From Roseateles agri (lineage in GTDB: Bacteria > Pseudomonadota > Gammaproteobacteria > Burkholderiales > Burkholderiaceae_C): a stretch of DNA of 64,000 nt. The position numbers were made by a program, and so were the translations under genes. The notes beneath the pieces were generated by a model. The model was not told the origin of the DNA and searched no databases. It saw only the letters and a program-made list of their open reading frames with translations. This document shows positions 1-64,000 of this stretch, piece after piece. Every line of letters begins with the position of its first letter. The stretch's first letter is position 1. Location: contig NZ_JAXCLA010000007.1 of assembly GCF_034043675.1 (NCBI RefSeq), positions 452,547 through 516,546 of the forward strand. The letters run 5' to 3'.

Positions 1-1044
1 CGCGCCGAGCAAGCCGCCAGGCGCGCCGACCCGAACAGCCCGACGCTGATGGGCATCGGCCTCGTGACCTTCACCGAAGTCGTCGGCGCCGGGCCCAGCA
101 AGATGTGCGACATCCTCGGCGTGGGCATGTTCGATTCCTGCGAGATCCGCGTTCACCCGACCGGCAGCGCCATCGCCCGCATGGGCACGATCACGCAGGG
201 CCAGGGCCACCAGACCACGTACGCGCAGATCATCGCCACCGAGCTGGGCATTCCCAGCGAGGTGATCCAGGTGGAGGAGGGCGACACCAGCACCGCGCCC
301 TATGGTCTTGGCACCTACGGCTCGCGCTCCACGCCGGTGGCGGGCGCGGCCATCGCGATGGCCAGTCGCAAGATCTTCGCCAAGGCACGCAAGATCGCCG
401 CGCACCTGCTGGAAGTGGGCGAGAACGATCTCGACTGGGAGATCGATCGCTTCAATGTCAAGGGCGACGACAGCCGCTACAAGACCATGAAGGACATCGC
501 CTGGGCCTCGTACAACAGCCCGCCGCCGGGACTGGAGCCCGGCCTGGAAGCGGTCCACTACTACGACCCGCCGAACTTCACCTATCCCTTCGGCATCTAC
601 CTGGCCGTGGTCGACATCGATCGCGCCACCGGCGAGACGCACGTGCGCCGCTTCTACGCGCTCGACGACTGCGGCACGCGCATCAACCCGATGATCATCG
701 AGGGCCAGATCCATGGCGGCCTCACCGAGGGCTACGCCGTCGCGATGGGCCAGCAGATGCCCTTCGACGCGCAGGGCAACCTGCTCGGCAACACGCTGAT
801 GGACTACTTCCTGCCCACGGCCGTCGAGACGCCGCACTGGGAGACCGACCACACCGTCACGCCCTCGCCGCATCACCCGCTCGGCGCCAAGGGCGTGGCC
901 GAGTCGCCGCACGTGGGCTCGATCCCGACCTTCACCTCGGCCGTCGTCGATGCCTTCGCGCATCTGGGCGTCACGAACATGACGATGCCGCACAGCAGCT
1001 ACCGCGTCTGGCAGCAACTGAAGGCCAGCGGAGTGAATCTCTGA
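1..1044 (+). CDS. coxL: C-terminal fragment of an aerobic CO dehydrogenase / xanthine dehydrogenase family molybdopterin-binding large subunit (5' partial)
   Basis: Frame 1 is open from base 1 to the TGA at 1042-1044. The translation shows typical CoxL/XdhA C-terminal motifs (GQGHQTT..., ...GVAESP...). It is followed by coxG/D/E/F. Confidence 0.85.
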   Translation, partial: RAEQAARRADPNSPTLMGIGLVTFTEVVGAGPSKMCDILGVGMFDSCEIRVHPTGSAIARMGTITQGQGHQTTYAQIIATELGIPSEVIQVEEGDTSTAPYGLGTYGSRSTPVAGAAIAMASRKIFAKARKIAAHLLEVGENDLDWEIDRFNVKGDDSRYKTMKDIAWASYNSPPPGLEPGLEAVHYYDPPNFTYPFGIYLAVVDIDRATGETHVRRFYALDDCGTRINPMIIEGQIHGGLTEGYAVAMGQQMPFDAQGNLLGNTLMDYFLPTAVETPHWETDHTVTPSPHHPLGAKGVAESPHVGSIPTFTSAVVDAFAHLGVTNMTMPHSSYRVWQQLKASGVNL

Positions 1045-1664
1045 TGGAAGTCACTCTCGACAAGCGCTACCCGGTCGTTGCGGGCATCGACCAGGCCTGG
1101 GCCGTGCTGCAGGACATCAACGCGACGGCGGCCTGCATGCCCGGCGCCGCCATCACCGAGCAGATCGATGCCAGCCACTACAAGGGCACGGTCAAGAGCA
1201 AGGTCGGCCCCTCGACCTTGATGTTCGGCGGCGACATCGAGGTGCTGGGCCTCGACGCGCAAGCGCGCCAGCTGCACATGCTGGGCAAGGGTTCCGACAA
1301 GAGCGGCTCCTCGGCCTCGATGGATCTGACGGCCCATCTTGAAGCGGGCGAGGCGCCGGGCAGCTGTGTGCTCGTAGGCCATGCCGTGATCATCGTGAAC
1401 GGCAAGCTGGCGCAGTTCGGCAGCCGGCTGCTGGTGCCGGTGTCCGACGTGATGCTGGGGCAGTTCGCCACCAACTTCAGCGCGGCTGCGGCGGCGGTGC
1501 CGGTGGTGGCCGTGCCTGTGGTGGCGGAAGCGCCGGTGGCTCCTGTAGCGCCGGTGCCCGCCGCCAAACCCGCGAACGAACCTGCCAACGAACTGAACGC
1601 CTTCAGCTTCGGCTGGGCCGTGCTCAAGAGCTGGTTTGCCGGCCTGTTCGGCAAACGCGCGTGA
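1044..1664 (+). CDS. coxG: CO dehydrogenase subunit G, SRPBCC family
   Basis: ATG at 1044 overlaps the coxL stop (ATGA). The product MEVTLDKRYPVVAGIDQAW... has an Ala/Pro/Val-rich C-terminal tail typical of CoxG. Confidence 0.8.
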   Translation: MEVTLDKRYPVVAGIDQAWAVLQDINATAACMPGAAITEQIDASHYKGTVKSKVGPSTLMFGGDIEVLGLDAQARQLHMLGKGSDKSGSSASMDLTAHLEAGEAPGSCVLVGHAVIIVNGKLAQFGSRLLVPVSDVMLGQFATNFSAAAAAVPVVAVPVVAEAPVAPVAPVPAAKPANEPANELNAFSFGWAVLKSWFAGLFGKRA

Positions 1665-1671
1665 GCCTGTC

Positions 1672-2577
1672 ATGGCCGAGCCCGTGAACACCGACGCCCA
1701 CCTGCGCGAGCGCCTGCACGAGGCCGGCTACATCGCCGACGAAGGCCTGGCCACGACGCTGTGGCTGTCCTCCCAACTGCAGCGCCCGCTGCTCGTCGAG
1801 GGCGACGCCGGCGTGGGCAAGACCGCGCTGGCGCTGGGCCTGGCGCGCGCTGGCGGCCGCCGGCTGATCCGGCTGCAATGCCATGAGGGCCTCGACCTCT
1901 CGCAGGCCGCCTACGAGTGGAACTACGGCCGCCAACTGCTGGCCATCCGCGCGCACGAGACGCAGCCCACCGGCATCCGCGAAAGCGATCTGTTCGCCCG
2001 CAGCTACCTGCTGGAGCGGCCGCTGCTGCAGGCCATCTCCAGCGACGAGCCCTGCGTGCTGCTGATCGACGAGATCGACCGCGCCGACGATGCCTTCGAG
2101 GCCTATCTGCTCGAAGTGCTGGCCGACTACCAGATCACCGTGCCCGAGCTGGGCACGCTGCGCGCCACGCACGTCCCGCAGGTCGTGCTCACCAGCAACG
2201 GCACGCGCGAGCTGTCGGACGCGCTGCGCCGCCGCTGCCTCTACCACTGGCTCGACTACCCGACCCTGGCGCGCGAGATCGCCATCGTCCGCACCACCTT
2301 GCCGCAGGCCGAGTCGCAATTGGTGGAGCAGGCCGTTGCCTTCGTGCAGCGCCTGCGCAAGGAGGATCTCGGCAAGACGCCCGGCGTCGCGGAGACGCTC
2401 GACTGGGTGCGCGCGCTGCACAGCCTGCGGCTGCAGGGCCTGCCCGACGACCCCTACGCGCTGATGCCCACGCTCGGCTGCCTGCTCAAGACGCGGGAGG
2501 ACCTGTACCAGCTGAGCCCGCAGCGCGTGCTGCAGCTGGTCGAGCGGCAGCGCATCGAAGGCGTGGCCAGCCTATGA
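1672..2577 (+). CDS. coxD: MoxR-like AAA+ ATPase
   Basis: Walker A GDAGVGKT and Walker B LLIDEID are present. It lies between coxG and the VWA gene. Confidence 0.85.
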   Translation: MAEPVNTDAHLRERLHEAGYIADEGLATTLWLSSQLQRPLLVEGDAGVGKTALALGLARAGGRRLIRLQCHEGLDLSQAAYEWNYGRQLLAIRAHETQPTGIRESDLFARSYLLERPLLQAISSDEPCVLLIDEIDRADDAFEAYLLEVLADYQITVPELGTLRATHVPQVVLTSNGTRELSDALRRRCLYHWLDYPTLAREIAIVRTTLPQAESQLVEQAVAFVQRLRKEDLGKTPGVAETLDWVRALHSLRLQGLPDDPYALMPTLGCLLKTREDLYQLSPQRVLQLVERQRIEGVASL

Positions 2578-3740
2578 GCGCCATGCTGGCCCAGCACGCC
2601 CGCCCGCTGGAGGCCATCGGCGGCTTCGCGGCCCTGCTGCGCGAACACGGCATGAAGGTCGGCATCGCCGAGCAGATCGCCTTCGTGCGTGCGGCGCTGC
2701 TGCTGCCGGGCGGCCGGGCCCAGCAGCTCAGCAGCGCCTGGCGCGCCATCGCCTGCCGCGACCGGCGCGACTGGCGCCAGTGGCCGGAGCTGTTCGAGCG
2801 CTACTGGCAGCCCGAGCGCGTCAAGGGCAAGGTCAGCGTGAGCGGGCGGACACGGCCTTCGCGCGATCTGCGCCAGGCGGTGCGGGCGCTGCACGATGCG
2901 TTGAGCGGCGGGCCCGGCGGCAGCGGCTCGCTGGACAGCGCGCTCGATGTGCCCGAAGGCGGCGCTGACGAAGTCGCGTCGCAGCCGCGCGCCCAAGGCG
3001 GCGCGAGCCGCACTGAGGCCTTACACGACCGCTCGATGGCGATGTGGATGCCGCAGGATCTGACCCAGCTGGAGCAGCTCGCCGCACGCATGGCGGAACG
3101 CCTGCGCAAGCGCCTCACGCGGCGTTGGCAGGACGCACCGGCCGGCCGCCGGCTCGACCTGCGCCGCACGCTCCGCAGGAGCCTCGCCACCGGCGGCGTG
3201 CCCATCCAGCCGGCGTGGCGACGCCCGCGCCGCGAGCGCCCGCGGCTCTTCATCCTGGTCGACGTGAGCCGCTCGATGCAAACGCATGCGCAGCTGTTCC
3301 TGCGCATCGCGCGGGCCTTCGTGGGCACGGCCGATGCGCGTGTCTTCGTGTTCCACACGCGCCTGATCGAGATCACGCCGCTGCTGCAGCGCGACTCGGG
3401 AACGGTGCAGGAGAAGGTCAACGCGGTCACCGCCGGCTTTGGCGGCGGCACGCGCATCGCCACGAGTCTGGCCGATTTCCAGCGCAGCCATGCGCGCGCG
3501 CAGCTCGGTCGGGGCGCGCGCGTCTGGCTGCTCTCCGACGGCTTCGATGCCGACGAGCCGGACCAACTGCCCGAGCAGATGCGGCTGCTGCGCCGCCGTG
3601 GCGCACGCATCACCTGGTTCCATCCCACGGCCGCGGCGCCAGCCTCGGCCGCGGTGCAGGGCTGCGCCGGCCTGATCGAGAGTTTCGTGCCCCTGTCTTC
3701 GCTGCGCGATCTGGCGCGCGCCGAGGCGCTGATCCATTGA
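2574..3740 (+). CDS. coxE: VWA-domain protein, CoxE-like
   Basis: ATGA overlap with coxD. The C-terminal VWA/MIDAS motif is LFILVDVSRSM. Confidence 0.8.
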   Translation: MSAMLAQHARPLEAIGGFAALLREHGMKVGIAEQIAFVRAALLLPGGRAQQLSSAWRAIACRDRRDWRQWPELFERYWQPERVKGKVSVSGRTRPSRDLRQAVRALHDALSGGPGGSGSLDSALDVPEGGADEVASQPRAQGGASRTEALHDRSMAMWMPQDLTQLEQLAARMAERLRKRLTRRWQDAPAGRRLDLRRTLRRSLATGGVPIQPAWRRPRRERPRLFILVDVSRSMQTHAQLFLRIARAFVGTADARVFVFHTRLIEITPLLQRDSGTVQEKVNAVTAGFGGGTRIATSLADFQRSHARAQLGRGARVWLLSDGFDADEPDQLPEQMRLLRRRGARITWFHPTAAAPASAAVQGCAGLIESFVPLSSLRDLARAEALIH

Positions 3741-3751
3741 AGGACACCGAC

Positions 3752-4657
3752 ATGACTGCCACCTCGCTCGATTGGATTTCTTCGGCTGAGCGGCTGCGCG
3801 CCGCGGGCCAGCCCTTCGCGCTGGTGAGCGTGGTGCGCGTGGTGGCGCCCAGCTCCGCGCGACCGGGCGACAAGGCGCTCGTCACGGCGGACGGCCGCAT
3901 CGACGGCTGGATCGGCGGCGGCTGCTCGCAGCCCGCCGTCGTGCGCACCGTGCGCCAGTCGCTGCAGGACGGCCAGCCGCGGATGATCCGCATCGCGCCG
4001 GCGGCCGAGGGCCACGAGCGCGAGCTGAGCGACTTGCTGGAGTTCGGCATGGCATGCCATTCGGGCGGCACGGTCGAGCTCTTCATCGACCCCGTGCTGC
4101 CGCCGGCGCATCTCGTCGTCGTCGGCGATTCGCCGGTGGCGGTCTCGCTGGCGGAGCTGGCGCCGCGGGTCGGCCTCACGGTCACGGTGATCGCGCACGA
4201 TGCCGATGCGAGCCGCTTCGCCGATGCTCGCCAGGTGCTGGTCACCGATGACGCGATCGCCTTCGCCGGCGAGGTGGAGGCGGGCGCCTTTGTCGTCGTT
4301 GCCACGCAGGGTCGGCGCGATCTGCAGGGCCTGCATGCGGCGCTGTCGTTGAAGGCCCGCAAGATCTTCTTCGTGGCCAGCGCGCGCAAGGCCGACGTGC
4401 TGCGCCGGACGCTGCTCGAGTCCGAGCACGACCAGGCCGAGGTGGACGCCATCGTCGCGCCGGCCGGCCAGGCGATCGGCGCGCAGACGCCGCAGGAGAT
4501 CGCGCTGGCCGTTCTGGCCGCGGTGATCGCCGCGCGGCGCAACGCGCCGGAGAAAGAGGTCGTCGAATCGCCGCGCGCCAAGCCGTCGGTCCTGCCGCTA
4601 CCCGAGCTGGCGCCGATCGCCGGCTCCTGCTGCGGTGGCGGCGCCGCGAAGGAGTGA
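3752..4657 (+). CDS. coxF: XdhC/CoxF-family molybdenum-cofactor insertion chaperone
   Basis: XdhC_CoxI N-terminal and Rossmann domains. A Cys-rich C terminus is present. Confidence 0.8.
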   Translation: MTATSLDWISSAERLRAAGQPFALVSVVRVVAPSSARPGDKALVTADGRIDGWIGGGCSQPAVVRTVRQSLQDGQPRMIRIAPAAEGHERELSDLLEFGMACHSGGTVELFIDPVLPPAHLVVVGDSPVAVSLAELAPRVGLTVTVIAHDADASRFADARQVLVTDDAIAFAGEVEAGAFVVVATQGRRDLQGLHAALSLKARKIFFVASARKADVLRRTLLESEHDQAEVDAIVAPAGQAIGAQTPQEIALAVLAAVIAARRNAPEKEVVESPRAKPSVLPLPELAPIAGSCCGGGAAKE

Positions 4658-4663
4658 TCCGGC

Positions 4664-5338
4664 ATGGGCTGCATTCTCAAAGGGGGCGGCGGTCTCTACA
4701 GCCGGCTGGTGGTGGGCGCGGTGGTGCTCGCGGCCGGGGCCGGTGAGCGCATCGGGAATCGTCCCAAGAGCCTGCTGGAGCTGGGCGGCGTGCCGCTGAT
4801 CCGGCGCACGCTGATCGCGCTGTCGGGCGCGGGTGTGGACGAGGTCGTGGTCGTGCTCGGTCACTACGCGGACGTGATCGGCCCGGCGGTCGAAAGCTTC
4901 CCGGTCACCGTCGTCCGCAATCCGCGGCCCGAGGACGGGCAGGTGTCCTCGCAACGGCTCGGCCTCGCCGCGCTGGCCGGCAAGCTGGACGCCGTGATGG
5001 TCGTGCTGGCCGATCAGCCGCTGCTCAACGCGCAAGATATCGGCGCGTTGATCGGCGCCTGGAAGAAGCGGAGCGAAGGCGCGGCCGTGGTCTACCCCGA
5101 GGTGCAGGGCGAGCGCGGCAACCCGGTGATGTTCAGCGCCGATGTCCGGGAGCAGATCCTCGCCGGCGCGGCCAACGCGGGCTGCCGCCAATGGCAGGTG
5201 AAGCACCCGGAGCTGGTGCAGCCCTTCGTCACCGACAACCGCCGCTACCGCGTGGACATCGATACGCCGGAAGACCTCGAACGCTTCGAGCGTGAGACGG
5301 GCCACGCACTGCGCTGGCCCGCCGGCGTGGCCGCCTGA
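4664..5338 (+). CDS. MobA-like NTP transferase (molybdenum cofactor cytidylyltransferase, MocA-like)
   Basis: LAAGAGERIG... nucleotidyltransferase motif. An AAGGAG RBS sits 6 nt upstream. Confidence 0.75.
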   Translation: MGCILKGGGGLYSRLVVGAVVLAAGAGERIGNRPKSLLELGGVPLIRRTLIALSGAGVDEVVVVLGHYADVIGPAVESFPVTVVRNPRPEDGQVSSQRLGLAALAGKLDAVMVVLADQPLLNAQDIGALIGAWKKRSEGAAVVYPEVQGERGNPVMFSADVREQILAGAANAGCRQWQVKHPELVQPFVTDNRRYRVDIDTPEDLERFERETGHALRWPAGVAA

Positions 5339-5344
5339 TCCGCG

Positions 5345-6064
5345 ATGCACCCGGCGGCTCTGCGAACCTGCGGCGCGGCCCTGCTGATCGGCTGCTGGTT
5401 CTCGCTGGGCGAACTGGGGCAAGTCTTGACCCCCACGCTGGCCGGCGGCCTGATGCCGATCGCGGCCTGGCTGGCTTGCATCGGCTTGCTGCTGCACTTC
5501 GGGCACCAGGCGCGCTGGTTCCGCGTCGGGAGCTGCATGCCGGTCGTGAGCCGCATTCCCTGGAGGCAGCCGAGGGCCTGGCCGGCGTTCTGCGCCCGGT
5601 GCGCGATGCTGCCGATGATGGCGACCCTGCCGCTGATGGCGCTGTGGTGCGGGGGTTATGGCCTACAGCCCTGGCAGTCGCTGGCGCTGCACCTATCGGC
5701 GATGGTGTTGCCGCCGCTGGCGATCCGCCGGTTGAGCCGATGGGTGGACGAGCCCGCCTGCATCGCTGCGGCGATGGCGCTGGGCGTCGTGTTGCTGCTG
5801 GCATTGCCGGGCCTGCGCGGGCTGATGGCGCTGTCGCTATGCCAGTCGGTGGCCTGGGGCCTGGCCAGCTTCGACCGTGGCGGGCCCACGGCGGAGCGGG
5901 GCGCTGCACGGCGACTGCCTTGGGTCTTCGCGCTGGGTCCGGCGCTTGCGGCCCTGGCGCTCGGCCTTGCGATCGACATCGCCGGCCCGCAGGCGCTGGT
6001 CGTTGTCCAGGCCTCGCTGAGTCTCGTGGCCTGCTCCGGATTTCTGCTGGGGCGATCTTGTTGA
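5345..6064 (+). CDS. hypothetical polytopic membrane protein
   Basis: Several ~20-aa hydrophobic segments. No recognisable family, and the start is uncertain. Confidence 0.45.
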   Translation: MHPAALRTCGAALLIGCWFSLGELGQVLTPTLAGGLMPIAAWLACIGLLLHFGHQARWFRVGSCMPVVSRIPWRQPRAWPAFCARCAMLPMMATLPLMALWCGGYGLQPWQSLALHLSAMVLPPLAIRRLSRWVDEPACIAAAMALGVVLLLALPGLRGLMALSLCQSVAWGLASFDRGGPTAERGAARRLPWVFALGPALAALALGLAIDIAGPQALVVVQASLSLVACSGFLLGRSC

Positions 6065-6088
6065 CATCAATCTACCAACTAGTAGAAT
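6061..6088 (+). promoter_or_regulatory. sigma70 promoter TTGACA-16-TAGAAT with an overlapping imperfect palindrome CTACCAACTAGTAG; the tetR ATG lies 7 nt downstream (leaderless)
   Basis: Sequence read directly. The motif is related to the CCTACTAGTAGG palindrome at 6737-6748. Confidence 0.6.
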
Positions 6089-6094
6089 GCATGC

Positions 6095-6682
6095 ATGTCA
6101 GCAGAACTCTCACCCAAGGCCGCGGAGATCGTCGCGCACACGCGATCGCTGCTGGTCCGTGGCGGATACAACAGCTTCAGCTATGCGGACCTCGCCGAGC
6201 GGGTCAGCATCTCCAAGGCCAGCATCCATCATCACTTCCCGAGCAAGGCGGTGCTGGTCCAGACCGTGATTGCGCTGTATCGCCAGGAGGCGAAGACGGC
6301 GCTCGGATCGCTGCAAGGCCACTTCGACGATCCGCTGTCCGAACTCAATGCCTACGCGGACTACTGGGCCGGCTGCATCCGCAGCGGCGAGTCGCCGTTC
6401 TGCATCTGCGCCGTGCTGGCGACGGAACTGCCCAGCGTGCCCGATGAAGTCGCGGTGGAGGTGAGGGCGCATTTCCGCGACCTGAACGAATGGCTGGCGG
6501 CGCTGCTGAAGCGCGGTGTCGAGCGTGGCCAGTTCCACCTGCTCAACAGCCCGGCCGTGTCGGCGCAGGCCTTCATGGCGGTCGTGCATGGGGCGATGCT
6601 GATGGCCCGCGCGCTGGACGATCCCAAGGTCTTCCCCGCGGTCGTGCAACCGGCGATCCTGAAGCTCACCCAGTCGACCTGA
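6095..6682 (+). CDS. TetR/AcrR family transcriptional regulator
   Basis: N-terminal HTH FSYADLAERVSISKASIHHHF. Confidence 0.85.
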   Translation: MSAELSPKAAEIVAHTRSLLVRGGYNSFSYADLAERVSISKASIHHHFPSKAVLVQTVIALYRQEAKTALGSLQGHFDDPLSELNAYADYWAGCIRSGESPFCICAVLATELPSVPDEVAVEVRAHFRDLNEWLAALLKRGVERGQFHLLNSPAVSAQAFMAVVHGAMLMARALDDPKVFPAVVQPAILKLTQST

Positions 6683-6695
6683 ATTCACCCACCGG

Positions 6696-6723
6696 TGGCG
6701 GCTCTTTTGGCCGCCATTTTTTT
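6696..6723 (+). terminator. rho-independent terminator (7-bp GC stem TGGCGGC/GCCGCCA followed by T7)
   Basis: Read directly downstream of tetR. Confidence 0.6.
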
Positions 6724-6736
6724 CTCACGTTAACTA

Positions 6737-6748
6737 CCTACTAGTAGG
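6737..6748. promoter_or_regulatory. 12-bp perfect palindrome CCTACTAGTAGG (candidate TetR operator), 22 nt upstream of the 6770 ATG
   Basis: Read directly. Shares ACTAGTAG with the tetR promoter site. Confidence 0.55.
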
Positions 6749-6769
6749 TTTAAATGGAGACTCATCATC

Positions 6770-7294
6770 ATGGCTCATCCTCTGTCGCCGCTGGGCATTG
6801 CCCACACCCTGATCAGCCTGCTGCCGGTCGTCGCGGGCCTGTACGGCCTGACCCGTGACCGTCGCATCGATGCCGCCAGCGGCGCCGGCAAGCTCTACCT
6901 CGCCGGGCTGACGGTGTCGGTCCTCACCTCCTTCGGTCTGTCGAGCACCGGCGGCATCAACCCCGGCCATGTGCTGGGTGTGCTGGCCTTGCTGGCGGCT
7001 TTCGGCGGTGCGTGGCTGGTGCCGGCGTTCTCGTTCCTCGGGCGGCTGCGGCCCTATCTGCAGGCCTTCGGACTCTCGTTCAGCTTCTTCCTGCTGCTGG
7101 TGCCGGGCATCAACGAGACCTTGACGCGGCTGCCCGCCGCTGCGCCGCTGGCCACCGGTCCGGACGATCCGGTGGTGCGCACGGCGCTGCTGGGCTGGCT
7201 CGTCCTGTTCATCGTCGGCTTCGTGTTGCAGAGCCGCGGCATCCGCCGGGCTACCAGCGCTTCAGGCCCAGCAGCTTCTCGCCGAGCGGAGTGA
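6770..7294 (+). CDS. small integral membrane protein (putative TetR target)
   Basis: GGAGA RBS. Four or five hydrophobic helices. The 3' end overlaps the convergent PhyH gene. Confidence 0.6.
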   Translation: MAHPLSPLGIAHTLISLLPVVAGLYGLTRDRRIDAASGAGKLYLAGLTVSVLTSFGLSSTGGINPGHVLGVLALLAAFGGAWLVPAFSFLGRLRPYLQAFGLSFSFFLLLVPGINETLTRLPAAAPLATGPDDPVVRTALLGWLVLFIVGFVLQSRGIRRATSASGPAASRRAE

Positions 7295-8201
7295 GCTCGG
7301 CGACCCGGCCGTGCTTCTTCTCCCAGCCGCGCGGGTCGCCCGGGAAGCCGGCACGGATCGGCGGTTCCAGTTCGCGCCATGAGGTGATGCGGGCCTCGCG
7401 CTCGGCCGTGTTGGCTTCCTCGGCCGGGAACATCGAGATGTACTGGGCCATCCGCACCTTGTCCTCGGTCATGTTCGGCGCCACGCCATGCGCCAGCAGC
7501 GAGTTGAAGATCATCAGGTCGCCGGGGAACAGTTCGAGCTTCTCCAGCTTGTCCTCGATGCCTGTCATGTCGGGATGGTGCGGATCGCGGTCGGCCGGCT
7601 GGGTCTTGACCCACTCGTCGAAGTGCTCGAAGAGCCAGGGCACGCACTGGAAGCCGCCGATGTCGCCGCCGTCCTGGTGCACCAGCGACAGCACGCCCTG
7701 GACCGAGATCGGCTTGGGCTCGCGCGAGGTGTCGGCGTCCCAGTGGATGAAGCCGTTCGATTTGCGCTTGCCGCGGTTGGGCGTGTTGAGGTTGGCGCGA
7801 TCGATCGCCACCCACAGGTCCTCGATGTCCCAGATGTCCACGAAGGCGTCGTAGACCCGCTGCTGCATGCGGTTGTCCCACAGCAGCTGATGGTTGTAGA
7901 TCTCCACCATGCCGGCATAGTTGACGGCGGCCTCCGGGTGCTCGCGCCGCGTCGTGACGTCCCAGGTCGACGGATCCTTCGGGTCCTTCTCCTCGAACTC
8001 CCAGAGCAGCGACTTCAGCCGCTCGACGTTCTCCGCCGGCACGGCATTGCGCACGATGACGTAGCCCCGGCGCTGCCAGTGGGCGAAGTCCTCGGGCGAG
8101 AGAACGCGCAGCGGAAGCCGCTTCTTCAGTTGCGACAGCTGGGTGCTGCTGCGTGTCGATGTGGGGTGGTCGTCCTGGTCGTAGTCGGTCGCGTGTGCCA
8201 T
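7251..8201 (-). CDS. phytanoyl-CoA dioxygenase (PhyH) family Fe(II)/2-oxoglutarate oxygenase
   Basis: PhyH-like sequence with a conserved HxD...H arrangement. Confidence 0.8.
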   Translation of the reverse strand: MAHATDYDQDDHPTSTRSSTQLSQLKKRLPLRVLSPEDFAHWQRRGYVIVRNAVPAENVERLKSLLWEFEEKDPKDPSTWDVTTRREHPEAAVNYAGMVEIYNHQLLWDNRMQQRVYDAFVDIWDIEDLWVAIDRANLNTPNRGKRKSNGFIHWDADTSREPKPISVQGVLSLVHQDGGDIGGFQCVPWLFEHFDEWVKTQPADRDPHHPDMTGIEDKLEKLELFPGDLMIFNSLLAHGVAPNMTEDKVRMAQYISMFPAEEANTAEREARITSWRELEPPIRAGFPGDPRGWEKKHGRVAELTPLGEKLLGLKRW

Positions 8202-8336
8202 CCGTGTCTCCGTCGTCTTCTGTGTGAACTGACGGCCCGAAGGTTAGGCGGGCGGCAAAACGAGCTGTTGTAGGGGACTGGCGACTACTCATACTATTCT
8301 GGCGTTCCTGCTTAAGCGCAGGTCGTACAGAGCACA

Positions 8337-9203
8337 TTGATGAAGCCCTACCTCGAGAGAGTCCCGGTCGCCGATGGCGTGTCCTGCTCAATGCTGCACG
8401 TGCTGCGCGAGCCGATCGCGTTCGAGTGGCACCACCACCCCGAGTACGAGCTGACCCTGACCACCAACTCCCAGGGCCACCGCTTCATCGGCGACCACGT
8501 GGGCACCTACGACGATGGCGACCTGGTGATGGTGGGGCCGAACCTGCCGCACACCTGGTTCTCGTCCAACAAGCTCGACGAGGGCCAGCCCCACCATGTG
8601 ATGGTCATCAAGTTCCGGCCCGAATGGGCACGCGGGCTGATGGACCTGCTGACCGAGCTGCGCGCGATCGGCGCGATGCTGGAGCGCTCGTCGCGCGGCC
8701 TGAAGTTCTCGCCCGAGGCCGCCCGCCGGGCCCGCCCGGCCATCGAGGCCCTGTTCGACAAGCCACCGGCCGAGCGCCTGCTGGACCTGATCGCGATCCT
8801 GCTGGCGCTGTCGTCCGACGCCGCCGCTGAATCGCTCGCCGCGCCCAACCAGGCGTCTTCGGTCACCGATCCGGGCGGCTCGCGCATCGACCGGGTGCTG
8901 GAGCACGTCCACGAGAACTACCGCGACGAGGTCAAGGTGGACGACCTAGCCCGCATCGCCGCGCTCAGCGCCTCGGCCTTCCACCGCATGTTCCTGCGGC
9001 AGACGCGCACGACCTTGACCGAGTACGTAATGCGCCTGCGCATCGGCGAGGCCTGCGCGCAACTGGTGGCGGACGGCCGGCCGATCGCCGGCATCGCGGA
9101 AGCGGTGGGCTACCGCTCGCTCGCCAACTTCGGGCGCCAGTTCAAAGCGCTCAAGGGCCAGACGCCGCGCGAGTACCGCAGCCGCTTCAGCCTGAAGCGC
9201 TGA
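8337..9203 (+). CDS. AraC family transcriptional regulator with N-terminal cupin domain
   Basis: C-terminal AraC HTH (...FHRMFLRQTRTTLTEYVMRLRI...). Confidence 0.85.
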   Translation: MMKPYLERVPVADGVSCSMLHVLREPIAFEWHHHPEYELTLTTNSQGHRFIGDHVGTYDDGDLVMVGPNLPHTWFSSNKLDEGQPHHVMVIKFRPEWARGLMDLLTELRAIGAMLERSSRGLKFSPEAARRARPAIEALFDKPPAERLLDLIAILLALSSDAAAESLAAPNQASSVTDPGGSRIDRVLEHVHENYRDEVKVDDLARIAALSASAFHRMFLRQTRTTLTEYVMRLRIGEACAQLVADGRPIAGIAEAVGYRSLANFGRQFKALKGQTPREYRSRFSLKR

Positions 9204-9341
9204 GGCTGTCCAGGGTTTTCCTGGGTGTTCGATTTTTCGTCGTTCGAATAAATTGGTTTTGCAAGCAAACAAATAGAGACCGAAACGAGAGTCGGTCGTT
9301 TGCTGCGATCAATTCCCAAATACAAACCAGGAGACAGTGAT

Positions 9342-10595
9342 ATGCGTTCGAACGTGTTGAGGGCCGTTGCCGCGGCGGCCTCACTGATGGTGTTCAGTGC
9401 AGCGCAGGCCCAGAACCAGAGCGTCGAGGTGATGCACTGGTGGACCTCCGGCGGCGAGGGTGCCGCGGTCGGTGTGCTGAAGCAGGATCTGGAGAAGCGC
9501 GGCGTCAAGTGGGTGGACATGGCCGTGGCCGGCGGTGGTGGCGAGGCCGCCTCGACCGCACTGCGCGCCCGCGTGGTCGCCGGCGACCCGCCGACCGCCG
9601 CGCAGCAGCTCGGCATGAACGTGCGCGACTGGGCCGTCGAAGGCTCGCTGGGCAATCTGGACGACGTGGCCGTCAAGGGCGGCTGGGACAAGGTCGTGCC
9701 GCCGGCGGTGCAGGCCTTCGGCAAGTACAAGGGCCACTGGGTGGCCGCACCGGTGAACATCCACCGCCCGAGCTGGCTGTGGATGAATGCCAAGATCTTC
9801 AAGGACAACGGCCTGACCCCGCCGAAGACCTGGGACGAGTTCAACGCCACGGCCGACAAGCTCAAGGCCAAGGGCATCACGCCGCTGGCCTTCGGCGGCC
9901 AGGCCTGGCAGGAAACCACCGTGTGGGAAGACGTCGTGCTGGGCATCGGCGGCCCGGACTTCTACAAGAAGGCCATCATCGATGCCGATCCGGCCGCGCT
10001 GAAGTCGCCGACGATGATCAAGGTCTTCGACCAGATGCGCAAACTGCGCAGCTATGTGGACCGCAACTTCGCCGGCCGCGACTGGAACCTTGCCACCGCC
10101 ATGGTGCTGAAGGGCGAGGCCGCCATGCAGCTGATGGGCGACTGGGCCAAGGGCGAGGTGATCGCCGCCAAGCAGGTGCCGGGCAAGGACATCCTGTGCA
10201 GCGTCGCGCCGGGCACGCAGGGCTCCTTCCTGTTCAACACCGACTTCTTCGCGATGTTCAACGTCTCGGCGGCCAAGCGTCCCGCGCAGCTGCTGATGGC
10301 CCAGGCCATCATGGACCCGAGCTTCCAGGTCACCTTCAACCTGGCCAAGGGCTCGATCCCGGCGCGTAACGACGTCAGCATGGACAAGTTCGACGACTGC
10401 GGCAAGCAGTCGATGGCCGACCTGAAAGCGGCCAGCGCGGCCAACCACGTCTACGGCTCGCTGGCCCACGGTCATGCGCAGCCCGCTGGCGTGCAGCGCG
10501 CCTACTTCGACGTCGTGACCAAGCACTTCAACTCCGACCAGTCCTCGCAGGCTGCCGTCGATGAGCTGGTGCGCTCGGTCGCCGCAGCCAAGTAA
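9342..10595 (+). CDS. ABC transporter substrate-binding protein (carbohydrate, CUT1 type)
   Basis: Signal peptide MRSNVLRAVAAAASLMVFSAAQA. SBP family 1 features. Confidence 0.85.
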   Translation: MRSNVLRAVAAAASLMVFSAAQAQNQSVEVMHWWTSGGEGAAVGVLKQDLEKRGVKWVDMAVAGGGGEAASTALRARVVAGDPPTAAQQLGMNVRDWAVEGSLGNLDDVAVKGGWDKVVPPAVQAFGKYKGHWVAAPVNIHRPSWLWMNAKIFKDNGLTPPKTWDEFNATADKLKAKGITPLAFGGQAWQETTVWEDVVLGIGGPDFYKKAIIDADPAALKSPTMIKVFDQMRKLRSYVDRNFAGRDWNLATAMVLKGEAAMQLMGDWAKGEVIAAKQVPGKDILCSVAPGTQGSFLFNTDFFAMFNVSAAKRPAQLLMAQAIMDPSFQVTFNLAKGSIPARNDVSMDKFDDCGKQSMADLKAASAANHVYGSLAHGHAQPAGVQRAYFDVVTKHFNSDQSSQAAVDELVRSVAAAK

Positions 10596-10609
10596 CTCCT
10601 GAGGGTTTT

Positions 10610-10646
10610 GCTGGTGGTGGCCGGCGCTGCCACCAGCCTTTTTCTT
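10610..10646 (+). terminator. intra-operon stem-loop with a T-rich tail after the SBP gene
   Basis: GCTGGTGG...CCACCAGC stem followed by CTTTTTCTTCC. Confidence 0.5.
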
Positions 10647-10684
10647 CCCTTTCCTTCTCCTCTTCGGTTTCACTCGGGACGTCC

Positions 10685-11569
10685 ATGTCACCCTTGTCGC
10701 GCTGGCTGGGCCGGCACATGGCGAAGCTGGCCCTAGCGCCCAGCCTGATCGTCATCTGCATCGCGGTCTACGGCTTCATCGCCTTCACCACCGTCCTCTC
10801 CTTCACCGGATCGAGGATGCTGCCGAACTTCAACTTCGTCGGGTGGCTCCAGTACGAGCGGCTCTGGAACTCGCCGCGCTGGATCGTGGCTGTGACGAAC
10901 TTCGGCCTCTTCGCCGTGCTCTACATCGGCATCACCACGGCGCTGGGCCTGGGCCTGGCGATCCTGCTCGACCAGAAGGTGCGCGCCGAAGGCGTGCTGC
11001 GCTCCATCTACCTGTACCCGATGTCGATCAGCTTCATCGTCACCGGCGTCGCCTGGCAATGGCTGATGGCGCCGGACCTCGGCCTGGAGAAAGCCTTCCA
11101 CGCCTGGGGCTGGACGAGCTTCCGCTTCGACTGGATCAAGGACGAGCAGATGGCCATCTACTGCATCGTCATCGCCGGCATCTGGCAGGCCACCGGCTTC
11201 GTGATGGCGCTGTTCCTGGCCGCGCTGCGCGGCATCAACGGCGAGATCATCCTGGCCGCCAAGATCGACGGCGCCGGCGGCCCGCAGATCTACCGGCACG
11301 TCGTCGTGCCCGCGCTGCGCCCGGCCTTCCTCACGGCCCTGGTCGTGCAGGGGCACCTCGCGATCAAGTCCTATGACCTGGTCGTGGCGCTCACCCGCGG
11401 CGGCCCCGGCTATGCGACCGAGCTGCCGTCCACCTTCATGTACGGCTACACCTTCACGCGCAACGAGATGGCCGTCGGCGCCGCCAGCGCGGTGACGATG
11501 CTGATCACGCTCGCCGCGGTGATCGTGCCCTACCTCTACAGCGAGCTGAAGAACCAAGATGCGCGCTAA
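10685..11569 (+). CDS. sugar ABC transporter permease (MalF-like)
   Basis: EAA-loop permease motifs. Six TM segments. Confidence 0.85.
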   Translation: MSPLSRWLGRHMAKLALAPSLIVICIAVYGFIAFTTVLSFTGSRMLPNFNFVGWLQYERLWNSPRWIVAVTNFGLFAVLYIGITTALGLGLAILLDQKVRAEGVLRSIYLYPMSISFIVTGVAWQWLMAPDLGLEKAFHAWGWTSFRFDWIKDEQMAIYCIVIAGIWQATGFVMALFLAALRGINGEIILAAKIDGAGGPQIYRHVVVPALRPAFLTALVVQGHLAIKSYDLVVALTRGGPGYATELPSTFMYGYTFTRNEMAVGAASAVTMLITLAAVIVPYLYSELKNQDAR

Positions 11570-12440
11570 GTCCTCCTTCAGACCCGGCCGGCTCTTCATC
11601 TACGCGATGCTGCTGGTCGCGGCGGTGTTCATGCTGGTGCCGCTGGTGGCGATGGTCTTCACCTCGCTGAAATCGATGCCGGAGATCACGGGCCTCGCGC
11701 CGTATTCGGGCGGCACGATCCTCAGCATCCCGGTCGATCCGAGCTTCGACGCGTGGAAGTCCGCCTGGTCCTCCGCCTGCATCGCGGTGGCCTGCGACGG
11801 CCTGCGGCCGTACTTCTGGAACACCATCGTGCTGTGCGTGTTCAGCGTCACGATCTCGGTGTCCATCGGCGCGGTGAACGGCTACGCGCTGACCAAGTGG
11901 CGCTTCAAGGGCGACAGCGTCATCTTCGCGCTGCTGCTGTTCGGCTGCTTCATCCCGTTCCAGATCGTGCTGATCCCGATCGCGCGACTGCTGGGCCTGA
12001 TGGGCTTGTCGGGCTCGATGGCCGGCCTGATCGCCGTCCATGTCATCTACGGCATCTCGTTCACCACGCTGTTCTTCCGCAACTTCTACGTCACCGTGCC
12101 CGACGAGCTGATCAAGGCCGCGCGCATCGACGGCGCGGGCTTCTGGTCGATCTTCTTCCGCGTGCTGCTGCCGGTCTCGGCGCCGATCGCGGTCGTCGCG
12201 GTGATCTGGCAGTTCACCTCGATCTGGAACGACTTCCTGTTCGGCGCGTCCTTCTCCGGCCCCAACTCGCGGCCGCTGATGGTGGCGCTGAACAACCTGG
12301 TCAACACCTCCACCGGTATCAAGGCCTACAACATCGACATGGCCGCCGCCGTCATCGCCGCGCTGCCGACGATGGTGGTCTACGTGCTGGCGGGCAAGTT
12401 CTTCGTGCGCGGCCTGATGGCCGGCGCCGTCAAAGGGTAA
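11559..12440 (+). CDS. sugar ABC transporter permease (MalG-like)
   Basis: Permease family. 11-nt overlap with the upstream gene. Confidence 0.85.
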   Translation: MRAKSSFRPGRLFIYAMLLVAAVFMLVPLVAMVFTSLKSMPEITGLAPYSGGTILSIPVDPSFDAWKSAWSSACIAVACDGLRPYFWNTIVLCVFSVTISVSIGAVNGYALTKWRFKGDSVIFALLLFGCFIPFQIVLIPIARLLGLMGLSGSMAGLIAVHVIYGISFTTLFFRNFYVTVPDELIKAARIDGAGFWSIFFRVLLPVSAPIAVVAVIWQFTSIWNDFLFGASFSGPNSRPLMVALNNLVNTSTGIKAYNIDMAAAVIAALPTMVVYVLAGKFFVRGLMAGAVKG

Positions 12441-12446
12441 AGAGAC

Positions 12447-13535
<1,089 letters not shown>

Positions 13536-13550
13536 AAGGAAATACAGACC

Positions 13551-14627
13551 ATGCCGAAGAAGGAAGACCGCCGACTGCGAGTCGGCGTCCTGGGCTGCGG
13601 CCCGATCGCGCAGGCCGCTCATTTCGAGAGCTGCACCAAGGCGCGCAATGCAGACCTCTACGCCATCTGCGACGTGGCGGACGACCTGCGCGAGCGCATG
13701 GCCTGGACGCACAAGCCCGAGCGCAGCTATGCCGACTACGACGCGATGCTCGCCGATCCGCAGCTCGATGCCGTGATCATCGCCACCTCCGATGCCTTCC
13801 ACGTTCCCGCGGCGATCCGTGCGCTGGAGGCGGGCAAGCATGTGCTGTGCGAGAAGCCGCTGGGCGTCACCGTCGAGGAGGTCGAATCGCTGCGCGAGGT
13901 GGCCGCGCGTAGCGGCAAGCTGCTGCAGGTCGGGCACATGAAGCGCTTCGACGCGGGCCTGCAGGCGGCCAAGGACTTCATCGACGATGGCATGGGGGAG
14001 ATGCTGGCGCTGAAGGCCTGGTACTGCGACTCCACGCATCGCTATCCGATGACCGACGCGGTGCAGCCGCTGATGGTCACCAGCGCCGCGCGCAAGAAGC
14101 CCGCCGTCGACCCGAAGGCGGACATGCGCCAGTACCTGATGCTGGCCCACGGCTGTCACCTGGCCGATACGGCGCGCTACCTCGGCGGCGAGATCACGGC
14201 CGTGCGGGCGCGCCTGTCCGAGCGCTTCGGCGCGCGCTGCTGGTTTGTCGAGACCGAGTTCGCCAACGGCACCCTGGGCCACCTGGACCTGACCGTGGCC
14301 GTGCGCATGGACTGGCACGAAGGCTTCCAGATCTACGGCCAGAACGGCAGCATCCTCGCCAAGACCTACAACCCCTGGTACTACAAGAGCAGCGAGGTCG
14401 ACATCTTCCACGAGAGCGACGGCACCAGCCGCCGCGTGCTCGGTGCCGACGGCCACTTCTATCGCCGCCAGCTGGAGGCCTTCGCCGACGTGCTGCTGCA
14501 CGGCAAGCCGATGACCGGCGCCACGATCGAAGACGGCATCGCCTCGGTGCGGGCGATGGTGGCCATCGTGCGCAGCGTGGACAGCGGCGAGCGGGTGCGC
14601 CTGGCCGACGTCGAGGGGAGCGTCTGA
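13551..14627 (+). CDS. Gfo/Idh/MocA family NAD(P)-dependent sugar oxidoreductase
   Basis: N-terminal GxGxxA Rossmann motif (VGVLGCGPIAQ) and EKP motif. Confidence 0.85.
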   Translation: MPKKEDRRLRVGVLGCGPIAQAAHFESCTKARNADLYAICDVADDLRERMAWTHKPERSYADYDAMLADPQLDAVIIATSDAFHVPAAIRALEAGKHVLCEKPLGVTVEEVESLREVAARSGKLLQVGHMKRFDAGLQAAKDFIDDGMGEMLALKAWYCDSTHRYPMTDAVQPLMVTSAARKKPAVDPKADMRQYLMLAHGCHLADTARYLGGEITAVRARLSERFGARCWFVETEFANGTLGHLDLTVAVRMDWHEGFQIYGQNGSILAKTYNPWYYKSSEVDIFHESDGTSRRVLGADGHFYRRQLEAFADVLLHGKPMTGATIEDGIASVRAMVAIVRSVDSGERVRLADVEGSV

Positions 14628-15484
14628 TGCAGCTGGGCATCTTCGCCAAGACCTTCGCCGGCACCGATCCGGCCACCGTGCTGGCCGCCGCGCGGCGCGC
14701 CGGCTACGCGACCGTGCAATACAACATGTCCTGCTCCGGCCTGCCGTCGATGCCCGATGCGATCGATCCCGCCGTGGCCACCGCCGTCGGCGCGCAGTCG
14801 AAGGCGCAGGGCGTGGCCATGGCCGCCGTCTCCGGCACCTACAACATGATCCATCCGGACCCCGCCGTTCGCACGGCGGGCCACGCGCGGCTGGAGGCGA
14901 TCGCCGGTGCCTGCGCGGCCATGGGCACGCGGCTGATCACACTGTGCACCGGCACGCGCGATGCCAAGGACATGTGGCACGAGCATCCCGACAACCACAC
15001 GGCTGCGGCCTGGAGCGACCTCGTCGAATCGATGCGCACGGCCATCGCCATCGCCGACCGACATGACCTGGAGCTGGGCATCGAGCCGGAGCTGGCCAAC
15101 GTGATCGATTCGGCCGCGAAGGCGAAGGCGCTGATCGACGAGATCGGCAGCCCGCGCCTGCGCATCGTGCTGGACCCGGCCAACCTGTTCGAGGTGCAGC
15201 CGGTGGAGCAGCAGCGCCGCATCGTGGCGGACGCGATCGAGCTGCTGGCCGACCGCATCAGCCTGGCCCATGCCAAGGACCGCCATGCCGACGGCCGCTT
15301 CGCCACCGCCGGCACCGGCGTGCTCGACTACGCGCACTACCTCTGGTGCCTGCGCGGCGCCGGCTTCGACGGGCCGCTGATCACCCACGGCCTGGCTGAG
15401 AGCGAGGCGCCCGGTGTCGCGCAATTCCTGGAGCGCACCTGCGACGAGCTGGGCATCCTGCTGGCCACCGGGCGGGCGGCATGA
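14627..15484 (+). CDS. sugar phosphate isomerase/epimerase (xylose isomerase-like TIM barrel)
   Basis: ATGA overlap with the upstream gene. TIM-barrel AP-endonuclease 2 family signature. Confidence 0.8.
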   Translation: MQLGIFAKTFAGTDPATVLAAARRAGYATVQYNMSCSGLPSMPDAIDPAVATAVGAQSKAQGVAMAAVSGTYNMIHPDPAVRTAGHARLEAIAGACAAMGTRLITLCTGTRDAKDMWHEHPDNHTAAAWSDLVESMRTAIAIADRHDLELGIEPELANVIDSAAKAKALIDEIGSPRLRIVLDPANLFEVQPVEQQRRIVADAIELLADRISLAHAKDRHADGRFATAGTGVLDYAHYLWCLRGAGFDGPLITHGLAESEAPGVAQFLERTCDELGILLATGRAA

Positions 15485-16296
15485 GCGAGGCCTTGACCCG
15501 CTATCCGTTCGGGCCGGGGCTCCGCTATGTGGACACCGGCGGCCGCGGTGCGCCGGTCTTCCTGCAGCATGGGCTGTGCGGCAGCGCCGAGCAGACGAGC
15601 GAACTCTTCTCGACCGATACCCACGCGCGCTTCCTGACCTTGGAATGCCGCGGCCACGGTCAGTCCGCGGCGGGTGCGGTGGAAGCGCTGTCCATCGCCA
15701 CCTTCACCGAGGACGTGCGCGCGCTGATCGAGGCCACGGGCCGGGAGCGCGCCGTCGTCGGCGGCGTGTCGATGGGCGCGGCGATCGCGACGCGGCTGGC
15801 GGTCAAGCACCCGGCACTTGTCCGCGGCCTGATCCTGATCCGGCCGGCCTGGATCTGCGAGCCGGCCCCGTCCAACACGGCGCCCAACGTCGAGGTCGGC
15901 CACCTGCTCGGACGCTTGCCCGCCGCGCAGGCCAAGGCCGAATTCCTCGCCGGCGAGACGGCACGGCGCCTGGCCCGCGAAGCGCCGGACAACCTGGCCT
16001 CGCTTACCGGCTTCTTCTCGCGCGAGCCGGCCGACATCACCGGCGAACTGCTGCGCCGGATCTCGCTGGACGGTCCCGGCGTCTCTGCAGATGACTTGCG
16101 CAAGCTGCAGGTGCCGGCCCTGGTGATCGGCCACATCGACGACGCCATCCATCCCATCGACATGGCGCGCGAGCTGGCAGACCTGCTGCCCGCTGCGCGC
16201 TTCGTCGAAGTCACGCCCAAGTCGGTCGATCGCAGCGCCTATGTGCGCGAGATCCGTGCCGCCATCGAACAATTCCTGCGGAGCTGCCCCCCATGA
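15481..16296 (+). CDS. alpha/beta hydrolase
   Basis: GGVSMGA nucleophile elbow. Confidence 0.8.
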   Translation: MSEALTRYPFGPGLRYVDTGGRGAPVFLQHGLCGSAEQTSELFSTDTHARFLTLECRGHGQSAAGAVEALSIATFTEDVRALIEATGRERAVVGGVSMGAAIATRLAVKHPALVRGLILIRPAWICEPAPSNTAPNVEVGHLLGRLPAAQAKAEFLAGETARRLAREAPDNLASLTGFFSREPADITGELLRRISLDGPGVSADDLRKLQVPALVIGHIDDAIHPIDMARELADLLPAARFVEVTPKSVDRSAYVREIRAAIEQFLRSCPP

Positions 16297-16991
16297 GTCG
16301 TCCCGAACCCGACTGGTTCGACCGCCTGCCCACCGACCGGCCCATCGCCGAGTTCTCCACCTGGTCCGCCGATGCGCTGCGTCTCGGCGAAGACCTGGAG
16401 CGCGTGAAGCCCTATGTCGATCTGCTGCACGTCGACGTGGCCGACGGGCATTTCGCGCCGTCCTTCCTGTTCTTCCCGGACCAAGTGGTGCGCGTGCGCA
16501 GCGTCAGCGCGGCGCCCATCCATGTGCACCTGATGGTCTCGCCCGAGATCCTGATGTCGCAGATCGATCAGTTCGCCGATGCCGGTGCCGACGTGATCAC
16601 CGTCCATGCCGAATCGCACAACACGGCCGAGGCCATCGAGCGCATCCGCGCCCGCGGCCTGATGCCCGGACTGGTGCTGCAGGTCGAGACGCCGGTGGCG
16701 ACGCTGGAACCCTTTCTGGACCGCGTCCAGTTCATCACGCTGCTGGGCACAGCGATCGGCGTCAAGGGCAAGGGCCTGCACGAAGAAGCGCTGAACCGCC
16801 TGCAGGAGGCCCGCGCGCTGATCGCGCGCCACGCAGCAGGCCGGCGCATGGTGCTGATCGCCGACGGCGGCATCCGCCACGAGACCGTGCCCAAGCTGCG
16901 CGAAGCCGGGGCCGATGGCGTGGTGCTGGGCTCGCTGGCCTTCGGCGATGCGGACCTGCCTGCGCGGATGAAGTGGCTGGCCGCCCTATGA
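16293..16991 (+). CDS. ribulose-phosphate 3-epimerase family protein (sugar-phosphate 3-epimerase)
   Basis: RPE TIM-barrel motifs (HVDVADGHF, HLMV). Confidence 0.75.
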   Translation: MSRPEPDWFDRLPTDRPIAEFSTWSADALRLGEDLERVKPYVDLLHVDVADGHFAPSFLFFPDQVVRVRSVSAAPIHVHLMVSPEILMSQIDQFADAGADVITVHAESHNTAEAIERIRARGLMPGLVLQVETPVATLEPFLDRVQFITLLGTAIGVKGKGLHEEALNRLQEARALIARHAAGRRMVLIADGGIRHETVPKLREAGADGVVLGSLAFGDADLPARMKWLAAL

Positions 16992-17962
16992 ATGTGCTGG
17001 CTGTTCCCGAGGCATCGTTCGCCGTCGGCATCGACCTGGGCGGCACGCAGGTGCGCGCGGCGCTGGTCGATGGCAAAGGCACCTTGCTGGCCCGTGCGGC
17101 GCTGCCGACCGACAAGGCCGGCGGCCCCAAGGCCGTGCTGGGCCAGATGCAGAGCCTGGTGCACGAGGTGAGCCGCAGCGTCGGCCTGGACAAGGTGCCC
17201 GCCGTCGGCGTCGCCTCGCCCGGCCCGCTGGACGCGCGGGCCGGCGTGATCCTGACGATCCCGACGCTGCCGGGCTGGGTCGACATCCCGCTGGTGGAGT
17301 GGCTCTCGGACTGGCTCGGCAAGCCGGTGACCCTGGGCAACGACGGCGTGGTCGCGGCGGTCGGCGAATGGCATTTCGGCGCCGGGCGCGGCCTGCAGGA
17401 TTTCGTCTACGTGACGGTGAGCACCGGCATCGGCGGCGGCGTGATCGCGGACGGCCGCGTGCTGCAGGGCCGCCGCTCGCTGGCCTCGCATCTGGGCCAC
17501 ATGACCGTCGAGGCCAGCGGCCCGTTGTGCCAGTGTGGCAACCCCGGTTGCTGGGAGGCGCTGGCCTCGGGCACCGCGCTGGGCGCGAATGCGCGCGCGG
17601 CCGTTCTGCAGCATCCCGCCAGCCGGCTCGCCGCGCTGACGGAGCCGCTGACCGGCCAGCATGTCTTCGAGGCCGCAGCGCAGGGCGACGCGCTGGCGCA
17701 GGAGCTGGTCGCGAATGAAGGCCGCTGGCTCGGCGTCGGCATCGTCAACCTGCTGCACCTGTACAGCCCCGAGCTGGTCGTGATCGGCGGCGGCGTCTCC
17801 CACGGCTTCGAGCTGCTGCACCCGATCATCCGGCAGCACGTGGACAGCTATGCGATGCCGCCGTTCCGCTCGGTGCCGATCGTGCGCGCGGCGCTGGGCA
17901 GCGACTCGGGCCTGGTCGGTGCTGCCGCGCTGGCCTTCATGTCCCTGGCGGAGCAGCCATGA
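16988..17962 (+). CDS. ROK family sugar kinase
   Basis: DLGGTQVRAALV ATP-binding motif. ROK Cys/His zinc motif (CQCGNPGCWEA). Confidence 0.8.
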   Translation: MNVLAVPEASFAVGIDLGGTQVRAALVDGKGTLLARAALPTDKAGGPKAVLGQMQSLVHEVSRSVGLDKVPAVGVASPGPLDARAGVILTIPTLPGWVDIPLVEWLSDWLGKPVTLGNDGVVAAVGEWHFGAGRGLQDFVYVTVSTGIGGGVIADGRVLQGRRSLASHLGHMTVEASGPLCQCGNPGCWEALASGTALGANARAAVLQHPASRLAALTEPLTGQHVFEAAAQGDALAQELVANEGRWLGVGIVNLLHLYSPELVVIGGGVSHGFELLHPIIRQHVDSYAMPPFRSVPIVRAALGSDSGLVGAAALAFMSLAEQP

Positions 17963-18531
17963 ACCCGGACGCGCCCTTCGAGGCCCTGATCTTCGACTGC
18001 GACGGCACGCTCGCCGACACGATGCCGATCCACCACGAGTGCCTGGCCACCGCGCTGGCGCGGCACGGCACCACGCTGCCCTGGGACTGGTACATCGCGC
18101 GCAACGGCGTGGCCTTCACCGCGATGATCGACGAGGTCAAGCGCGAGTTGGGCCACAGCCCGGAGCCGGACGCACTGATGGCCGAGCTGCCGCAGCTCTA
18201 CCGCGAGCGGGTCCACAAGGTCGAGGAGATCGCTCAGGTCGCCGCCATCGCGCGGCGGCACGCCGGCCAGGTGCCGATGGCGGTGGCTTCCAACGGCGAA
18301 GCGGAGCTGGTGCACGCGACGCTGGACGCGATCGGTCTGAAGGACCTGTTCCAGGCGATCGTCACCATCGAGGACGTGGCGCAAGGCAAGCCCGAGCCGG
18401 ACGTCTATCTGGAAGCGGCGCGCCGCCTGGGCGTCGAGCCGGGGCTCTGCGTCGTGTACGAGGACAGCGACGTCGGACTCGAGGCGGCGCGGCGTGCCGG
18501 CATGCGCCGGATCGATGTGCGCCGCGGGTAG
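17959..18531 (+). CDS. HAD-superfamily hydrolase (beta-phosphoglucomutase-like phosphatase)
   Basis: DxDGT motif FDCDGTLADT. Confidence 0.8.
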   Translation: MNPDAPFEALIFDCDGTLADTMPIHHECLATALARHGTTLPWDWYIARNGVAFTAMIDEVKRELGHSPEPDALMAELPQLYRERVHKVEEIAQVAAIARRHAGQVPMAVASNGEAELVHATLDAIGLKDLFQAIVTIEDVAQGKPEPDVYLEAARRLGVEPGLCVVYEDSDVGLEAARRAGMRRIDVRRG

Positions 18532-18570
18532 CATTGCGGCTTTTCAACCGGAGCTCCTGGGCCAACGAAT

Positions 18571-19788
18571 ATGTCGATGCCACGCGCCGTTCGGCACATC
18601 AACGAGGTCCGCGTGATCGATGCCCTGTACCGCCAGGGGACCTCGACGCGGGCCGACCTGGCGCGCGACCTGGGGCTGATGCGCTCGACCGTCGGCAACC
18701 TGATCGCCGGCCTGGTGGAGCAGGGCATCGTGCTGGAGCGCGAGGTCTCCGGCAGCACGCCCGGCGGACGCGCGGGCCGGCCCGGCCAGCATGTGCAGCT
18801 CAACCCCGGCCACTCGGCGATCTTCGGTGCCGACATCGGCATCGGCCATCTGTCCGTGGTGGCCGTCGACCTGGGCGGCCGGCTGATCGAGAGCAAAACG
18901 GTCGAGTTCGAAGGCCTGCAATCGGACGTGGAGCAGACGGTCCGCAAGCTCGCCGACATGGTGCGCCGCGCGGTCAAGCGCCTGCCGGCCGGGCAGACGC
19001 CGCGCGGCCTCTGCGTGGCCGCACCCGGCCTGATCGATCGCGATCGCCAGGTGCTGATGCGCGCGCCGATGCTGAACTGGCACGACCTTCCCGTCGGCCG
19101 CCTGCTGCGCGACGCGCTGAAGTGGGACGACGAGGTGACCCTGGAGAACGATGCGAACGCCTTCGCCGCGGCCGAGGTCTACGGACGGCGCTGGGGCAGC
19201 GTCGACGAGGCGCTGTTCGTCTACGTGGACGCCGGCGTGGGCGGCGGCCTGGTGTCGCAGGGCAAGCTGCAGCGGGGCCACAACGGCTATGCCGGCGAGA
19301 TCGGCCACATCCACCTGGGCGAGCAGGGCTTCGATCCGAAGACGGCGCTCGAAGGATCGTTCGAAAGCTATGTCGGCCGCAGCGCCGTGCTGGCGCGCTA
19401 CCGGCATCACGGCGGCAAGGCCTGGACCCTGGCCGAAGTCGTGACCGCGCTGGAAGCGGGGCAGGGCGCGGCGCGGAAGGTGGCCGAGGAATGGGCCTGG
19501 TGGTTCGGGCGCGGCATGGCCTCACTGATCTCGGTGCTCAATCCGGGGCGCGTAGTGCTGGGCGGGGCGGTGGCGCAGATCTACCGGCATGTCGAAGCCG
19601 AGGTGGTCGCCTCGATCCGCAAGCACTCGGTGACGCCGTATCCGCTGCCGCCGCTGGAGATGTCCACGCTGGGCGACGACGCCTGCGCGATCGGCGCGGC
19701 GATGACCCTGCACCGCAGCATGCTGGACTTCGACAAGCGCCTGGTTTTCGGCGGCGGCGCGGCACTGGCCGAAGGCACCGAGGCCTGA
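18571..19788 (+). CDS. ROK family transcriptional regulator
   Basis: N-terminal winged HTH plus a ROK sugar-kinase-like domain. Confidence 0.8.
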   Translation: MSMPRAVRHINEVRVIDALYRQGTSTRADLARDLGLMRSTVGNLIAGLVEQGIVLEREVSGSTPGGRAGRPGQHVQLNPGHSAIFGADIGIGHLSVVAVDLGGRLIESKTVEFEGLQSDVEQTVRKLADMVRRAVKRLPAGQTPRGLCVAAPGLIDRDRQVLMRAPMLNWHDLPVGRLLRDALKWDDEVTLENDANAFAAAEVYGRRWGSVDEALFVYVDAGVGGGLVSQGKLQRGHNGYAGEIGHIHLGEQGFDPKTALEGSFESYVGRSAVLARYRHHGGKAWTLAEVVTALEAGQGAARKVAEEWAWWFGRGMASLISVLNPGRVVLGGAVAQIYRHVEAEVVASIRKHSVTPYPLPPLEMSTLGDDACAIGAAMTLHRSMLDFDKRLVFGGGAALAEGTEA

Positions 19789-19899
19789 TCTTTCCGATGG
19801 ACACGGGCCTCGGCGCCCGTCCTCGGGAAAACCATTGTTCTTTTAGTTTGTTTTGCGAGCGAACATAAAGACAGAAAGAAAACATGACAGCGAGACAAG

Positions 19900-21447
19900 A
19901 TGGGCCAGCCGCAGCGCACCACGAGCGACATGCTCCTGCCTGATCGCAGGCCTGGCGTGTCCGTGGCCTTTGCCGATGTGCGCAAGGCCTTCGGCGCGGT
20001 GCAGGTGCTGCACGGCGTCAGCTTCGACATCCAGCCCGGCACCGTCGTCGGCCTGCTCGGCGAGAACGGCGCCGGCAAGAGCACGCTGATGAAGATCCTG
20101 GCGGGCTACGAGTTGCCCAGCGGGGGCGAGGTCCGCATCGACGGGCATGCTGTGCGGCTCGACGGCCCGCGCGCCGCCGAGGCACTGGGCATCGCGATGA
20201 TCCACCAGGAGTTCGCGCTGGCCGAAGACCTGACGATCGCGCAGAACGTCTTCCTCGGCCACGAGATACGGCGGGGTCTTGGCGGCATCTTCCTCGACAA
20301 CGAGGCCATGCACGCCGAGACGGCGCGCGTGCTGGAGCAGGTCGGGCTGCGCGCCCGGCCGGACACGCCGGTCAAGCGCCTGATCGTGGCCGAGAAGCAG
20401 CTGGTGGAGATCGCCAAGGCGCTGCAGAAACGGGCGCGCCTCTTGATCATGGACGAGCCCACCGCCACGCTCACGCCCGGCGAGACGGAGCGCCTGTTCG
20501 CGCTGATCGCCCGGCTGAAGTCCGAGGGCGTGACGATGGTCTACATCTCCCACAAGCTCGACGAGGTGGAGCGCGTGACCGATGACATCGTCGTGATGCG
20601 CGATGGACGCTTCGTCGCCGGACGCAAGACGGCGGAGGTGACGCGCCGCGAGATGGCGAACCTGATGATCGGCCGCGAGCTGAGCGATCTCTATCCGCCC
20701 AAGAGCGCAGCCCCGGCCGGCGCGCCGCGGCTGAAGGTAACCGGCCTCACGGTGCCCGGCTGGGCCAAGGACGTGAGCTTCGAAGTCGCCGCCGGCGAGA
20801 TCCTCGGTTTCGCGGGCCTGGTCGGTGCCGGCCGCACGGAACTCTTCGAGGGGCTCTTGGGCCTGCGCCAGGCCAGTGCCGGCCGGGTGGAGATCGACGG
20901 CACCGAGGTGCGCCTGCGCAGCCCGCGCGAGGCCGCCAAGCTGGGCCTCACCTATCTCAGCGAGGACCGCAAGGGCAAGGGCCTGCATGTGGACTTCGGC
21001 CTGCGGCAGAACCTCACCTTGATGGCGCTGCAGCGCTACACGAAGCCGCTGCTCGACGCGGCGGCCGAGACGGTGGCGCTGAAGACGTCGGTGGACGAAT
21101 TCGGCATCCGTACCGGCAGCCTGGACATCAAGGCCTCGTCGCTGTCTGGCGGCAACCAGCAGAAGCTGGCGCTGGCCAAGGTGCTGCACCCGGATCCGCG
21201 GGTGATCGTGCTCGATGAACCGACGCGCGGCGTCGACGTCGGCGCCAAGCGCGACATCTATTTTCTGATCCAGCGCCTGGCCCGCGAGGGCAGGGCGGTC
21301 ATCGTCATCTCCAGCGAGCTGATGGAGTTGATCGGCATCTGCCACCGCATCGTCGTGATGCGCGGCGGTGCCCAGCAGGCCACCTTGGCGGCCAACGAAG
21401 ACATCTCCGAAGAGGTCCTGATCGCTCATGCTACGGGAACACATTGA
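19900..21447 (+). CDS. sugar ABC transporter ATP-binding protein (RbsA-like, two ABC domains)
   Basis: Two Walker A / signature sets. The alternative start at 19930 (MLLPD...) is possible. Confidence 0.85.
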
Positions 21448-22448
21448 TGGAACGCACTGATCGCAGCAAGACCGCCGGCCACTGGTGGGCCCGGCTGCAC
21501 GGCTTCGGGCCGGTGGCGGGGCTCGTGGCGCTGTGCATCGTCGGCACCTTGCTGAACGGCGACTTCGCCACCTTGGACAACGCGATGAACGTGCTCACCC
21601 GCACCGCCTTCATCGGCATCATCGCGGTGGGCATGTGCTTCGTGATCATCAGCGGGGGCATCGACCTGTCGGTCGGCTCGATGGCGGCGCTGATCGCCGG
21701 CGCGGTGATCATCCTGATGAATGCGCTGGGTGAAAGGTTTGGCGAGAAGGGCGGCCTCGCGCCGCTGGCCATCGTCGTGATCGGCGCGGGCTTCGCCGTG
21801 CTGCTCGGCGCGCTGTTCGGCCTGGCCCACGGCCTCCTGATCACGCGCGGGCGCATCGAGCCCTTCATCGTCACCCTGGGCACGCTGGGCATCTTCCGCG
21901 CCTACCTGACCTACTTCTCCAACGGTGGCGCGCTGACCCTGGACAACAAGCTGGCCGACACCTATGCGCCGGTCTACTACGGCGCGCTGCTGGGCGTGCC
22001 CATTCCGGTGTGGGTGTTCCTCGTCGTCGCCGTGCTCGGCGCCGCGCTGCTGAACCGCACCGCCTACGGCCGCTACGTGCAGGCGATCGGCTCGAACGAG
22101 CAGGTGGCGCGCTATGCCGCCGTCGACGTGGATCACATCAAGCTGCTCACCTACGTGCTGCTGGGCGCATGCGTCGGCATCGCGACCTTGCTCTACGTGC
22201 CGCGGCTCGGCTCCGCCTCACCCACCACCGGCCTGCTGTGGGAGCTGGAAGCGATTGCCTCGGTGATCGTCGGCGGCACCGCGCTGAAGGGCGGCGCGGG
22301 CTCCATCACCGGCACCGTGGTCGGAGCGATCCTGCTCTCGGTCATCAGCAACCTGCTGAACCTCACCAGCATCATCAGCGTGTACCTCAACGCAGCCGTC
22401 CAAGGCTTCGTGATCATCGCCGTCGCATTCATGCAAAGACGGCGCTAG
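21444..22448 (+). CDS. sugar ABC transporter permease (RbsC-like)
   Basis: ATGA overlap with the ATPase gene. Ten hydrophobic helices. Confidence 0.85.
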
Positions 22449-22486
22449 CGCAGTAGTCCCACCCCAAAACCAACGGAGACAAGTCG

Positions 22487-23443
22487 ATGAAGAAGATCAC
22501 TCGCAGAATCGCTGTGGCCGCGCTCCTCGCTGCCAGCAGTGCCGGCGCCTTCGCGCAGAACAAGGTCAACCTCGGCGTGTCGATCCCGGCCGCCACGCAC
22601 GGCTTCACCGGTGCCGTCGTCTACTGGGCCGGCGAGGCCAAGAGGGACCTGGAGAAGAAGTACCCGGACCTGAAGATCACCGTCCGCACCGCGGCCAACG
22701 CGGCCGAGCAGGCCAACCAGCTGCAGGATCTGCTGTCGGTGAACAAGATCAACAACCTGCTGGTCTTCCCCTTCGAGTCCGCCGCGCTGACCAAGCCGGT
22801 GGCGCAGATCCACGACAAGGGCATCTACACCGTCGTCGTCGACCGCGGCCTCTCGGACACCTCCGCGCAGGACGCCTACATCTCCAACGACAACGTTTCC
22901 TTCTCGCGCAACGCGGCCGAGTTCATGGCCAAGTCGCTGAACGGCAAGGGTGACATCGTCATCCTGCGCGGCATCGCCACCACGGTGGACACCGAGCGGG
23001 TCGACAACTTCAACGAGGTGATGAAGAACCACCCCGGCATCAAGATCATGGATGCCAAGTTCGGCAACTGGAATCGTGACGATGCGTTCAAGGTGATGCA
23101 GGACTACCTGACCCGCTTCAAGCACATCGACGCCGTCTGGGCCGCCGACGACGACATGGCCGTGGGCGTGCTGAAGGCGATCGACCAGGCCAAGCGCACC
23201 GACATCAAGCTGGTGTTCGGCGGCGCCAGCATGAAGGGCATGATCAAGACGCTGATCGACGGCACCGACCCGCGCATCCAGGGCAACATCTGGTTCAGCC
23301 CGCGCTTCATCTACGAAGCCATCCGCATCACCGCCGAGGCCCGCCTGAAGGGCGAGAAGCTGCCGGCCACGACGATCTTCCCGTCGCCGCTGGTGACCAA
23401 GGAGAACGCCAAGCAGTACTACTTCCCCGACTCGCCGTTCTGA
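22487..23443 (+). CDS. sugar ABC transporter periplasmic binding protein (RbsB-like)
   Basis: Signal peptide. Periplasmic binding protein type I fold. Confidence 0.85.
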
Positions 23444-23445
23444 CC

Positions 23446-24479
<1,034 letters not shown>

Positions 24480-24483
<4 letters not shown>

Positions 24484-25655
24484 TGAACGCCCTGAATCGT
24501 TTCCCCCGCAAGCTGCGCTACGCGATGGTGGGCGGCGGCCTCGATGCCTTCATCGGCTCGGTGCACCGCCATGCGATGGCGCTGGATCATCACTACGAGC
24601 TGGTGGCCGGCGCGCTGTCCTCGACGCGCGAGAAGTCCATCGCCTCCGGCCGCGAGCTGGGTCTTGCCGACGATCGCAACCACGGCAGCTGGCAGGAACT
24701 GCTGGACGACGAGCTGAAGCGGCCGGCGCACGAGCGCATCGACCTCGTCGTGATCGTCACGCCCAACCACATCCACTTCGAGGTGGCGCAGGCCTTCGCC
24801 GATGCGGGCATCCACGTCGTCTGCGACAAGCCGCTGGTGCACACGTCGGAGCAGGCGCAGCAGCTGGTCGACACGGTGGCGCGCCGCGGCGTGGTCTTCG
24901 GCGTGACCTACAACTACACCGGCTATCCGATGGTGCGGCAGGCCCGCGAAATGGTGCGTGCCGGCGTCATCGGCCCGGTCCGCAAGGTGGTGATGGAGTA
25001 CCACCAGGGCTGGCTGGCGACCCTGCTCGAAGCCGGCAAACACAAGCAGGCCGACTGGCGCACCGACCCGGCCCGCACCGGCATTGCCGGCGCGATCGGC
25101 GACATCGGCTCCCATGCGGAGAACCTGGTCGCCACTGTGACGGGCCTGGAGATCGAATCGCTGTGCGCGGACCTGACGACCTTCGTGCCCGGCCGCCGCG
25201 TGGACGACGACGGCAACCTGCTCCTGCGCTTCAAGGGCGGTGCGCGCGGCGTGATGGCCATCTCGCAGATCGAGGCCGGCAACGAGAACGACATCCGCCT
25301 GCGGGTGTTCGGCGAGCGCGGCATGCTCGACTGGCAGCAGGAGGATCCGAACCGCCTGATCCATGCGCCGCTCGACGGCCCGCGGATGACGCTGACGCGC
25401 GGCTCCACCTGGCTCAGCGAAGCGGCGCTGAAGGCCTGCCGCATGCCGACCGGTCATCCCGAGGCCTTCATCGAGGCCTTCGCGAACGTCTACATCGGCG
25501 TCGCGGCCGACATCCATGCGCGCGTGGCGACCGGAAAGCCGGCCACCTTGGAGGATGCAGAGTACCCGCGCGTGGAGGATGGCGCACGCGGCGTGCGCTT
25601 CATCGAGAAAACGGTGGCGTCCTCGAAGTCCGAACTGAAATGGACGCCGTTCTAG
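24480..25655 (+). CDS. Gfo/Idh/MocA family oxidoreductase
   Basis: Rossmann N terminus and EKP-like motif CDKPL. ATGA overlap with the upstream gene. Confidence 0.85.
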
Positions 25656-25674
25656 CGCCTATCAAGCGAGCCTA

Positions 25675-27225
25675 TCAAGCCAGCTTGAAGGTCGACACCA
25701 GGCTCGTCAGGCGCAGCGCCTGCTGCTTCAGGCTGTCCGCCGCGGCGGCGGCTTCTTCCACCAGCGCGGCGTTCTGCTGGGTCACCTGGTCGAGCTGCAT
25801 CACCGCGTTGCCGACCTGATCGATGCCTTCGCTCTGCTCCCGGCTGGCGGAGCTGATCTCGCCGATCATCACGCTGACCTGCTGCACCTGCTGGACGACC
25901 TTCTGCATCGTCTTGCCGGCATCGCCGACGAGACGGTTGCCGGCCTCGACGGTTTCGACGCTCTCGCCGATCAGCGTCTTGATCTCGCGCGCGGCGGTGG
26001 CCGAGCGTCCCGCCAGCGCGCGCACCTCGCCGGCCACGACGGCAAAGCCGCGGCCCTGCTCGCCGGCGCGTGCGGCCTCGACCGCAGCGTTCAGCGCCAG
26101 GATATTGGTCTGGAAGGCGATGCCGTCGATCACGCCGATGATCTCGGCGATGCGCTTGCTGGCGTTGCTGATGCGCTCCATCGTCTGCACGGCTTCGCCG
26201 ACCACCTCGCCGCCCTGCACGGCCACCTGCATGGCGCTGGTGGCCATGTCGGTCGCGGCGCGCGCGGTCTCGGCGTTCTGCTTCACCGTGGCGGTGAGCT
26301 GCTCCATGGTCGCGGCCGTCTCCTCCAGGTTGCTGGCCTGCTGCTCGGTGCGCTGGCTCAGGTCGGCGTTGCCCGAGGCGAGCTGGCCCGTGCCCGTCGC
26401 GATGGATTCCGAGCTCTCGCGGACCTGCGCGACGATGTTGGAGAGCTGGCTCGTCATCTGATCCAGCGCGGACATCAGCTGCCCGGTCTCGTCCCGCGTC
26501 GTGACCGTCATGCGCGACTGGAGATCGCCGCTGGCGACGGACTTGGCCATCGCCACCGAGTCCGACAGCGGCGAGGTGATCGAGCGGGAGACCCACCACG
26601 CGAAGCCGACGGCTGCGAAGGTGGCGACGATCGTCAGGCCCACGACCATCCAGGTGCTGGAGGTGACGAGCGCGTCCGCTTCCACGGCCGCCGCCGCCAT
26701 CAGCTTCTCCTGGTGATCGGACAGATCGTCGAGCGCCGCCATGTACTTGAGCTGCTGGGCGCGCATGACCTGCAGGACATGGGTGCGGGCCTCCGCCATG
26801 CGGCTCTCGCGCACATGGGCCATCAACTGCGCGAGTTCCTTGTCGAACTGCTCGCGGTCGCTGCGGACCACGTCGAGGCGCTTCTGGCCTTCGCTGCCGC
26901 CGCTGATCATCTCGTCGAGCCGGTCCACGATCGGGCCGACCTTGGCGCGCGATTTCTCCAGGCCGTCCATCTCGTTCTTGATGTCGGCCTCCTTTTCGAA
27001 GAGCAGCAGGTTGCGCGCCATGCGCGCCTGCAGGTTCACCTCTTCCTTGATGTCGCCGACCAGCTGGACCTTGACGTAGCGGTCCTCGGTCACGGACTTC
27101 AGCGAGGCGTTGATGCTCTTCAGCGAATGCACCGCCAGCATCGATACCAGGCACGACAGGACGAGGCAGACGCCGAATGCCAGGCCCAGGCGCCTGGAGA
27201 TTTTCAGGTTCGAGAGAAATCGCAT
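25675..27225 (-). CDS. methyl-accepting chemotaxis protein (HAMP + MCP signalling domain)
   Basis: N-terminal TM ([23 protein letters not shown]), HAMP domain, and a conserved MCP signalling domain. Confidence 0.85.
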
Positions 27226-27307
27226 GGTGATGGGTCCCGTTTGGAAGCTACTTTGCAATTGTTCACACAAATGTAACGGCGCCAAGCCGCGATCGCCGCA
27301 AGCGGTG

Positions 27308-27324
27308 GTAGGCAAATTGCCTAC
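27308..27324. promoter_or_regulatory. 17-bp perfect palindrome GTAGGCAAATTGCCTAC in the MCP/mntH divergent intergenic region
   Basis: Read directly. Candidate metalloregulator (Mur/MntR-type) box. Confidence 0.45.
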
Positions 27325-27584
27325 AATCCGCGCTCCTCAACTTGACGGCATTGCCATGACCCCAGCACCTAGTTGCTGGCCTTCGCCGTCCAGTCTTTGA
27401 GCCGTCGCCCTTGACGGCTGGAAGTACCGGGCGGTGGGGGCATCGACCTGACCATCCCCGGGACTTCGAGTCCGCCGAAGCGCGTGCGCGTGTTCGGCCC
27501 TCTGCCCGGAATCTCTGATCACCTGCGGCCCAAGGAGCGCCGCATTCTTCCGCCGCGCCCTCGCGCGGCGGCGGGGAGACACCC

Positions 27585-28916
27585 GTGCAACAACTGATTG
27601 TTCGCAACCTCTTTCTGGCGGCTCGCACCCTCGCGTCCATCCGCCGGCAACTGCCTGATGGCAAGGACCTGGCGCGCCGCCTGGGCCCCGGACTCATCAC
27701 CGGTGCGGCCGATGACGATCCGAGCGGCATCGCCACCTATTCGCAGGCCGGCTCGCAGTTCCGCTTCGGCCTGGTCTGGACGCTGCTGCTGACCACGCCG
27801 CTGATGATCGGCATCCAGATGCTCTCGGCCCGCATCGGCTGGGTCACCGGCCAGGGCCTGGGCGCCAACATCGCCCGCGTCTGCCCGCGCTGGCTGACGA
27901 TGTCGCTGGTCGCGCTGCTGGTGGTGGCCAACACCATCAACATCGCGGCCGACATCGGCGCCATGGCCGAGGCCGCGCATCTGCTGCTGGCGGGCAAGCA
28001 GCAGCTCTACGTCCTCGCCTTCGGCTTGCTCTGCGTGCTGGGCCAGCTGCTGTTCTCGTACGAACGCTCGGTGCGCATCCTGAAGTGGCTGACGCTGGCG
28101 CTGTTCGCCTATTTCGCGGTCGTCCTGGTCGTGCAGGTGCCGTGGCGGCGGGCCACCGTCGAATCGCTGCAGCCCTGGCGCTTCTTCCCGGAAGGGACCT
28201 CCGTTGGCGACTACGCCAGCATGGTGGTCGCCATGCTCGGCACGACGATCAGCCCCTATCTGTTCTTCTGGCAGGCGTCCCAGGAGGTGGAGGACGGCCT
28301 GCGCCGGCCCGACGAGGCCACCTTGCGCAGCCAGCCGGCCTATGCGCGCGAGCACCTGTTCCGCATCAAGGCCGACACCTATGTGGGCATGCTGTTCTCC
28401 AACGCGATTGCGCTGTGCATCGTGCTGGCCACCGCGGTCACCTTGAACCTGCATGGCATCACCAACATCCAGACCTCGTCCCAGGCGGCGGAGGCGTTGC
28501 GCCCGGTCGCCGGCGATTTCGCGTTCGGCATCTTCGCGCTGGGCATCATCGGCACCGGCCTGCTGGCGGTGCCGGTGCTGGCGGGCTCGGCGGCCTACGC
28601 GGTCAGCGAGGTGTTCGGCTGGCGGTCGGGGCTCTCGCGCGGCTTCCACGAGGCCCGCGGCTTCTACCTGATCATCATCGCGGCGACCGGCATCGGCACC
28701 TTGATGAGCGTGTTCGAGCTGGACCCGATCAGGGCGCTGGTGTGGAGCGCCATCGTCAACGGCGTGATCTCGGTGCCCATCATGGTGGTCATGATGTGGA
28801 TCGGCCAGTCCCGCCGCCTGATGGGCGACTGGACCATCTCGCCACGGCACCGCTTCTTCGGCTGGTCCGCCACGCTGGTGATGGCTGTCGCCGTGCTGGC
28901 GATGCTCGCCACCTGA
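27585..28916 (+). CDS. mntH: Nramp-family divalent metal (Mn2+/Fe2+) transporter
   Basis: GTG start with a GGGGAG RBS. Nramp signature GPGxxTAxxDDDPSGIATY. Confidence 0.85.
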   Translation: MQQLIVRNLFLAARTLASIRRQLPDGKDLARRLGPGLITGAADDDPSGIATYSQAGSQFRFGLVWTLLLTTPLMIGIQMLSARIGWVTGQGLGANIARVCPRWLTMSLVALLVVANTINIAADIGAMAEAAHLLLAGKQQLYVLAFGLLCVLGQLLFSYERSVRILKWLTLALFAYFAVVLVVQVPWRRATVESLQPWRFFPEGTSVGDYASMVVAMLGTTISPYLFFWQASQEVEDGLRRPDEATLRSQPAYAREHLFRIKADTYVGMLFSNAIALCIVLATAVTLNLHGITNIQTSSQAAEALRPVAGDFAFGIFALGIIGTGLLAVPVLAGSAAYAVSEVFGWRSGLSRGFHEARGFYLIIIAATGIGTLMSVFELDPIRALVWSAIVNGVISVPIMVVMMWIGQSRRLMGDWTISPRHRFFGWSATLVMAVAVLAMLAT

Positions 28917-28951
28917 GTCCACCCTTCGGCCCCTTTCTCTTCGGTGTTGTC

Positions 28952-30262
28952 ATGCGAGTTCAATTTCGCGGCCTCGGGCTGCTCATCGCTTTCGTCTTCC
29001 TGACGTCCATCGGCTGCGCGGCGCGCGCGCAGGAAGCCTGGAACGCCCATTTCCAGAGCACCTACGTCCGCCAGTTCAAGCCGACCTTCCATTCACCCTA
29101 TGCCGGCCCTAACAGCCTGTCCGGCCAGGCCGAGACCAGCTACTCCTTCACCGGCACGGCCGCGTTCGGGCTGCGCCTGCCTTCGGCGACGGAGGTCTAC
29201 TTCGATCCCGAGATTGCCCAGGGCATCGCCATGTCCGGCCTGCTGGGGCTGGCGGGCTTTCCGAATGGCGAGCTGGCCAAGACCTCCGGCGACAAGCCCA
29301 AGGCCTACGTCGCGCGCCTGTTCGCGCGCCACACCGTCGAGCTGGGCGGCGAGTCGCAATCGCTGGAGTCTTCGGCCAACCAGCTCGGTGGCGCGACCAC
29401 CGCGAACCGGCTCATACTCACGGCCGGCGTGCTCTCGGTGCTGGACATCTTCGACGTCAACGCCTATGCGCACGATCCGCGCATGCAGTTCATGAACTGG
29501 GCGCTGATGACGCATGCGGCCTACGACTACGCGGCCGACTCGCGCGGCTACACCCAGGGCCTTGCGGCGGAATACATCGTGGGGAACTGGGCGCTGCGCG
29601 CGGGGCGTTTCGCGGTGCCGAAGGAGCCGAACCAGCTCCAGCTTGACCACCACCTGTTCACGCATTTCAGCGACCAGATCGAGGCCAGCCACGACTACGA
29701 GCTGGCCGGGCAGTCGGGCACCGTGCGGCTGCTGATGTTCCGCATGCGGGCGGTGATGGCGCGGTATGGCGATGCGCTCGGCGACGAGGGACCGCCGCAA
29801 CCGCTGGCCGATGTGCGCCGCGGCAATCAGGTGAAGCAGGGTTTCGGCCTCAACGTCGAGCACCACCTGTCGGAAGACTTGGGCGCCTTTGCGCGCGCCT
29901 TCCGCGCCGACGGGAAGACCGAGACCTACGCCTTCACCGAGGCCGACGCATCGGTGTCGGCCGGCCTTCAGCTGAAGGGCTCGGCCTGGACCCGTAGTGA
30001 CGACGTGCTGGGGCTCGGCGTGGCCCGGAGCAGCCTGGCGGCCGAGCACCGCCGCTACCTTCAGGACGGCGGTGCGACCTTCTTCCTCGGCGACGGCGCT
30101 TTGCGCTACCGGCCGGAACAGGACCTGGAGCTGTACTACAGCGCGGACCTTGCCCATGGCCTGTTCCTGACCGGTGACGCCCAGCGCATACGGAACCCGG
30201 GCTACAACGCCGATCGTGGCCCGGTGTCGGTCTACTCAATCCGGCTGCGCTGGGAGAGCTGA
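28952..30262 (+). CDS. carbohydrate-selective porin, OprB family
   Basis: Signal peptide. OprB-like beta-barrel. Confidence 0.75.
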   Translation: MRVQFRGLGLLIAFVFLTSIGCAARAQEAWNAHFQSTYVRQFKPTFHSPYAGPNSLSGQAETSYSFTGTAAFGLRLPSATEVYFDPEIAQGIAMSGLLGLAGFPNGELAKTSGDKPKAYVARLFARHTVELGGESQSLESSANQLGGATTANRLILTAGVLSVLDIFDVNAYAHDPRMQFMNWALMTHAAYDYAADSRGYTQGLAAEYIVGNWALRAGRFAVPKEPNQLQLDHHLFTHFSDQIEASHDYELAGQSGTVRLLMFRMRAVMARYGDALGDEGPPQPLADVRRGNQVKQGFGLNVEHHLSEDLGAFARAFRADGKTETYAFTEADASVSAGLQLKGSAWTRSDDVLGLGVARSSLAAEHRRYLQDGGATFFLGDGALRYRPEQDLELYYSADLAHGLFLTGDAQRIRNPGYNADRGPVSVYSIRLRWES

Positions 30263-31543
30263 CTACGTCGCGCGCTGCAGGTCGGCCACCTTGCTGCCGG
30301 TCGAGGCAGTGCTGAACTTGCTGTCCGGCCGCATGCGGAAGGCCAGCAGCACGCCCAAGGCCATCAGCAGCATGCTGCCGGCGAAGGGCAGTTCCCAGCT
30401 GCCGAAGCGGTCGATCAGCAGGCCGGAGACGACCGGCGAGACGATGGCCGCGGCGGCGGAGCCGGTGTTCATCATGCCGCTGGCGGTGCCGGAGTGTTCC
30501 GGCGCGATGTCCATCGGGATCGCCCACATCGGGCCGATCGTCATCTCGGCGAAGAAGAAGCCGGCCGACAGGCTCAGCACCGATACCGTGAGGTTGTGCG
30601 TCAGCATCAGCGGCACCAGCGAGATCAGGGTCAGCAGCATGCAGATCGCGACCATCCAGCTGCGCGACTTGTTCAGGTTGCCGGTGCGCTCGTAGAGCTT
30701 GTCGGTGACCCAGCCGCCCAGCGTGTCGCCGAGGACGCCGGCGAAGAACACGCTGGAGGCGAACAGCGCGGACTTCTTCAGGTCCAGGTCATAGCTGTGC
30801 AGGAAGTACTGCGGGATCCAGCTCAGGAACAGCCAGAGCGTCCAGCCGTAGCAGAAGTAGACGATCGTGACCGGGGCCATGCGGCGGAACAGCGGGCCCC
30901 AGGGCACCGGCGCGCCCTTGGCCTTCGGCGGCGGCAGCAGGGCCGTCTCCTCGGCCGTGATGCGTGGGTGGTCCTTCGGGTGTTCGGTGAACACGAGCCA
31001 CCAGACGGCGACCCAGGCAAAGCTGATGATCGCGCAGATGTAGAAGGACTCGCGCCAGCCGTAGGCGGCCATGCTCCAGACCATCGCTGCCGGCGCCACC
31101 GCGTTGCCGATGCGTGCGGCCGCATGGGTGATGCCCTGGGCGAAGCCGCGCTTCTCCTTGGCGACCCAGCGCGACATGGCCGAGGTGGCCGCCGGAAAGG
31201 TCGCCCCTTCGCCCAGGCCCAGCAGCACCCGCGCCACCAGCATCGAGGCCAGGCCGCTGGCCCAGCCGGTCATCATCGTCGCCAGCGCCCAGACGACGCC
31301 GCAGGCGATCAAGGTGCGCTTGGCGCCGAAGCGGTCGCTGACCCAGCCGCCGATGATCTGGAAGATCAGGTAGGGGTAGGCGAAGGCCGAGAACACCAGA
31401 CCGATCTCGGTCTTGTTGAGCCCGAACTCCGGCCCGAAGCCGGCCGCGGCCGTGCTGACGTTGACCCGGTCGAGGTAGGTGATGAAATACATCAGGCACA
31501 ACATGGTGATCACCACGTTGGTCGCTCGAAACATCTTCTTCAT
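30263..31543 (-). CDS. MFS transporter (anion:cation symporter-like)
   Basis: Twelve TM segments. The MKKMFRATN start is chosen over the upstream in-frame extension. Confidence 0.8.
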   Translation of the reverse strand: MKKMFRATNVVITMLCLMYFITYLDRVNVSTAAAGFGPEFGLNKTEIGLVFSAFAYPYLIFQIIGGWVSDRFGAKRTLIACGVVWALATMMTGWASGLASMLVARVLLGLGEGATFPAATSAMSRWVAKEKRGFAQGITHAAARIGNAVAPAAMVWSMAAYGWRESFYICAIISFAWVAVWWLVFTEHPKDHPRITAEETALLPPPKAKGAPVPWGPLFRRMAPVTIVYFCYGWTLWLFLSWIPQYFLHSYDLDLKKSALFASSVFFAGVLGDTLGGWVTDKLYERTGNLNKSRSWMVAICMLLTLISLVPLMLTHNLTVSVLSLSAGFFFAEMTIGPMWAIPMDIAPEHSGTASGMMNTGSAAAAIVSPVVSGLLIDRFGSWELPFAGSMLLMALGVLLAFRMRPDSKFSTASTGSKVADLQRAT

Positions 31544-31596
31544 GGCTTGTCTCCGATCTGTCGTCTGTCGTTTGCGCATGAGGGCGAGTCGATCCA

Positions 31597-31623
31597 CCAC
31601 GCCTCGTTCCTGACGAGGCGTGG
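31597..31623. other. 11-bp perfect stem-loop (CCACGCCTCGT/ACGAGGCGTGG) between the aminotransferase and MFS genes; no U-tract
   Basis: Read directly. Confidence 0.4.
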
Positions 31624-31670
31624 TATCAACGCGCGGTGAGAAGCGGGTAGGCCCGCGGCCGGTCGGCGCC

Positions 31671-32825
31671 TTATGCGGCGGCCTTCAAGGCCGAGCCGGC
31701 CGGGTGGCCCGCGAAGTAGTCCATCGCTGCCTGCACGCCGCTGGACTTCAGTGCGATGCCGGCCAGCTTCATGCCCATCTCGCAACCGGAGAGCGTGGCC
31801 ATCAAGGTCAGGTCGTTGCTGTCGCCGAGGTGGCCGATGCGGAACATGCGGCCCTTCAGCTTGCCCAGGCCCGCGCCGAGCGACAGGTCGAAGCGCTGGT
31901 AGATCAGCTGGCGCAGCGCGTCGGCATCGACGCCCGCGGGCAGGATCACGCCGGTCAGCACCGGTGAGTACAGGGCCGGGTCCGCGCACTGGATCGGCAG
32001 GCCCCAGGCATTCACCGCGGCACGCACGCCGGCGGCCCAGCGCTGGTGGCGGGCGAAGACCTGGTCCAGCCCTTCGCTCTGCAGCATCTCCATCGCCTCG
32101 ACCAGGCCGTAGAGCAGGTTCGTGCTCGGCGTGTACGGCCAGTAGCCGTTGTGGTTCATCTCGACGATCTCGTCCCAGGCGAAGAAGGAGCGGGGCAGCT
32201 TCGCGCTCTTGCTGGCTTCCAGCGCCTTCGGCGACAGCGCGTTGAAGCTGATGCCGGGCGGCAGCATCAGCCCCTTCTGCGAGCCGCTGACGGTGACGTC
32301 CACGCCCCATTCGTCGTGCCGGTAGTCGGCGCTGGCCAGGCCCGAAATCGTGTCGACCATCAGCAGCGCCGGATGCTTGGCTGCATCGATCGCGCGGCGC
32401 ACGGCGGCGATGTCGGAGGTGACGCCGGTCGAGGTCTCGTTGTGGACGACGCAGACGGCCTTGATGCGGTGCTCCGGATCCTTGCGCAGCCGCTCCTCGA
32501 TCAGGTCGGCCTGCACGCCGCGGCGCCAGCTCGGCGCGTTGGGCAGGTGCTCGTCCTGGCCCTGCCAGGCGAGGAACTCGGCGGAGATGCCCAGCCGCGC
32601 GGCCATCTTGGACCACAGGGTGGCGAAGTGGCCGGTCTCGTACATCAGCACGTGGTCGCCGGGGCTCAGCGTGTTGGCCAGCGCGGCCTCCCAGGCGCCG
32701 GTGCCCGAGGCCGGATAGATCACGACCGGGTGCTGGGTCTTGAAGATCTCGCGGATGCCCTTGAGCACCTGAAGGCCCAGCGCGCCGAACTCGGGGCCGC
32801 GGTGATCGATGGTCGGCAGACTCAT
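31671..32825 (-). CDS. class V aminotransferase (serine-glyoxylate / alanine-glyoxylate aminotransferase-like)
   Basis: PLP Lys motif SGSQKGLM. Confidence 0.8.
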   Translation of the reverse strand: MSLPTIDHRGPEFGALGLQVLKGIREIFKTQHPVVIYPASGTGAWEAALANTLSPGDHVLMYETGHFATLWSKMAARLGISAEFLAWQGQDEHLPNAPSWRRGVQADLIEERLRKDPEHRIKAVCVVHNETSTGVTSDIAAVRRAIDAAKHPALLMVDTISGLASADYRHDEWGVDVTVSGSQKGLMLPPGISFNALSPKALEASKSAKLPRSFFAWDEIVEMNHNGYWPYTPSTNLLYGLVEAMEMLQSEGLDQVFARHQRWAAGVRAAVNAWGLPIQCADPALYSPVLTGVILPAGVDADALRQLIYQRFDLSLGAGLGKLKGRMFRIGHLGDSNDLTLMATLSGCEMGMKLAGIALKSSGVQAAMDYFAGHPAGSALKAAA

Positions 32826-32961
32826 TGCCCGCAAAATACGGTCCGGCACCGGGCTCGGTCCGGGGATCTGCAGGAAGTGGCGGCCGGTGGGATGGAAGTC
32901 GAGGGTCAACACGATGCGGGGTCCTTTCCGATGCGGTCTTGGATTGGGGTGTTTGAACTTA

Positions 32962-33048
32962 GTTTTGCATGCAAAACGCAAATTAAGATGATGGAAAACC
33001 CTGTATTTTGGGCTTGATTGGCTTTGTAAATGCATGCAAAATGCAAAT
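32962..33048. promoter_or_regulatory. two copies of TGCATGCAAAA(C/T)GCAAAT (32965-32982, 33031-33048); the first is embedded in the 14-bp palindrome TTTTGCATGCAAAA. Candidate GntR operators.
   Basis: Read directly in the divergent intergenic region. Confidence 0.5.
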
Positions 33049-33063
33049 AGATCGGAGAAATTC

Positions 33064-33756
33064 ATGGCGGAGGTGATCGAGATTTCGCGGCTGGCGCTGC
33101 ATGACCAGGTGGTGGCGCGGCTGCGCACCATGCTGGTGGAAGGCGCCATCGCACCGGGCGCCAAGCTCAACGAGCGCGAGCTGAGCGAGCAGCTGCGCGT
33201 GTCGCGCACGCCGCTGCGCGAGGCGATCAAGCTGCTGGCGGCCGAGGGCCTGGTCGACCTGCTGCCCAACCGCGGCGCGGTGGCGGTGAAGCTGACCGAA
33301 GCCGACATCGTCAACACCTTCGAGGTGCTGGCGGGGCTGGAAGGCATGTCCGGCGAATTCGCCGCGCAGCGGGTGACGGACGCCGAGCTGGCCGAGATCC
33401 GCGCGATGCACTACGAAATGATGGCCTGCTTCGCCCGGCAGGACCTGTCGGGCTACTACCGGCTGAACGCGCGCATCCACACCGCCATCAACGACGCCGC
33501 CAAGAACCCGGTGCTGACCAGCACCTACAACGGCATCAACGCCCGCGTGCAGTCGCTGCGCTTCCGCACCAACCAGAACGAGGCGAAGTGGAAGCGCGCG
33601 GTGAAGGAGCACGAGCTGATGCTCGAAGCGCTGGCCGCCCACGACGGCGCCGCGATGCGCGACGTGCTGGTCGCCCACCTGAAGAACAAGCGAGACACCG
33701 TGCTGGACCTGATGCGCGCGGGCGAGATCTATCCCCGGAGCGCCAAGAGCTCATGA
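33064..33756 (+). CDS. GntR family (FadR/FCD subfamily) transcriptional regulator
   Basis: N-terminal wHTH LSEQLRVSRTPLREA. FCD C-terminal domain. Confidence 0.85.
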   Translation: MAEVIEISRLALHDQVVARLRTMLVEGAIAPGAKLNERELSEQLRVSRTPLREAIKLLAAEGLVDLLPNRGAVAVKLTEADIVNTFEVLAGLEGMSGEFAAQRVTDAELAEIRAMHYEMMACFARQDLSGYYRLNARIHTAINDAAKNPVLTSTYNGINARVQSLRFRTNQNEAKWKRAVKEHELMLEALAAHDGAAMRDVLVAHLKNKRDTVLDLMRAGEIYPRSAKSS

Positions 33757-33766
33757 AGGAGACCTG

Positions 33767-42797: not shown

Positions 42798-43604
42798 ATG
42801 AAAATTCGCCTTGGATTCGAGATCGCGTACCAGTTGCCGCAGGCGACGCCAATGATCCTGGCGCTCAACGTCCATCACTCCAGGGTGGGCGACCTTGAGC
42901 GTCCGGACCATCTGATGACGAACCCGTCCGTCACGACCAGCGGTTACCGCGACCTCTTCGGCAACTGGTGCACGCGCCTGGTCGCGCCTGCAGGGCGCTT
43001 CGTCGTGAGCTCGGACACCGTGATCCGCGATGACGGCGCTCCGGATACCCTTGCCGCCGATGCGCCGCAGGTGCTCGTCGAACGCCTGCCCGAGTCGACG
43101 CTGCTCTACCTGCTCGGCAGCCGCTACTGCGAGACCGACCTGCTGTCCGACTTCGCCTGGAAGCAATTCGGCAGCGGCCCGACGGGTTGGCAACGCGTGC
43201 AGGCGGTTTGCGACTACGTCCACGAACACATCGAGTTCGGCTACCCGCATGCGCGGCGCACCCGGTCCGCTTTCGAGGCGTTCAACGAGGGGCAGGGTGT
43301 GTGCCGTGACTATGCCCACCTCGCTGTCACGCTGTGCCGCTGCCTGAACATCCCGGCACGCTACTGCACCGGCTACCTCGGAGACATCGGCGTGCCGCCA
43401 CCTCATGGGCCGATGGATTTCGCAGGATGGTTCGAGGCATTCCTAGGGGATCGCTGGTACACCTTCGACGCTCGCAACAACGTACCTCGCATCGGCCGCG
43501 TTTTGATGGGGAGAGGCCGCGATGCGAGTGACGTCGCGCTCTCGAATACCTTCGGGCCCAACGAACTGGATGGCTTCAAGGTCTGGTGCGATGAGGTGCA
43601 CTGA
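42798..43604 (+). CDS. transglutaminase-like superfamily protein (Bact_transglu_N + Cys-His-Asp core)
   Basis: Catalytic Cys motif GQGVCRDYAHL. Confidence 0.8.
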   Translation: MKIRLGFEIAYQLPQATPMILALNVHHSRVGDLERPDHLMTNPSVTTSGYRDLFGNWCTRLVAPAGRFVVSSDTVIRDDGAPDTLAADAPQVLVERLPESTLLYLLGSRYCETDLLSDFAWKQFGSGPTGWQRVQAVCDYVHEHIEFGYPHARRTRSAFEAFNEGQGVCRDYAHLAVTLCRCLNIPARYCTGYLGDIGVPPPHGPMDFAGWFEAFLGDRWYTFDARNNVPRIGRVLMGRGRDASDVALSNTFGPNELDGFKVWCDEVH

Positions 43605-44248
43605 TGGTGAAGCGCAGCTCAAATGGCACTCGTCCACCGAAGCCAAGGCCTGCGGACCAGATGGGTGTCTCGACGGCTGAGCGCGACGAGTTGCGACGCC
43701 AGGGCGCCAAGGCCGCTGCGCGCGGAGAGCATTCGATATCCAACCCGATGGGCGAGCACTCGAACATGCCGGGCTCCACAGGCGAGTCCGTGGACACATG
43801 GCAGCTCAGGAAGCGCGCCTGGCAACGCGGACACGACGCCCAATCCAGGGCCATTGACGCGGGGCGGGCAGACCCCGGTGCGCAAGCCGGTGCGGCCGAT
43901 GCGGCAAATGGCCGACGGCCGATCGTGGGCCCCGATGACTTGGCGGCGATAGCCGAAGACATTCGCAGAGCCCGGGCGACGCTCTCGGCCTTGCTGCGCA
44001 GTGACGAAGGCATTCGCAGCCTGGCCCGCCACACCCTTGGGAGCGACCTGGAGCGGCTGACGCGCAAGATCGAGGCGGCCGTCGCCGTGCAATGCACCTT
44101 GGGCGGGCATCTGATTTCTCCGGGCATCAGCATAGGAACGGCCATCTTCCCGGACGACGGCGATCAGGCGGAGGCGCTGGTACGCATTGCCGATGCGGCG
44201 ATGTACCGGGCCAAGCGCATCCGCCGCCTCGATAGTCTCCCGTCGTGA
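43604..44248 (+). CDS. hypothetical protein whose C terminus is a GGDEF-domain remnant (no GG[DE]EF active site)
   Basis: The C-terminal ~60 aa match the last GGDEF-domain strands and helix (...ISIGTAIFPDDGDQAEALVRIADAAMYRAKR). ATGA coupling to the transglutaminase gene. Confidence 0.5.
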   Translation: MVKRSSNGTRPPKPRPADQMGVSTAERDELRRQGAKAAARGEHSISNPMGEHSNMPGSTGESVDTWQLRKRAWQRGHDAQSRAIDAGRADPGAQAGAADAANGRRPIVGPDDLAAIAEDIRRARATLSALLRSDEGIRSLARHTLGSDLERLTRKIEAAVAVQCTLGGHLISPGISIGTAIFPDDGDQAEALVRIADAAMYRAKRIRRLDSLPS

Positions 44249-44263
44249 ATACGCTTGCCGAAC

Positions 44264-44860
44264 TCAGTGGCCGTCAGGCACGGTGCCATGCCAGCGGCGA
44301 ACGATGCGCTGGAAGAACAGGGTGTTCGGCAACTGCAGGCTCACGCCGCCGTGCTCGTCGCCGCTTTCCAGCAGGGTGGTGTAGACCAGATTGATGTCCA
44401 CCACGCGGCCCTTGACGCCTTCCTTCTCGCCGCCTTCCACCACTTCGACCACATCGCCGACCCGGAACGGCCGGGTGATGAAGATCAGCAGCGCGCAGAA
44501 CAGGTTCGACAGCACGCTCCACGCGGCGAAGAAGGCCACCGCCCCCACGGTCGCGAAGCCCGTGAACGCGGTCCACAGCACGGCGCCCGACACACCCATG
44601 CGCTCCAGCGCCCACAGCGATGCGCCGCCGTACACCACGAAGCCGATGACGCGCAGGAACAGCTCGGACAGCTTGACCGGCAGCGCGTACGTCGTCGTGA
44701 GGCGGCGGGTGAGATGGCGCGCGAAGCGCATTACCAGCCAGGCGAACAGGCCGATCAGCAGCACCTCGACGGCCGGCACGAAGATGTCCAGCCAATCGGC
44801 CGTCCATACGGGGAGCGAGTCGTGCAACGTCTGGAGGATCTTGTTCATGGCGGGAATCAT
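44264..44860 (-). CDS. small-conductance mechanosensitive channel (MscS family)
   Basis: Three TM helices plus the MscS beta domain. Confidence 0.8.
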   Translation of the reverse strand: MIPAMNKILQTLHDSLPVWTADWLDIFVPAVEVLLIGLFAWLVMRFARHLTRRLTTTYALPVKLSELFLRVIGFVVYGGASLWALERMGVSGAVLWTAFTGFATVGAVAFFAAWSVLSNLFCALLIFITRPFRVGDVVEVVEGGEKEGVKGRVVDINLVYTTLLESGDEHGGVSLQLPNTLFFQRIVRRWHGTVPDGH

Positions 44861-44885
44861 GCACCATCGAGTGCAGGTCTTGCCG

Positions 44886-46409
44886 TCAGATCAGGCCCAG
44901 CGTGAACGCCTTCAGTGTGGCTGCCGCGCGCGTCGAGCATTCGAGCTTGCGGAACACGCTTTCGATGTGCGTGCGCACGGTGCTGGGGCTGATCTCCAGC
45001 ACCCGGGCGACCTCCTTGTTGCTCTCGCCCAGGCTGATGCGCCGCAGCACATCCGCCTCGCGCGCTGACAGCGAGATCGCCGCCTTGGCTGGCGTGCGCG
45101 GCCGCGAGCCGGCCAGCGCCGCGAGGGCGGCTTCGACCACCTCCGCGTCGAAACGCCCTTGCGCCGCCTCGTCGCGAAGGACCTGAGCCGCGCCGGCGGC
45201 GTCGAAGGCGGGCCGCCAGGGTCGCGGCGAGCGCAGGGCGACCAGCGCGACCGCGGTCGCGATGATGCGATGCGGCACCGTCAGCGCCGCGGCGCTCAGG
45301 CTGCGGAAGTGTCCGGAGCCATCGAGGCGCTCGTAGGCGTACGAAGCCAGATCCGCCTCCGCCTTCAGCACCGGAATGTGGCTGGCTGCGCGGAAGGTCC
45401 AGTAAGGCATCAGCCGCACCCGCTCCCGGTCGGCCGCCGTCAGGCGCCCGGTTCGTTCCCAGAGGTGGTTGGGCAGGGCGGCGCGGCCTATGGCGTGGAT
45501 CAGGCCGGCTCGTTGCAGCAGCGCCTGCGTGTTCGCGTCGAGCCCCAACTGGGCCGCGGTGGCGGCGGCGCAGGCCGCCACCTGGCGGGATTGGCCTGCG
45601 AGCCAGGGCAGCTTGAGGTCGGCAACGTCGGCGATCAGTTCCAGCGGCACGTCGCGCCCAACCAGGGTCAGGTCTTGCGTAGGCCCCTGGGGCTGGTTTT
45701 CGTCGAGGGTCGCCAGCCATTGCGGCGCGGTGCGCTGCAGGCGCTGGACCAGCGGCGCCGGATATTTCTCGTCGGACAGGCTCGCGATCTTCTCGAGCGC
45801 GGCTTCCAGGCCGCGGGCCCGGCTCAGGATCTCCAGGTCGCTGGCGAGGGCCACGTGATAGACCACTGGCGGCACATCATCCGCCCTCAGCCTGCCCGGA
45901 TTGCCGCGGCCGTCCCAGGTCTCGAAGATATTGCGCAGGCCGGCCTCGACCTGGTCGTCCATGCCCAACTGGGAGGCGATCTCGCCGGACACCTCGCAGT
46001 GGATTTCCGCCAGCGGCACGATGGCCGCGGCGCGCTCCGCGTTGATCGGCAGGGTCATCTCGAACAGCGCGTCGCGCCCGGCCACGTCGTCGCCCAGCAA
46101 CTGGTCGAAGCCGGCGGCATTGGCCGTGCATCCCGACCAGCGCAGCAGCGAGACGTCGTGCGCGGACTGGCAGTCGCGGTCGGTGCCGCCGTCCTCCGCC
46201 GCCAGCCGGGCCGCGAGCCAGGCCGTGCGGTGCGAATGGTCGGTTGGACGGCCCATGCTCAGGTCGCCGATGAAGGCGAGGGCGAGCATGGCGTCGCGGA
46301 CGGCGATGCGGGCGGCGGGGCGTGGGTCGGTCGATCGACCGATACCGGCTGAGGGGGCGATTTCCGACACTGACTTCACGCGCTTCAAAGCGCGCTTCAA
46401 CAAAGCCAT
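44886..46409 (-). CDS. LuxR-family transcriptional regulator with N-terminal HD/HDOD-like domains
   Basis: C-terminal LuxR HTH (LSAREADVLRRISLGESNKEVARVLEISPSTVRTHIESVFRKL). An HD-like motif TDHSHRTAWLA is present. The start is uncertain: in-frame ATGs give 5' ends at 46448, 46433 or 46409, and the more internal ATG gives 46289. 46409 is chosen because the + strand hydrolase gene starts at 46432. Confidence 0.6.
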   Translation of the reverse strand: MALLKRALKRVKSVSEIAPSAGIGRSTDPRPAARIAVRDAMLALAFIGDLSMGRPTDHSHRTAWLAARLAAEDGGTDRDCQSAHDVSLLRWSGCTANAAGFDQLLGDDVAGRDALFEMTLPINAERAAAIVPLAEIHCEVSGEIASQLGMDDQVEAGLRNIFETWDGRGNPGRLRADDVPPVVYHVALASDLEILSRARGLEAALEKIASLSDEKYPAPLVQRLQRTAPQWLATLDENQPQGPTQDLTLVGRDVPLELIADVADLKLPWLAGQSRQVAACAAATAAQLGLDANTQALLQRAGLIHAIGRAALPNHLWERTGRLTAADRERVRLMPYWTFRAASHIPVLKAEADLASYAYERLDGSGHFRSLSAAALTVPHRIIATAVALVALRSPRPWRPAFDAAGAAQVLRDEAAQGRFDAEVVEAALAALAGSRPRTPAKAAISLSAREADVLRRISLGESNKEVARVLEISPSTVRTHIESVFRKLECSTRAAATLKAFTLGLI

Positions 46410-46431
46410 CAACTCTATCGGAGAAGCTCTC

Positions 46432-47196
46432 ATGAACACACGTCGCATCCTCTCCTCGCTCGCCCTCGGCACCGCGCTGCTGACGGGTGGCCATGCCGCT
46501 ATCGCCGCCGAACAGCCCTCGGTCGTCATCGTCCACGGCGCCTTCGCCGATGGTTCCGACTGGGCCAAGGTGATCCCGCTGCTGCAGGCCAAGGGCATCA
46601 AGGTGACCGCGGTGCAGAACGGCCTGGAATCGCTGGCCGGCGACGTGGCGACCACCCGCCGCGTCATCGACAACCAGAAGGGCAAGGTCGTACTGGTCGG
46701 CCACTCCTGGGGCGGATCGGTGATCACCGATGCCGGCCAGGACGACAAGGTCTCCGCGCTGGTCTACGTGGCCGCCTTCGCGCTGGACGCAGGCCAGTCC
46801 ACCGCCGAGGCTGGCAAGGACTACCCGACGCCTCCCGGCATCACCAAGCTGGTGGCCGATTCGAAGGGCTACCTGTCACTGCCGCCGGAAGCCCTGGCCG
46901 AAGACTTTGCCCAGGACGTGCCCGCCGCCCAGGCTGCCGTGATGGCGGCCACGCAAGGCCCGATCCAGGCCAAGGCCTTCGGGGACAAGGCCACCGGCGC
47001 GGCCTGGAAGACCCGCTCGTCCTGGTACATCGTCGCGTCGGAAGACCGCATGATCCCGCCGGATCTGGAGCGTGCGATGGCCAAGAAGATCGGCGCCAAG
47101 GTCAGCACCCTGCCGACCAGCCACGTGCCGCAGCAGTCGCGCCCTGCGGACGTGGCCGCGGTGATCATCGATGCGGTGAACGCCAGCACGAAGTAA
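46432..47196 (+). CDS. secreted alpha/beta hydrolase
   Basis: Signal peptide. GHSWGG nucleophile elbow. Confidence 0.8.
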   Translation: MNTRRILSSLALGTALLTGGHAAIAAEQPSVVIVHGAFADGSDWAKVIPLLQAKGIKVTAVQNGLESLAGDVATTRRVIDNQKGKVVLVGHSWGGSVITDAGQDDKVSALVYVAAFALDAGQSTAEAGKDYPTPPGITKLVADSKGYLSLPPEALAEDFAQDVPAAQAAVMAATQGPIQAKAFGDKATGAAWKTRSSWYIVASEDRMIPPDLERAMAKKIGAKVSTLPTSHVPQQSRPADVAAVIIDAVNASTK

Positions 47197-47297
47197 TCAT
47201 CTTTGCTGGCATGCAATAGGATGCCCGCTTAGATCCAGAGGCCGGGCTCGCGCTGAAACCGCGAGCCCGGCACATTACTTTCCGGGCGGGACGAATC

Positions 47298-48269
47298 ATG
47301 GACAAACTGGGGGCGATGGAGGCGTTCGTGCGCGTCGTGAAGGCTGGCAACTTCAGCCGTGCCGCGGAGTCGATGGGCATTGCCAAGGCTTCGTTGACGC
47401 GGCAGGTCCAGATGCTGGAGGCGGAAGTGCGCACGCCGCTGCTGAACCGCACGACCCGCCGGATGACGATGACCGAGGCCGGCACCGCCTACTACGAGCG
47501 CGCGGTGCAGGTGCTGGCGGACATCGAGGAGATGGAAGGCAGCATCCTCGACGACGTGAAGGCGACGCCGCGGGGCCGGCTGCGGGTCGATGTGGGCGCC
47601 ACCGTCGGGCACTTTCTGATCATTCCGGCGTTGGCCGAGTTCCATCGCAAGTATCCGGACATCACGATCGACCTGGGTGTGTCGGACCGGCCGGTGGACC
47701 TGATCGGCGACAACGTCGATTGCGTGATCCGCGGCGGCGAAGTGACGGACCAATCGGTCATCGCCCGCAACCTGGGGCGCCTGAGCATGGTGATCGCCGT
47801 CTCGCCCGAGTACGCGAAGGAGCACGGCCTGCCTACCGATCCGGAAGACCTGGAGCATCAGCATCGGGTGGTGAACTACTTCTCCCATCGCACCGGCCGC
47901 ACCGATGCCTGGCGCCTGGAGCGCGACGGCGAGATGACGGAGTTCAGGCCCCGGCACGTGCTGGCCATCAACGACTCCACCTCCAACATCCTGGCGGGTC
48001 TCAATGGGCTCGGGGTGATCCGGACGACCACGGTGGCGGCGTCCAGCTATCTGCAGTCGGGCCGGCTGCTGCGCGTGCTGCCGGAATGGACGGTGCCAGC
48101 GCTGCCGATCCACATCGTCTATCCGTCCAACCGCAGGCACGGCGCGCGCCTGCGCGTCTTCGTGGACTGGATCGTGGAACTCTTCCGGCAGACGGAGGAG
48201 ACGCTGCGCAAGCATTCGCTATCCCTGGCGGATCGCCGGGAAGTGCCGAGCGCGAGGACGCTCGGCTGA
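47298..48269 (+). CDS. LysR family transcriptional regulator
   Basis: N-terminal LysR HTH. Confidence 0.85.
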   Translation: MDKLGAMEAFVRVVKAGNFSRAAESMGIAKASLTRQVQMLEAEVRTPLLNRTTRRMTMTEAGTAYYERAVQVLADIEEMEGSILDDVKATPRGRLRVDVGATVGHFLIIPALAEFHRKYPDITIDLGVSDRPVDLIGDNVDCVIRGGEVTDQSVIARNLGRLSMVIAVSPEYAKEHGLPTDPEDLEHQHRVVNYFSHRTGRTDAWRLERDGEMTEFRPRHVLAINDSTSNILAGLNGLGVIRTTTVAASSYLQSGRLLRVLPEWTVPALPIHIVYPSNRRHGARLRVFVDWIVELFRQTEETLRKHSLSLADRREVPSARTLG

Positions 48270-48455
48270 TCAGCGTCGGGCGATCAGGCGCTCGGCCTGG
48301 CCCTGGGAGAACTGAGGGCTGCTACCGGCTCCTTCCGGCGCCACTGCTGCCGATGCGCTGCCGGCAGGGGCGGGGAGCGTGAGCGCCACGTAACACCAGG
48401 CGCCCACGACCGACAGGCTGACGACGATTTCGGCGAGCAGCTTCACGGGCAGGAC

Positions 48456-48824
48456 TCACTCGGCGTTGGTCACCGCGGCGGCGCGTGCTGCGGGCACGTC
48501 GTTGCCGATCGACTTCGCATAGGCTTGCAGTGCGTTCAGCTGGGCCTTCGGTGCTTCGAGGGCGACGCTGGCGTAGCGTTGTTGCTCGCCGACTTGCGAA
48601 GCAGCGGCCAGCGCGTCTTGCTTCGTCGCGCCGTTGTTGATCAGGTACTGGGCGTAGGAGCCGGCCACCAGCGTCGTGCGGCTTGCTGCGGCGGGTGCGG
48701 CAACGGTGGAGTCACCCAGCACGGCGCCGCGGTATTGGTCGTAGCTCGATGCGCTGGCCGGGGCGGCGCCCAGCAGCGAGGCGGTGGAGATCAGGGCAGC
48801 AGCGATGGTCAGAACGGTTTTCAT
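48456..48824 (-). CDS. secreted hypothetical protein (122 aa)
   Basis: Signal peptide MKTVLTIAAALISTASLLGAAPASA. Confidence 0.6.
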   Translation of the reverse strand: MKTVLTIAAALISTASLLGAAPASASSYDQYRGAVLGDSTVAAPAAASRTTLVAGSYAQYLINNGATKQDALAAASQVGEQQRYASVALEAPKAQLNALQAYAKSIGNDVPAARAAAVTNAE

Positions 48825-49014
48825 GATCAGATCCTTTCGGTTGGTGCTTCGGACTCCGCACTTGCTTCGTCCATGGGCTGAACTCTAGGACTGATGGCTC
48901 CGGGTAAACACTAGGCGCGGCCGAATGCATCGTTCAACAAATCCGAAAGATGAAAAAACGCCGCCCGGCGACTGGCCGGGCGGCGTTTGCATGGGCTTCG
49001 ATCGATGCGAATGC

Positions 49015-49440
49015 CTAGGCCATGGCCAAGTGCTCCAGCGGCAGCAGCCTCGAATCCTCCAGCGCAGCCGTCCTGTGACCGAGCCCGGCCAGGTAGGCCT
49101 CATGCGAGGCGAAGGCCATGAAGGCCGCGGCGGACGACTGCTGCACCAGCAGCGCGGCATCCCAGCGCTCGTGCTGCGGCCCGATCAGGAAGTGGCCGCC
49201 CCGGCCGAAGAAGAGCACGCGGCCTCCCGAGGCCTCCAGATGGGGCAGCGTCTCGCGCATGTAGATCAGGTAGGCCGCCTCGCCGGTGATCGGCGCTGCC
49301 GGCGCGAGATGCGGGCTCGCGGCGTAGTCCGCAAGGGCGCGATACCTGAGCAGGTTCAGCATCACGACGGGGCCGACGATGCCGCGCATGAAGAAGGCAC
49401 GACCGGCCTCCTGGGTCGGTTCCAGATAGGCGGCTGTCAT
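49015..49440 (-). CDS. DUF1330 family protein
   Basis: Similarity pattern of the ~140-aa DUF1330 family. Start MTAAYLEP. Confidence 0.6.
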   Translation of the reverse strand: MTAAYLEPTQEAGRAFFMRGIVGPVVMLNLLRYRALADYAASPHLAPAAPITGEAAYLIYMRETLPHLEASGGRVLFFGRGGHFLIGPQHERWDAALLVQQSSAAAFMAFASHEAYLAGLGHRTAALEDSRLLPLEHLAMA

Positions 49441-49883
49441 GCCTCCTCCACCAGCAGGACGGCCTGGCCGCCAACCTCCACGACCCGACCGCCGAGCACC
49501 GGGACCTGGGCTTCGGCCTCCGCGCGCGAGGAGAACCACGGGTTGAGGTGGCCGGCCTTGCTTCGGAGCAGATCGAAGTGGGTCAGTTGAGCCTCGTCCA
49601 TCGAAGTCAATGCACGGCTGTACTGTTCCCAGCTCCGAAAGCCCGATTCGACGGCCAGCATCAGCAGCACGTGCTTGCGCTGGACGATGGCCCGCTGGCG
49701 GAACAGCTCGGGCAGCGACAGGCCACGCAAGGCGCGTGTGGTCAGCAGGCGGCGCAGTACCGGCAGCGAGTTCGCGAGCGACTCCGAAGCGGCTGCGCGG
49801 TGCAGCGTCCTGGCCAGTGAACGAACGAGGTCCGCCGCGGTGAGGCGAGCCGCAGGCGAATGGTTAGGGGAGGCGAAATGCAT
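49437..49883 (-). CDS. hypothetical protein (148 aa)
   Basis: ATGA coupling to the DUF1330 gene. The upstream extension was rejected. Confidence 0.45.
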   Translation of the reverse strand: MHFASPNHSPAARLTAADLVRSLARTLHRAAASESLANSLPVLRRLLTTRALRGLSLPELFRQRAIVQRKHVLLMLAVESGFRSWEQYSRALTSMDEAQLTHFDLLRSKAGHLNPWFSSRAEAEAQVPVLGGRVVEVGGQAVLLVEEA

Positions 49884-50014
49884 ACCAAGTCCTCTGGATG
49901 CGGCCCACTCGCTGATGGCCGAAGGATGGTATGCAAGCAGGGTGCTTGCGGATGAGCGGTGCCAATGCTTTCGCGAGACGGGCGCCCGGTGAGCCCGGCG
50001 GCGATTGTATGGGG

Positions 50015-52147
50015 CTAGGCCTCGTCCACCCGGATCACCTCCGCGGCAGCCCGCAGATAGGCCAGCGCTGCCTCGGGGTTGCGCGCGCGCTGGGCGACTT
50101 CCTCCAGCGAGCCGTCGCGGCGCAGTGCCTTGTTGAGTTCGGCCACCTCGTCGTCGCCCAGGGCGCGGGCTGCGTCGAGCGCCTGCATCAGGTCGAGCAG
50201 GCCGCCGCGCTTGGGGCGCGAGACGTCGGGGCACAGCTGGCGCATCAGCGCCGGCTGCGTGCGCAGTGCGTCGGCCAGCGCCAGCGCTTCACGGTCGCGC
50301 AGCGGTGCAAGGCGGCCGGTGCCGTGCAGCAGCATCGGCGCCAGTGCGCGCAGCAGGCGCGAGGGCAGGTTGGCGTACAGATCACGCAGCAGGGTCGCGG
50401 CCGCGTGCAGTTGCAGGCGGATCGCCGCGCGCGCCACCGGCAGCAGGGCGGGCTCCTTGTCGACCTCGTAGCGCCACACGCAGGCGGCGGCGAGGTAGAG
50501 CGCGGCGAGGGCATCACCCAGGCGCGCCGACAGCAATTCCATGCGCTTGAGCTTGCCGCCGAGCAGGCCCATGGCGAGATCGGCGGTGAGCGCGTAGCGG
50601 GCCGACAGCGAGGCGATGAGCCGTGCCTCGGCGCGCAGGTCGGCCGGCGGGTTGCCATGCAAAGGCGCGCCCGCAAGGCTGCGCCAGAGGTTGCGCAAGA
50701 CATGACCCCCGTGGCCCAGCAGGGCGCGGCCCAGGCGCTCGGGGTCCTGGGCCTGCACGGCCTGCATCTCTTCCAGCACGAAGGGGTGGCAGCGGGTCGC
50801 GCCCTGGCCGAAGATGATCAGCGCCCGCGACAGCAGGTTGGCGCCTTCCACGGTGATGGCGATGGGCGCATGGCGGTAGGCCACGCCCAGCAGGTTGCGC
50901 GGGCCGGAGATGATGCCCTTGCCGCCCAGAACGTCCATGCCCTCGTTGACGGCGCTGCGACCTGCCTCGGTGAGCTGCACCTTCAGGATGGCGCTGGCGA
51001 CGCTGGGGCGCTCGCCGGCATCGAGCGCGGCGGCGGTGTAGCGCCGCGCGGCGTCGGTGGCGTAGAGCCGCGCGGCCATCTGCGCGGTGATGCCCGCGAT
51101 GGCGTGAAAGCGCCCGATCGGCAGGCCGAACTGCTGGCGCACCTGCCCATAGCCGTTGACCACGAACAGCGCCGTCTGCTGCATCGCCGCGCCCAGTGCC
51201 GGCAGCGAGATCGCGCGGCCGGCGGCCAAGCATTCCATCAGCATGCGCCAGTCCTGGCCGATGCGCTCCTCGCCGCCGATCACCCAGTCCATCGGCACGA
51301 AGACGTCCTCGCCGCGAATCGGCCCGTTCATGAAGGCCGAGTCCATCGGCCGGTGGCGGTGGCCGATCTCCATGCCCGGCGTGGGCACGGGCAGCAGCGC
51401 GCAGGTGATGCCTAGCTCCTGCTGCCCCTCGGGCCGCGAGGGATCGATCGCCTGGAAGGCCAGGCCCACGACGCTCGCCACCGGCGCAAGCGTGATGTAG
51501 CGCTTGTCGAAACGCACGCTGAAGCCGCGCACCGTGCGGCCGTCAATGGTCCGCTCCGTCAACACGCCGCGGTCCGGAATGGCCGCAGCGTCGAAGCCGG
51601 CGTAGGGCGAGGTCAGGCCGAAACACGGCAGCTCGCGGCCGTCGGCCAGCCGCGGCAGGTAGTGCTGCTGCTGAGCCGGCGTGCCGTAGCGCAGCAGCAG
51701 CTCGGCCGGGCCCAGCGAGTTCGGCACCATCACCGTGACCGCGCAGGCGGTGTTGACGGTGGCGATGCGCGTCACCACCTCGGCGTGCGCGTAGTGGCTG
51801 AAGCCGAGGCCGCCATACTCCTTCGGAATGATCATCCCGAAGAAGCGGCGCTCGCGCAGATAGGTCCACACCTCCGGCGGCAGATCGCCGGCCTCGTCGA
51901 TCGCATGGTCGTCGAGCATGCCGATCAGCGGGGTCACCTCTTGCTCGAGGAAACGGCGCTCGTCGTCCGTGAGCCGGTTGGGCCCGCGCGAGATCAGCGC
52001 ACCGAAGTCCGGCTGGCCGGCGAACAACTGACCCTCGAAGCCGACCGTGCCGGCCTCCAGTGCCGCCCGCTCGGTATCGCCCATAGCGGGCAGAGCCTTC
52101 GAGAACGGCGCCATCGCCAGGCGCCCGAGGAGTCGATGCAGTCCCAT
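50015..52147 (-). CDS. fadE: large acyl-CoA dehydrogenase (FadE type)
   Basis: Acyl-CoA dehydrogenase middle and C-terminal domains plus the FadE-specific C-terminal extension. Confidence 0.85.
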   Translation of the reverse strand: MGLHRLLGRLAMAPFSKALPAMGDTERAALEAGTVGFEGQLFAGQPDFGALISRGPNRLTDDERRFLEQEVTPLIGMLDDHAIDEAGDLPPEVWTYLRERRFFGMIIPKEYGGLGFSHYAHAEVVTRIATVNTACAVTVMVPNSLGPAELLLRYGTPAQQQHYLPRLADGRELPCFGLTSPYAGFDAAAIPDRGVLTERTIDGRTVRGFSVRFDKRYITLAPVASVVGLAFQAIDPSRPEGQQELGITCALLPVPTPGMEIGHRHRPMDSAFMNGPIRGEDVFVPMDWVIGGEERIGQDWRMLMECLAAGRAISLPALGAAMQQTALFVVNGYGQVRQQFGLPIGRFHAIAGITAQMAARLYATDAARRYTAAALDAGERPSVASAILKVQLTEAGRSAVNEGMDVLGGKGIISGPRNLLGVAYRHAPIAITVEGANLLSRALIIFGQGATRCHPFVLEEMQAVQAQDPERLGRALLGHGGHVLRNLWRSLAGAPLHGNPPADLRAEARLIASLSARYALTADLAMGLLGGKLKRMELLSARLGDALAALYLAAACVWRYEVDKEPALLPVARAAIRLQLHAAATLLRDLYANLPSRLLRALAPMLLHGTGRLAPLRDREALALADALRTQPALMRQLCPDVSRPKRGGLLDLMQALDAARALGDDEVAELNKALRRDGSLEEVAQRARNPEAALAYLRAAAEVIRVDEA

Positions 52148-52251
52148 GCGTCGAGGCTAGGCCCTCGTGACTACCGGCAACGCCAGCCTAGGGCGCGCTC
52201 TGACGTAGGACTCAAGGCCGCCGTGGACTGGTCGACGCTTCTGATCTGGAG

Positions 52252-52325
52252 TGGAGCGGGTGATGGGAATCGAACCCACGTAGTCAGCTTGGGAAGCTGA
52301 AGTTCTACCATTGAACTACACCCGC
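52252..52325 (-). tRNA. tRNA-Gly(CCC)
   Basis: Reverse complement GCGGGTGTAGTTCAATGGTAGAAC-TTCAGC-TTCCCAA-GCTGA-...GGGTTCGATTCCC...CACCCGCTCCA. Confidence 0.9.
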
Positions 52326-52540
52326 ACTTGCATTTCCCGTTGCAGATCAACGGGTTAGGCGTCAAGTCCTTGATTCAGCGTAGGTTTTTACACCTGCGGG
52401 CCAAAATCTACTACCTGTCCGGACTTGTCCGTAACAGGGGGCTCTTGTCGCCTTGGCGTAGCATTGGCGTAACTTTTTTGAGGGCCGGCTCCCAGGTCCG
52501 GAAAGTTACGCCGCTGCGGCGCCGGGACGAGTATAGGGCG

Positions 52541-53836
52541 ATGCGTTTTGATCCCAATGCGGCCAAGCTGCTCAAGCCTGGCCAGCACCTGCTGGTGGAA
52601 GGCTGTGACGGTCTGAGGCTGGAGGCAAGCGCCTCGCGCAAGAGCTGGATCTACCGGTACAAGAGCGTTGCGGGCACCATGCGGCAGACCAAGCTCGGGC
52701 AGTGGCCAGCGATGCCGATGGCGGCCGCGGTGTCGGCATGGCAGGCGCTTGTCGACGTGCGCGCCGCTGGACAGGACCCCAAGGCCGTCAACCGCCGGAA
52801 GCCGACCACCGAGCTGGCCGGCTACGCGGTGCGCCGGCTCGTCGACGACTACCTCGATGGCCACATCGAGCACAACCGCAAGCCCGCCGGCGTCACGGCC
52901 GCCAGGCGAGCGCTGACGACGCTGCTGGACGAGGAACGCGTCTTCGCGAGCATGCAGGCGGCCGAGGTCACCCGATCGCTGGCGTTCGATCTGCTGGAGG
53001 CGCGCAAGAGCACGCCGACGGCCGCCACCAAGCTGCGTTCGATGCTGGCCAGCGCGTGGGACTACGCGCTCGATGCCGGCCGCCTCGGCGAGGACTCGCC
53101 AAACTGGTGGCGCCAGGTCCAGCGCGGCCGGCTCAAGAGCAAGGGCAAGATCGTCGGCGGTGAGCACCAGGGGCGCGCGCGGCGCGTGCTGTCGCCGGCG
53201 GAGATCTCGCAGCTGCTGGCCTGGCTGCCGGCGATGCATGAGGTCGGGCGCGACGCGACGGTGCTCTACCTGTGGACCGGCGTGCGCGGCTCGGAGATCT
53301 TCTCCCTGCGGCCAGAGCACCTGCAGGAGGAGCGTGGCGTGTTGTGGTGGGTGATCCCGAAGGCGCTGACGAAGAACGCGCACCACGAGTTCGCCGTCGA
53401 CCTGCGCGTGCCGCTGTTCGGTCGGGCGCTGGACGTGGTCAAGCGGCGAGCGGCCGCGGTGGGGAAGTCAGGGGCGCTCTTCGAGGACGAGAAGGGCGAG
53501 CAGTACACGCAGAAGGCGTTCTCGACCTACGTCTATGACCTGCAACCGTACAGCGCCAAGGCCCGGCGCATGGAAGGCCGGCGCCTCACCGTGCCGGTGA
53601 CGGGCTGGACGCCCCACAACCTGCGTCGCACGGCCCGCACGCTGCTGGCCAGCCTGAAGTGCCCCAAGGAAGTGGCCGAGGCGATGATCGGCCACTTGCC
53701 CGAGGTGATGGACGCGACGTACAACTCGCACAGCTACGATGCCGAGCGGCTGCTGTGGCTGAAGCGCCTGGCTGCGCATCTGGAGAAGCTGGCCAAGCAT
53801 CAGCCACCGGTCGACGGCTTGCCGGCGCGGCCGTAG
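52541..53836 (+). CDS. tyrosine-type site-specific integrase (phage P4-like)
   Basis: C-terminal catalytic residues (R...HxxR...Y) around HNLRRTARTLL. Confidence 0.85.
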   Translation: MRFDPNAAKLLKPGQHLLVEGCDGLRLEASASRKSWIYRYKSVAGTMRQTKLGQWPAMPMAAAVSAWQALVDVRAAGQDPKAVNRRKPTTELAGYAVRRLVDDYLDGHIEHNRKPAGVTAARRALTTLLDEERVFASMQAAEVTRSLAFDLLEARKSTPTAATKLRSMLASAWDYALDAGRLGEDSPNWWRQVQRGRLKSKGKIVGGEHQGRARRVLSPAEISQLLAWLPAMHEVGRDATVLYLWTGVRGSEIFSLRPEHLQEERGVLWWVIPKALTKNAHHEFAVDLRVPLFGRALDVVKRRAAAVGKSGALFEDEKGEQYTQKAFSTYVYDLQPYSAKARRMEGRRLTVPVTGWTPHNLRRTARTLLASLKCPKEVAEAMIGHLPEVMDATYNSHSYDAERLLWLKRLAAHLEKLAKHQPPVDGLPARP

Positions 53837-54063
53837 CCTGCGCCCTTGGGTGGCGCCAGGTCGGACACCGGGCGCGTCAGCGCGAACTCCCGCAGATCCT
53901 GCACCAGCCAGCCGGTGCGGTTCGCGCTGATCTTGCGGGGCTTGGGCAGCGCGCCGGAGTTCACGAGCACGTCGATCGTCGACAGGGACACCGACAGGAA
54001 CGCCGCGGCTTGCGGCTTGGCCAGGAACATGGGTTCCAGGGCGATGATGGTTTCAGCAGCCAT
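53800..54063 (-). CDS. AlpA-family phage transcriptional regulator / excisionase
   Basis: HTH LSVSLSTIDVLVNSGALPKPRKI. Confidence 0.6.
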   Translation of the reverse strand: MAAETIIALEPMFLAKPQAAAFLSVSLSTIDVLVNSGALPKPRKISANRTGWLVQDLREFALTRPVSDLAPPKGAGYGRAGKPSTGG

Positions 54064-54952
54064 TGACGGCCTCCTGCGCGCCGGCGTCGATCGCCGGCGA
54101 CGTTGAAAACAGCCCGCCACGGCTGGCATCGAGCGCAGCGCTGCAGGCGGGGTTGAGCCAGACCACTTCGGTCCGGTGACTCGTGCCGCGGCCGCCGCTG
54201 ATGCGAGCGGTCGTTTCGTGGCGATTCCAGGCCTGCAGCGCGCCGTCGTACAGGCTTGACGCATAGCCGCAGAGGATCACCATGCCGTCGACGGCGAGCA
54301 GCGCGTCGATCAGGCGGCGGTGGCCAGCGTCGTCGAGCTCGTGACGGTAGCCGCCCTTGTTCCGCATGTGCCGCGTGGCGTGCACGTACGGCGGATCGAC
54401 GAAGTGCAGCGTGTCGGGCCCGTCGTGGGCCTGGATGACGGCGATCGCCTCGCGGTTCTCGATCAGGACGCCGGCGAAGCGCTCGCCGATCGCCGCGATC
54501 GAGTCGGGGTAGGCCGCCCAGTTGTGCTGGGCGGTGCCGTACTTGCGGCGAGTGTCCGTGCGGAAGCCCGTCGTGGCCTTGGTGGCGCCGGCGCTGCCGA
54601 ATCCCATCGCCGCGCGCACGCAGGTGCGCCGGGCGCGTTCTAACGCGTCGTCGGTGGGCTGATAGCTGCCGTCGAACTCCTCGCGGGCGTAGGGCGTGAG
54701 CCGGCAGGCTTCGACCAGGTCAGCGCGCATGGCTGGATCCCGCACCACGCGAAAGAAGTTGACGATGTCCCCGTCGAGGTCGTTGTACACCTCGGCATAG
54801 ACGCGCGGCTTGCGCAGCAAAACTCCGGCCGCACCGCCGAAGGGCTCGACGTAGCAGCCATGGGGGGGCATGAACTGCAGGATCCAGGGCGCCAGGCGGA
54901 ACTTTCCGCCGTGGTAGCGCAGGGCTGGACGGGTGACGGTTTCAGCGGCCAC
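54053..54952 (-). CDS. Dam-family N6-adenine DNA methyltransferase (D12 class)
   Basis: Motifs YHGGK, EPFGGAAGV and DPPY. GTG start. Confidence 0.8.
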   Translation of the reverse strand: MAAETVTRPALRYHGGKFRLAPWILQFMPPHGCYVEPFGGAAGVLLRKPRVYAEVYNDLDGDIVNFFRVVRDPAMRADLVEACRLTPYAREEFDGSYQPTDDALERARRTCVRAAMGFGSAGATKATTGFRTDTRRKYGTAQHNWAAYPDSIAAIGERFAGVLIENREAIAVIQAHDGPDTLHFVDPPYVHATRHMRNKGGYRHELDDAGHRRLIDALLAVDGMVILCGYASSLYDGALQAWNRHETTARISGGRGTSHRTEVVWLNPACSAALDASRGGLFSTSPAIDAGAQEAVNGC

Positions 54953-55349
54953 CGGGTGTCTCCTCTTGCAGATCCGCTTTGGCTGCGCGCAGTTGATTGC
55001 GCCATCCTGGACCGCGCAGGCTTACCTCGTGAGTGCGCGGTCCTCGCAACCAGAGTGAGTAAGACACGCGGCCATTGGCCAGCATGTCGATGCGATGCGA
55101 CAGTTCGGGCCGAACGAGCCCGAACTGCGGCGGGAACCACCAGTGGAAGCGCGATGCCTCGACCTCCTCGAGGTAGCCGCCCCACAAGATCAGCCGCACA
55201 GCGATCGCCGGGTGGGTGTGATAGCAGCGGGGCACATCGGCGCGCACGAACTTGTGCAGCTCAAGCCGCCAGCCGCGGAAGCTGGCCAGGTGCTTGATCC
55301 ACATGATGGGCTCGCCGGCGACCGTACCGATCCACTGGTCCCAGTTCAT
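54942..55349 (-). CDS. hypothetical phage protein (135 aa)
   Basis: ORF in the prophage operon with an 11-nt overlap. Confidence 0.45.
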   Translation of the reverse strand: MNWDQWIGTVAGEPIMWIKHLASFRGWRLELHKFVRADVPRCYHTHPAIAVRLILWGGYLEEVEASRFHWWFPPQFGLVRPELSHRIDMLANGRVSYSLWLRGPRTHEVSLRGPGWRNQLRAAKADLQEETPGGR

Positions 55350-56077
55350 GAGGCATCTCCCACTGGCGTACGCACAGCTCGTCGGTCGAATGCCCGCAGC
55401 GCCGGCGCGAGTGTGTCGGGCAGCACGGCCCAAGCGACGTAGAACTCGGCGCCATGGAGCCGCGTGCCGGCGAAAGAACGAAAACCCAGGAACTCGCCGT
55501 CCTCGCTGCACCAGCACGGCGCCATGATGTGGAAGCCATCGCAGGGGTTCAGCAGCAGGCAGTCTCGCGTGTCGCGTGGCGGGATCTCTGACGCTGGGCG
55601 GAAGTCAAGCACGAAGTGCGGCGCCAGGCTGACGAAGCGCTCGCCGTACTGCTCGACGGCGGCAAGCAAGTCGCCGATGCCATGCCCGGGGGAGAGTTTC
55701 CGTGCCTCGGCGCGCACGGTGTTCCACGCCATTGCGATGGAGTTCTCATCCCAGATCCGCGGCTGTTCGGCGACTCGCGCCGGCAGTCCGCGCTCTCTGA
55801 CCGGTGCTGCGCTCGGAGTCACTGAGATCCCGCGATAGATGCCCATCAGCGTCTTGTCCGAGATGGTGCTGATGGCACCGAACTGCTCGGCGAGCGGATG
55901 CTTTGCCGCGACCATCAGAGCGCCGATGTGGTCGGGCGGGTACAGGTCGCCGTTGACGACGGTGTAGCCGAGCTGCATGAGCTCTTCCAGAGCATGCGTC
56001 TTCAGGAAGTCGTCGTGCGTCGACACGTCGCCGGACTGGGCGTAGCTCGGGTCTTGTCGCTTTGGTGAGTGCAGCAT
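55346..56077 (-). CDS. hypothetical phage protein (243 aa)
   Basis: ORF; ATGA coupling. Confidence 0.5.
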   Translation of the reverse strand: MLHSPKRQDPSYAQSGDVSTHDDFLKTHALEELMQLGYTVVNGDLYPPDHIGALMVAAKHPLAEQFGAISTISDKTLMGIYRGISVTPSAAPVRERGLPARVAEQPRIWDENSIAMAWNTVRAEARKLSPGHGIGDLLAAVEQYGERFVSLAPHFVLDFRPASEIPPRDTRDCLLLNPCDGFHIMAPCWCSEDGEFLGFRSFAGTRLHGAEFYVAWAVLPDTLAPALRAFDRRAVRTPVGDAS

Positions 56078-56799
56078 CAGAAAAGTCCTTCCTGCTGAGG
56101 CGTCGTTGCCGGCGCCGGTGTGTTTGCGAGGTGATGGAGGATCCAGGCCTGCACGGCCTGGGCGGCTTCGAGGTAGGCGGCGCTGGGCGTGCCCTTGACT
56201 TCCTGGCCAGGCACGTAGGTGCGCCAGATCCGGTCGCGCAGGTCTTTGGGCAGGGCGTACCAGTGGCGCGTGCAGCCCCACATCGCCGGCGGGCACTGAG
56301 CGGTGCAGCCGGGCCAGTGGCAGTGATGCTTGCGCGTCTGGCCCTGGCTCTTGACGTAGGCGACCTTGTGGCTGACGCCGGCGAGCACGCTGGATGGGAC
56401 ACCGAAGAAGCCGAGGCGGCCGCCGTACGGGATGAGCCGCTCGAAGGCCTTCGCCTGGTCGAGCACGAAGCCGTAGGGCCCGAAGAAGTACTCGCTCGGG
56501 TGTTGCTTCACGCAATCGGTGATGACGGCCTCGCCGACGATGCCGCCGACCATCGACTCGCGGTCTTCGGGGTAGCCGAGGTGCCGCCAGGATTCGAGAT
56601 CGTCAAGGTGATCGCGCTTGCTGTACGTCACGCCGGCGTGGATCAGCACGCGGCCGCGGAACTTGGTCGACCAGGTGCGGTTCTCCACCGGCTTGATGCA
56701 GTGGCTGATGAGCCACGCGTAGGGCTGGCGGACCGACAGGCAGGGGATCATCTCCTCGGCCAGGTCGGCCCCATCGCGATCGAACTCGGGCGGCCTCAT
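56077..56799 (-). CDS. ASCH-domain protein with a C-terminal Cys/His-rich region
   Basis: ASCH signature LSVRQPYAWLI. Confidence 0.6.
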   Translation of the reverse strand: MRPPEFDRDGADLAEEMIPCLSVRQPYAWLISHCIKPVENRTWSTKFRGRVLIHAGVTYSKRDHLDDLESWRHLGYPEDRESMVGGIVGEAVITDCVKQHPSEYFFGPYGFVLDQAKAFERLIPYGGRLGFFGVPSSVLAGVSHKVAYVKSQGQTRKHHCHWPGCTAQCPPAMWGCTRHWYALPKDLRDRIWRTYVPGQEVKGTPSAAYLEAAQAVQAWILHHLANTPAPATTPQQEGLF

Positions 56800-57851
56800 G
56801 GCGTGGGCCCGATCGGAAAGCCGTTGTGCTCGATGCCGTCGAGCAGGCGGCCGGCGGTCTTCTTGCCTGGTCGGATCAGGCCGCGATAGGCCACGCCGTC
56901 CACCATGTCGTCAGGGTCGGTGACGAAGTGGCCGGCCAGGCTGATGAAGCCGTCGTGCTTCGCCAGTTCGGCATTGAACTCAGGGTCGCCCTCGCGTGCG
57001 ACGAGCGGCTCGGCCATGCCGCTGTCGACCTCGATCCACTCGCCCCACTGCTTGAACAGGAAGGGCACGTCAGGGCGCGTGCACTGATCGCGCAGGCTGC
57101 GTGCCCAGTCCGGATGCATCGGCCGGGCCTTGGGGCCGCTCTCGCCGCCGGCGATGATCCAATTCACTGCTGGCACGTCGTCTGCCGGCACGCCCTCGTC
57201 GTTCACGCATTCCGTCGTGCCGATGAGTGGATAGATCTCGGCGTCCCCGCCGCAGACCTGGATGCGGGTCAGATCGATGGGCCCGAGCATGGGTTCAATC
57301 GACAAGAACCTCATGTGCGCCGGCGTGGCCAGCAGCTTGGGGATGTCGCGGTCGGCCTCGGCCTGGTTGACGGCGGTCGCGCCGAGCCAGACATTCGGCC
57401 ATGGCCAGGCCGCGAAGGGCACTGAGTAGCCGATGTCGAGGTCTGCGATCGCGGCCTTGATCATGGCCTCGGCGTTGCCGATACGCTTGGTGAGCAGCAG
57501 CCAGTCGAGCCGCGGTGTCTTGCGGATCAGCTCGAACAGGTCGGCACGCCAGGCTGGATCGACCTGGTTGTCGAACACGTCGGCCAGCGATGCGCAGAAG
57601 ACGCGCCGCCGGCGGCCGTGCTCGCGTTCGAAGGCGTCAGCGCCGAGGTTCCAGGCGACGGGCTTGCGCCAGTTCGCGACGCTCGTCCGCCGGCGTGGAG
57701 CGCCCGGGCCCCAGTTCACGGCTTGGCCGCCGGCGTACCGTGCGTTGCGGTTCTCGGCGTAGCAGTTGTCGCAGCCGGGGCCAGCGTGCTGGCAGCCTTC
57801 CCATGGGTTGAAGGTGCTGTCGCACCATTCGATGTTGCTGCGGTCAGCCAT
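56796..57851 (-). CDS. phage Gp37/Gp68 family protein (DUF5131)
   Basis: N terminus SNIEWCDSTFNPWEGCQHAGPGCDNCYA. Confidence 0.75.
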   Translation of the reverse strand: MADRSNIEWCDSTFNPWEGCQHAGPGCDNCYAENRNARYAGGQAVNWGPGAPRRRTSVANWRKPVAWNLGADAFEREHGRRRRVFCASLADVFDNQVDPAWRADLFELIRKTPRLDWLLLTKRIGNAEAMIKAAIADLDIGYSVPFAAWPWPNVWLGATAVNQAEADRDIPKLLATPAHMRFLSIEPMLGPIDLTRIQVCGGDAEIYPLIGTTECVNDEGVPADDVPAVNWIIAGGESGPKARPMHPDWARSLRDQCTRPDVPFLFKQWGEWIEVDSGMAEPLVAREGDPEFNAELAKHDGFISLAGHFVTDPDDMVDGVAYRGLIRPGKKTAGRLLDGIEHNGFPIGPTP

Positions 57852-59805
57852 GGCACACCTCCTCTCCTTGGGCCAGCATCAGCGCCGCGGCGACGGGCCG
57901 CACCCAGACCGGCGCAGCGCTGAGCTGGAAGGTCTCGCCGGCGTCGGCCAGCATCAGCGTGCGCAGCATCTCGTCGGCGATCGCGCGAGCCGATGCGCGT
58001 GGCACCGCGTTTCCGATGCGCTCGCGCCAGGCCTGGTCGCTGGTACCGTCGAGCTGGAATGCGGCCGCCTCGATCGGGTCTTCGGGGTCGAACAGGCTTT
58101 GCAGTGCGGCCAGCTCCAGCGTGGTGAAGGGCCGGTGCCACGTGTTGTCCTCAGCGAGGATGTGGGCGACGAGGCGATCGTTTGCAGCCGGCATGGCCGC
58201 GACTTGCACCAGATCGCAAACTCGCGGATCCGCTACCGACCAGCGGCCGTTGTCGTGGCACGCTGCCGCGCTGACTGCGCCGCAACTGCTGGACCAGGGC
58301 ACGACGCCGAGGTGGCCACCCGTCAGGTAGGCGGCGCGATCCGGCGACATACTGGTGCGCGGGTCGGCGACCGCGTAGGCGCCGCAGTCGTCCCCTGCGA
58401 TCACCGTTCCAGAGCTGCCACCCCATCCCGCCACTGGGTACTTCGTGAACAGGCGACCCTGAGCTGTCGGCCGCGGGTCTGCGACGGACAGATGGCCGCC
58501 TTGGACGCCCTTGCCGCCGGCGGTGACCGTTCGGCTCGTGTCCTCGAAGCCGGCCACGTGCAGGTGGCCGTGGCGGCCGTCCCAGGCCGGTCGCGGATCG
58601 GCAAGCGCCTGGCCAGTCCCGTGCGCGCTGGTGACCGCCATGGCCGAACCCGACCATCGGACGATGCGGAACTCGTTCGAGTGCTTCGCCGGCCCGGTGT
58701 GCCGCGGATCGGCGACGCTGTAGGAACCCTGACCAGGCCCTTGCTGACCAGCGATCGCGCCCGTCGAGTCTTCCCAGCGGCGCACGCCGTAGGCCTGCCC
58801 ATCACGCCAGAGTGCGCGCTGCTGGAATCGGACGTCGGCCACCGAGAAGGTGCCGTTCATCGGCAACGACTGTCCGGCCACGACGCCGGTGGAATCCTCC
58901 CAGCGGCGCACGCCGAGTCCGCCGTTGTGCATCGCCGGCACGATCAGGTAGTCGCGCAGCACGCCGTCTTCCACAGCCAGCCGGTTCAGGCTGCGCCAGT
59001 CCTTGCCGGCCTCGACGAAGGCCAGGCGCACCCAGGTCTTCCAACTGAGCTGCGGCACGCGGTGCATCGGCCCGGCCGTCAGATCGCCGGGTAGCGGCAT
59101 CTTGCTGAGTACGTCGCCCACGGCACGCAGCGGCCGGCGCGGCGGCTCGTACAGCAGGTTCGGCACCTTGGCGATGTGTCGGGCCACCAGCAGGAAGCGC
59201 TTGCGGCTCTGCGCCAGGCCGCCCAGCTCGCCGCAGTCGTGCGTGGTCTCGGCCACGGCGTAGCCGTAGGCGCGGAGCATGGCCGAGATCTGATCGAGCA
59301 GCGCGCGGCCGCGCGTGGCCAGGCGCGGCACGTTCTCGAACAGGATCAGTTCGGGCGGGTCGTCGGCCCAGGCCTCCAGGGTGAGCCAGACGCCGCGCAG
59401 CGTGAGCCGATTCAGCGCCTGGTACTTGGCCGTCAGGCTCTTCGCCTGCGACAGCAGGCCGCTGAAGCCCTTGCACGGCGCGGACAGGAAGACCGCGTTC
59501 GGACGGCGGAAGCCCGCGGCTCGACGGATGTCGTCGGGCGTGGCCTCGCGCCATCCGGGTGGCGGCTCATGGCCGTGATAGGCCACGTACTGCTCGCGGT
59601 CCATCAGGTCCATGTCCGTGGCACGCGTGCCGACCAGGCGCGCGAAGTCGCGGTTCGCGGCCGGGTCGACGTCGACGCTGCCCAGGCATTCCCAGTGGCC
59701 ATCCAGGCCGCCGACGTTGACGTGCGAGTCCTTGAAGCCCAGTGCGCCGCCGCCAATGGCACCGAACAGGCAGAAGAAGGTCTTGACGATCGGGGCGAGT
59801 TTCAT
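57844..59805 (-). CDS. DNA (cytosine-5) methyltransferase with six tandem ~40-aa repeats in the target-recognition region
   Basis: Motifs I (LFGAIGGGALGF), IV (PCKGFS), VI (ENV), VIII (QSRKRF), IX and X (GNAVP). The repeat is W-DS-G--AGQ...SVADPR. Confidence 0.85.
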   Translation of the reverse strand: MKLAPIVKTFFCLFGAIGGGALGFKDSHVNVGGLDGHWECLGSVDVDPAANRDFARLVGTRATDMDLMDREQYVAYHGHEPPPGWREATPDDIRRAAGFRRPNAVFLSAPCKGFSGLLSQAKSLTAKYQALNRLTLRGVWLTLEAWADDPPELILFENVPRLATRGRALLDQISAMLRAYGYAVAETTHDCGELGGLAQSRKRFLLVARHIAKVPNLLYEPPRRPLRAVGDVLSKMPLPGDLTAGPMHRVPQLSWKTWVRLAFVEAGKDWRSLNRLAVEDGVLRDYLIVPAMHNGGLGVRRWEDSTGVVAGQSLPMNGTFSVADVRFQQRALWRDGQAYGVRRWEDSTGAIAGQQGPGQGSYSVADPRHTGPAKHSNEFRIVRWSGSAMAVTSAHGTGQALADPRPAWDGRHGHLHVAGFEDTSRTVTAGGKGVQGGHLSVADPRPTAQGRLFTKYPVAGWGGSSGTVIAGDDCGAYAVADPRTSMSPDRAAYLTGGHLGVVPWSSSCGAVSAAACHDNGRWSVADPRVCDLVQVAAMPAANDRLVAHILAEDNTWHRPFTTLELAALQSLFDPEDPIEAAAFQLDGTSDQAWRERIGNAVPRASARAIADEMLRTLMLADAGETFQLSAAPVWVRPVAAALMLAQGEEVCHG

Positions 59806-60434
59806 GCGCGGCTCTCCCGGCTGGACAGGGCCGTGGTGGTGGGCGCCCAGGCCGCGACCTTCAGGTCGCTATCGATTCCTTCGGCCGCCAGGCCGCTGGC
59901 TCCTGATTCCTTTCTCATGGCCGCAAGGCCACTAGACAAGACTTCCGTCGCGGACGCGGTTCGGTCGAGCCATTCCTCATCGGTGGCGCGGTCGGCCTCG
60001 GGCACGTCGGATTCCATACGGGCCATCAGGTCGAGTAGGGCCCGCAGCTCCGTGGCAAACATCAGGGCGATCGCGGCCAATCGCTTGCTCTCTTCGCTCG
60101 TCGCCTCGACCTTCCCCCCGCCCCCCTTCCCGTGTGGGTCCCGTCCAGCGGCTGGCGAGGCGGGAGTGACGGCCAAAACTTCGCCCGCGAACGTGAAGCG
60201 ATCGTGGTGCGCGAGCACTGCGGCGAGCGTCTTCTTGTCGGCGATCTGCACGTCCAGGCGCATGCCGTTCTCGCCGATCAGGAACAGGCGTCCCTCATGC
60301 GCGCCGGGGAAGGGCAGGAAGTGCCCCTGATCCGTGCCTTGAGCGGTGACGCGGAAGGCGACAACGGCGGTGAGCGCAGCCGCCACAGGCGTGAGCGCGC
60401 GCATCCAGTCGATGGCAGCTTCGGGCGCGCTCAT
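59802..60434 (-). CDS. hypothetical phage protein (210 aa)
   Basis: ORF. The upstream in-frame extension was rejected. Confidence 0.45.
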   Translation of the reverse strand: MSAPEAAIDWMRALTPVAAALTAVVAFRVTAQGTDQGHFLPFPGAHEGRLFLIGENGMRLDVQIADKKTLAAVLAHHDRFTFAGEVLAVTPASPAAGRDPHGKGGGGKVEATSEESKRLAAIALMFATELRALLDLMARMESDVPEADRATDEEWLDRTASATEVLSSGLAAMRKESGASGLAAEGIDSDLKVAAWAPTTTALSSRESRA

Positions 60435-60751
60435 TGCTGCGGCTCCTTGGCTCGCTCTGCTGCCCCGTCGGCCGAGATGGCGAAGTTGATCGCCTTGATC
60501 GTTGCACCCAACGACGGCGACGCCGCGACGATGTCGTTCTCCACGATCTGCCCGAAGATGGTGTGGAAGACCCGTGTGAGGCCCGGCGTTTGATCCGGCA
60601 TGGCAATCAGCAACTGATCCTTGAATGCGCCGGGAGCGATGCAGCGGTAGGCGACCAGGCCATGCCATGGCGCGCCTTCTTGGACCAGAACCGCCTGCAC
60701 GCCATCGGTGAGTTCGAGAGTGATCGCCTCGATCTTCTTGGCTTTCAGCAT
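60431..60751 (-). CDS. hypothetical phage protein (106 aa)
   Basis: ORF; start MLKAKKIEAITLEL. Confidence 0.4.
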   Translation of the reverse strand: MLKAKKIEAITLELTDGVQAVLVQEGAPWHGLVAYRCIAPGAFKDQLLIAMPDQTPGLTRVFHTIFGQIVENDIVAASPSLGATIKAINFAISADGAAERAKEPQQ

Positions 60752-60938
60752 CACTGGCCTCCCGTCTTGGCGTTGGGATTGGCCGGCCAGACCCTGATGA
60801 CCGGTTCGTAGTGGCCCATGCGCAGCGGCTGGAGCGACTGCAGGTCGATGGTGACGACGGCGCCGACCTTGTTTGCCTGGTCGACGAGCTGCTCGGCCAT
60901 GGCCTGGATGAGCGCGAGATCTGCAAGAGTGGCGGGCA

Positions 60939-62852
60939 TTACGCGGCCTCCTTGGTGAAGTCTTCAAGGCGCGCGCCGGCGGCGATCGCGGCCTTGAGCC
61001 ACGCGGGCTGAAGGCCGCGGCCGCTCCACGTTTCTCCGGTGGCGGCGTTGCGATACTTGACCTGGCCGGGCTTGGCCGGCGCATGAGCGGCGGCGAAGGC
61101 GTCGCCGGCGGCGTTCTTGCCCAGGCGTTCGTCTTCCTCGGCCTGGATCTGGCTGCTGGCCTCCTTCTCGGCCTCAGCAGCGAGTGCCGCGACCTGGTCG
61201 GCCACGCCCAGCTCGGTGGCGATGGTCCACGTGGGCTCGCCGTCGTAGTTGCTGGCCTCGATGTCCTCCAACGTGTAGGGATCGGTCAGTTCCTCGGCCA
61301 TCAGCACCTGGGCCAGCAGCGTGCCGAGGAGCCTGCCGTCTTCCATGTTCACGATGCGATGGAGGAAATCCCGCTCGGCCTTGGCCCGCTCGGCCGAAGA
61401 CATGAACGTATTCGCCGGAGGGATGTCCCATCCGTGGGCGCGATAGATCAGCGCGGTCGCCTCATAGGTGAGATCGCCCGCGAGCTGGGCGACGGCGAGC
61501 CGCAGAGCCGCCAGCGGCAGGCCCTGGGTGTTCATGCGCTCCAGCAGCAGCGTCTGCGCGCGGACACCGAAGAGCTTGCAGGCCCGTTCGCCACGCATGG
61601 CCGCGAGGGTCTGCTCGCTGCGCGGCTGCGGCGCTGCCGGCGACGCGCTGCTGGACGGGGCCTGTACGGCCGTCGCCGCATCGCTCAGCGTCGGCTTCGG
61701 CGGCGGTGCAGGTGTCGGCGCCGCCGGCGGACGCAGCAGGTTCTTGCTCTTGAGCAGCTTGCGCGCGTCCGTCTCGGGCACGATGCGCAGGATCTGGCCG
61801 CTGGGGCCGTGCTCCAGCGTGATGACGCCGCGCTGCTTGGCGCCGAAGATCTCCGACAGGATGCGCTTGTCCGCCGTCAGGGTGGGCGCCGGCTGGTCGA
61901 ACCACAGGTGCCCGTTCGGCAGGGCCGTCGGCTTGGGCATCAGGGTGATGGCGGCAACGCCGCGCAGCACCGTGTGGCCTGCCGCTTCGGCCTCGGCGAA
62001 CTTCAGCTCCCACGTCTCATGCTGCTTGGCGCGGAAGCAGGCGCTGTCCTGGCACATGTCGCCTTGCTTGACGTCGTCGAACAGATCCGGGCTCGCGCCG
62101 CTGCGCTTCTTGCAGTCGCTGCAGGGGCCGGCGATCTGGAACACCGCGCGGATATCGAACGGCGCGAGCGACAGGTCCAGCATGAACTCCTTGCGCAGGA
62201 ACTCGGCCGAGGCACGGAAGCTCAGCGGCTCACCGCCGAAGCCTTCCAGGATGCGCTTGAGCGCGCTGCGCTGCTGGTCCTCGTTCGGCATGCGGGCGAT
62301 CAGGCCGGCGACGCTGGCGTTCAGCTTGTCGTCGAGGAAGGCCTCGCGGGCCGGCTCGCACAGATTCAGCAGCGACAGGCGCAGGTAGATCCAGCGCTTG
62401 CTCTTGCCGATCTTGGCCGCCAGCTCCTCGACGCTGGCATAGCCCTGCATGCCTTCGCCCGGGTGCAGCAGCTTCTGCAGGCCCTCGGCCTCTTCGAGCG
62501 GATGCAGGTCATCGCGGTCGATGTTCTCCAGCAGCTGGATCTCCAGCGCCTCGAAGTCGGTCAGGTCGCGGATCAGCGCGAGGATCGTGGGCTTCTCCGC
62601 TTGCTTGCTGGCCCGCCACCGGCGCTCGCCGCAGACCAGTTCATGCGGCGGCTGGCCGTTGCCGTCGTGCCAGGCCGGATTGCGGCGAAGCAGCACGGGC
62701 TGGATCACGCCGTGCTTCTTGATGCTCTCGGCCAGTTCGTCGATCTTGGCCTGCTTGAAGCGCTTGCGCGGGTTGGTCGGGCTCGGCGCGATCAGGCCGA
62801 GCGGTACGTAGACCGCGGGTTCGGTCTTGTGCTCGATGGTGCTCATGCGCAC
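60939..62852 (-). CDS. ParB-like nuclease domain protein fused to a C-terminal H-NS-like DNA-binding domain
   Basis: ParB N-terminal motifs (VQPVLLR, GERRWRA). C-terminal H-NS motif TGETWSGRGLQPAWL. Confidence 0.75.
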   Translation of the reverse strand: MRMSTIEHKTEPAVYVPLGLIAPSPTNPRKRFKQAKIDELAESIKKHGVIQPVLLRRNPAWHDGNGQPPHELVCGERRWRASKQAEKPTILALIRDLTDFEALEIQLLENIDRDDLHPLEEAEGLQKLLHPGEGMQGYASVEELAAKIGKSKRWIYLRLSLLNLCEPAREAFLDDKLNASVAGLIARMPNEDQQRSALKRILEGFGGEPLSFRASAEFLRKEFMLDLSLAPFDIRAVFQIAGPCSDCKKRSGASPDLFDDVKQGDMCQDSACFRAKQHETWELKFAEAEAAGHTVLRGVAAITLMPKPTALPNGHLWFDQPAPTLTADKRILSEIFGAKQRGVITLEHGPSGQILRIVPETDARKLLKSKNLLRPPAAPTPAPPPKPTLSDAATAVQAPSSSASPAAPQPRSEQTLAAMRGERACKLFGVRAQTLLLERMNTQGLPLAALRLAVAQLAGDLTYEATALIYRAHGWDIPPANTFMSSAERAKAERDFLHRIVNMEDGRLLGTLLAQVLMAEELTDPYTLEDIEASNYDGEPTWTIATELGVADQVAALAAEAEKEASSQIQAEEDERLGKNAAGDAFAAAHAPAKPGQVKYRNAATGETWSGRGLQPAWLKAAIAAGARLEDFTKEAA

Positions 62853-63391
62853 TGGCCCTCCGTGGCCTTGGCGCCCAGCGCGCCGGGTGTGAAAACGTGT
62901 GCACCGCTCGGCACCTGGCCGGCGAGCACATTGCGGATGCGGGCGATCGTGCGGCTCACCGCCTGGGCCAGTTCGCCGCGGCTGCAGTGCGTGAGCTGGA
63001 CCTGGTGCACAAACACGGCCAGGTCGATGGCGGCCAGCTCTGCGCCGCGCAGCGTCCAGTTGCCGCCGGCCTGCTGGCGGGTCATCACGGCGGCGAGCGC
63101 GGTCTTGGCGGTGTCGAACGTGACGGCGTGGTCGCTCGCGATCTGGTGCTCGACCAGGTCGGCGCCAACGTTGAACGCATCGGCCAGCTCGCGCCAGTGG
63201 TCCTCGCTGCCGCGGCCGGCGCGGAACTCGGCCAGGGCCAACTGACGCGGGCCCATGATGTGCTCGCGCTCGGTGCGCGTGAGCAGCGCGATGCGGTTGA
63301 GGGCGATCTCGATCGGCGAGGCGTCGGGCGCTTCGCCGGCCATGCGTTCGACGAAGTGGCGCTTGTGCGGCCGCCGGGTGCGGTGTGCCAT
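62843..63391 (-). CDS. hypothetical phage protein (182 aa)
   Basis: ORF from MAHRTRRP. Confidence 0.45.
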   Translation of the reverse strand: MAHRTRRPHKRHFVERMAGEAPDASPIEIALNRIALLTRTEREHIMGPRQLALAEFRAGRGSEDHWRELADAFNVGADLVEHQIASDHAVTFDTAKTALAAVMTRQQAGGNWTLRGAELAAIDLAVFVHQVQLTHCSRGELAQAVSRTIARIRNVLAGQVPSGAHVFTPGALGAKATEGQCA

Positions 63392-63405
63392 GTGGGCTCC
63401 TGTGG

Positions 63406-63651
63406 TCAGAAGGGAAGTGACGCGTCGCCTTGCAGGCGATCGCGGAAGCGCCAGAGCTTTCTCTGGCGAAGGTCGCGGCTCAGGGGCCGTTCCTTGCGGG
63501 AAACGTAGAGGCGTCGGCTGGCCAGCAACGGCGAAAGCCAGCGGCCCTTGATGCACACGCGCGGACCGTTGTCGCAGCAACATTTCAAGCGCGCCGTGAC
63601 GCGCAGCCTCGGGCCATAGATGACGTGAGGTTCGAAGCTGCTGGTGGACAT
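63406..63651 (-). CDS. small Cys-rich hypothetical protein (81 aa)
   Basis: ORF from MSTSSFEP. Contains a CCCD...C cluster. Confidence 0.3.
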   Translation of the reverse strand: MSTSSFEPHVIYGPRLRVTARLKCCCDNGPRVCIKGRWLSPLLASRRLYVSRKERPLSRDLRQRKLWRFRDRLQGDASLPF

Positions 63652-63688
63652 GCGTCGTTCGCGCAGAGGGCTGTAGGGGTGATGCACT

Positions 63689-64000
63689 TCAGTCGTCCTC
63701 GCGCTCGCCGGCAGCGAGGCCCTTGTGAACGATGAAGTCGACGTCGCGGTCGGCGTCGCGCTGGGCCTCCCGGTCCGCGCTGTCTTCGCGCAACTCGGCA
63801 TTGATCATCGAGATCAGCAGCTCGTGTGCGCTCGATTGCAAACGGAGCACGGTCGGCTCCAACGCCCTTTGGGCGGCGGCCCTGGCGGCGTCCCAGGCGG
63901 CGGCCCTGGCGGCGTCCCAGGCGGCGGCCCAGGCGGCGGCCCAGGCGGCGGCCCTGGCGGCGTCCCAGGCGGCGGCCCAGGCGGCGGCCCAGGCGGCGGC
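63689..64000 (-). CDS. 3' end of a gene running off the window, encoding AAAW/AAAWDAAR peptide repeats (partial)
   Basis: The reverse strand translates cleanly to ...VLRLQSSAHELLISMINAELREDSADREAQRDADRDVDFIVHKGLAAGEREDD*. This ORF is not in the supplied track. Confidence 0.5.
   Translation of the reverse strand, partial: AAAWAAAWAAAWDAARAAAWAAAWAAAWDAARAAAWDAARAAAQRALEPTVLRLQSSAHELLISMINAELREDSADREAQRDADRDVDFIVHKGLAAGEREDD
63880..64000. repeat. tandem repeat of 12-nt (GCGGCGGCCCAG) and 24-nt (GCGGCGGCCCTGGCGGCGTCCCAG) units
   Basis: Read directly at the window end. Confidence 0.8.

Follow-up and report, generated by a model that had tools for sequence, protein, structure and literature searches.

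A prophage-like island on the 5′ side of a tRNA-Gly(CCC) gene in Roseateles agri

In the window (the whole stretch of 64,000 nucleotides that was analysed), an integrase-led, prophage-like island lies on the 5′ side of a tRNA-Gly(CCC) gene; it is not found downstream of the gene with a duplicated 3′ segment, as canonical 3′-side tRNA integration would place it. An earlier note had placed the tRNA on the minus strand with 215 bp between its 5′ end and the integrase start; the tRNA call was reproduced with ARAGORN, and the distance to the integrase ATG at 52541 agreed. The features at this end of the island are as follows.

52252-52325, minus strand: tRNA-Gly(CCC), intact (ARAGORN)
52302-52325, no strand assigned: core identity block GTTCTACCATTGAACTACACCCGC, reverse complement of tRNA nt 1-24; occurs once in the window and, among relatives, at attL, attP and attR
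52336-52354, plus strand: hairpin CCCGTTG-cagat-CAACGGG in putatively phage-derived DNA, 10 nt from the tRNA 5′ end; folds at the same place in relatives
52363-52375, minus strand: IHF-consensus site AATCAAGGACTTG (WATCAANNNNTTR) on the P′ arm, lying between core and arm-type sites; exact consensus match
52377-52387, plus strand: predicted arm-type integrase site 1 (AGCGTAGGTTT); motif match, with the same motif at the same place in Variovorax sp. PBS-H4 (L404)
52455-52476, plus strand: predicted arm-type sites 2 and 3, head to tail (GGCGTAGCATT GGCGTAACTTT); motif match
52502-52512, minus strand: predicted arm-type site 4, inverted (GGCGTAACTTT on the minus strand); motif match, pairs with site 3
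52541-53836, plus strand: tyrosine integrase of 431 aa with an N-terminal arm-binding domain (Pfam PF13356 and PF00589; phrog_1)

The integrase and the attachment core

The integrase contains both domains of a heterobivalent tyrosine integrase, namely the arm-binding domain (PF13356 Arm-DNA-bind_3, residues 20-86, scoring 37.6 bits where the cut-off is 27) and the catalytic domain (PF00589 Phage_integrase, residues 216-398). Residues R249, K278, H359, R362, H385 and Y394 were invariant across 41 integrase homologues and are assigned by pattern as the putative catalytic R-K-H-R-H-Y set. The protein has 722 homologues at E <= 1e-20, and one annotated from Paucibacter sp. R3-3 matches it with 100% identity across 431 aa. 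Its earlier label, ‘P4-type’, would describe Pfam domain content only, and the NCBIfam search with the integrase matched no model.

Twelve relatives with readable upstream DNA, whose integrases are 53-62% identical to that of the window, were compared: L082, L404, the IMG/VR loci L086, L087, L088, L098, L107, L206 and L190, and the attP forms L091, L099 and L100. All 12 have the tRNA 5′ segment in the same orientation at a distance of ~170-230 bp upstream of int, which shows that the 5′-side placement, rightly called unusual in the earlier note, is systematic. In the Variovorax pair L081/L082, for instance, int is 60% identical and the tRNA-Gly(CCC) on the minus strand has its 5′ end 224 bp before int. 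The 3′ two-thirds of the tRNA vary among the loci and the 5′ 24 nt are constant.

The free forms carry a tRNA fragment beside int, and this fragment comprises nt 1-24 only in L099 and L091 and nt 1-21 only in L100. Tail-fibre and endolysin genes are located directly upstream of attP-int in L099, as expected of the gene order of an unintegrated phage genome. The far end of an integrated relative could be read on contig IMGVR_UViG_3300028590_000320 (53,141 bp), where arm repeats are followed by the 24-mer and then by host DNA with an alpha/beta-hydrolase gene; its P-arm junction is visible at the int end. In relatives, one end has the tRNA intact and the opposite end a displaced 24-nt piece of its 5′ part in direct orientation. 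An independent lineage of 53-55 kb prophages, with a second integrase of 337 aa and different arm repeats, is arranged alike: the full tRNA marks one end, and this same 24-nt fragment marks the opposite one.

When the attP and attR of relatives were compared with the window, the block shared at the tRNA was nt 1-24, which takes in the acceptor 5′ strand, nt 8-9 and the entire D-arm (GTTC-AATGGTA-GAAC). The window tRNA is accordingly read as a putative chimera at attL, in which nt 25-74 (52252-52301) would be host DNA and nt 1-24 (52302-52325) are common with the phage attP. Because the attP of L100 matches tRNA nt 1-21 only, the crossover is inferred to occur no further 3′ than nt 21; the 7-nt D-loop is its probable place. 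A second copy of the tRNA 5′ 24-mer was not detected in the 64-kb window at <=3 mismatches; the single copy is consistent with a second att site (attR) beyond the right edge, where the earlier note had put it.

Arm-type sites, the IHF site and the hairpin

The earlier note had also described an 11-bp inverted repeat upstream of int as a possible arm or operator site. The pair is perfect, GGCGTAACTTT and AAAGTTACGCC, and occupies 52466-52476 and 52502-52512, so that the span of 52467-52510 given for it was off by 1-2 nt. An arm site is the better reading, because the same repeat is present on both attP arms of relatives: GGCGTAGGTTT arm repeats flank the tRNA 5′ segment on both sides in L099, L100 and L091. 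The inverted repeat is a member of a predicted four-site arm-type cluster beside the window's only IHF-consensus match. With <=1 mismatch, GGCGTAGSTTT has six matches in the whole 64 kb, and since four of them fall within a span of 136 bp here, the cluster is beyond chance. At the position of sites 2 and 3, all relatives have a tandem pair, which is likewise seen on the P arm of attP and attR, and the pattern of two direct sites and one inverted site is repeated in L082, L091, L099, L100 and L404. Repeats are thus seen on both arms, with the four P′ sites taken from the window and the P arm from relatives; L099, L100 and L270 have GGCGTAGGTTT in tandem pairs to the left of the core, and the P arm of the island itself is beyond the window.

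The IHF-consensus site is the sole exact match in 64 kb, where 0.09 would be expected, and its AAGTnnnTGA block is conserved in the 12-locus alignment (A63, A64, G65, T70 and G71 invariant); we infer that IHF acts at 52363-52375. The hairpin is present at the matching place in 10 of the 12 loci, and its stems vary yet stay paired (CTCGTTG/CAACGAG, CTACTG/CAGTAG, CCCATT/AATGGG). As a T-run comes next in most relatives, the hairpin upstream of int may be a rightward terminator or insulator; the window copy has no T-run, and terminator prediction made no call in the window.

Integration in the tRNA 5′ part and comparable systems

With high confidence, the visible end of the island is taken to be attL, the end next to int, of a temperate phage that is lambda-like or closely derived from such a phage, and whose heterobivalent integrase recombines in the 5′ part of tRNA-Gly(CCC). 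The phage attP would carry tRNA nt 1-24, that is, the acceptor 5′ strand and the complete D-arm with its GTTC/GAAC stem around a 7-nt loop, between GGCGTAGSTTT arm-type repeats on either side of the core. After a crossover that we place inside the D-loop, the host would retain nt about 21/25 to 74, and nt 1 to about 20/24 together with all upstream DNA would be phage-derived, in the order hairpin, IHF-type site, four arm sites and int. Recombination by the integrase within nt 1-24 of the tRNA would explain why the prophage lies on the 5′ side. As the phage brings the acceptor 5′ strand, the D-arm and new upstream DNA, the tRNA of the lysogen would be a chimera; the host upstream region and the displaced 24-nt 5′ fragment would be expected at the prophage far end (attR), beyond the window. 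It is further proposed that the phage DNA supplies a promoter, so that the chimeric tRNA may remain expressed.

This last step is where the main alternative differs. It accepts the same attachment mechanism and departs from it in the consequence alone: integration would sever the tRNA from its promoter, leaving it silent or much reduced in lysogens until excision restores it, so that gene integrity would be regulated. On metagenome contigs, a clear box resembling TAGAAT begins ~16-25 nt ahead of the mature 5′ end in many native tRNA-Gly(CCC) genes, and by the identical test the phage-derived upstream DNA of the window has none. No convincing sigma-70 promoter for the tRNA was observed in this DNA, where the promoter scan returned a single site, 200 bp from the tRNA at the int start. 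The CCC-anticodon glycine tRNA is, moreover, often dispensable given tRNA-Gly(UCC). Against these points, the phage copy of the second lineage retains the host TATATT box at its spacing from the tRNA, the hairpin loop of several relatives contains a -10-like hexamer near the native position (TGAAAT, TATAAA, TAGAAA), and elements that target conserved genes mostly preserve them (PMC7192596). We therefore consider a silenced tRNA unlikely, though it is the strongest of the alternatives.

The preferred reading, integration in the tRNA 5′ part, makes this prophage a clear new example of a rare, previously reported arrangement and not a new kind of system. The closest counterpart is PBS-H4_pp_2 of Variovorax sp. 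PBS-H4 (L404), with an integrase 60% identical to that of the window (P0048), in which 212 bp separate int from the 5′ end of a tRNA-Gly(CCC) on the opposite strand, and the hairpin, the AAGT..TTGA block and the arm repeats are ordered as in the window. Its att repeat is given as GTTCTACCATTGAACTACACCCGCA in Table 2 of the VarioGold paper (PMC9658991), which is the window 24-mer plus one base; the passages of that paper on this att site do not remark that the repeat is the tRNA 5′ end. The host genus and the cargo are different, and the same table's listed size of 88 kb may span more than one element (PMC9658991).

Klebsiella pneumoniae arg2A-VII islands (integrase clade I.d) similarly lie upstream of the arg2 tRNA gene, at a sublocation termed the novel ‘D-loop’ (bioRxiv 10.1101/2020.11.02.365908). 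By that definition the window element belongs with them, since its identity block is the acceptor 5′ strand plus D-arm and the island is upstream; the likeness is one of integration site, and the Klebsiella islands use a tRNA-Arg gene in another host class. Canonical tRNA integrases (P4 and others) are likewise tyrosine integrases with an attP tRNA fragment that rebuilds the gene, and their sublocations are described as the anticodon loop, the T-loop and the 3′ end (Williams 2002, in the summaries given in passages of bioRxiv 10.1101/2020.11.02.365908 and PMC7192596). The likely crossover in a 7-nt loop with an inverted-repeat stem resembles the two symmetric canonical sublocations. However, canonical elements carry a 3′ fragment, whereas the window-type phage carries a 5′ fragment, lies upstream of the tRNA and must replace its upstream and promoter region.

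Targeting of the 5′ end of a conserved gene, with int adjoining that end, is also seen in integrases specific for dusA (PMC4482086) and in prophages specific for mutS, for example GI8c of B. pseudomallei (PMC2612704), although these targets are protein-coding and not tRNA genes. The integrases of the mutS-targeting Ralstonia YO122_3 and RS-AB1 and Acidovorax Aval are 48-51% identical to that of the window, and these phages share the arm-repeat layout. Since a sister integrase clade (45-50% identical) adjoins the mutS 5′ end at ~240 bp, 5′-end targeting looks like a trait of a wider integrase group that includes the mutS clade. As in the lambda attP, the core would be flanked by arms that carry several predicted arm-type sites, and an IHF-consensus site would separate the core from the arm sites; in contrast to lambda, int is transcribed away from att and the arm-binding domain is of the PF13356 type.

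Gene content and host flank

Rightward of int, the following features were annotated up to the window edge.

53800-54264, minus strand: HTH DNA-binding / excisionase-like ORF (PHROG 33884, 597 and 66, residues 58-141 only)
54053-54952, minus strand: Dam-type N6-adenine DNA methyltransferase (PF02086; phrog_56 at 1.7e-64)
54942-56515, minus strand: poorly resolved stretch with overlapping ORFs 54942-55517 and 55346-56515 (weak phrog_4786 and phrog_17248 matches only)
56077-56799, minus strand: phage protein of unknown function with weak ASCH similarity (phrog_3193 2.9e-39; phrog_18063 8e-29)
56796-57851, minus strand: DUF5131 protein (PF07505 3.3e-87; phrog_2045 7.6e-101)
57844-59805, minus strand: C5-cytosine DNA methyltransferase, 653 aa (PF00145; phrog_32684, phrog_116)
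59802-60926, minus strand: ORF of 374 aa, no family match
60939-62852, minus strand: ParB-like protein with a C-terminal H-NS domain (PF02195, PF17762, PF00816; ParB-like PHROGs; TIGR00180)
62843-64000, minus strand: two ORFs, 62843-63583 and 63689-64000 (window end), from GC3 analysis

The gene content is phage-like and the relatives include full phages, which bears out the earlier description of the island as prophage-like; ERF, YqaJ and an S24 repressor are present in L081/L082. Every rightward ORF with coding-like GC3 is on the minus strand, as had been claimed, but to call every one of them phage-like was a slight overstatement. Most of these ORFs match phage families (HTH/excisionase-like, Dam methylase, DUF5131/phrog_2045, C5 methylase, ParB-like), and three have no match: the ORF at 59802-60926, for which nothing was found in Pfam, PHROGs or NCBIfam, and those at 62843-63583 and 63689-64000, which matched no family in the searches. 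The ASCH match of the 56077-56799 protein is under the Pfam cut-off, and the C5 methyltransferase gene has 75-76% DNA identity to Achromobacter and Pseudomonas phage methylase genes. Since it runs into the 3′ end of the Dam gene, the 53800-54264 ORF probably has an internal true start. In phage Aval, the equivalent place is occupied by a gene of the AlpA family.

The visible part of the element, 11.5 kb, covers the early-left region only, and the prophage runs on past the right edge at 64000. A decayed remnant, in which the integrase and some early genes were left after deletion and excision was lost, would also present early-region genes alone, without structural genes, in the window, and would agree with the poorly supported, overlapping ORFs at 54942-56515, none of which passed the GC3 filter. 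Yet the full-length integrase retains every candidate catalytic residue, the core, the IHF-type site and the four arm sites are intact, the large genes are unbroken up to the window edge, and related elements measure 38-66 kb. Decay thus appears a rather poor account of the locus.

The 3′ side of the tRNA is a host acyl-CoA dehydrogenase gene common to 20 Roseateles genomes. The comparison with related genomes proposed in the earlier note to define attB yielded no empty site for this host: none of the 20 has a tRNA beside the dehydrogenase gene, and homology to them stops ~24 bp before the tRNA 3′ end. A metagenome scan with the host-type tRNA segment likewise recovered no locus with the dehydrogenase gene or the window integrase. 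These observations would suit a whole tRNA carried as phage cargo beside int, with the real att at a non-tRNA site between the tRNA and the dehydrogenase gene. However, the flanks of this gene are non-syntenic in all 20 genomes and, because its upstream DNA differs in every one, the missing tRNA says little. The unintegrated relatives, furthermore, have nt 1-24 or 1-21 and not the whole tRNA, and the contrast between its variable 3′ two-thirds and constant 5′ end also argues against cargo, which we regard as highly improbable. A fortuitous position of the integrase beside the tRNA, with the element attaching at an unrelated site, has nothing in its favour but the absence of attR from the window, and it can practically be dismissed given the same tRNA segment, distance and orientation in 12 of 12 relatives.

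Position of the island at tRNA-Gly(CCC)

The prophage-like island (52252-64000) lies on the 5' side of a tRNA-Gly(CCC) gene identified with ARAGORN, whose 3' end points leftward and 5' end rightward. An acyl-CoA dehydrogenase gene is located to the left and the tyrosine integrase gene, int, to the right.

Features around tRNA-Gly(CCC)
50015-52147, minus strand: acyl-CoA dehydrogenase gene, 710 aa
52252-52325, minus strand: tRNA-Gly(CCC)
52541 (ATG), plus strand: int, an ORF of 431 aa, 215 bp from the tRNA 5' end
Right of int, minus strand: HTH/excisionase-like ORF
Right of int, minus strand: Dam methylase
Right of int, minus strand: DUF5131 protein
Right of int, minus strand: C5 methylase, 653 aa
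60939-62852, minus strand: ParB-like protein with an H-NS tail

Elements targeting tRNA genes normally sit downstream of the tRNA, with its 3' segment duplicated. The window element fails this usual 3'-side test, being upstream of the tRNA and carrying the 5' segment. The integrase contains the Arm-DNA-bind_3 and Phage_integrase domains, and a protein annotated as coming from Paucibacter sp. R3-3 matches it at 100% identity. All ORFs with coding-type GC3 to its right are on the minus strand, and this gene set is typical of the early-left region of a lambda-like temperate phage. When near-identical phage DNA was sought, the C5-methylase gene alone matched known phages (75-76%). The G+C content of the window is 68%, and composition does not change markedly across the junction.

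Within these genes, the ParB-like early protein combines ParB_N and HTH_ParB with an H-NS C-terminal DNA-binding domain at residues 598-632, a fusion uncommon for a phage ParB-like protein. The last minus-strand ORF contains a 12-nt tandem repeat of the GGCGGCGGCCCWGGCGGCGTCCCA type, in at least nine copies at 63848-64000 and reaching the window edge, which probably encodes an Ala/Gly/Pro-rich repeat.

A homology search returned 722 homologues of the integrase at E <= 1e-20. Besides the identical protein, the nearest were ~60% identical, with Variovorax, Polaromonas and Acidovorax as their main sources. Searching IMG/VR with a single integrase sequence gave no match; an alignment query succeeded.

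Relatives with the tRNA-Gly(CCC) 5' end facing int
L081 and L082 (Variovorax paradoxus): tRNA-Gly(CCC) on the opposite strand to int, 5' end 224 bp before it
L404 (Variovorax sp. PBS-H4): same layout, 212 bp
L086, L087, L088, L098, L107, L206 and L190 (IMG/VR): same orientation

The V. paradoxus loci further carry ERF, YqaJ and S24-repressor genes. The tRNA 5' end preceded int in every relative with readable DNA upstream of int, which therefore excludes a chance adjacency of the two genes. The earlier note had placed the island on the 5' side of the tRNA; the window layout and its recurrence in relatives confirm this, and the observation and its interpretation were correct overall.

An empty site was sought through the left neighbour, using 80 loci with an acyl-CoA dehydrogenase gene, 20 of them from Roseateles/Mitsuaria genomes whose genes are 89-92% identical to the window's at the protein level. 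Comparison of 50011-52228 with L001-L018, L066 and L069 showed that the dehydrogenase gene and ~75 bp upstream of it are shared at 82-87% DNA identity. Neither flank is syntenic in the 20 genomes, and the DNA differs in nearly every one. No tRNA-Gly was observed beside the gene in these genomes, a result that is uninformative rather than contradictory given the non-syntenic flanks, and no empty site for the window host was found among the related genomes carrying the gene. Likewise, a 30-mer scan of metagenomes gave 120 loci, the sequence being widespread, none with the dehydrogenase gene or int. In L012, from an uncultured Burkholderiales, a tRNA-Arg(CCG) gene (9068-9142) is located ~860 bp upstream of the dehydrogenase gene.

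The attachment site in free and integrated phages

Three IMG/VR loci (L099, L100 and L091) encode the integrase and no tRNA detectable by ARAGORN. Upstream of int, the only tRNA sequence they hold is GTTCTACCATTGAACTACACCCGC, which reads as nt 1-24 of the tRNA in reverse complement and spans the acceptor 5' strand, nt 8-9 and the whole D-arm (GTTC-AATGGTA-GAAC); L100 matches over nt 1-21 only. The far side of this block is a tandem GGCGTAGGTTT-type repeat pair and not tRNA. In L099, tail-fibre and endolysin genes run directly into the site, which is followed by int, a gene order expected for an unintegrated phage genome. As these loci are attP forms, the phage carries the 5' part of the tRNA and not the 3' part.

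IMG/VR was then scanned for the 24-mer to find the far ends. Most matches fell in unrelated tRNA-Gly(UCC) genes belonging to tRNA arrays of phages, and others formed informative pairs on the same contig. The 53,141-bp contig IMGVR_UViG_3300028590_000320 (loci L091/L182 and L270) encodes an integrase 59% identical to int. At one of its ends, arm repeats lead into the 24-mer and then into unrelated DNA that carries a gene for an alpha/beta-hydrolase. This end is an attR holding the 5' fragment only. At its int end, the 24-mer is preceded by the same 9 nt as in the P arm, which makes it an attP-type junction. Identity between the phage and host copies stops exactly at tRNA base 1 on one side and at nt 24 on the other. 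The presence of attR and attP-type junctions suggests a sample with integrated and excised, or tandem, phage copies.

The arrays in L191, L170 and L213 (IMG/VR) are repeated Lys-(Gln)-His-Arg-Gly(UCC)-Pro-Leu tRNA genes, 18 of them within ~2.2 kb (9361-11547) in L191. They contain the 24-mer because its sequence also forms the 5' part of tRNA-Gly(UCC).

In the window, the int-proximal end (attL) displays the following elements between the tRNA and int.

Elements of attL in the window
52302-52325: core block (tRNA nt 1-24, read as reverse complement), present once in the window
52336-52354: hairpin with a 7-bp stem, -13 kcal/mol, z -2.65
52363-52375, minus strand: IHF-consensus match, the sole one in 64 kb (0.09 expected), in a block conserved in the alignment
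52377, 52455 and 52466, plus strand, and 52502, minus strand: four arm-type sites, 4 of the 6 near-perfect matches in the window

The inverted repeat just upstream of int, which had been noticed earlier as a possible arm or operator site, proved to be arm-type sites 3 and 4, and the arrangement of two direct sites and one inverted site is also seen in relatives. The hairpin occurs at the equivalent place in 10 of 12 loci, with stem changes that keep the pairing when each sequence is folded separately; a covariation count on the alignment was abandoned, the stem register being shifted by one column in L086. A T-run follows the hairpin in most relatives. In the window, both a T-run and a terminator call are absent, and the hairpin was rejected as a terminator there.

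Known systems and other integrases at 5' ends

The VarioGold paper (PMC9658991) places prophage PBS-H4_pp_2 at tRNA-Gly(CCC), with the att sequence GTTCTACCATTGAACTACACCCGCA; its integrase (P0048) is 60% identical to that of the window. In Klebsiella, the arg2 islands use a site made of the acceptor 5' half, D-stem and D-loop, described as a novel 'D-loop' sublocation (bioRxiv 10.1101/2020.11.02.365908). The Islander pipeline discards only 5' fragments downstream of a tRNA gene or 3' fragments upstream, and by implication it therefore accepts upstream 5' fragments. Integration at the 5' end or D-loop and this exact att repeat are both already published, and current understanding is unchanged. 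The island exemplifies, clearly and with good support, a mode of tRNA-site integration that is rare but has been described before.

A sister clade of integrases, 45-51% identical to int, is located ~240 bp from the mutS 5' end (HTPMMQQYL..., MutS_I domain). It comprises L083 (2402-2767), L084 and L085 (1-60), L111, L112, L127, L130-L132, L137, L144, L145, L154 and L159, and its arm-repeat layout is the same as that of the window. The sequence entries for Acidovorax phage Aval and Ralstonia phage RS-AB1 begin with the mutS 5' segment. Integration specific to mutS has been known since 2008 from B. pseudomallei GI8c (PMC2612704), and integration at the dusA 5' end is a similar case (PMC4482086).

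Two further contigs of 53.5 and 55 kb have the complete tRNA-Gly(CCC) at one end and, in direct orientation, the 24-nt fragment at the opposite end (L180/L186, IMGVR_UViG_3300005812_000001; L249/L257, IMGVR_UViG_3300017702_000602). Their integrase, located at the fragment end, has 337 aa with Phage_integrase and Phage_int_M domains, and their arm repeats are TTGTGAGATG, unlike the window-type repeats. The nt 1-24 site thus serves a second integrase lineage as well. In this lineage, the phage copy of the tRNA upstream region retains the host TATATT box and spacing.

The window and its relatives define a 5'-side attachment site with tRNA-Gly(CCC) nt 1-24, readable arm sites and an IHF-type site. 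Two or more integrase lineages of Burkholderiales phages use this site, and it aids the calling of prophage boundaries. Island finders expecting a 3'-end duplication could misplace the boundary of the window element or miss the element. The integrase and its attB are also a possible pair for engineering.

Proposed recombination and transcription of the tRNA

Among the relatives, two arms bearing arm-type repeats flank tRNA nt 1-24 in attP, and integrated forms have the full tRNA beside int and the 5' fragment at the far end. Because the L100 attP diverges after nt 21, strand exchange would take place at or 5' of that position. The likeliest crossover would be the 7-nt D-loop between the GTTC and GAAC stem halves, which would parallel the symmetric anticodon-loop and T-loop sites of other integrases, and IHF may bend the P' arm.

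The tRNA-Gly(CCC) of the lysogen would accordingly be a chimera with phage DNA as its upstream region, which raises a testable question about the source of its transcription. The 120 metagenome loci matched by the 30-mer, which was taken from the part of the tRNA that derives from the host, served as a sample of native upstream regions; many of these native tRNA-Gly(CCC) genes show a TAGAAT-like box that begins 16-25 nt upstream. No convincing sigma-70 promoter candidate for the tRNA was found in 52326-52540, and several relatives display a weaker -10-like hexamer inside the hairpin loop. We regard it as an improbable, speculative reading that the phage swaps the tRNA promoter and leader for the hairpin, IHF-type site and arm sites, so that expression of the GGG-decoding tRNA would be rewired or silenced by intasome proteins in the lysogen and restored on excision, and that 5'-end capture of host gene control might be a selected strategy in this phage group, given the 24 bp common to two unrelated integrase lineages and the use of the mutS 5' end by the sister clade. 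If true, such rewiring or silencing would represent a lysogeny-dependent control of a decoding tRNA.

Elsewhere in the window, a host tRNA cluster of Glu(UUC), Asp(GUC) and Leu(CAG) on the plus strand (39041-40164) has no integrase nearby. To its right, where no gene is clearly supported by GC3, a 126-nt unit is present in three tandem copies, 72-75% identical, at 42090-42475.

Follow-up and report, generated by a model that had tools for sequence, protein, structure and literature searches.

Why would a phage-borne C5-cytosine DNA methyltransferase carry six tandem units at the place where other enzymes of its class have one target-recognition domain (TRD)? A gene of Roseateles agri raises this question, and we analyzed it within a window of 64,000 nucleotides (contig NZ_JAXCLA010000007.1, positions 452,547 to 516,546), to which all coordinates refer. 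An original prediction, made from the sequence, had described the units as closely related repeats in an unusual arrangement and proposed that the enzyme is multispecific or hypervariable.

The methyltransferase gene and its prophage setting

The gene lies within a prophage or integrative element, a location which had been predicted and which the gene order bears out: a host acyl-CoA dehydrogenase gene borders the element on the left, beyond a tRNA-Gly gene, which is followed by an integrase gene and phage early genes (Table 1). The neighbors of the methyltransferase gene encode a Dam-like methyltransferase, an ASCH protein, a DUF5131 protein, and a ParB-like protein. No nuclease or restriction gene is found beside it, nor at the loci of homologs in Bordetella and Pseudomonas, and the methyltransferase is an orphan. 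The homolog loci in these two other genomes belong to early or replication regions of prophages or mobile elements, and tblastn returned family matches in phiCTX, Dobby, LKA5, H66, PBC5, and other phages. The stop codon of the methyltransferase gene overlaps the start of the downstream DUF5131 gene; we considered DUF5131 as a conserved partner and rejected it, the gene being absent beside the homologs in Bordetella and Pseudomonas.

The 653-aa protein is 100% identical to 'DNA cytosine methyltransferase [Paucibacter sp. R3-3]'. The Pfam profile PF00145 matches it with 45.4 bits against a cut-off of 22 (E 9.6e-12), covering aa 102-210 only, and the TIGR00675 match, at 38 bits, falls under its cut-off of 100.65. 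Motifs I, IV, VI, VIII, IX, and X follow one another in canonical order and are invariant, or nearly so, across homologs; the motif IX counterpart in a homolog, P0176, was aligned by HMMER to motif IX of MET1 as a weak second domain. The conserved start of the variable region (aa 211-284) contains the invariant residues W255-K-T-W...D269-W-R-S-L in the homolog alignment, and its counterpart in P0176 was modeled at a pLDDT of 71-92. Because the PF00145 match exceeds its cut-off, all the motifs are present and the model of a homolog matches the fold (see below), the gene product is predicted to be a C5-cytosine DNA methyltransferase.

Table 1. Features of the element and of the methyltransferase gene, with positions in the window.
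Feature	Position	Strand	Basis or remark
tRNA-Gly(CCC), left end of element	52252-52325	-	tRNA prediction
Tyrosine integrase, left end of element	52328-53836	+	phrog_1 integrase, PF00589, Arm-DNA-bind_3
C5-cytosine DNA methyltransferase gene (predicted)	57844-59805	-	653 aa; ORF and PF00145
Motif I, FCLFGAIGGG, aa 11-20, AdoMet-binding FxGxG	59746-59775	-	sequence; conserved in two homolog alignments (A1, A2)
Motif IV, SAPCKGFS, aa 108-115, catalytic Cys111	59461-59484	-	8/8 residues invariant in homolog alignment A1
Motif VI, ENV, aa 157-159	59329-59337	-	sequence and homolog alignment
Motif VIII, QSRKRF, aa 199-204	59194-59211	-	sequence and homolog alignment
Conserved non-repeat start of variable region, aa 211-284	58954-59175	-	invariant alignment columns
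Unit 1, type A, aa 285-326	58828-58953	-	ends VADVR
Unit 2, type C, 42 aa, aa 327-368	58702-58827	-	
Unit 3, type D, 37 aa, aa 369-405	58591-58701	-	
Unit 4, type H, 40 aa, aa 406-445, includes TVTAGGKGVQGG	58471-58590	-	
Unit 5, type G, 38 aa, aa 446-483	58357-58470	-	
Unit 6, type B, 45 aa, aa 484-528	58222-58356	-	
Linker, 28 aa, aa 529-556, ahead of motif IX	58138-58221	-	
Motif IX, HRPFTTLELAALQ, aa 557-569	58099-58137	-	sequence and homolog alignment
Motif X, GNAVP, aa 598-602	58000-58014	-	sequence and homolog alignment

Six diverged units occupy the TRD position

Six consecutive units of 37-45 aa (aa 285-528, window 58222-58953) lie between motifs VIII and IX, exactly where the TRD belongs. 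The array is thus real and in the position originally assigned to it, and the peptides quoted from it are exact; the span first given, 58225-58914, had the right location and was slightly too narrow. Every unit closes with (V/L)AD(P/V)R. The units align to each other, with local alignment scores 4-23 SD over 300 shuffles in 14 of the 15 pairs (the exception is the pair of units 3 and 4), and a unit profile HMM has exactly six matches in the protein, a count which is not independent, the query's own units being in the training set. The description of the units as closely related does not survive the comparison, pairwise identity being 30-58% at the protein level and 52-60% at the DNA level. Tandem Repeats Finder reported no relevant DNA-level repeat at the array, and the repeat is present at the protein level only. 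With no DNA repeats and with units which appear, from their sequences, to be old and diverged, we abandon the idea of a hypervariable, diversity-generating locus.

Structure predictions and ordinary C5 methyltransferases

M.HhaI, M.HaeIII, and Dcm have the ten-motif catalytic framework and the fold in common with the query family; each of them has one TRD, whereas the query has six units in that place. AlphaFold2 was run on the query, with an alignment containing 45 six-unit homologs, and on the two-unit homolog P0176, with an alignment of 148 sequences. The query model reaches good confidence only over aa 1-236. The P0176 model (pLDDT 81) matches DNMT1, MET1, ZMET2, M.HhaI, and M.HaeIII with Foldseek E values of 1e-14 to 1e-11, these matches covering the catalytic fold only. 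The units are at pLDDT <50 in both models, perhaps because they stay flexible in the absence of DNA, or because the alignments did not suffice. A PDB sequence search with the query and the family profile gave no match, and the P0176 sequence matched only the catalytic motifs of DNMT1 and MET1, weakly, together with a stretch just ahead of motif IX which pairs SVADPR with SVTDPQ and is too weak for use. The unit HMM does not match M.HhaI. At the level of motifs only, the unit recalls what we take to be the C-terminal TRD core of M.HaeIII and M.HhaI, W/Y..P..T(L/I/V)..(Gly-rich loop)..HP.

Modularity of the units across a large family

The query is one of a very large family of orphan methyltransferases, hitherto undescribed, whose genes lie in prophages and mobile elements, for the most part in Proteobacteria. 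Homologs number in the thousands and five to seven units are the norm among them, so the arrangement is not the unusual one it was first taken for. Unit number does vary between homologs, a point that the original prediction had raised: the 120 closest (57-78% identical) have 5, 6, 7, or 8 units each, and 286 complete family members have 1-11 (mode 5-6), including rare members with one good unit (P0176, P0193).

The units sort into distinct types that are well conserved. The close homologs have about 12 of these, labeled with the letters of Table 1, and the family as a whole has 35 with at least five members. Nine unit columns are the same in every type. Within a type, columns 2-12 and 28-36 are conserved too, but they differ between types, as would be expected of specificity determinants. 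Type A opens the array in nearly all close homologs, and type B closes it across the family, in 211 of its 214 occurrences; these nearly constant first and last types could have a structural role and not be recognition modules.

The types are combined in many ways, with 56 architectures in the 120 close homologs and 167 in the 286 family members. The closest homolog (P0002, 78% identical) reads ACDEB and the query ACDHGB, and architecture differs in 46% of the protein pairs whose catalytic domains are at least 95% identical. Interior types are hardly ever duplicated within one protein: at a distance of 0.4 there are 0 duplicates against 56 +/- 7 expected from shuffling, and at 0.5 there are 4 against 92. 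Co-occurring types were found in both orders for 35 of 190 pairs and in a single order for the other 155. Because unit order is thus largely collinear, part of the missing duplicates could go back to an ancient divergence of the types slot by slot, and not to selection against redundancy. We also considered that modules had recently passed between very divergent backbones and rejected this idea, with 0 near-identical interior units where catalytic domains are <62% identical. Discrete types, few duplicates, combinatorial architectures, and rapid turnover form a signature that points to modular, exchangeable TRDs.

Other methyltransferases with arrays in phages

Temperate Bacillus phages encode enzymes in which several TRDs are arrayed in one polypeptide (PMC12707154), and these multispecific enzymes protect against many restriction enzymes (PMC12707154; PMC5923457). 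The group of M.SPRI, M.Phi3TI/M.SPbetaI, M.Rho11sI, M.H2I, and M.BssHII resembles the query family in having one catalytic core with contiguous ~40-aa modules between motifs VIII and IX, in being orphan and phage-borne, and in having modules which are unlike within a protein and recombined among relatives. By eye, the modules of M.SPRI, M.SPbetaI, and their relatives have a layout comparable with that of our units (aromatic-x(4-6)-G-x-x-T-(L/V/I)-Gly-rich loop) and a similar size. However, the catalytic domains of the two groups belong to different C5-methyltransferase lineages, the hosts of the query family are Gram-negative, and its arrays are both larger (mode 5-6, up to 11) and more regular, with VADPR at the end of every unit and a constant type at either end of the array. 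Characterized Bacillus enzymes have about 2-5 modules, and the Bacillus-phage variable regions that we inspected agree with this number. Because the unit HMM does not match M.SPbetaI and an hhalign comparison of the unit profile with a profile of 188 Bacillus module segments was not significant (P 0.8), we regard the query as an analog of the SPR/phi3T/SPbeta enzymes, not a member of their family. The link between our units and proven TRDs appears to be one of position, size, and motif-level resemblance, and specificities are proven for the Bacillus-phage enzymes whereas those of the query family are inferred.

A second family consists of ~550-700-aa m5C methyltransferases of proteobacterial prophages described as 'relaxed-specificity', among them Paracoccus JCM7686_0772 and JCM7686_2655, the Aeromonas phiARM81 enzymes, Sinorhizobium phi2LM21_p23, and Rhizobium phage RR1-A gp60. 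Like the query family, they are large orphan C5 methyltransferases which temperate phages of Proteobacteria encode in an early or replication module. We found tandem units in three sequenced members too: ARM81ld_p31 has about 5, phi2LM21_p23 has about 6-7, and RR1-A gp60 has 9. These units are 32-42 aa long and centered on EPxxT(I/V)TA, a consensus which differs from that of the query and lacks VADPR. The second family is a different one from ours: blastp of the query against RR1-A gp60 gave no significant similarity (best E 0.36), and the tblastn phage matches listed for the query and for the second family have no record in common.

The two Paracoccus enzymes, which published papers assign to this second family (PMC3925955; PMC5537653), conferred partial protection at 16 of 28 restriction sites tested (PMC3925955 and its supplement). 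The protected sites include AGCT, GGCC, CCWGG, GCGC, CCGG, CCSGG, ACGT, and CTCGAG, whereas CGCG, GATC, and CATG were not protected (PMC3925955). phi2LM21_p23 was inactive in E. coli (PMC5537653). The authors speak of relaxed specificity, and the text consulted does not mention a TRD array. For the VADPR-unit family, the literature searched, which covered phiCTX and F116-like phages and the term 'multispecific' outside Bacillus, contained no characterization and no measured specificity for any member.

Discussion

In our judgment the locus probably encodes an orphan prophage C5-cytosine methyltransferase whose single TRD has been replaced by six different ~40-aa modules, and which would act as a multispecific anti-restriction enzyme. 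We infer that each unit is a functional TRD and that several or all six are active in this anti-restriction role; of the two alternatives first offered, multispecific or hypervariable, it is thus multispecificity that the family-wide modularity leads us to retain. Each module would be a self-contained recognition element, built on a scaffold whose parts are a hydrophobic strand with W at its end, a (T/A)-V strand, a Gly, and VADPR as a strand and turn. Its type-specific segments, about the first 11 residues and an 8-9-residue loop ahead of VADPR, are positioned like the two recognition loops to either side of the conserved Thr-Leu in ordinary C5 methyltransferases. Modules would take turns at the shared core (motifs I-VIII and IX-X), and several unrelated short motifs would be methylated as a result. 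The array would be produced upon replication of the phage or element, one gene pre-empting many host restriction systems, and a lineage would alter its range of protection through the gain, loss, or exchange of entire modules. A bolder extension, which we put forward only tentatively, is that the family forms a natural combinatorial library of autonomous ~40-aa recognition cassettes, with dozens of types that each read one short motif on a fixed, VADPR-ended scaffold and one core that uses them singly, giving up to 11 specificities per enzyme.

Other explanations of the array deserve consideration. The whole array could form one large, loose DNA-binding surface, with a short or degenerate context (e.g. 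CC or GC) methylated at many sites and the units tuning affinity. The only large proteobacterial phage m5C methyltransferases to have been tested were described as relaxed in their substrate specificity, with protection that was partial at all 16 affected sites (PMC3925955; PMC6536676), and the constant first and last units of the query family would also suit such a surface. The tested enzymes, however, come from another family, and a set of motifs would account no less well than one degenerate context for which of their sites were protected and which were not. Discrete types, near-absent duplicates, and swaps of whole units would moreover be unexpected of units that supply generic affinity, and we consider this explanation unlikely. 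Less likely still, in our view, is a mostly decayed array, in which one working TRD, such as the constant first or last unit, stands beside inert pseudo-domains or spacers that earlier duplications left behind, the enzyme being effectively monospecific. Inert 'pseudo-domains' were reportedly described in Bacillus phage enzymes by Lange and colleagues in 1991, and by analogy some of the query's units may be of this kind; the nearly universal last type and the rare members with one good unit could be read in the same way. But the interior types are strongly conserved within type (mean column entropy ~0.5-0.9 bits at type-specific positions) and persist across Alpha-, Beta-, and Gammaproteobacteria, which together suggest purifying selection on each unit, and arrays are not shrinking, 5-7 units being usual.

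The regular ~40-aa period, the constant scaffold with its variable positions, and the varying copy number also bring to mind a cooperative reader, in which solenoid or TALE-like units would contact successive base pairs and recognize one long target, or else bind a protein partner. This we hold to be very improbable: neither of the two AlphaFold2 models contains a predicted repeat-domain fold, and close relatives differ in unit order. Only one cytosine, beside the catalytic cleft, is flipped by a C5 methyltransferase, and a reader of 6-11 units would imply targets of tens of bp, which would be unprecedented and useless against restriction.

Under the multispecific interpretation, with each unit working as a recognition module, one prophage gene would be set against five to eleven restriction specificities. 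Prophages and mobile elements of Proteobacteria carry such genes by the thousand, with Pseudomonas aeruginosa, Achromobacter, Bordetella, and rhizobia among the hosts, and all of these genes are annotated merely as 'DNA cytosine methyltransferase'. The multi-TRD principle would then reach well past the Bacillus phages, where a 2025 review still places it (PMC12707154), and could possibly explain the broad 'relaxed' protection conferred by other large phage m5C enzymes. It would be relevant to phage therapy and to the transformability of hosts, and would provide a large natural series of enzymes differing by single modules, from which a module-to-motif code might be derived and put to use in engineering. 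If the more tentative cassette-library reading is true as well, the family would include enzymes with up to 11 specificities, more than any characterized methyltransferase, the type-to-motif code would be readable from homologs that differ by one unit, and multi-site m5C writers could be designed from it.

Results

A C5 methyltransferase with six diverged units between motifs VIII and IX

The 653-aa C5 methyltransferase is encoded by a single ORF that contains the whole unit array (57844-59805, minus strand). Its Pfam match is PF00145 (C5-cytosine DNA methyltransferase; E 9.6e-12, 45 bits against a cut-off of 22), with an alignment restricted to aa 102-210, and reading of the protein sequence reveals the full C5-methyltransferase motif set in canonical order (see table). 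The database entry 'DNA cytosine methyltransferase [Paucibacter sp. R3-3]' is 100% identical to it.

Motif VIII is followed by a conserved stretch without repeats (aa 211-284) and then by six contiguous units (window 58222-58953), which end at aa 326, 368, 405, 445, 483 and 528, have lengths of 42, 42, 37, 40, 38 and 45 aa and terminate in VADVR, VADPR, LADPR, VADPR, VADPR and VADPR, respectively. Because the units share the pattern ...(Y/L)G V x x W x x x x G (T/A) V x (A/G) ... G x x x V A D P R, and 14 of the 15 unit pairs align with scores 4-23 SD above shuffled controls, the six consecutive repeats of the original prediction are confirmed. They are not closely related, as it had supposed: unit-unit identity is 30-58% in protein and 52-60% in DNA, Tandem Repeats Finder detected no DNA-level repeat across the array, and the VADPR codons differ synonymously from unit to unit. 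Judged from these sequences, the units are old, diverged protein repeats maintained by selection rather than recent duplications.

Coordinates of the element genes in the window, the methyltransferase motifs and the phage comparison loci
Feature	Position	Strand	Remark
Acyl-CoA dehydrogenase, host gene			left of element
tRNA-Gly(CCC)	52252-52325	-	adjoins integrase gene
Tyrosine integrase	52328-53836
D12-class (Dam-like) N6-adenine methyltransferase	54053-54952	-
ASCH-domain protein	56077-56799	-
DUF5131/Gp37-Gp68 protein	56796-57851	-
C5 methyltransferase	57844-59805	-
Hypothetical gene, ~209-aa ORF	59802-60431	-	stop overlaps methyltransferase start
ParB-N/HTH protein, H-NS C-terminal domain	60939-62852	-
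Motif I, FCLFGAIGGG	aa 11-20	-	protein sequence
Motif IV, SAPCKGFS	catalytic C111	-	protein sequence
Motif VI, ENV	aa 157-159	-	protein sequence
Motif VIII, QSRKRF	aa 199-204	-	protein sequence
Motif IX, HRPFTTLELAALQ	aa 557-569	-	protein sequence
Motif X, GNAVP	aa 598-602	-	protein sequence
RR1-A gp60 (Rhizobium phage)	L007 41579-43672
ARM81ld_p31 (Aeromonas phiARM81ld p31)	L008 338-2002
phi2LM21_p23 (Sinorhizobium phi2LM21 p23)	L009 314-2158

A large family with variable unit number

Homologues fill more than 6,800 clusters at 90% identity in a word-indexed search. At 50% identity, an exhaustive search yielded 1,122 clusters for E up to 1e-3 and 465 for E up to 1e-30. Among the named sources are Paucibacter, Achromobacter, Bordetella, Herbaspirillum, Comamonas, Pseudomonas, Sinorhizobium/Ensifer, Agrobacterium, Rhizobium, Mesorhizobium and Thalassospira, together with one Crocinitomicaceae MAG. 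Homologues occur in the phages phiCTX (orf41), Dobby, LKA5, H66, PP9W, Achromobacter CF418P1, Marinobacter PS3 and Sinorhizobium PBC5, and in a Bordetella hinzii prophage and a Pseudomonas element, in both cases in the early region and with no nuclease partner gene.

Counted with a 42-position profile of the unit, the 120 closest homologues carry five (53 proteins), six (47), seven (17) or eight units (3), and the 286 complete-looking members carry from one to eleven (2, 7, 8, 15, 95, 77, 44, 20, 11, 5 and 2 proteins, respectively). Unit number therefore varies among homologues, and six, predicted to be unusual, is an ordinary count. Forms with one or two units are rare, and their nearest relatives are multi-unit. 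Four long homologues (P0126, P0162, P0171 and P0209; 937-1203 aa) have about 400 extra aa, which are not an N-terminal fusion but an intein (roughly aa 113-515) composed of a Hint domain and a LAGLIDADG homing endonuclease. Similarity to the window protein resumes at its aa 108-109, placing the intein at or beside catalytic motif IV (SAPCKGFS).

Unit architecture turns over faster than the catalytic core

When all units were clustered on normalised BLOSUM62 alignment scores, the close homologues yielded about 12 unit types, every one with a sharp consensus, and the whole family yielded 35 types of five or more members. With letters denoting types, the window protein reads A-C-D-H-G-B, its nearest relative (78% identical) A-C-D-E-B, and other relatives A-C-F-E-B, A-J-D-E-B and A-C-J-D-H-G-B; there are 56 architectures among the 120 close homologues and 167 among the 286 proteins. 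Architecture turnover outpaces the catalytic core, since architectures differ in 46% of pairs with cores at least 95% identical and in 81% of those with cores 90-95% identical. The first unit is mostly of one type, and the last nearly always of another (final in 211 of the 214 occurrences of the latter). Unit order is mostly, not strictly, collinear, as 35 of 190 co-occurring type pairs are found both ways. Proteins hardly ever carry two units of the same type: interior-unit duplicates numbered 0 against 56 +/- 7 expected at distance 0.4 and 4 against 92 +/- 8 at distance 0.5, a contrast that is clear in direction but overstated because the expectation, from random dealing of interior units, ignores relatedness and slot preference. 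In these sequence comparisons the units behave like modules.

With 1,676 units aligned to the profile, we set the overall entropy of each column against its entropy within types. Nine columns (V15, W18, V25, G34 and V38-A-D-P-R42) are constant across all types. At columns 2-12 and 28-36 conservation holds inside a type and is lost among types, and columns 17 and 19-21 are free to vary. A constant strand-(T/A)V core is thus flanked by two type-specific segments. M.HhaI has two recognition loops on either side of a conserved Thr-Leu, and the type-specific segments are arranged around the core like these loops.

An AlphaFold2 model of the window protein, built with 45 six-unit homologues, is confident at aa 1-236 and 600-620 and has pLDDT below 50 at aa 237-562, where it places, at low confidence, three short strands in unit 2 (GVRRW, AIAG and YSVA). 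A second run, with 148 diverse sequences, modelled P0176, a naturally short homologue of 490 aa that has one degenerate and one good unit; pLDDT was 81 overall and below 50 for the good unit (aa 332-380), and Foldseek matched this model to DNMT1, MET1, ZMET2, M.HhaI and M.HaeIII. Low pLDDT in both models suggests that the units are either flexible until DNA contact or poorly served by repeat-array alignments, and the predicted structures speak neither for nor against the module reading.

Genomic context

The region belongs to a prophage or integrative element and makes up its early end; the probable integration site is tRNA-Gly(CCC), and the right end of the element lies beyond the window. No restriction endonuclease gene is present among the element genes around the C5 methyltransferase. 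The D12-class enzyme (54053-54952) is a second orphan methyltransferase of the same element, and D12-class methyltransferases also lie near the homologous C5 enzyme of the B. hinzii prophage. The DUF5131 (phage Gp37/Gp68) gene overlaps the methyltransferase gene, its start lying 8 nt ahead of the methyltransferase stop, which suggests translational coupling. RR1-A likewise has a Gp37/Gp68 protein gene (L007 31993-33018); none lies beside the methyltransferase homologues in the Bordetella and Pseudomonas loci examined, so DUF5131 is not a fixed partner. The 637-aa product of 60939-62852 joins a ParB N-terminal domain and ParB HTH to an H-NS C-terminal DNA-binding domain (aa 598-632), an unusual fusion, located in the prophage early region. 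Two stretches of about 1 kb (54953-56076 and 59806-60750) of the prophage contain no ORF with the genome-typical high third-position GC; the ~209-aa ORF of the second stretch (59802-60431, minus strand) has no Pfam match.

Discussion

Two reviews ascribe arrayed TRDs to Bacillus temperate phages only (PMC5923457; 2025 EcoSal review, PMC12707154). We compared the window units with M.SPbetaI of phage SPBc2 and its family, including M.SPRI, whose variable regions hold 2-5 modules of about 40 aa (e.g. '..KRVYSPEGLSPTLTTMGGGHREPKIA..', '..RRFKENGEPAFTVNTIDRHGVAIGE..'). By eye the layout is the same: G..T(L/V/I) stands four to six residues after an aromatic residue and leads into a Gly-rich loop and a strand. 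The likeness is not borne out statistically: no hit to M.SPbetaI or M.HhaI was obtained with the unit HMM, and hhalign of the unit profile against the Bacillus module profile placed W over Y and TV over TL without significance (P 0.8). On present evidence, the window protein would work like the Bacillus-phage enzymes while standing outside their family.

A second group of proteobacterial enzymes was named by Decewicz et al.: phi2LM21_p23, Paracoccus JCM7686_0772 and JCM7686_2655, the Aeromonas ARM81 enzymes and that of Rhizobium phage RR1-A. Apart from the general fold, RR1-A gp60, ARM81ld_p31 and phi2LM21_p23 have no sequence relationship to the window protein (blastp E 0.36), and the phage match lists of the two families differ. 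All three carry tandem units around (D/E)-P-x-x-T-(I/V/M)-T-A, nine in RR1-A gp60 at 32-42-aa spacing (median pairwise z 2.7, 47% of pairs above 3) and, by eye, about five in ARM81ld_p31 and about six to seven in phi2LM21_p23; the accessible published accounts of relaxed specificity in members of this family do not mention a repeat array. The two Paracoccus enzymes, assigned to this family by the identities stated in the papers, were cloned and tested. Of 28 restriction sites, 16 were partially protected, including AGCT, GGCC, CCWGG, CCNGG, GCGC, CCGG, CCSGG, CAGCTG, ACGT and CTCGAG, and 12 were unprotected, including CGCG, GATC, CATG, CTAG and GANTC (PMC3925955). Phage m5C enzymes of Proteobacteria that are large and bear repeats can therefore act on many sites.

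We consider it fairly probable that the window protein is a multispecific orphan anti-restriction m5C methyltransferase, in which six alternative recognition modules would be offered to a single catalytic core. The Paracoccus protection data are equally the main support for a single relaxed specificity, the term that their authors use (PMC3925955; PMC6536676), and we regard this explanation as unlikely for the window protein. An array of mostly inert units seems somewhat less likely still, and one whose units cooperate to read a single long site highly improbable. If the window protein is indeed multispecific, the multi-module principle, already known, is realised here by an unrelated and highly regular cassette. 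The arrays are larger than is known for any characterised enzyme, and the family to which they belong is very large and so far undescribed.
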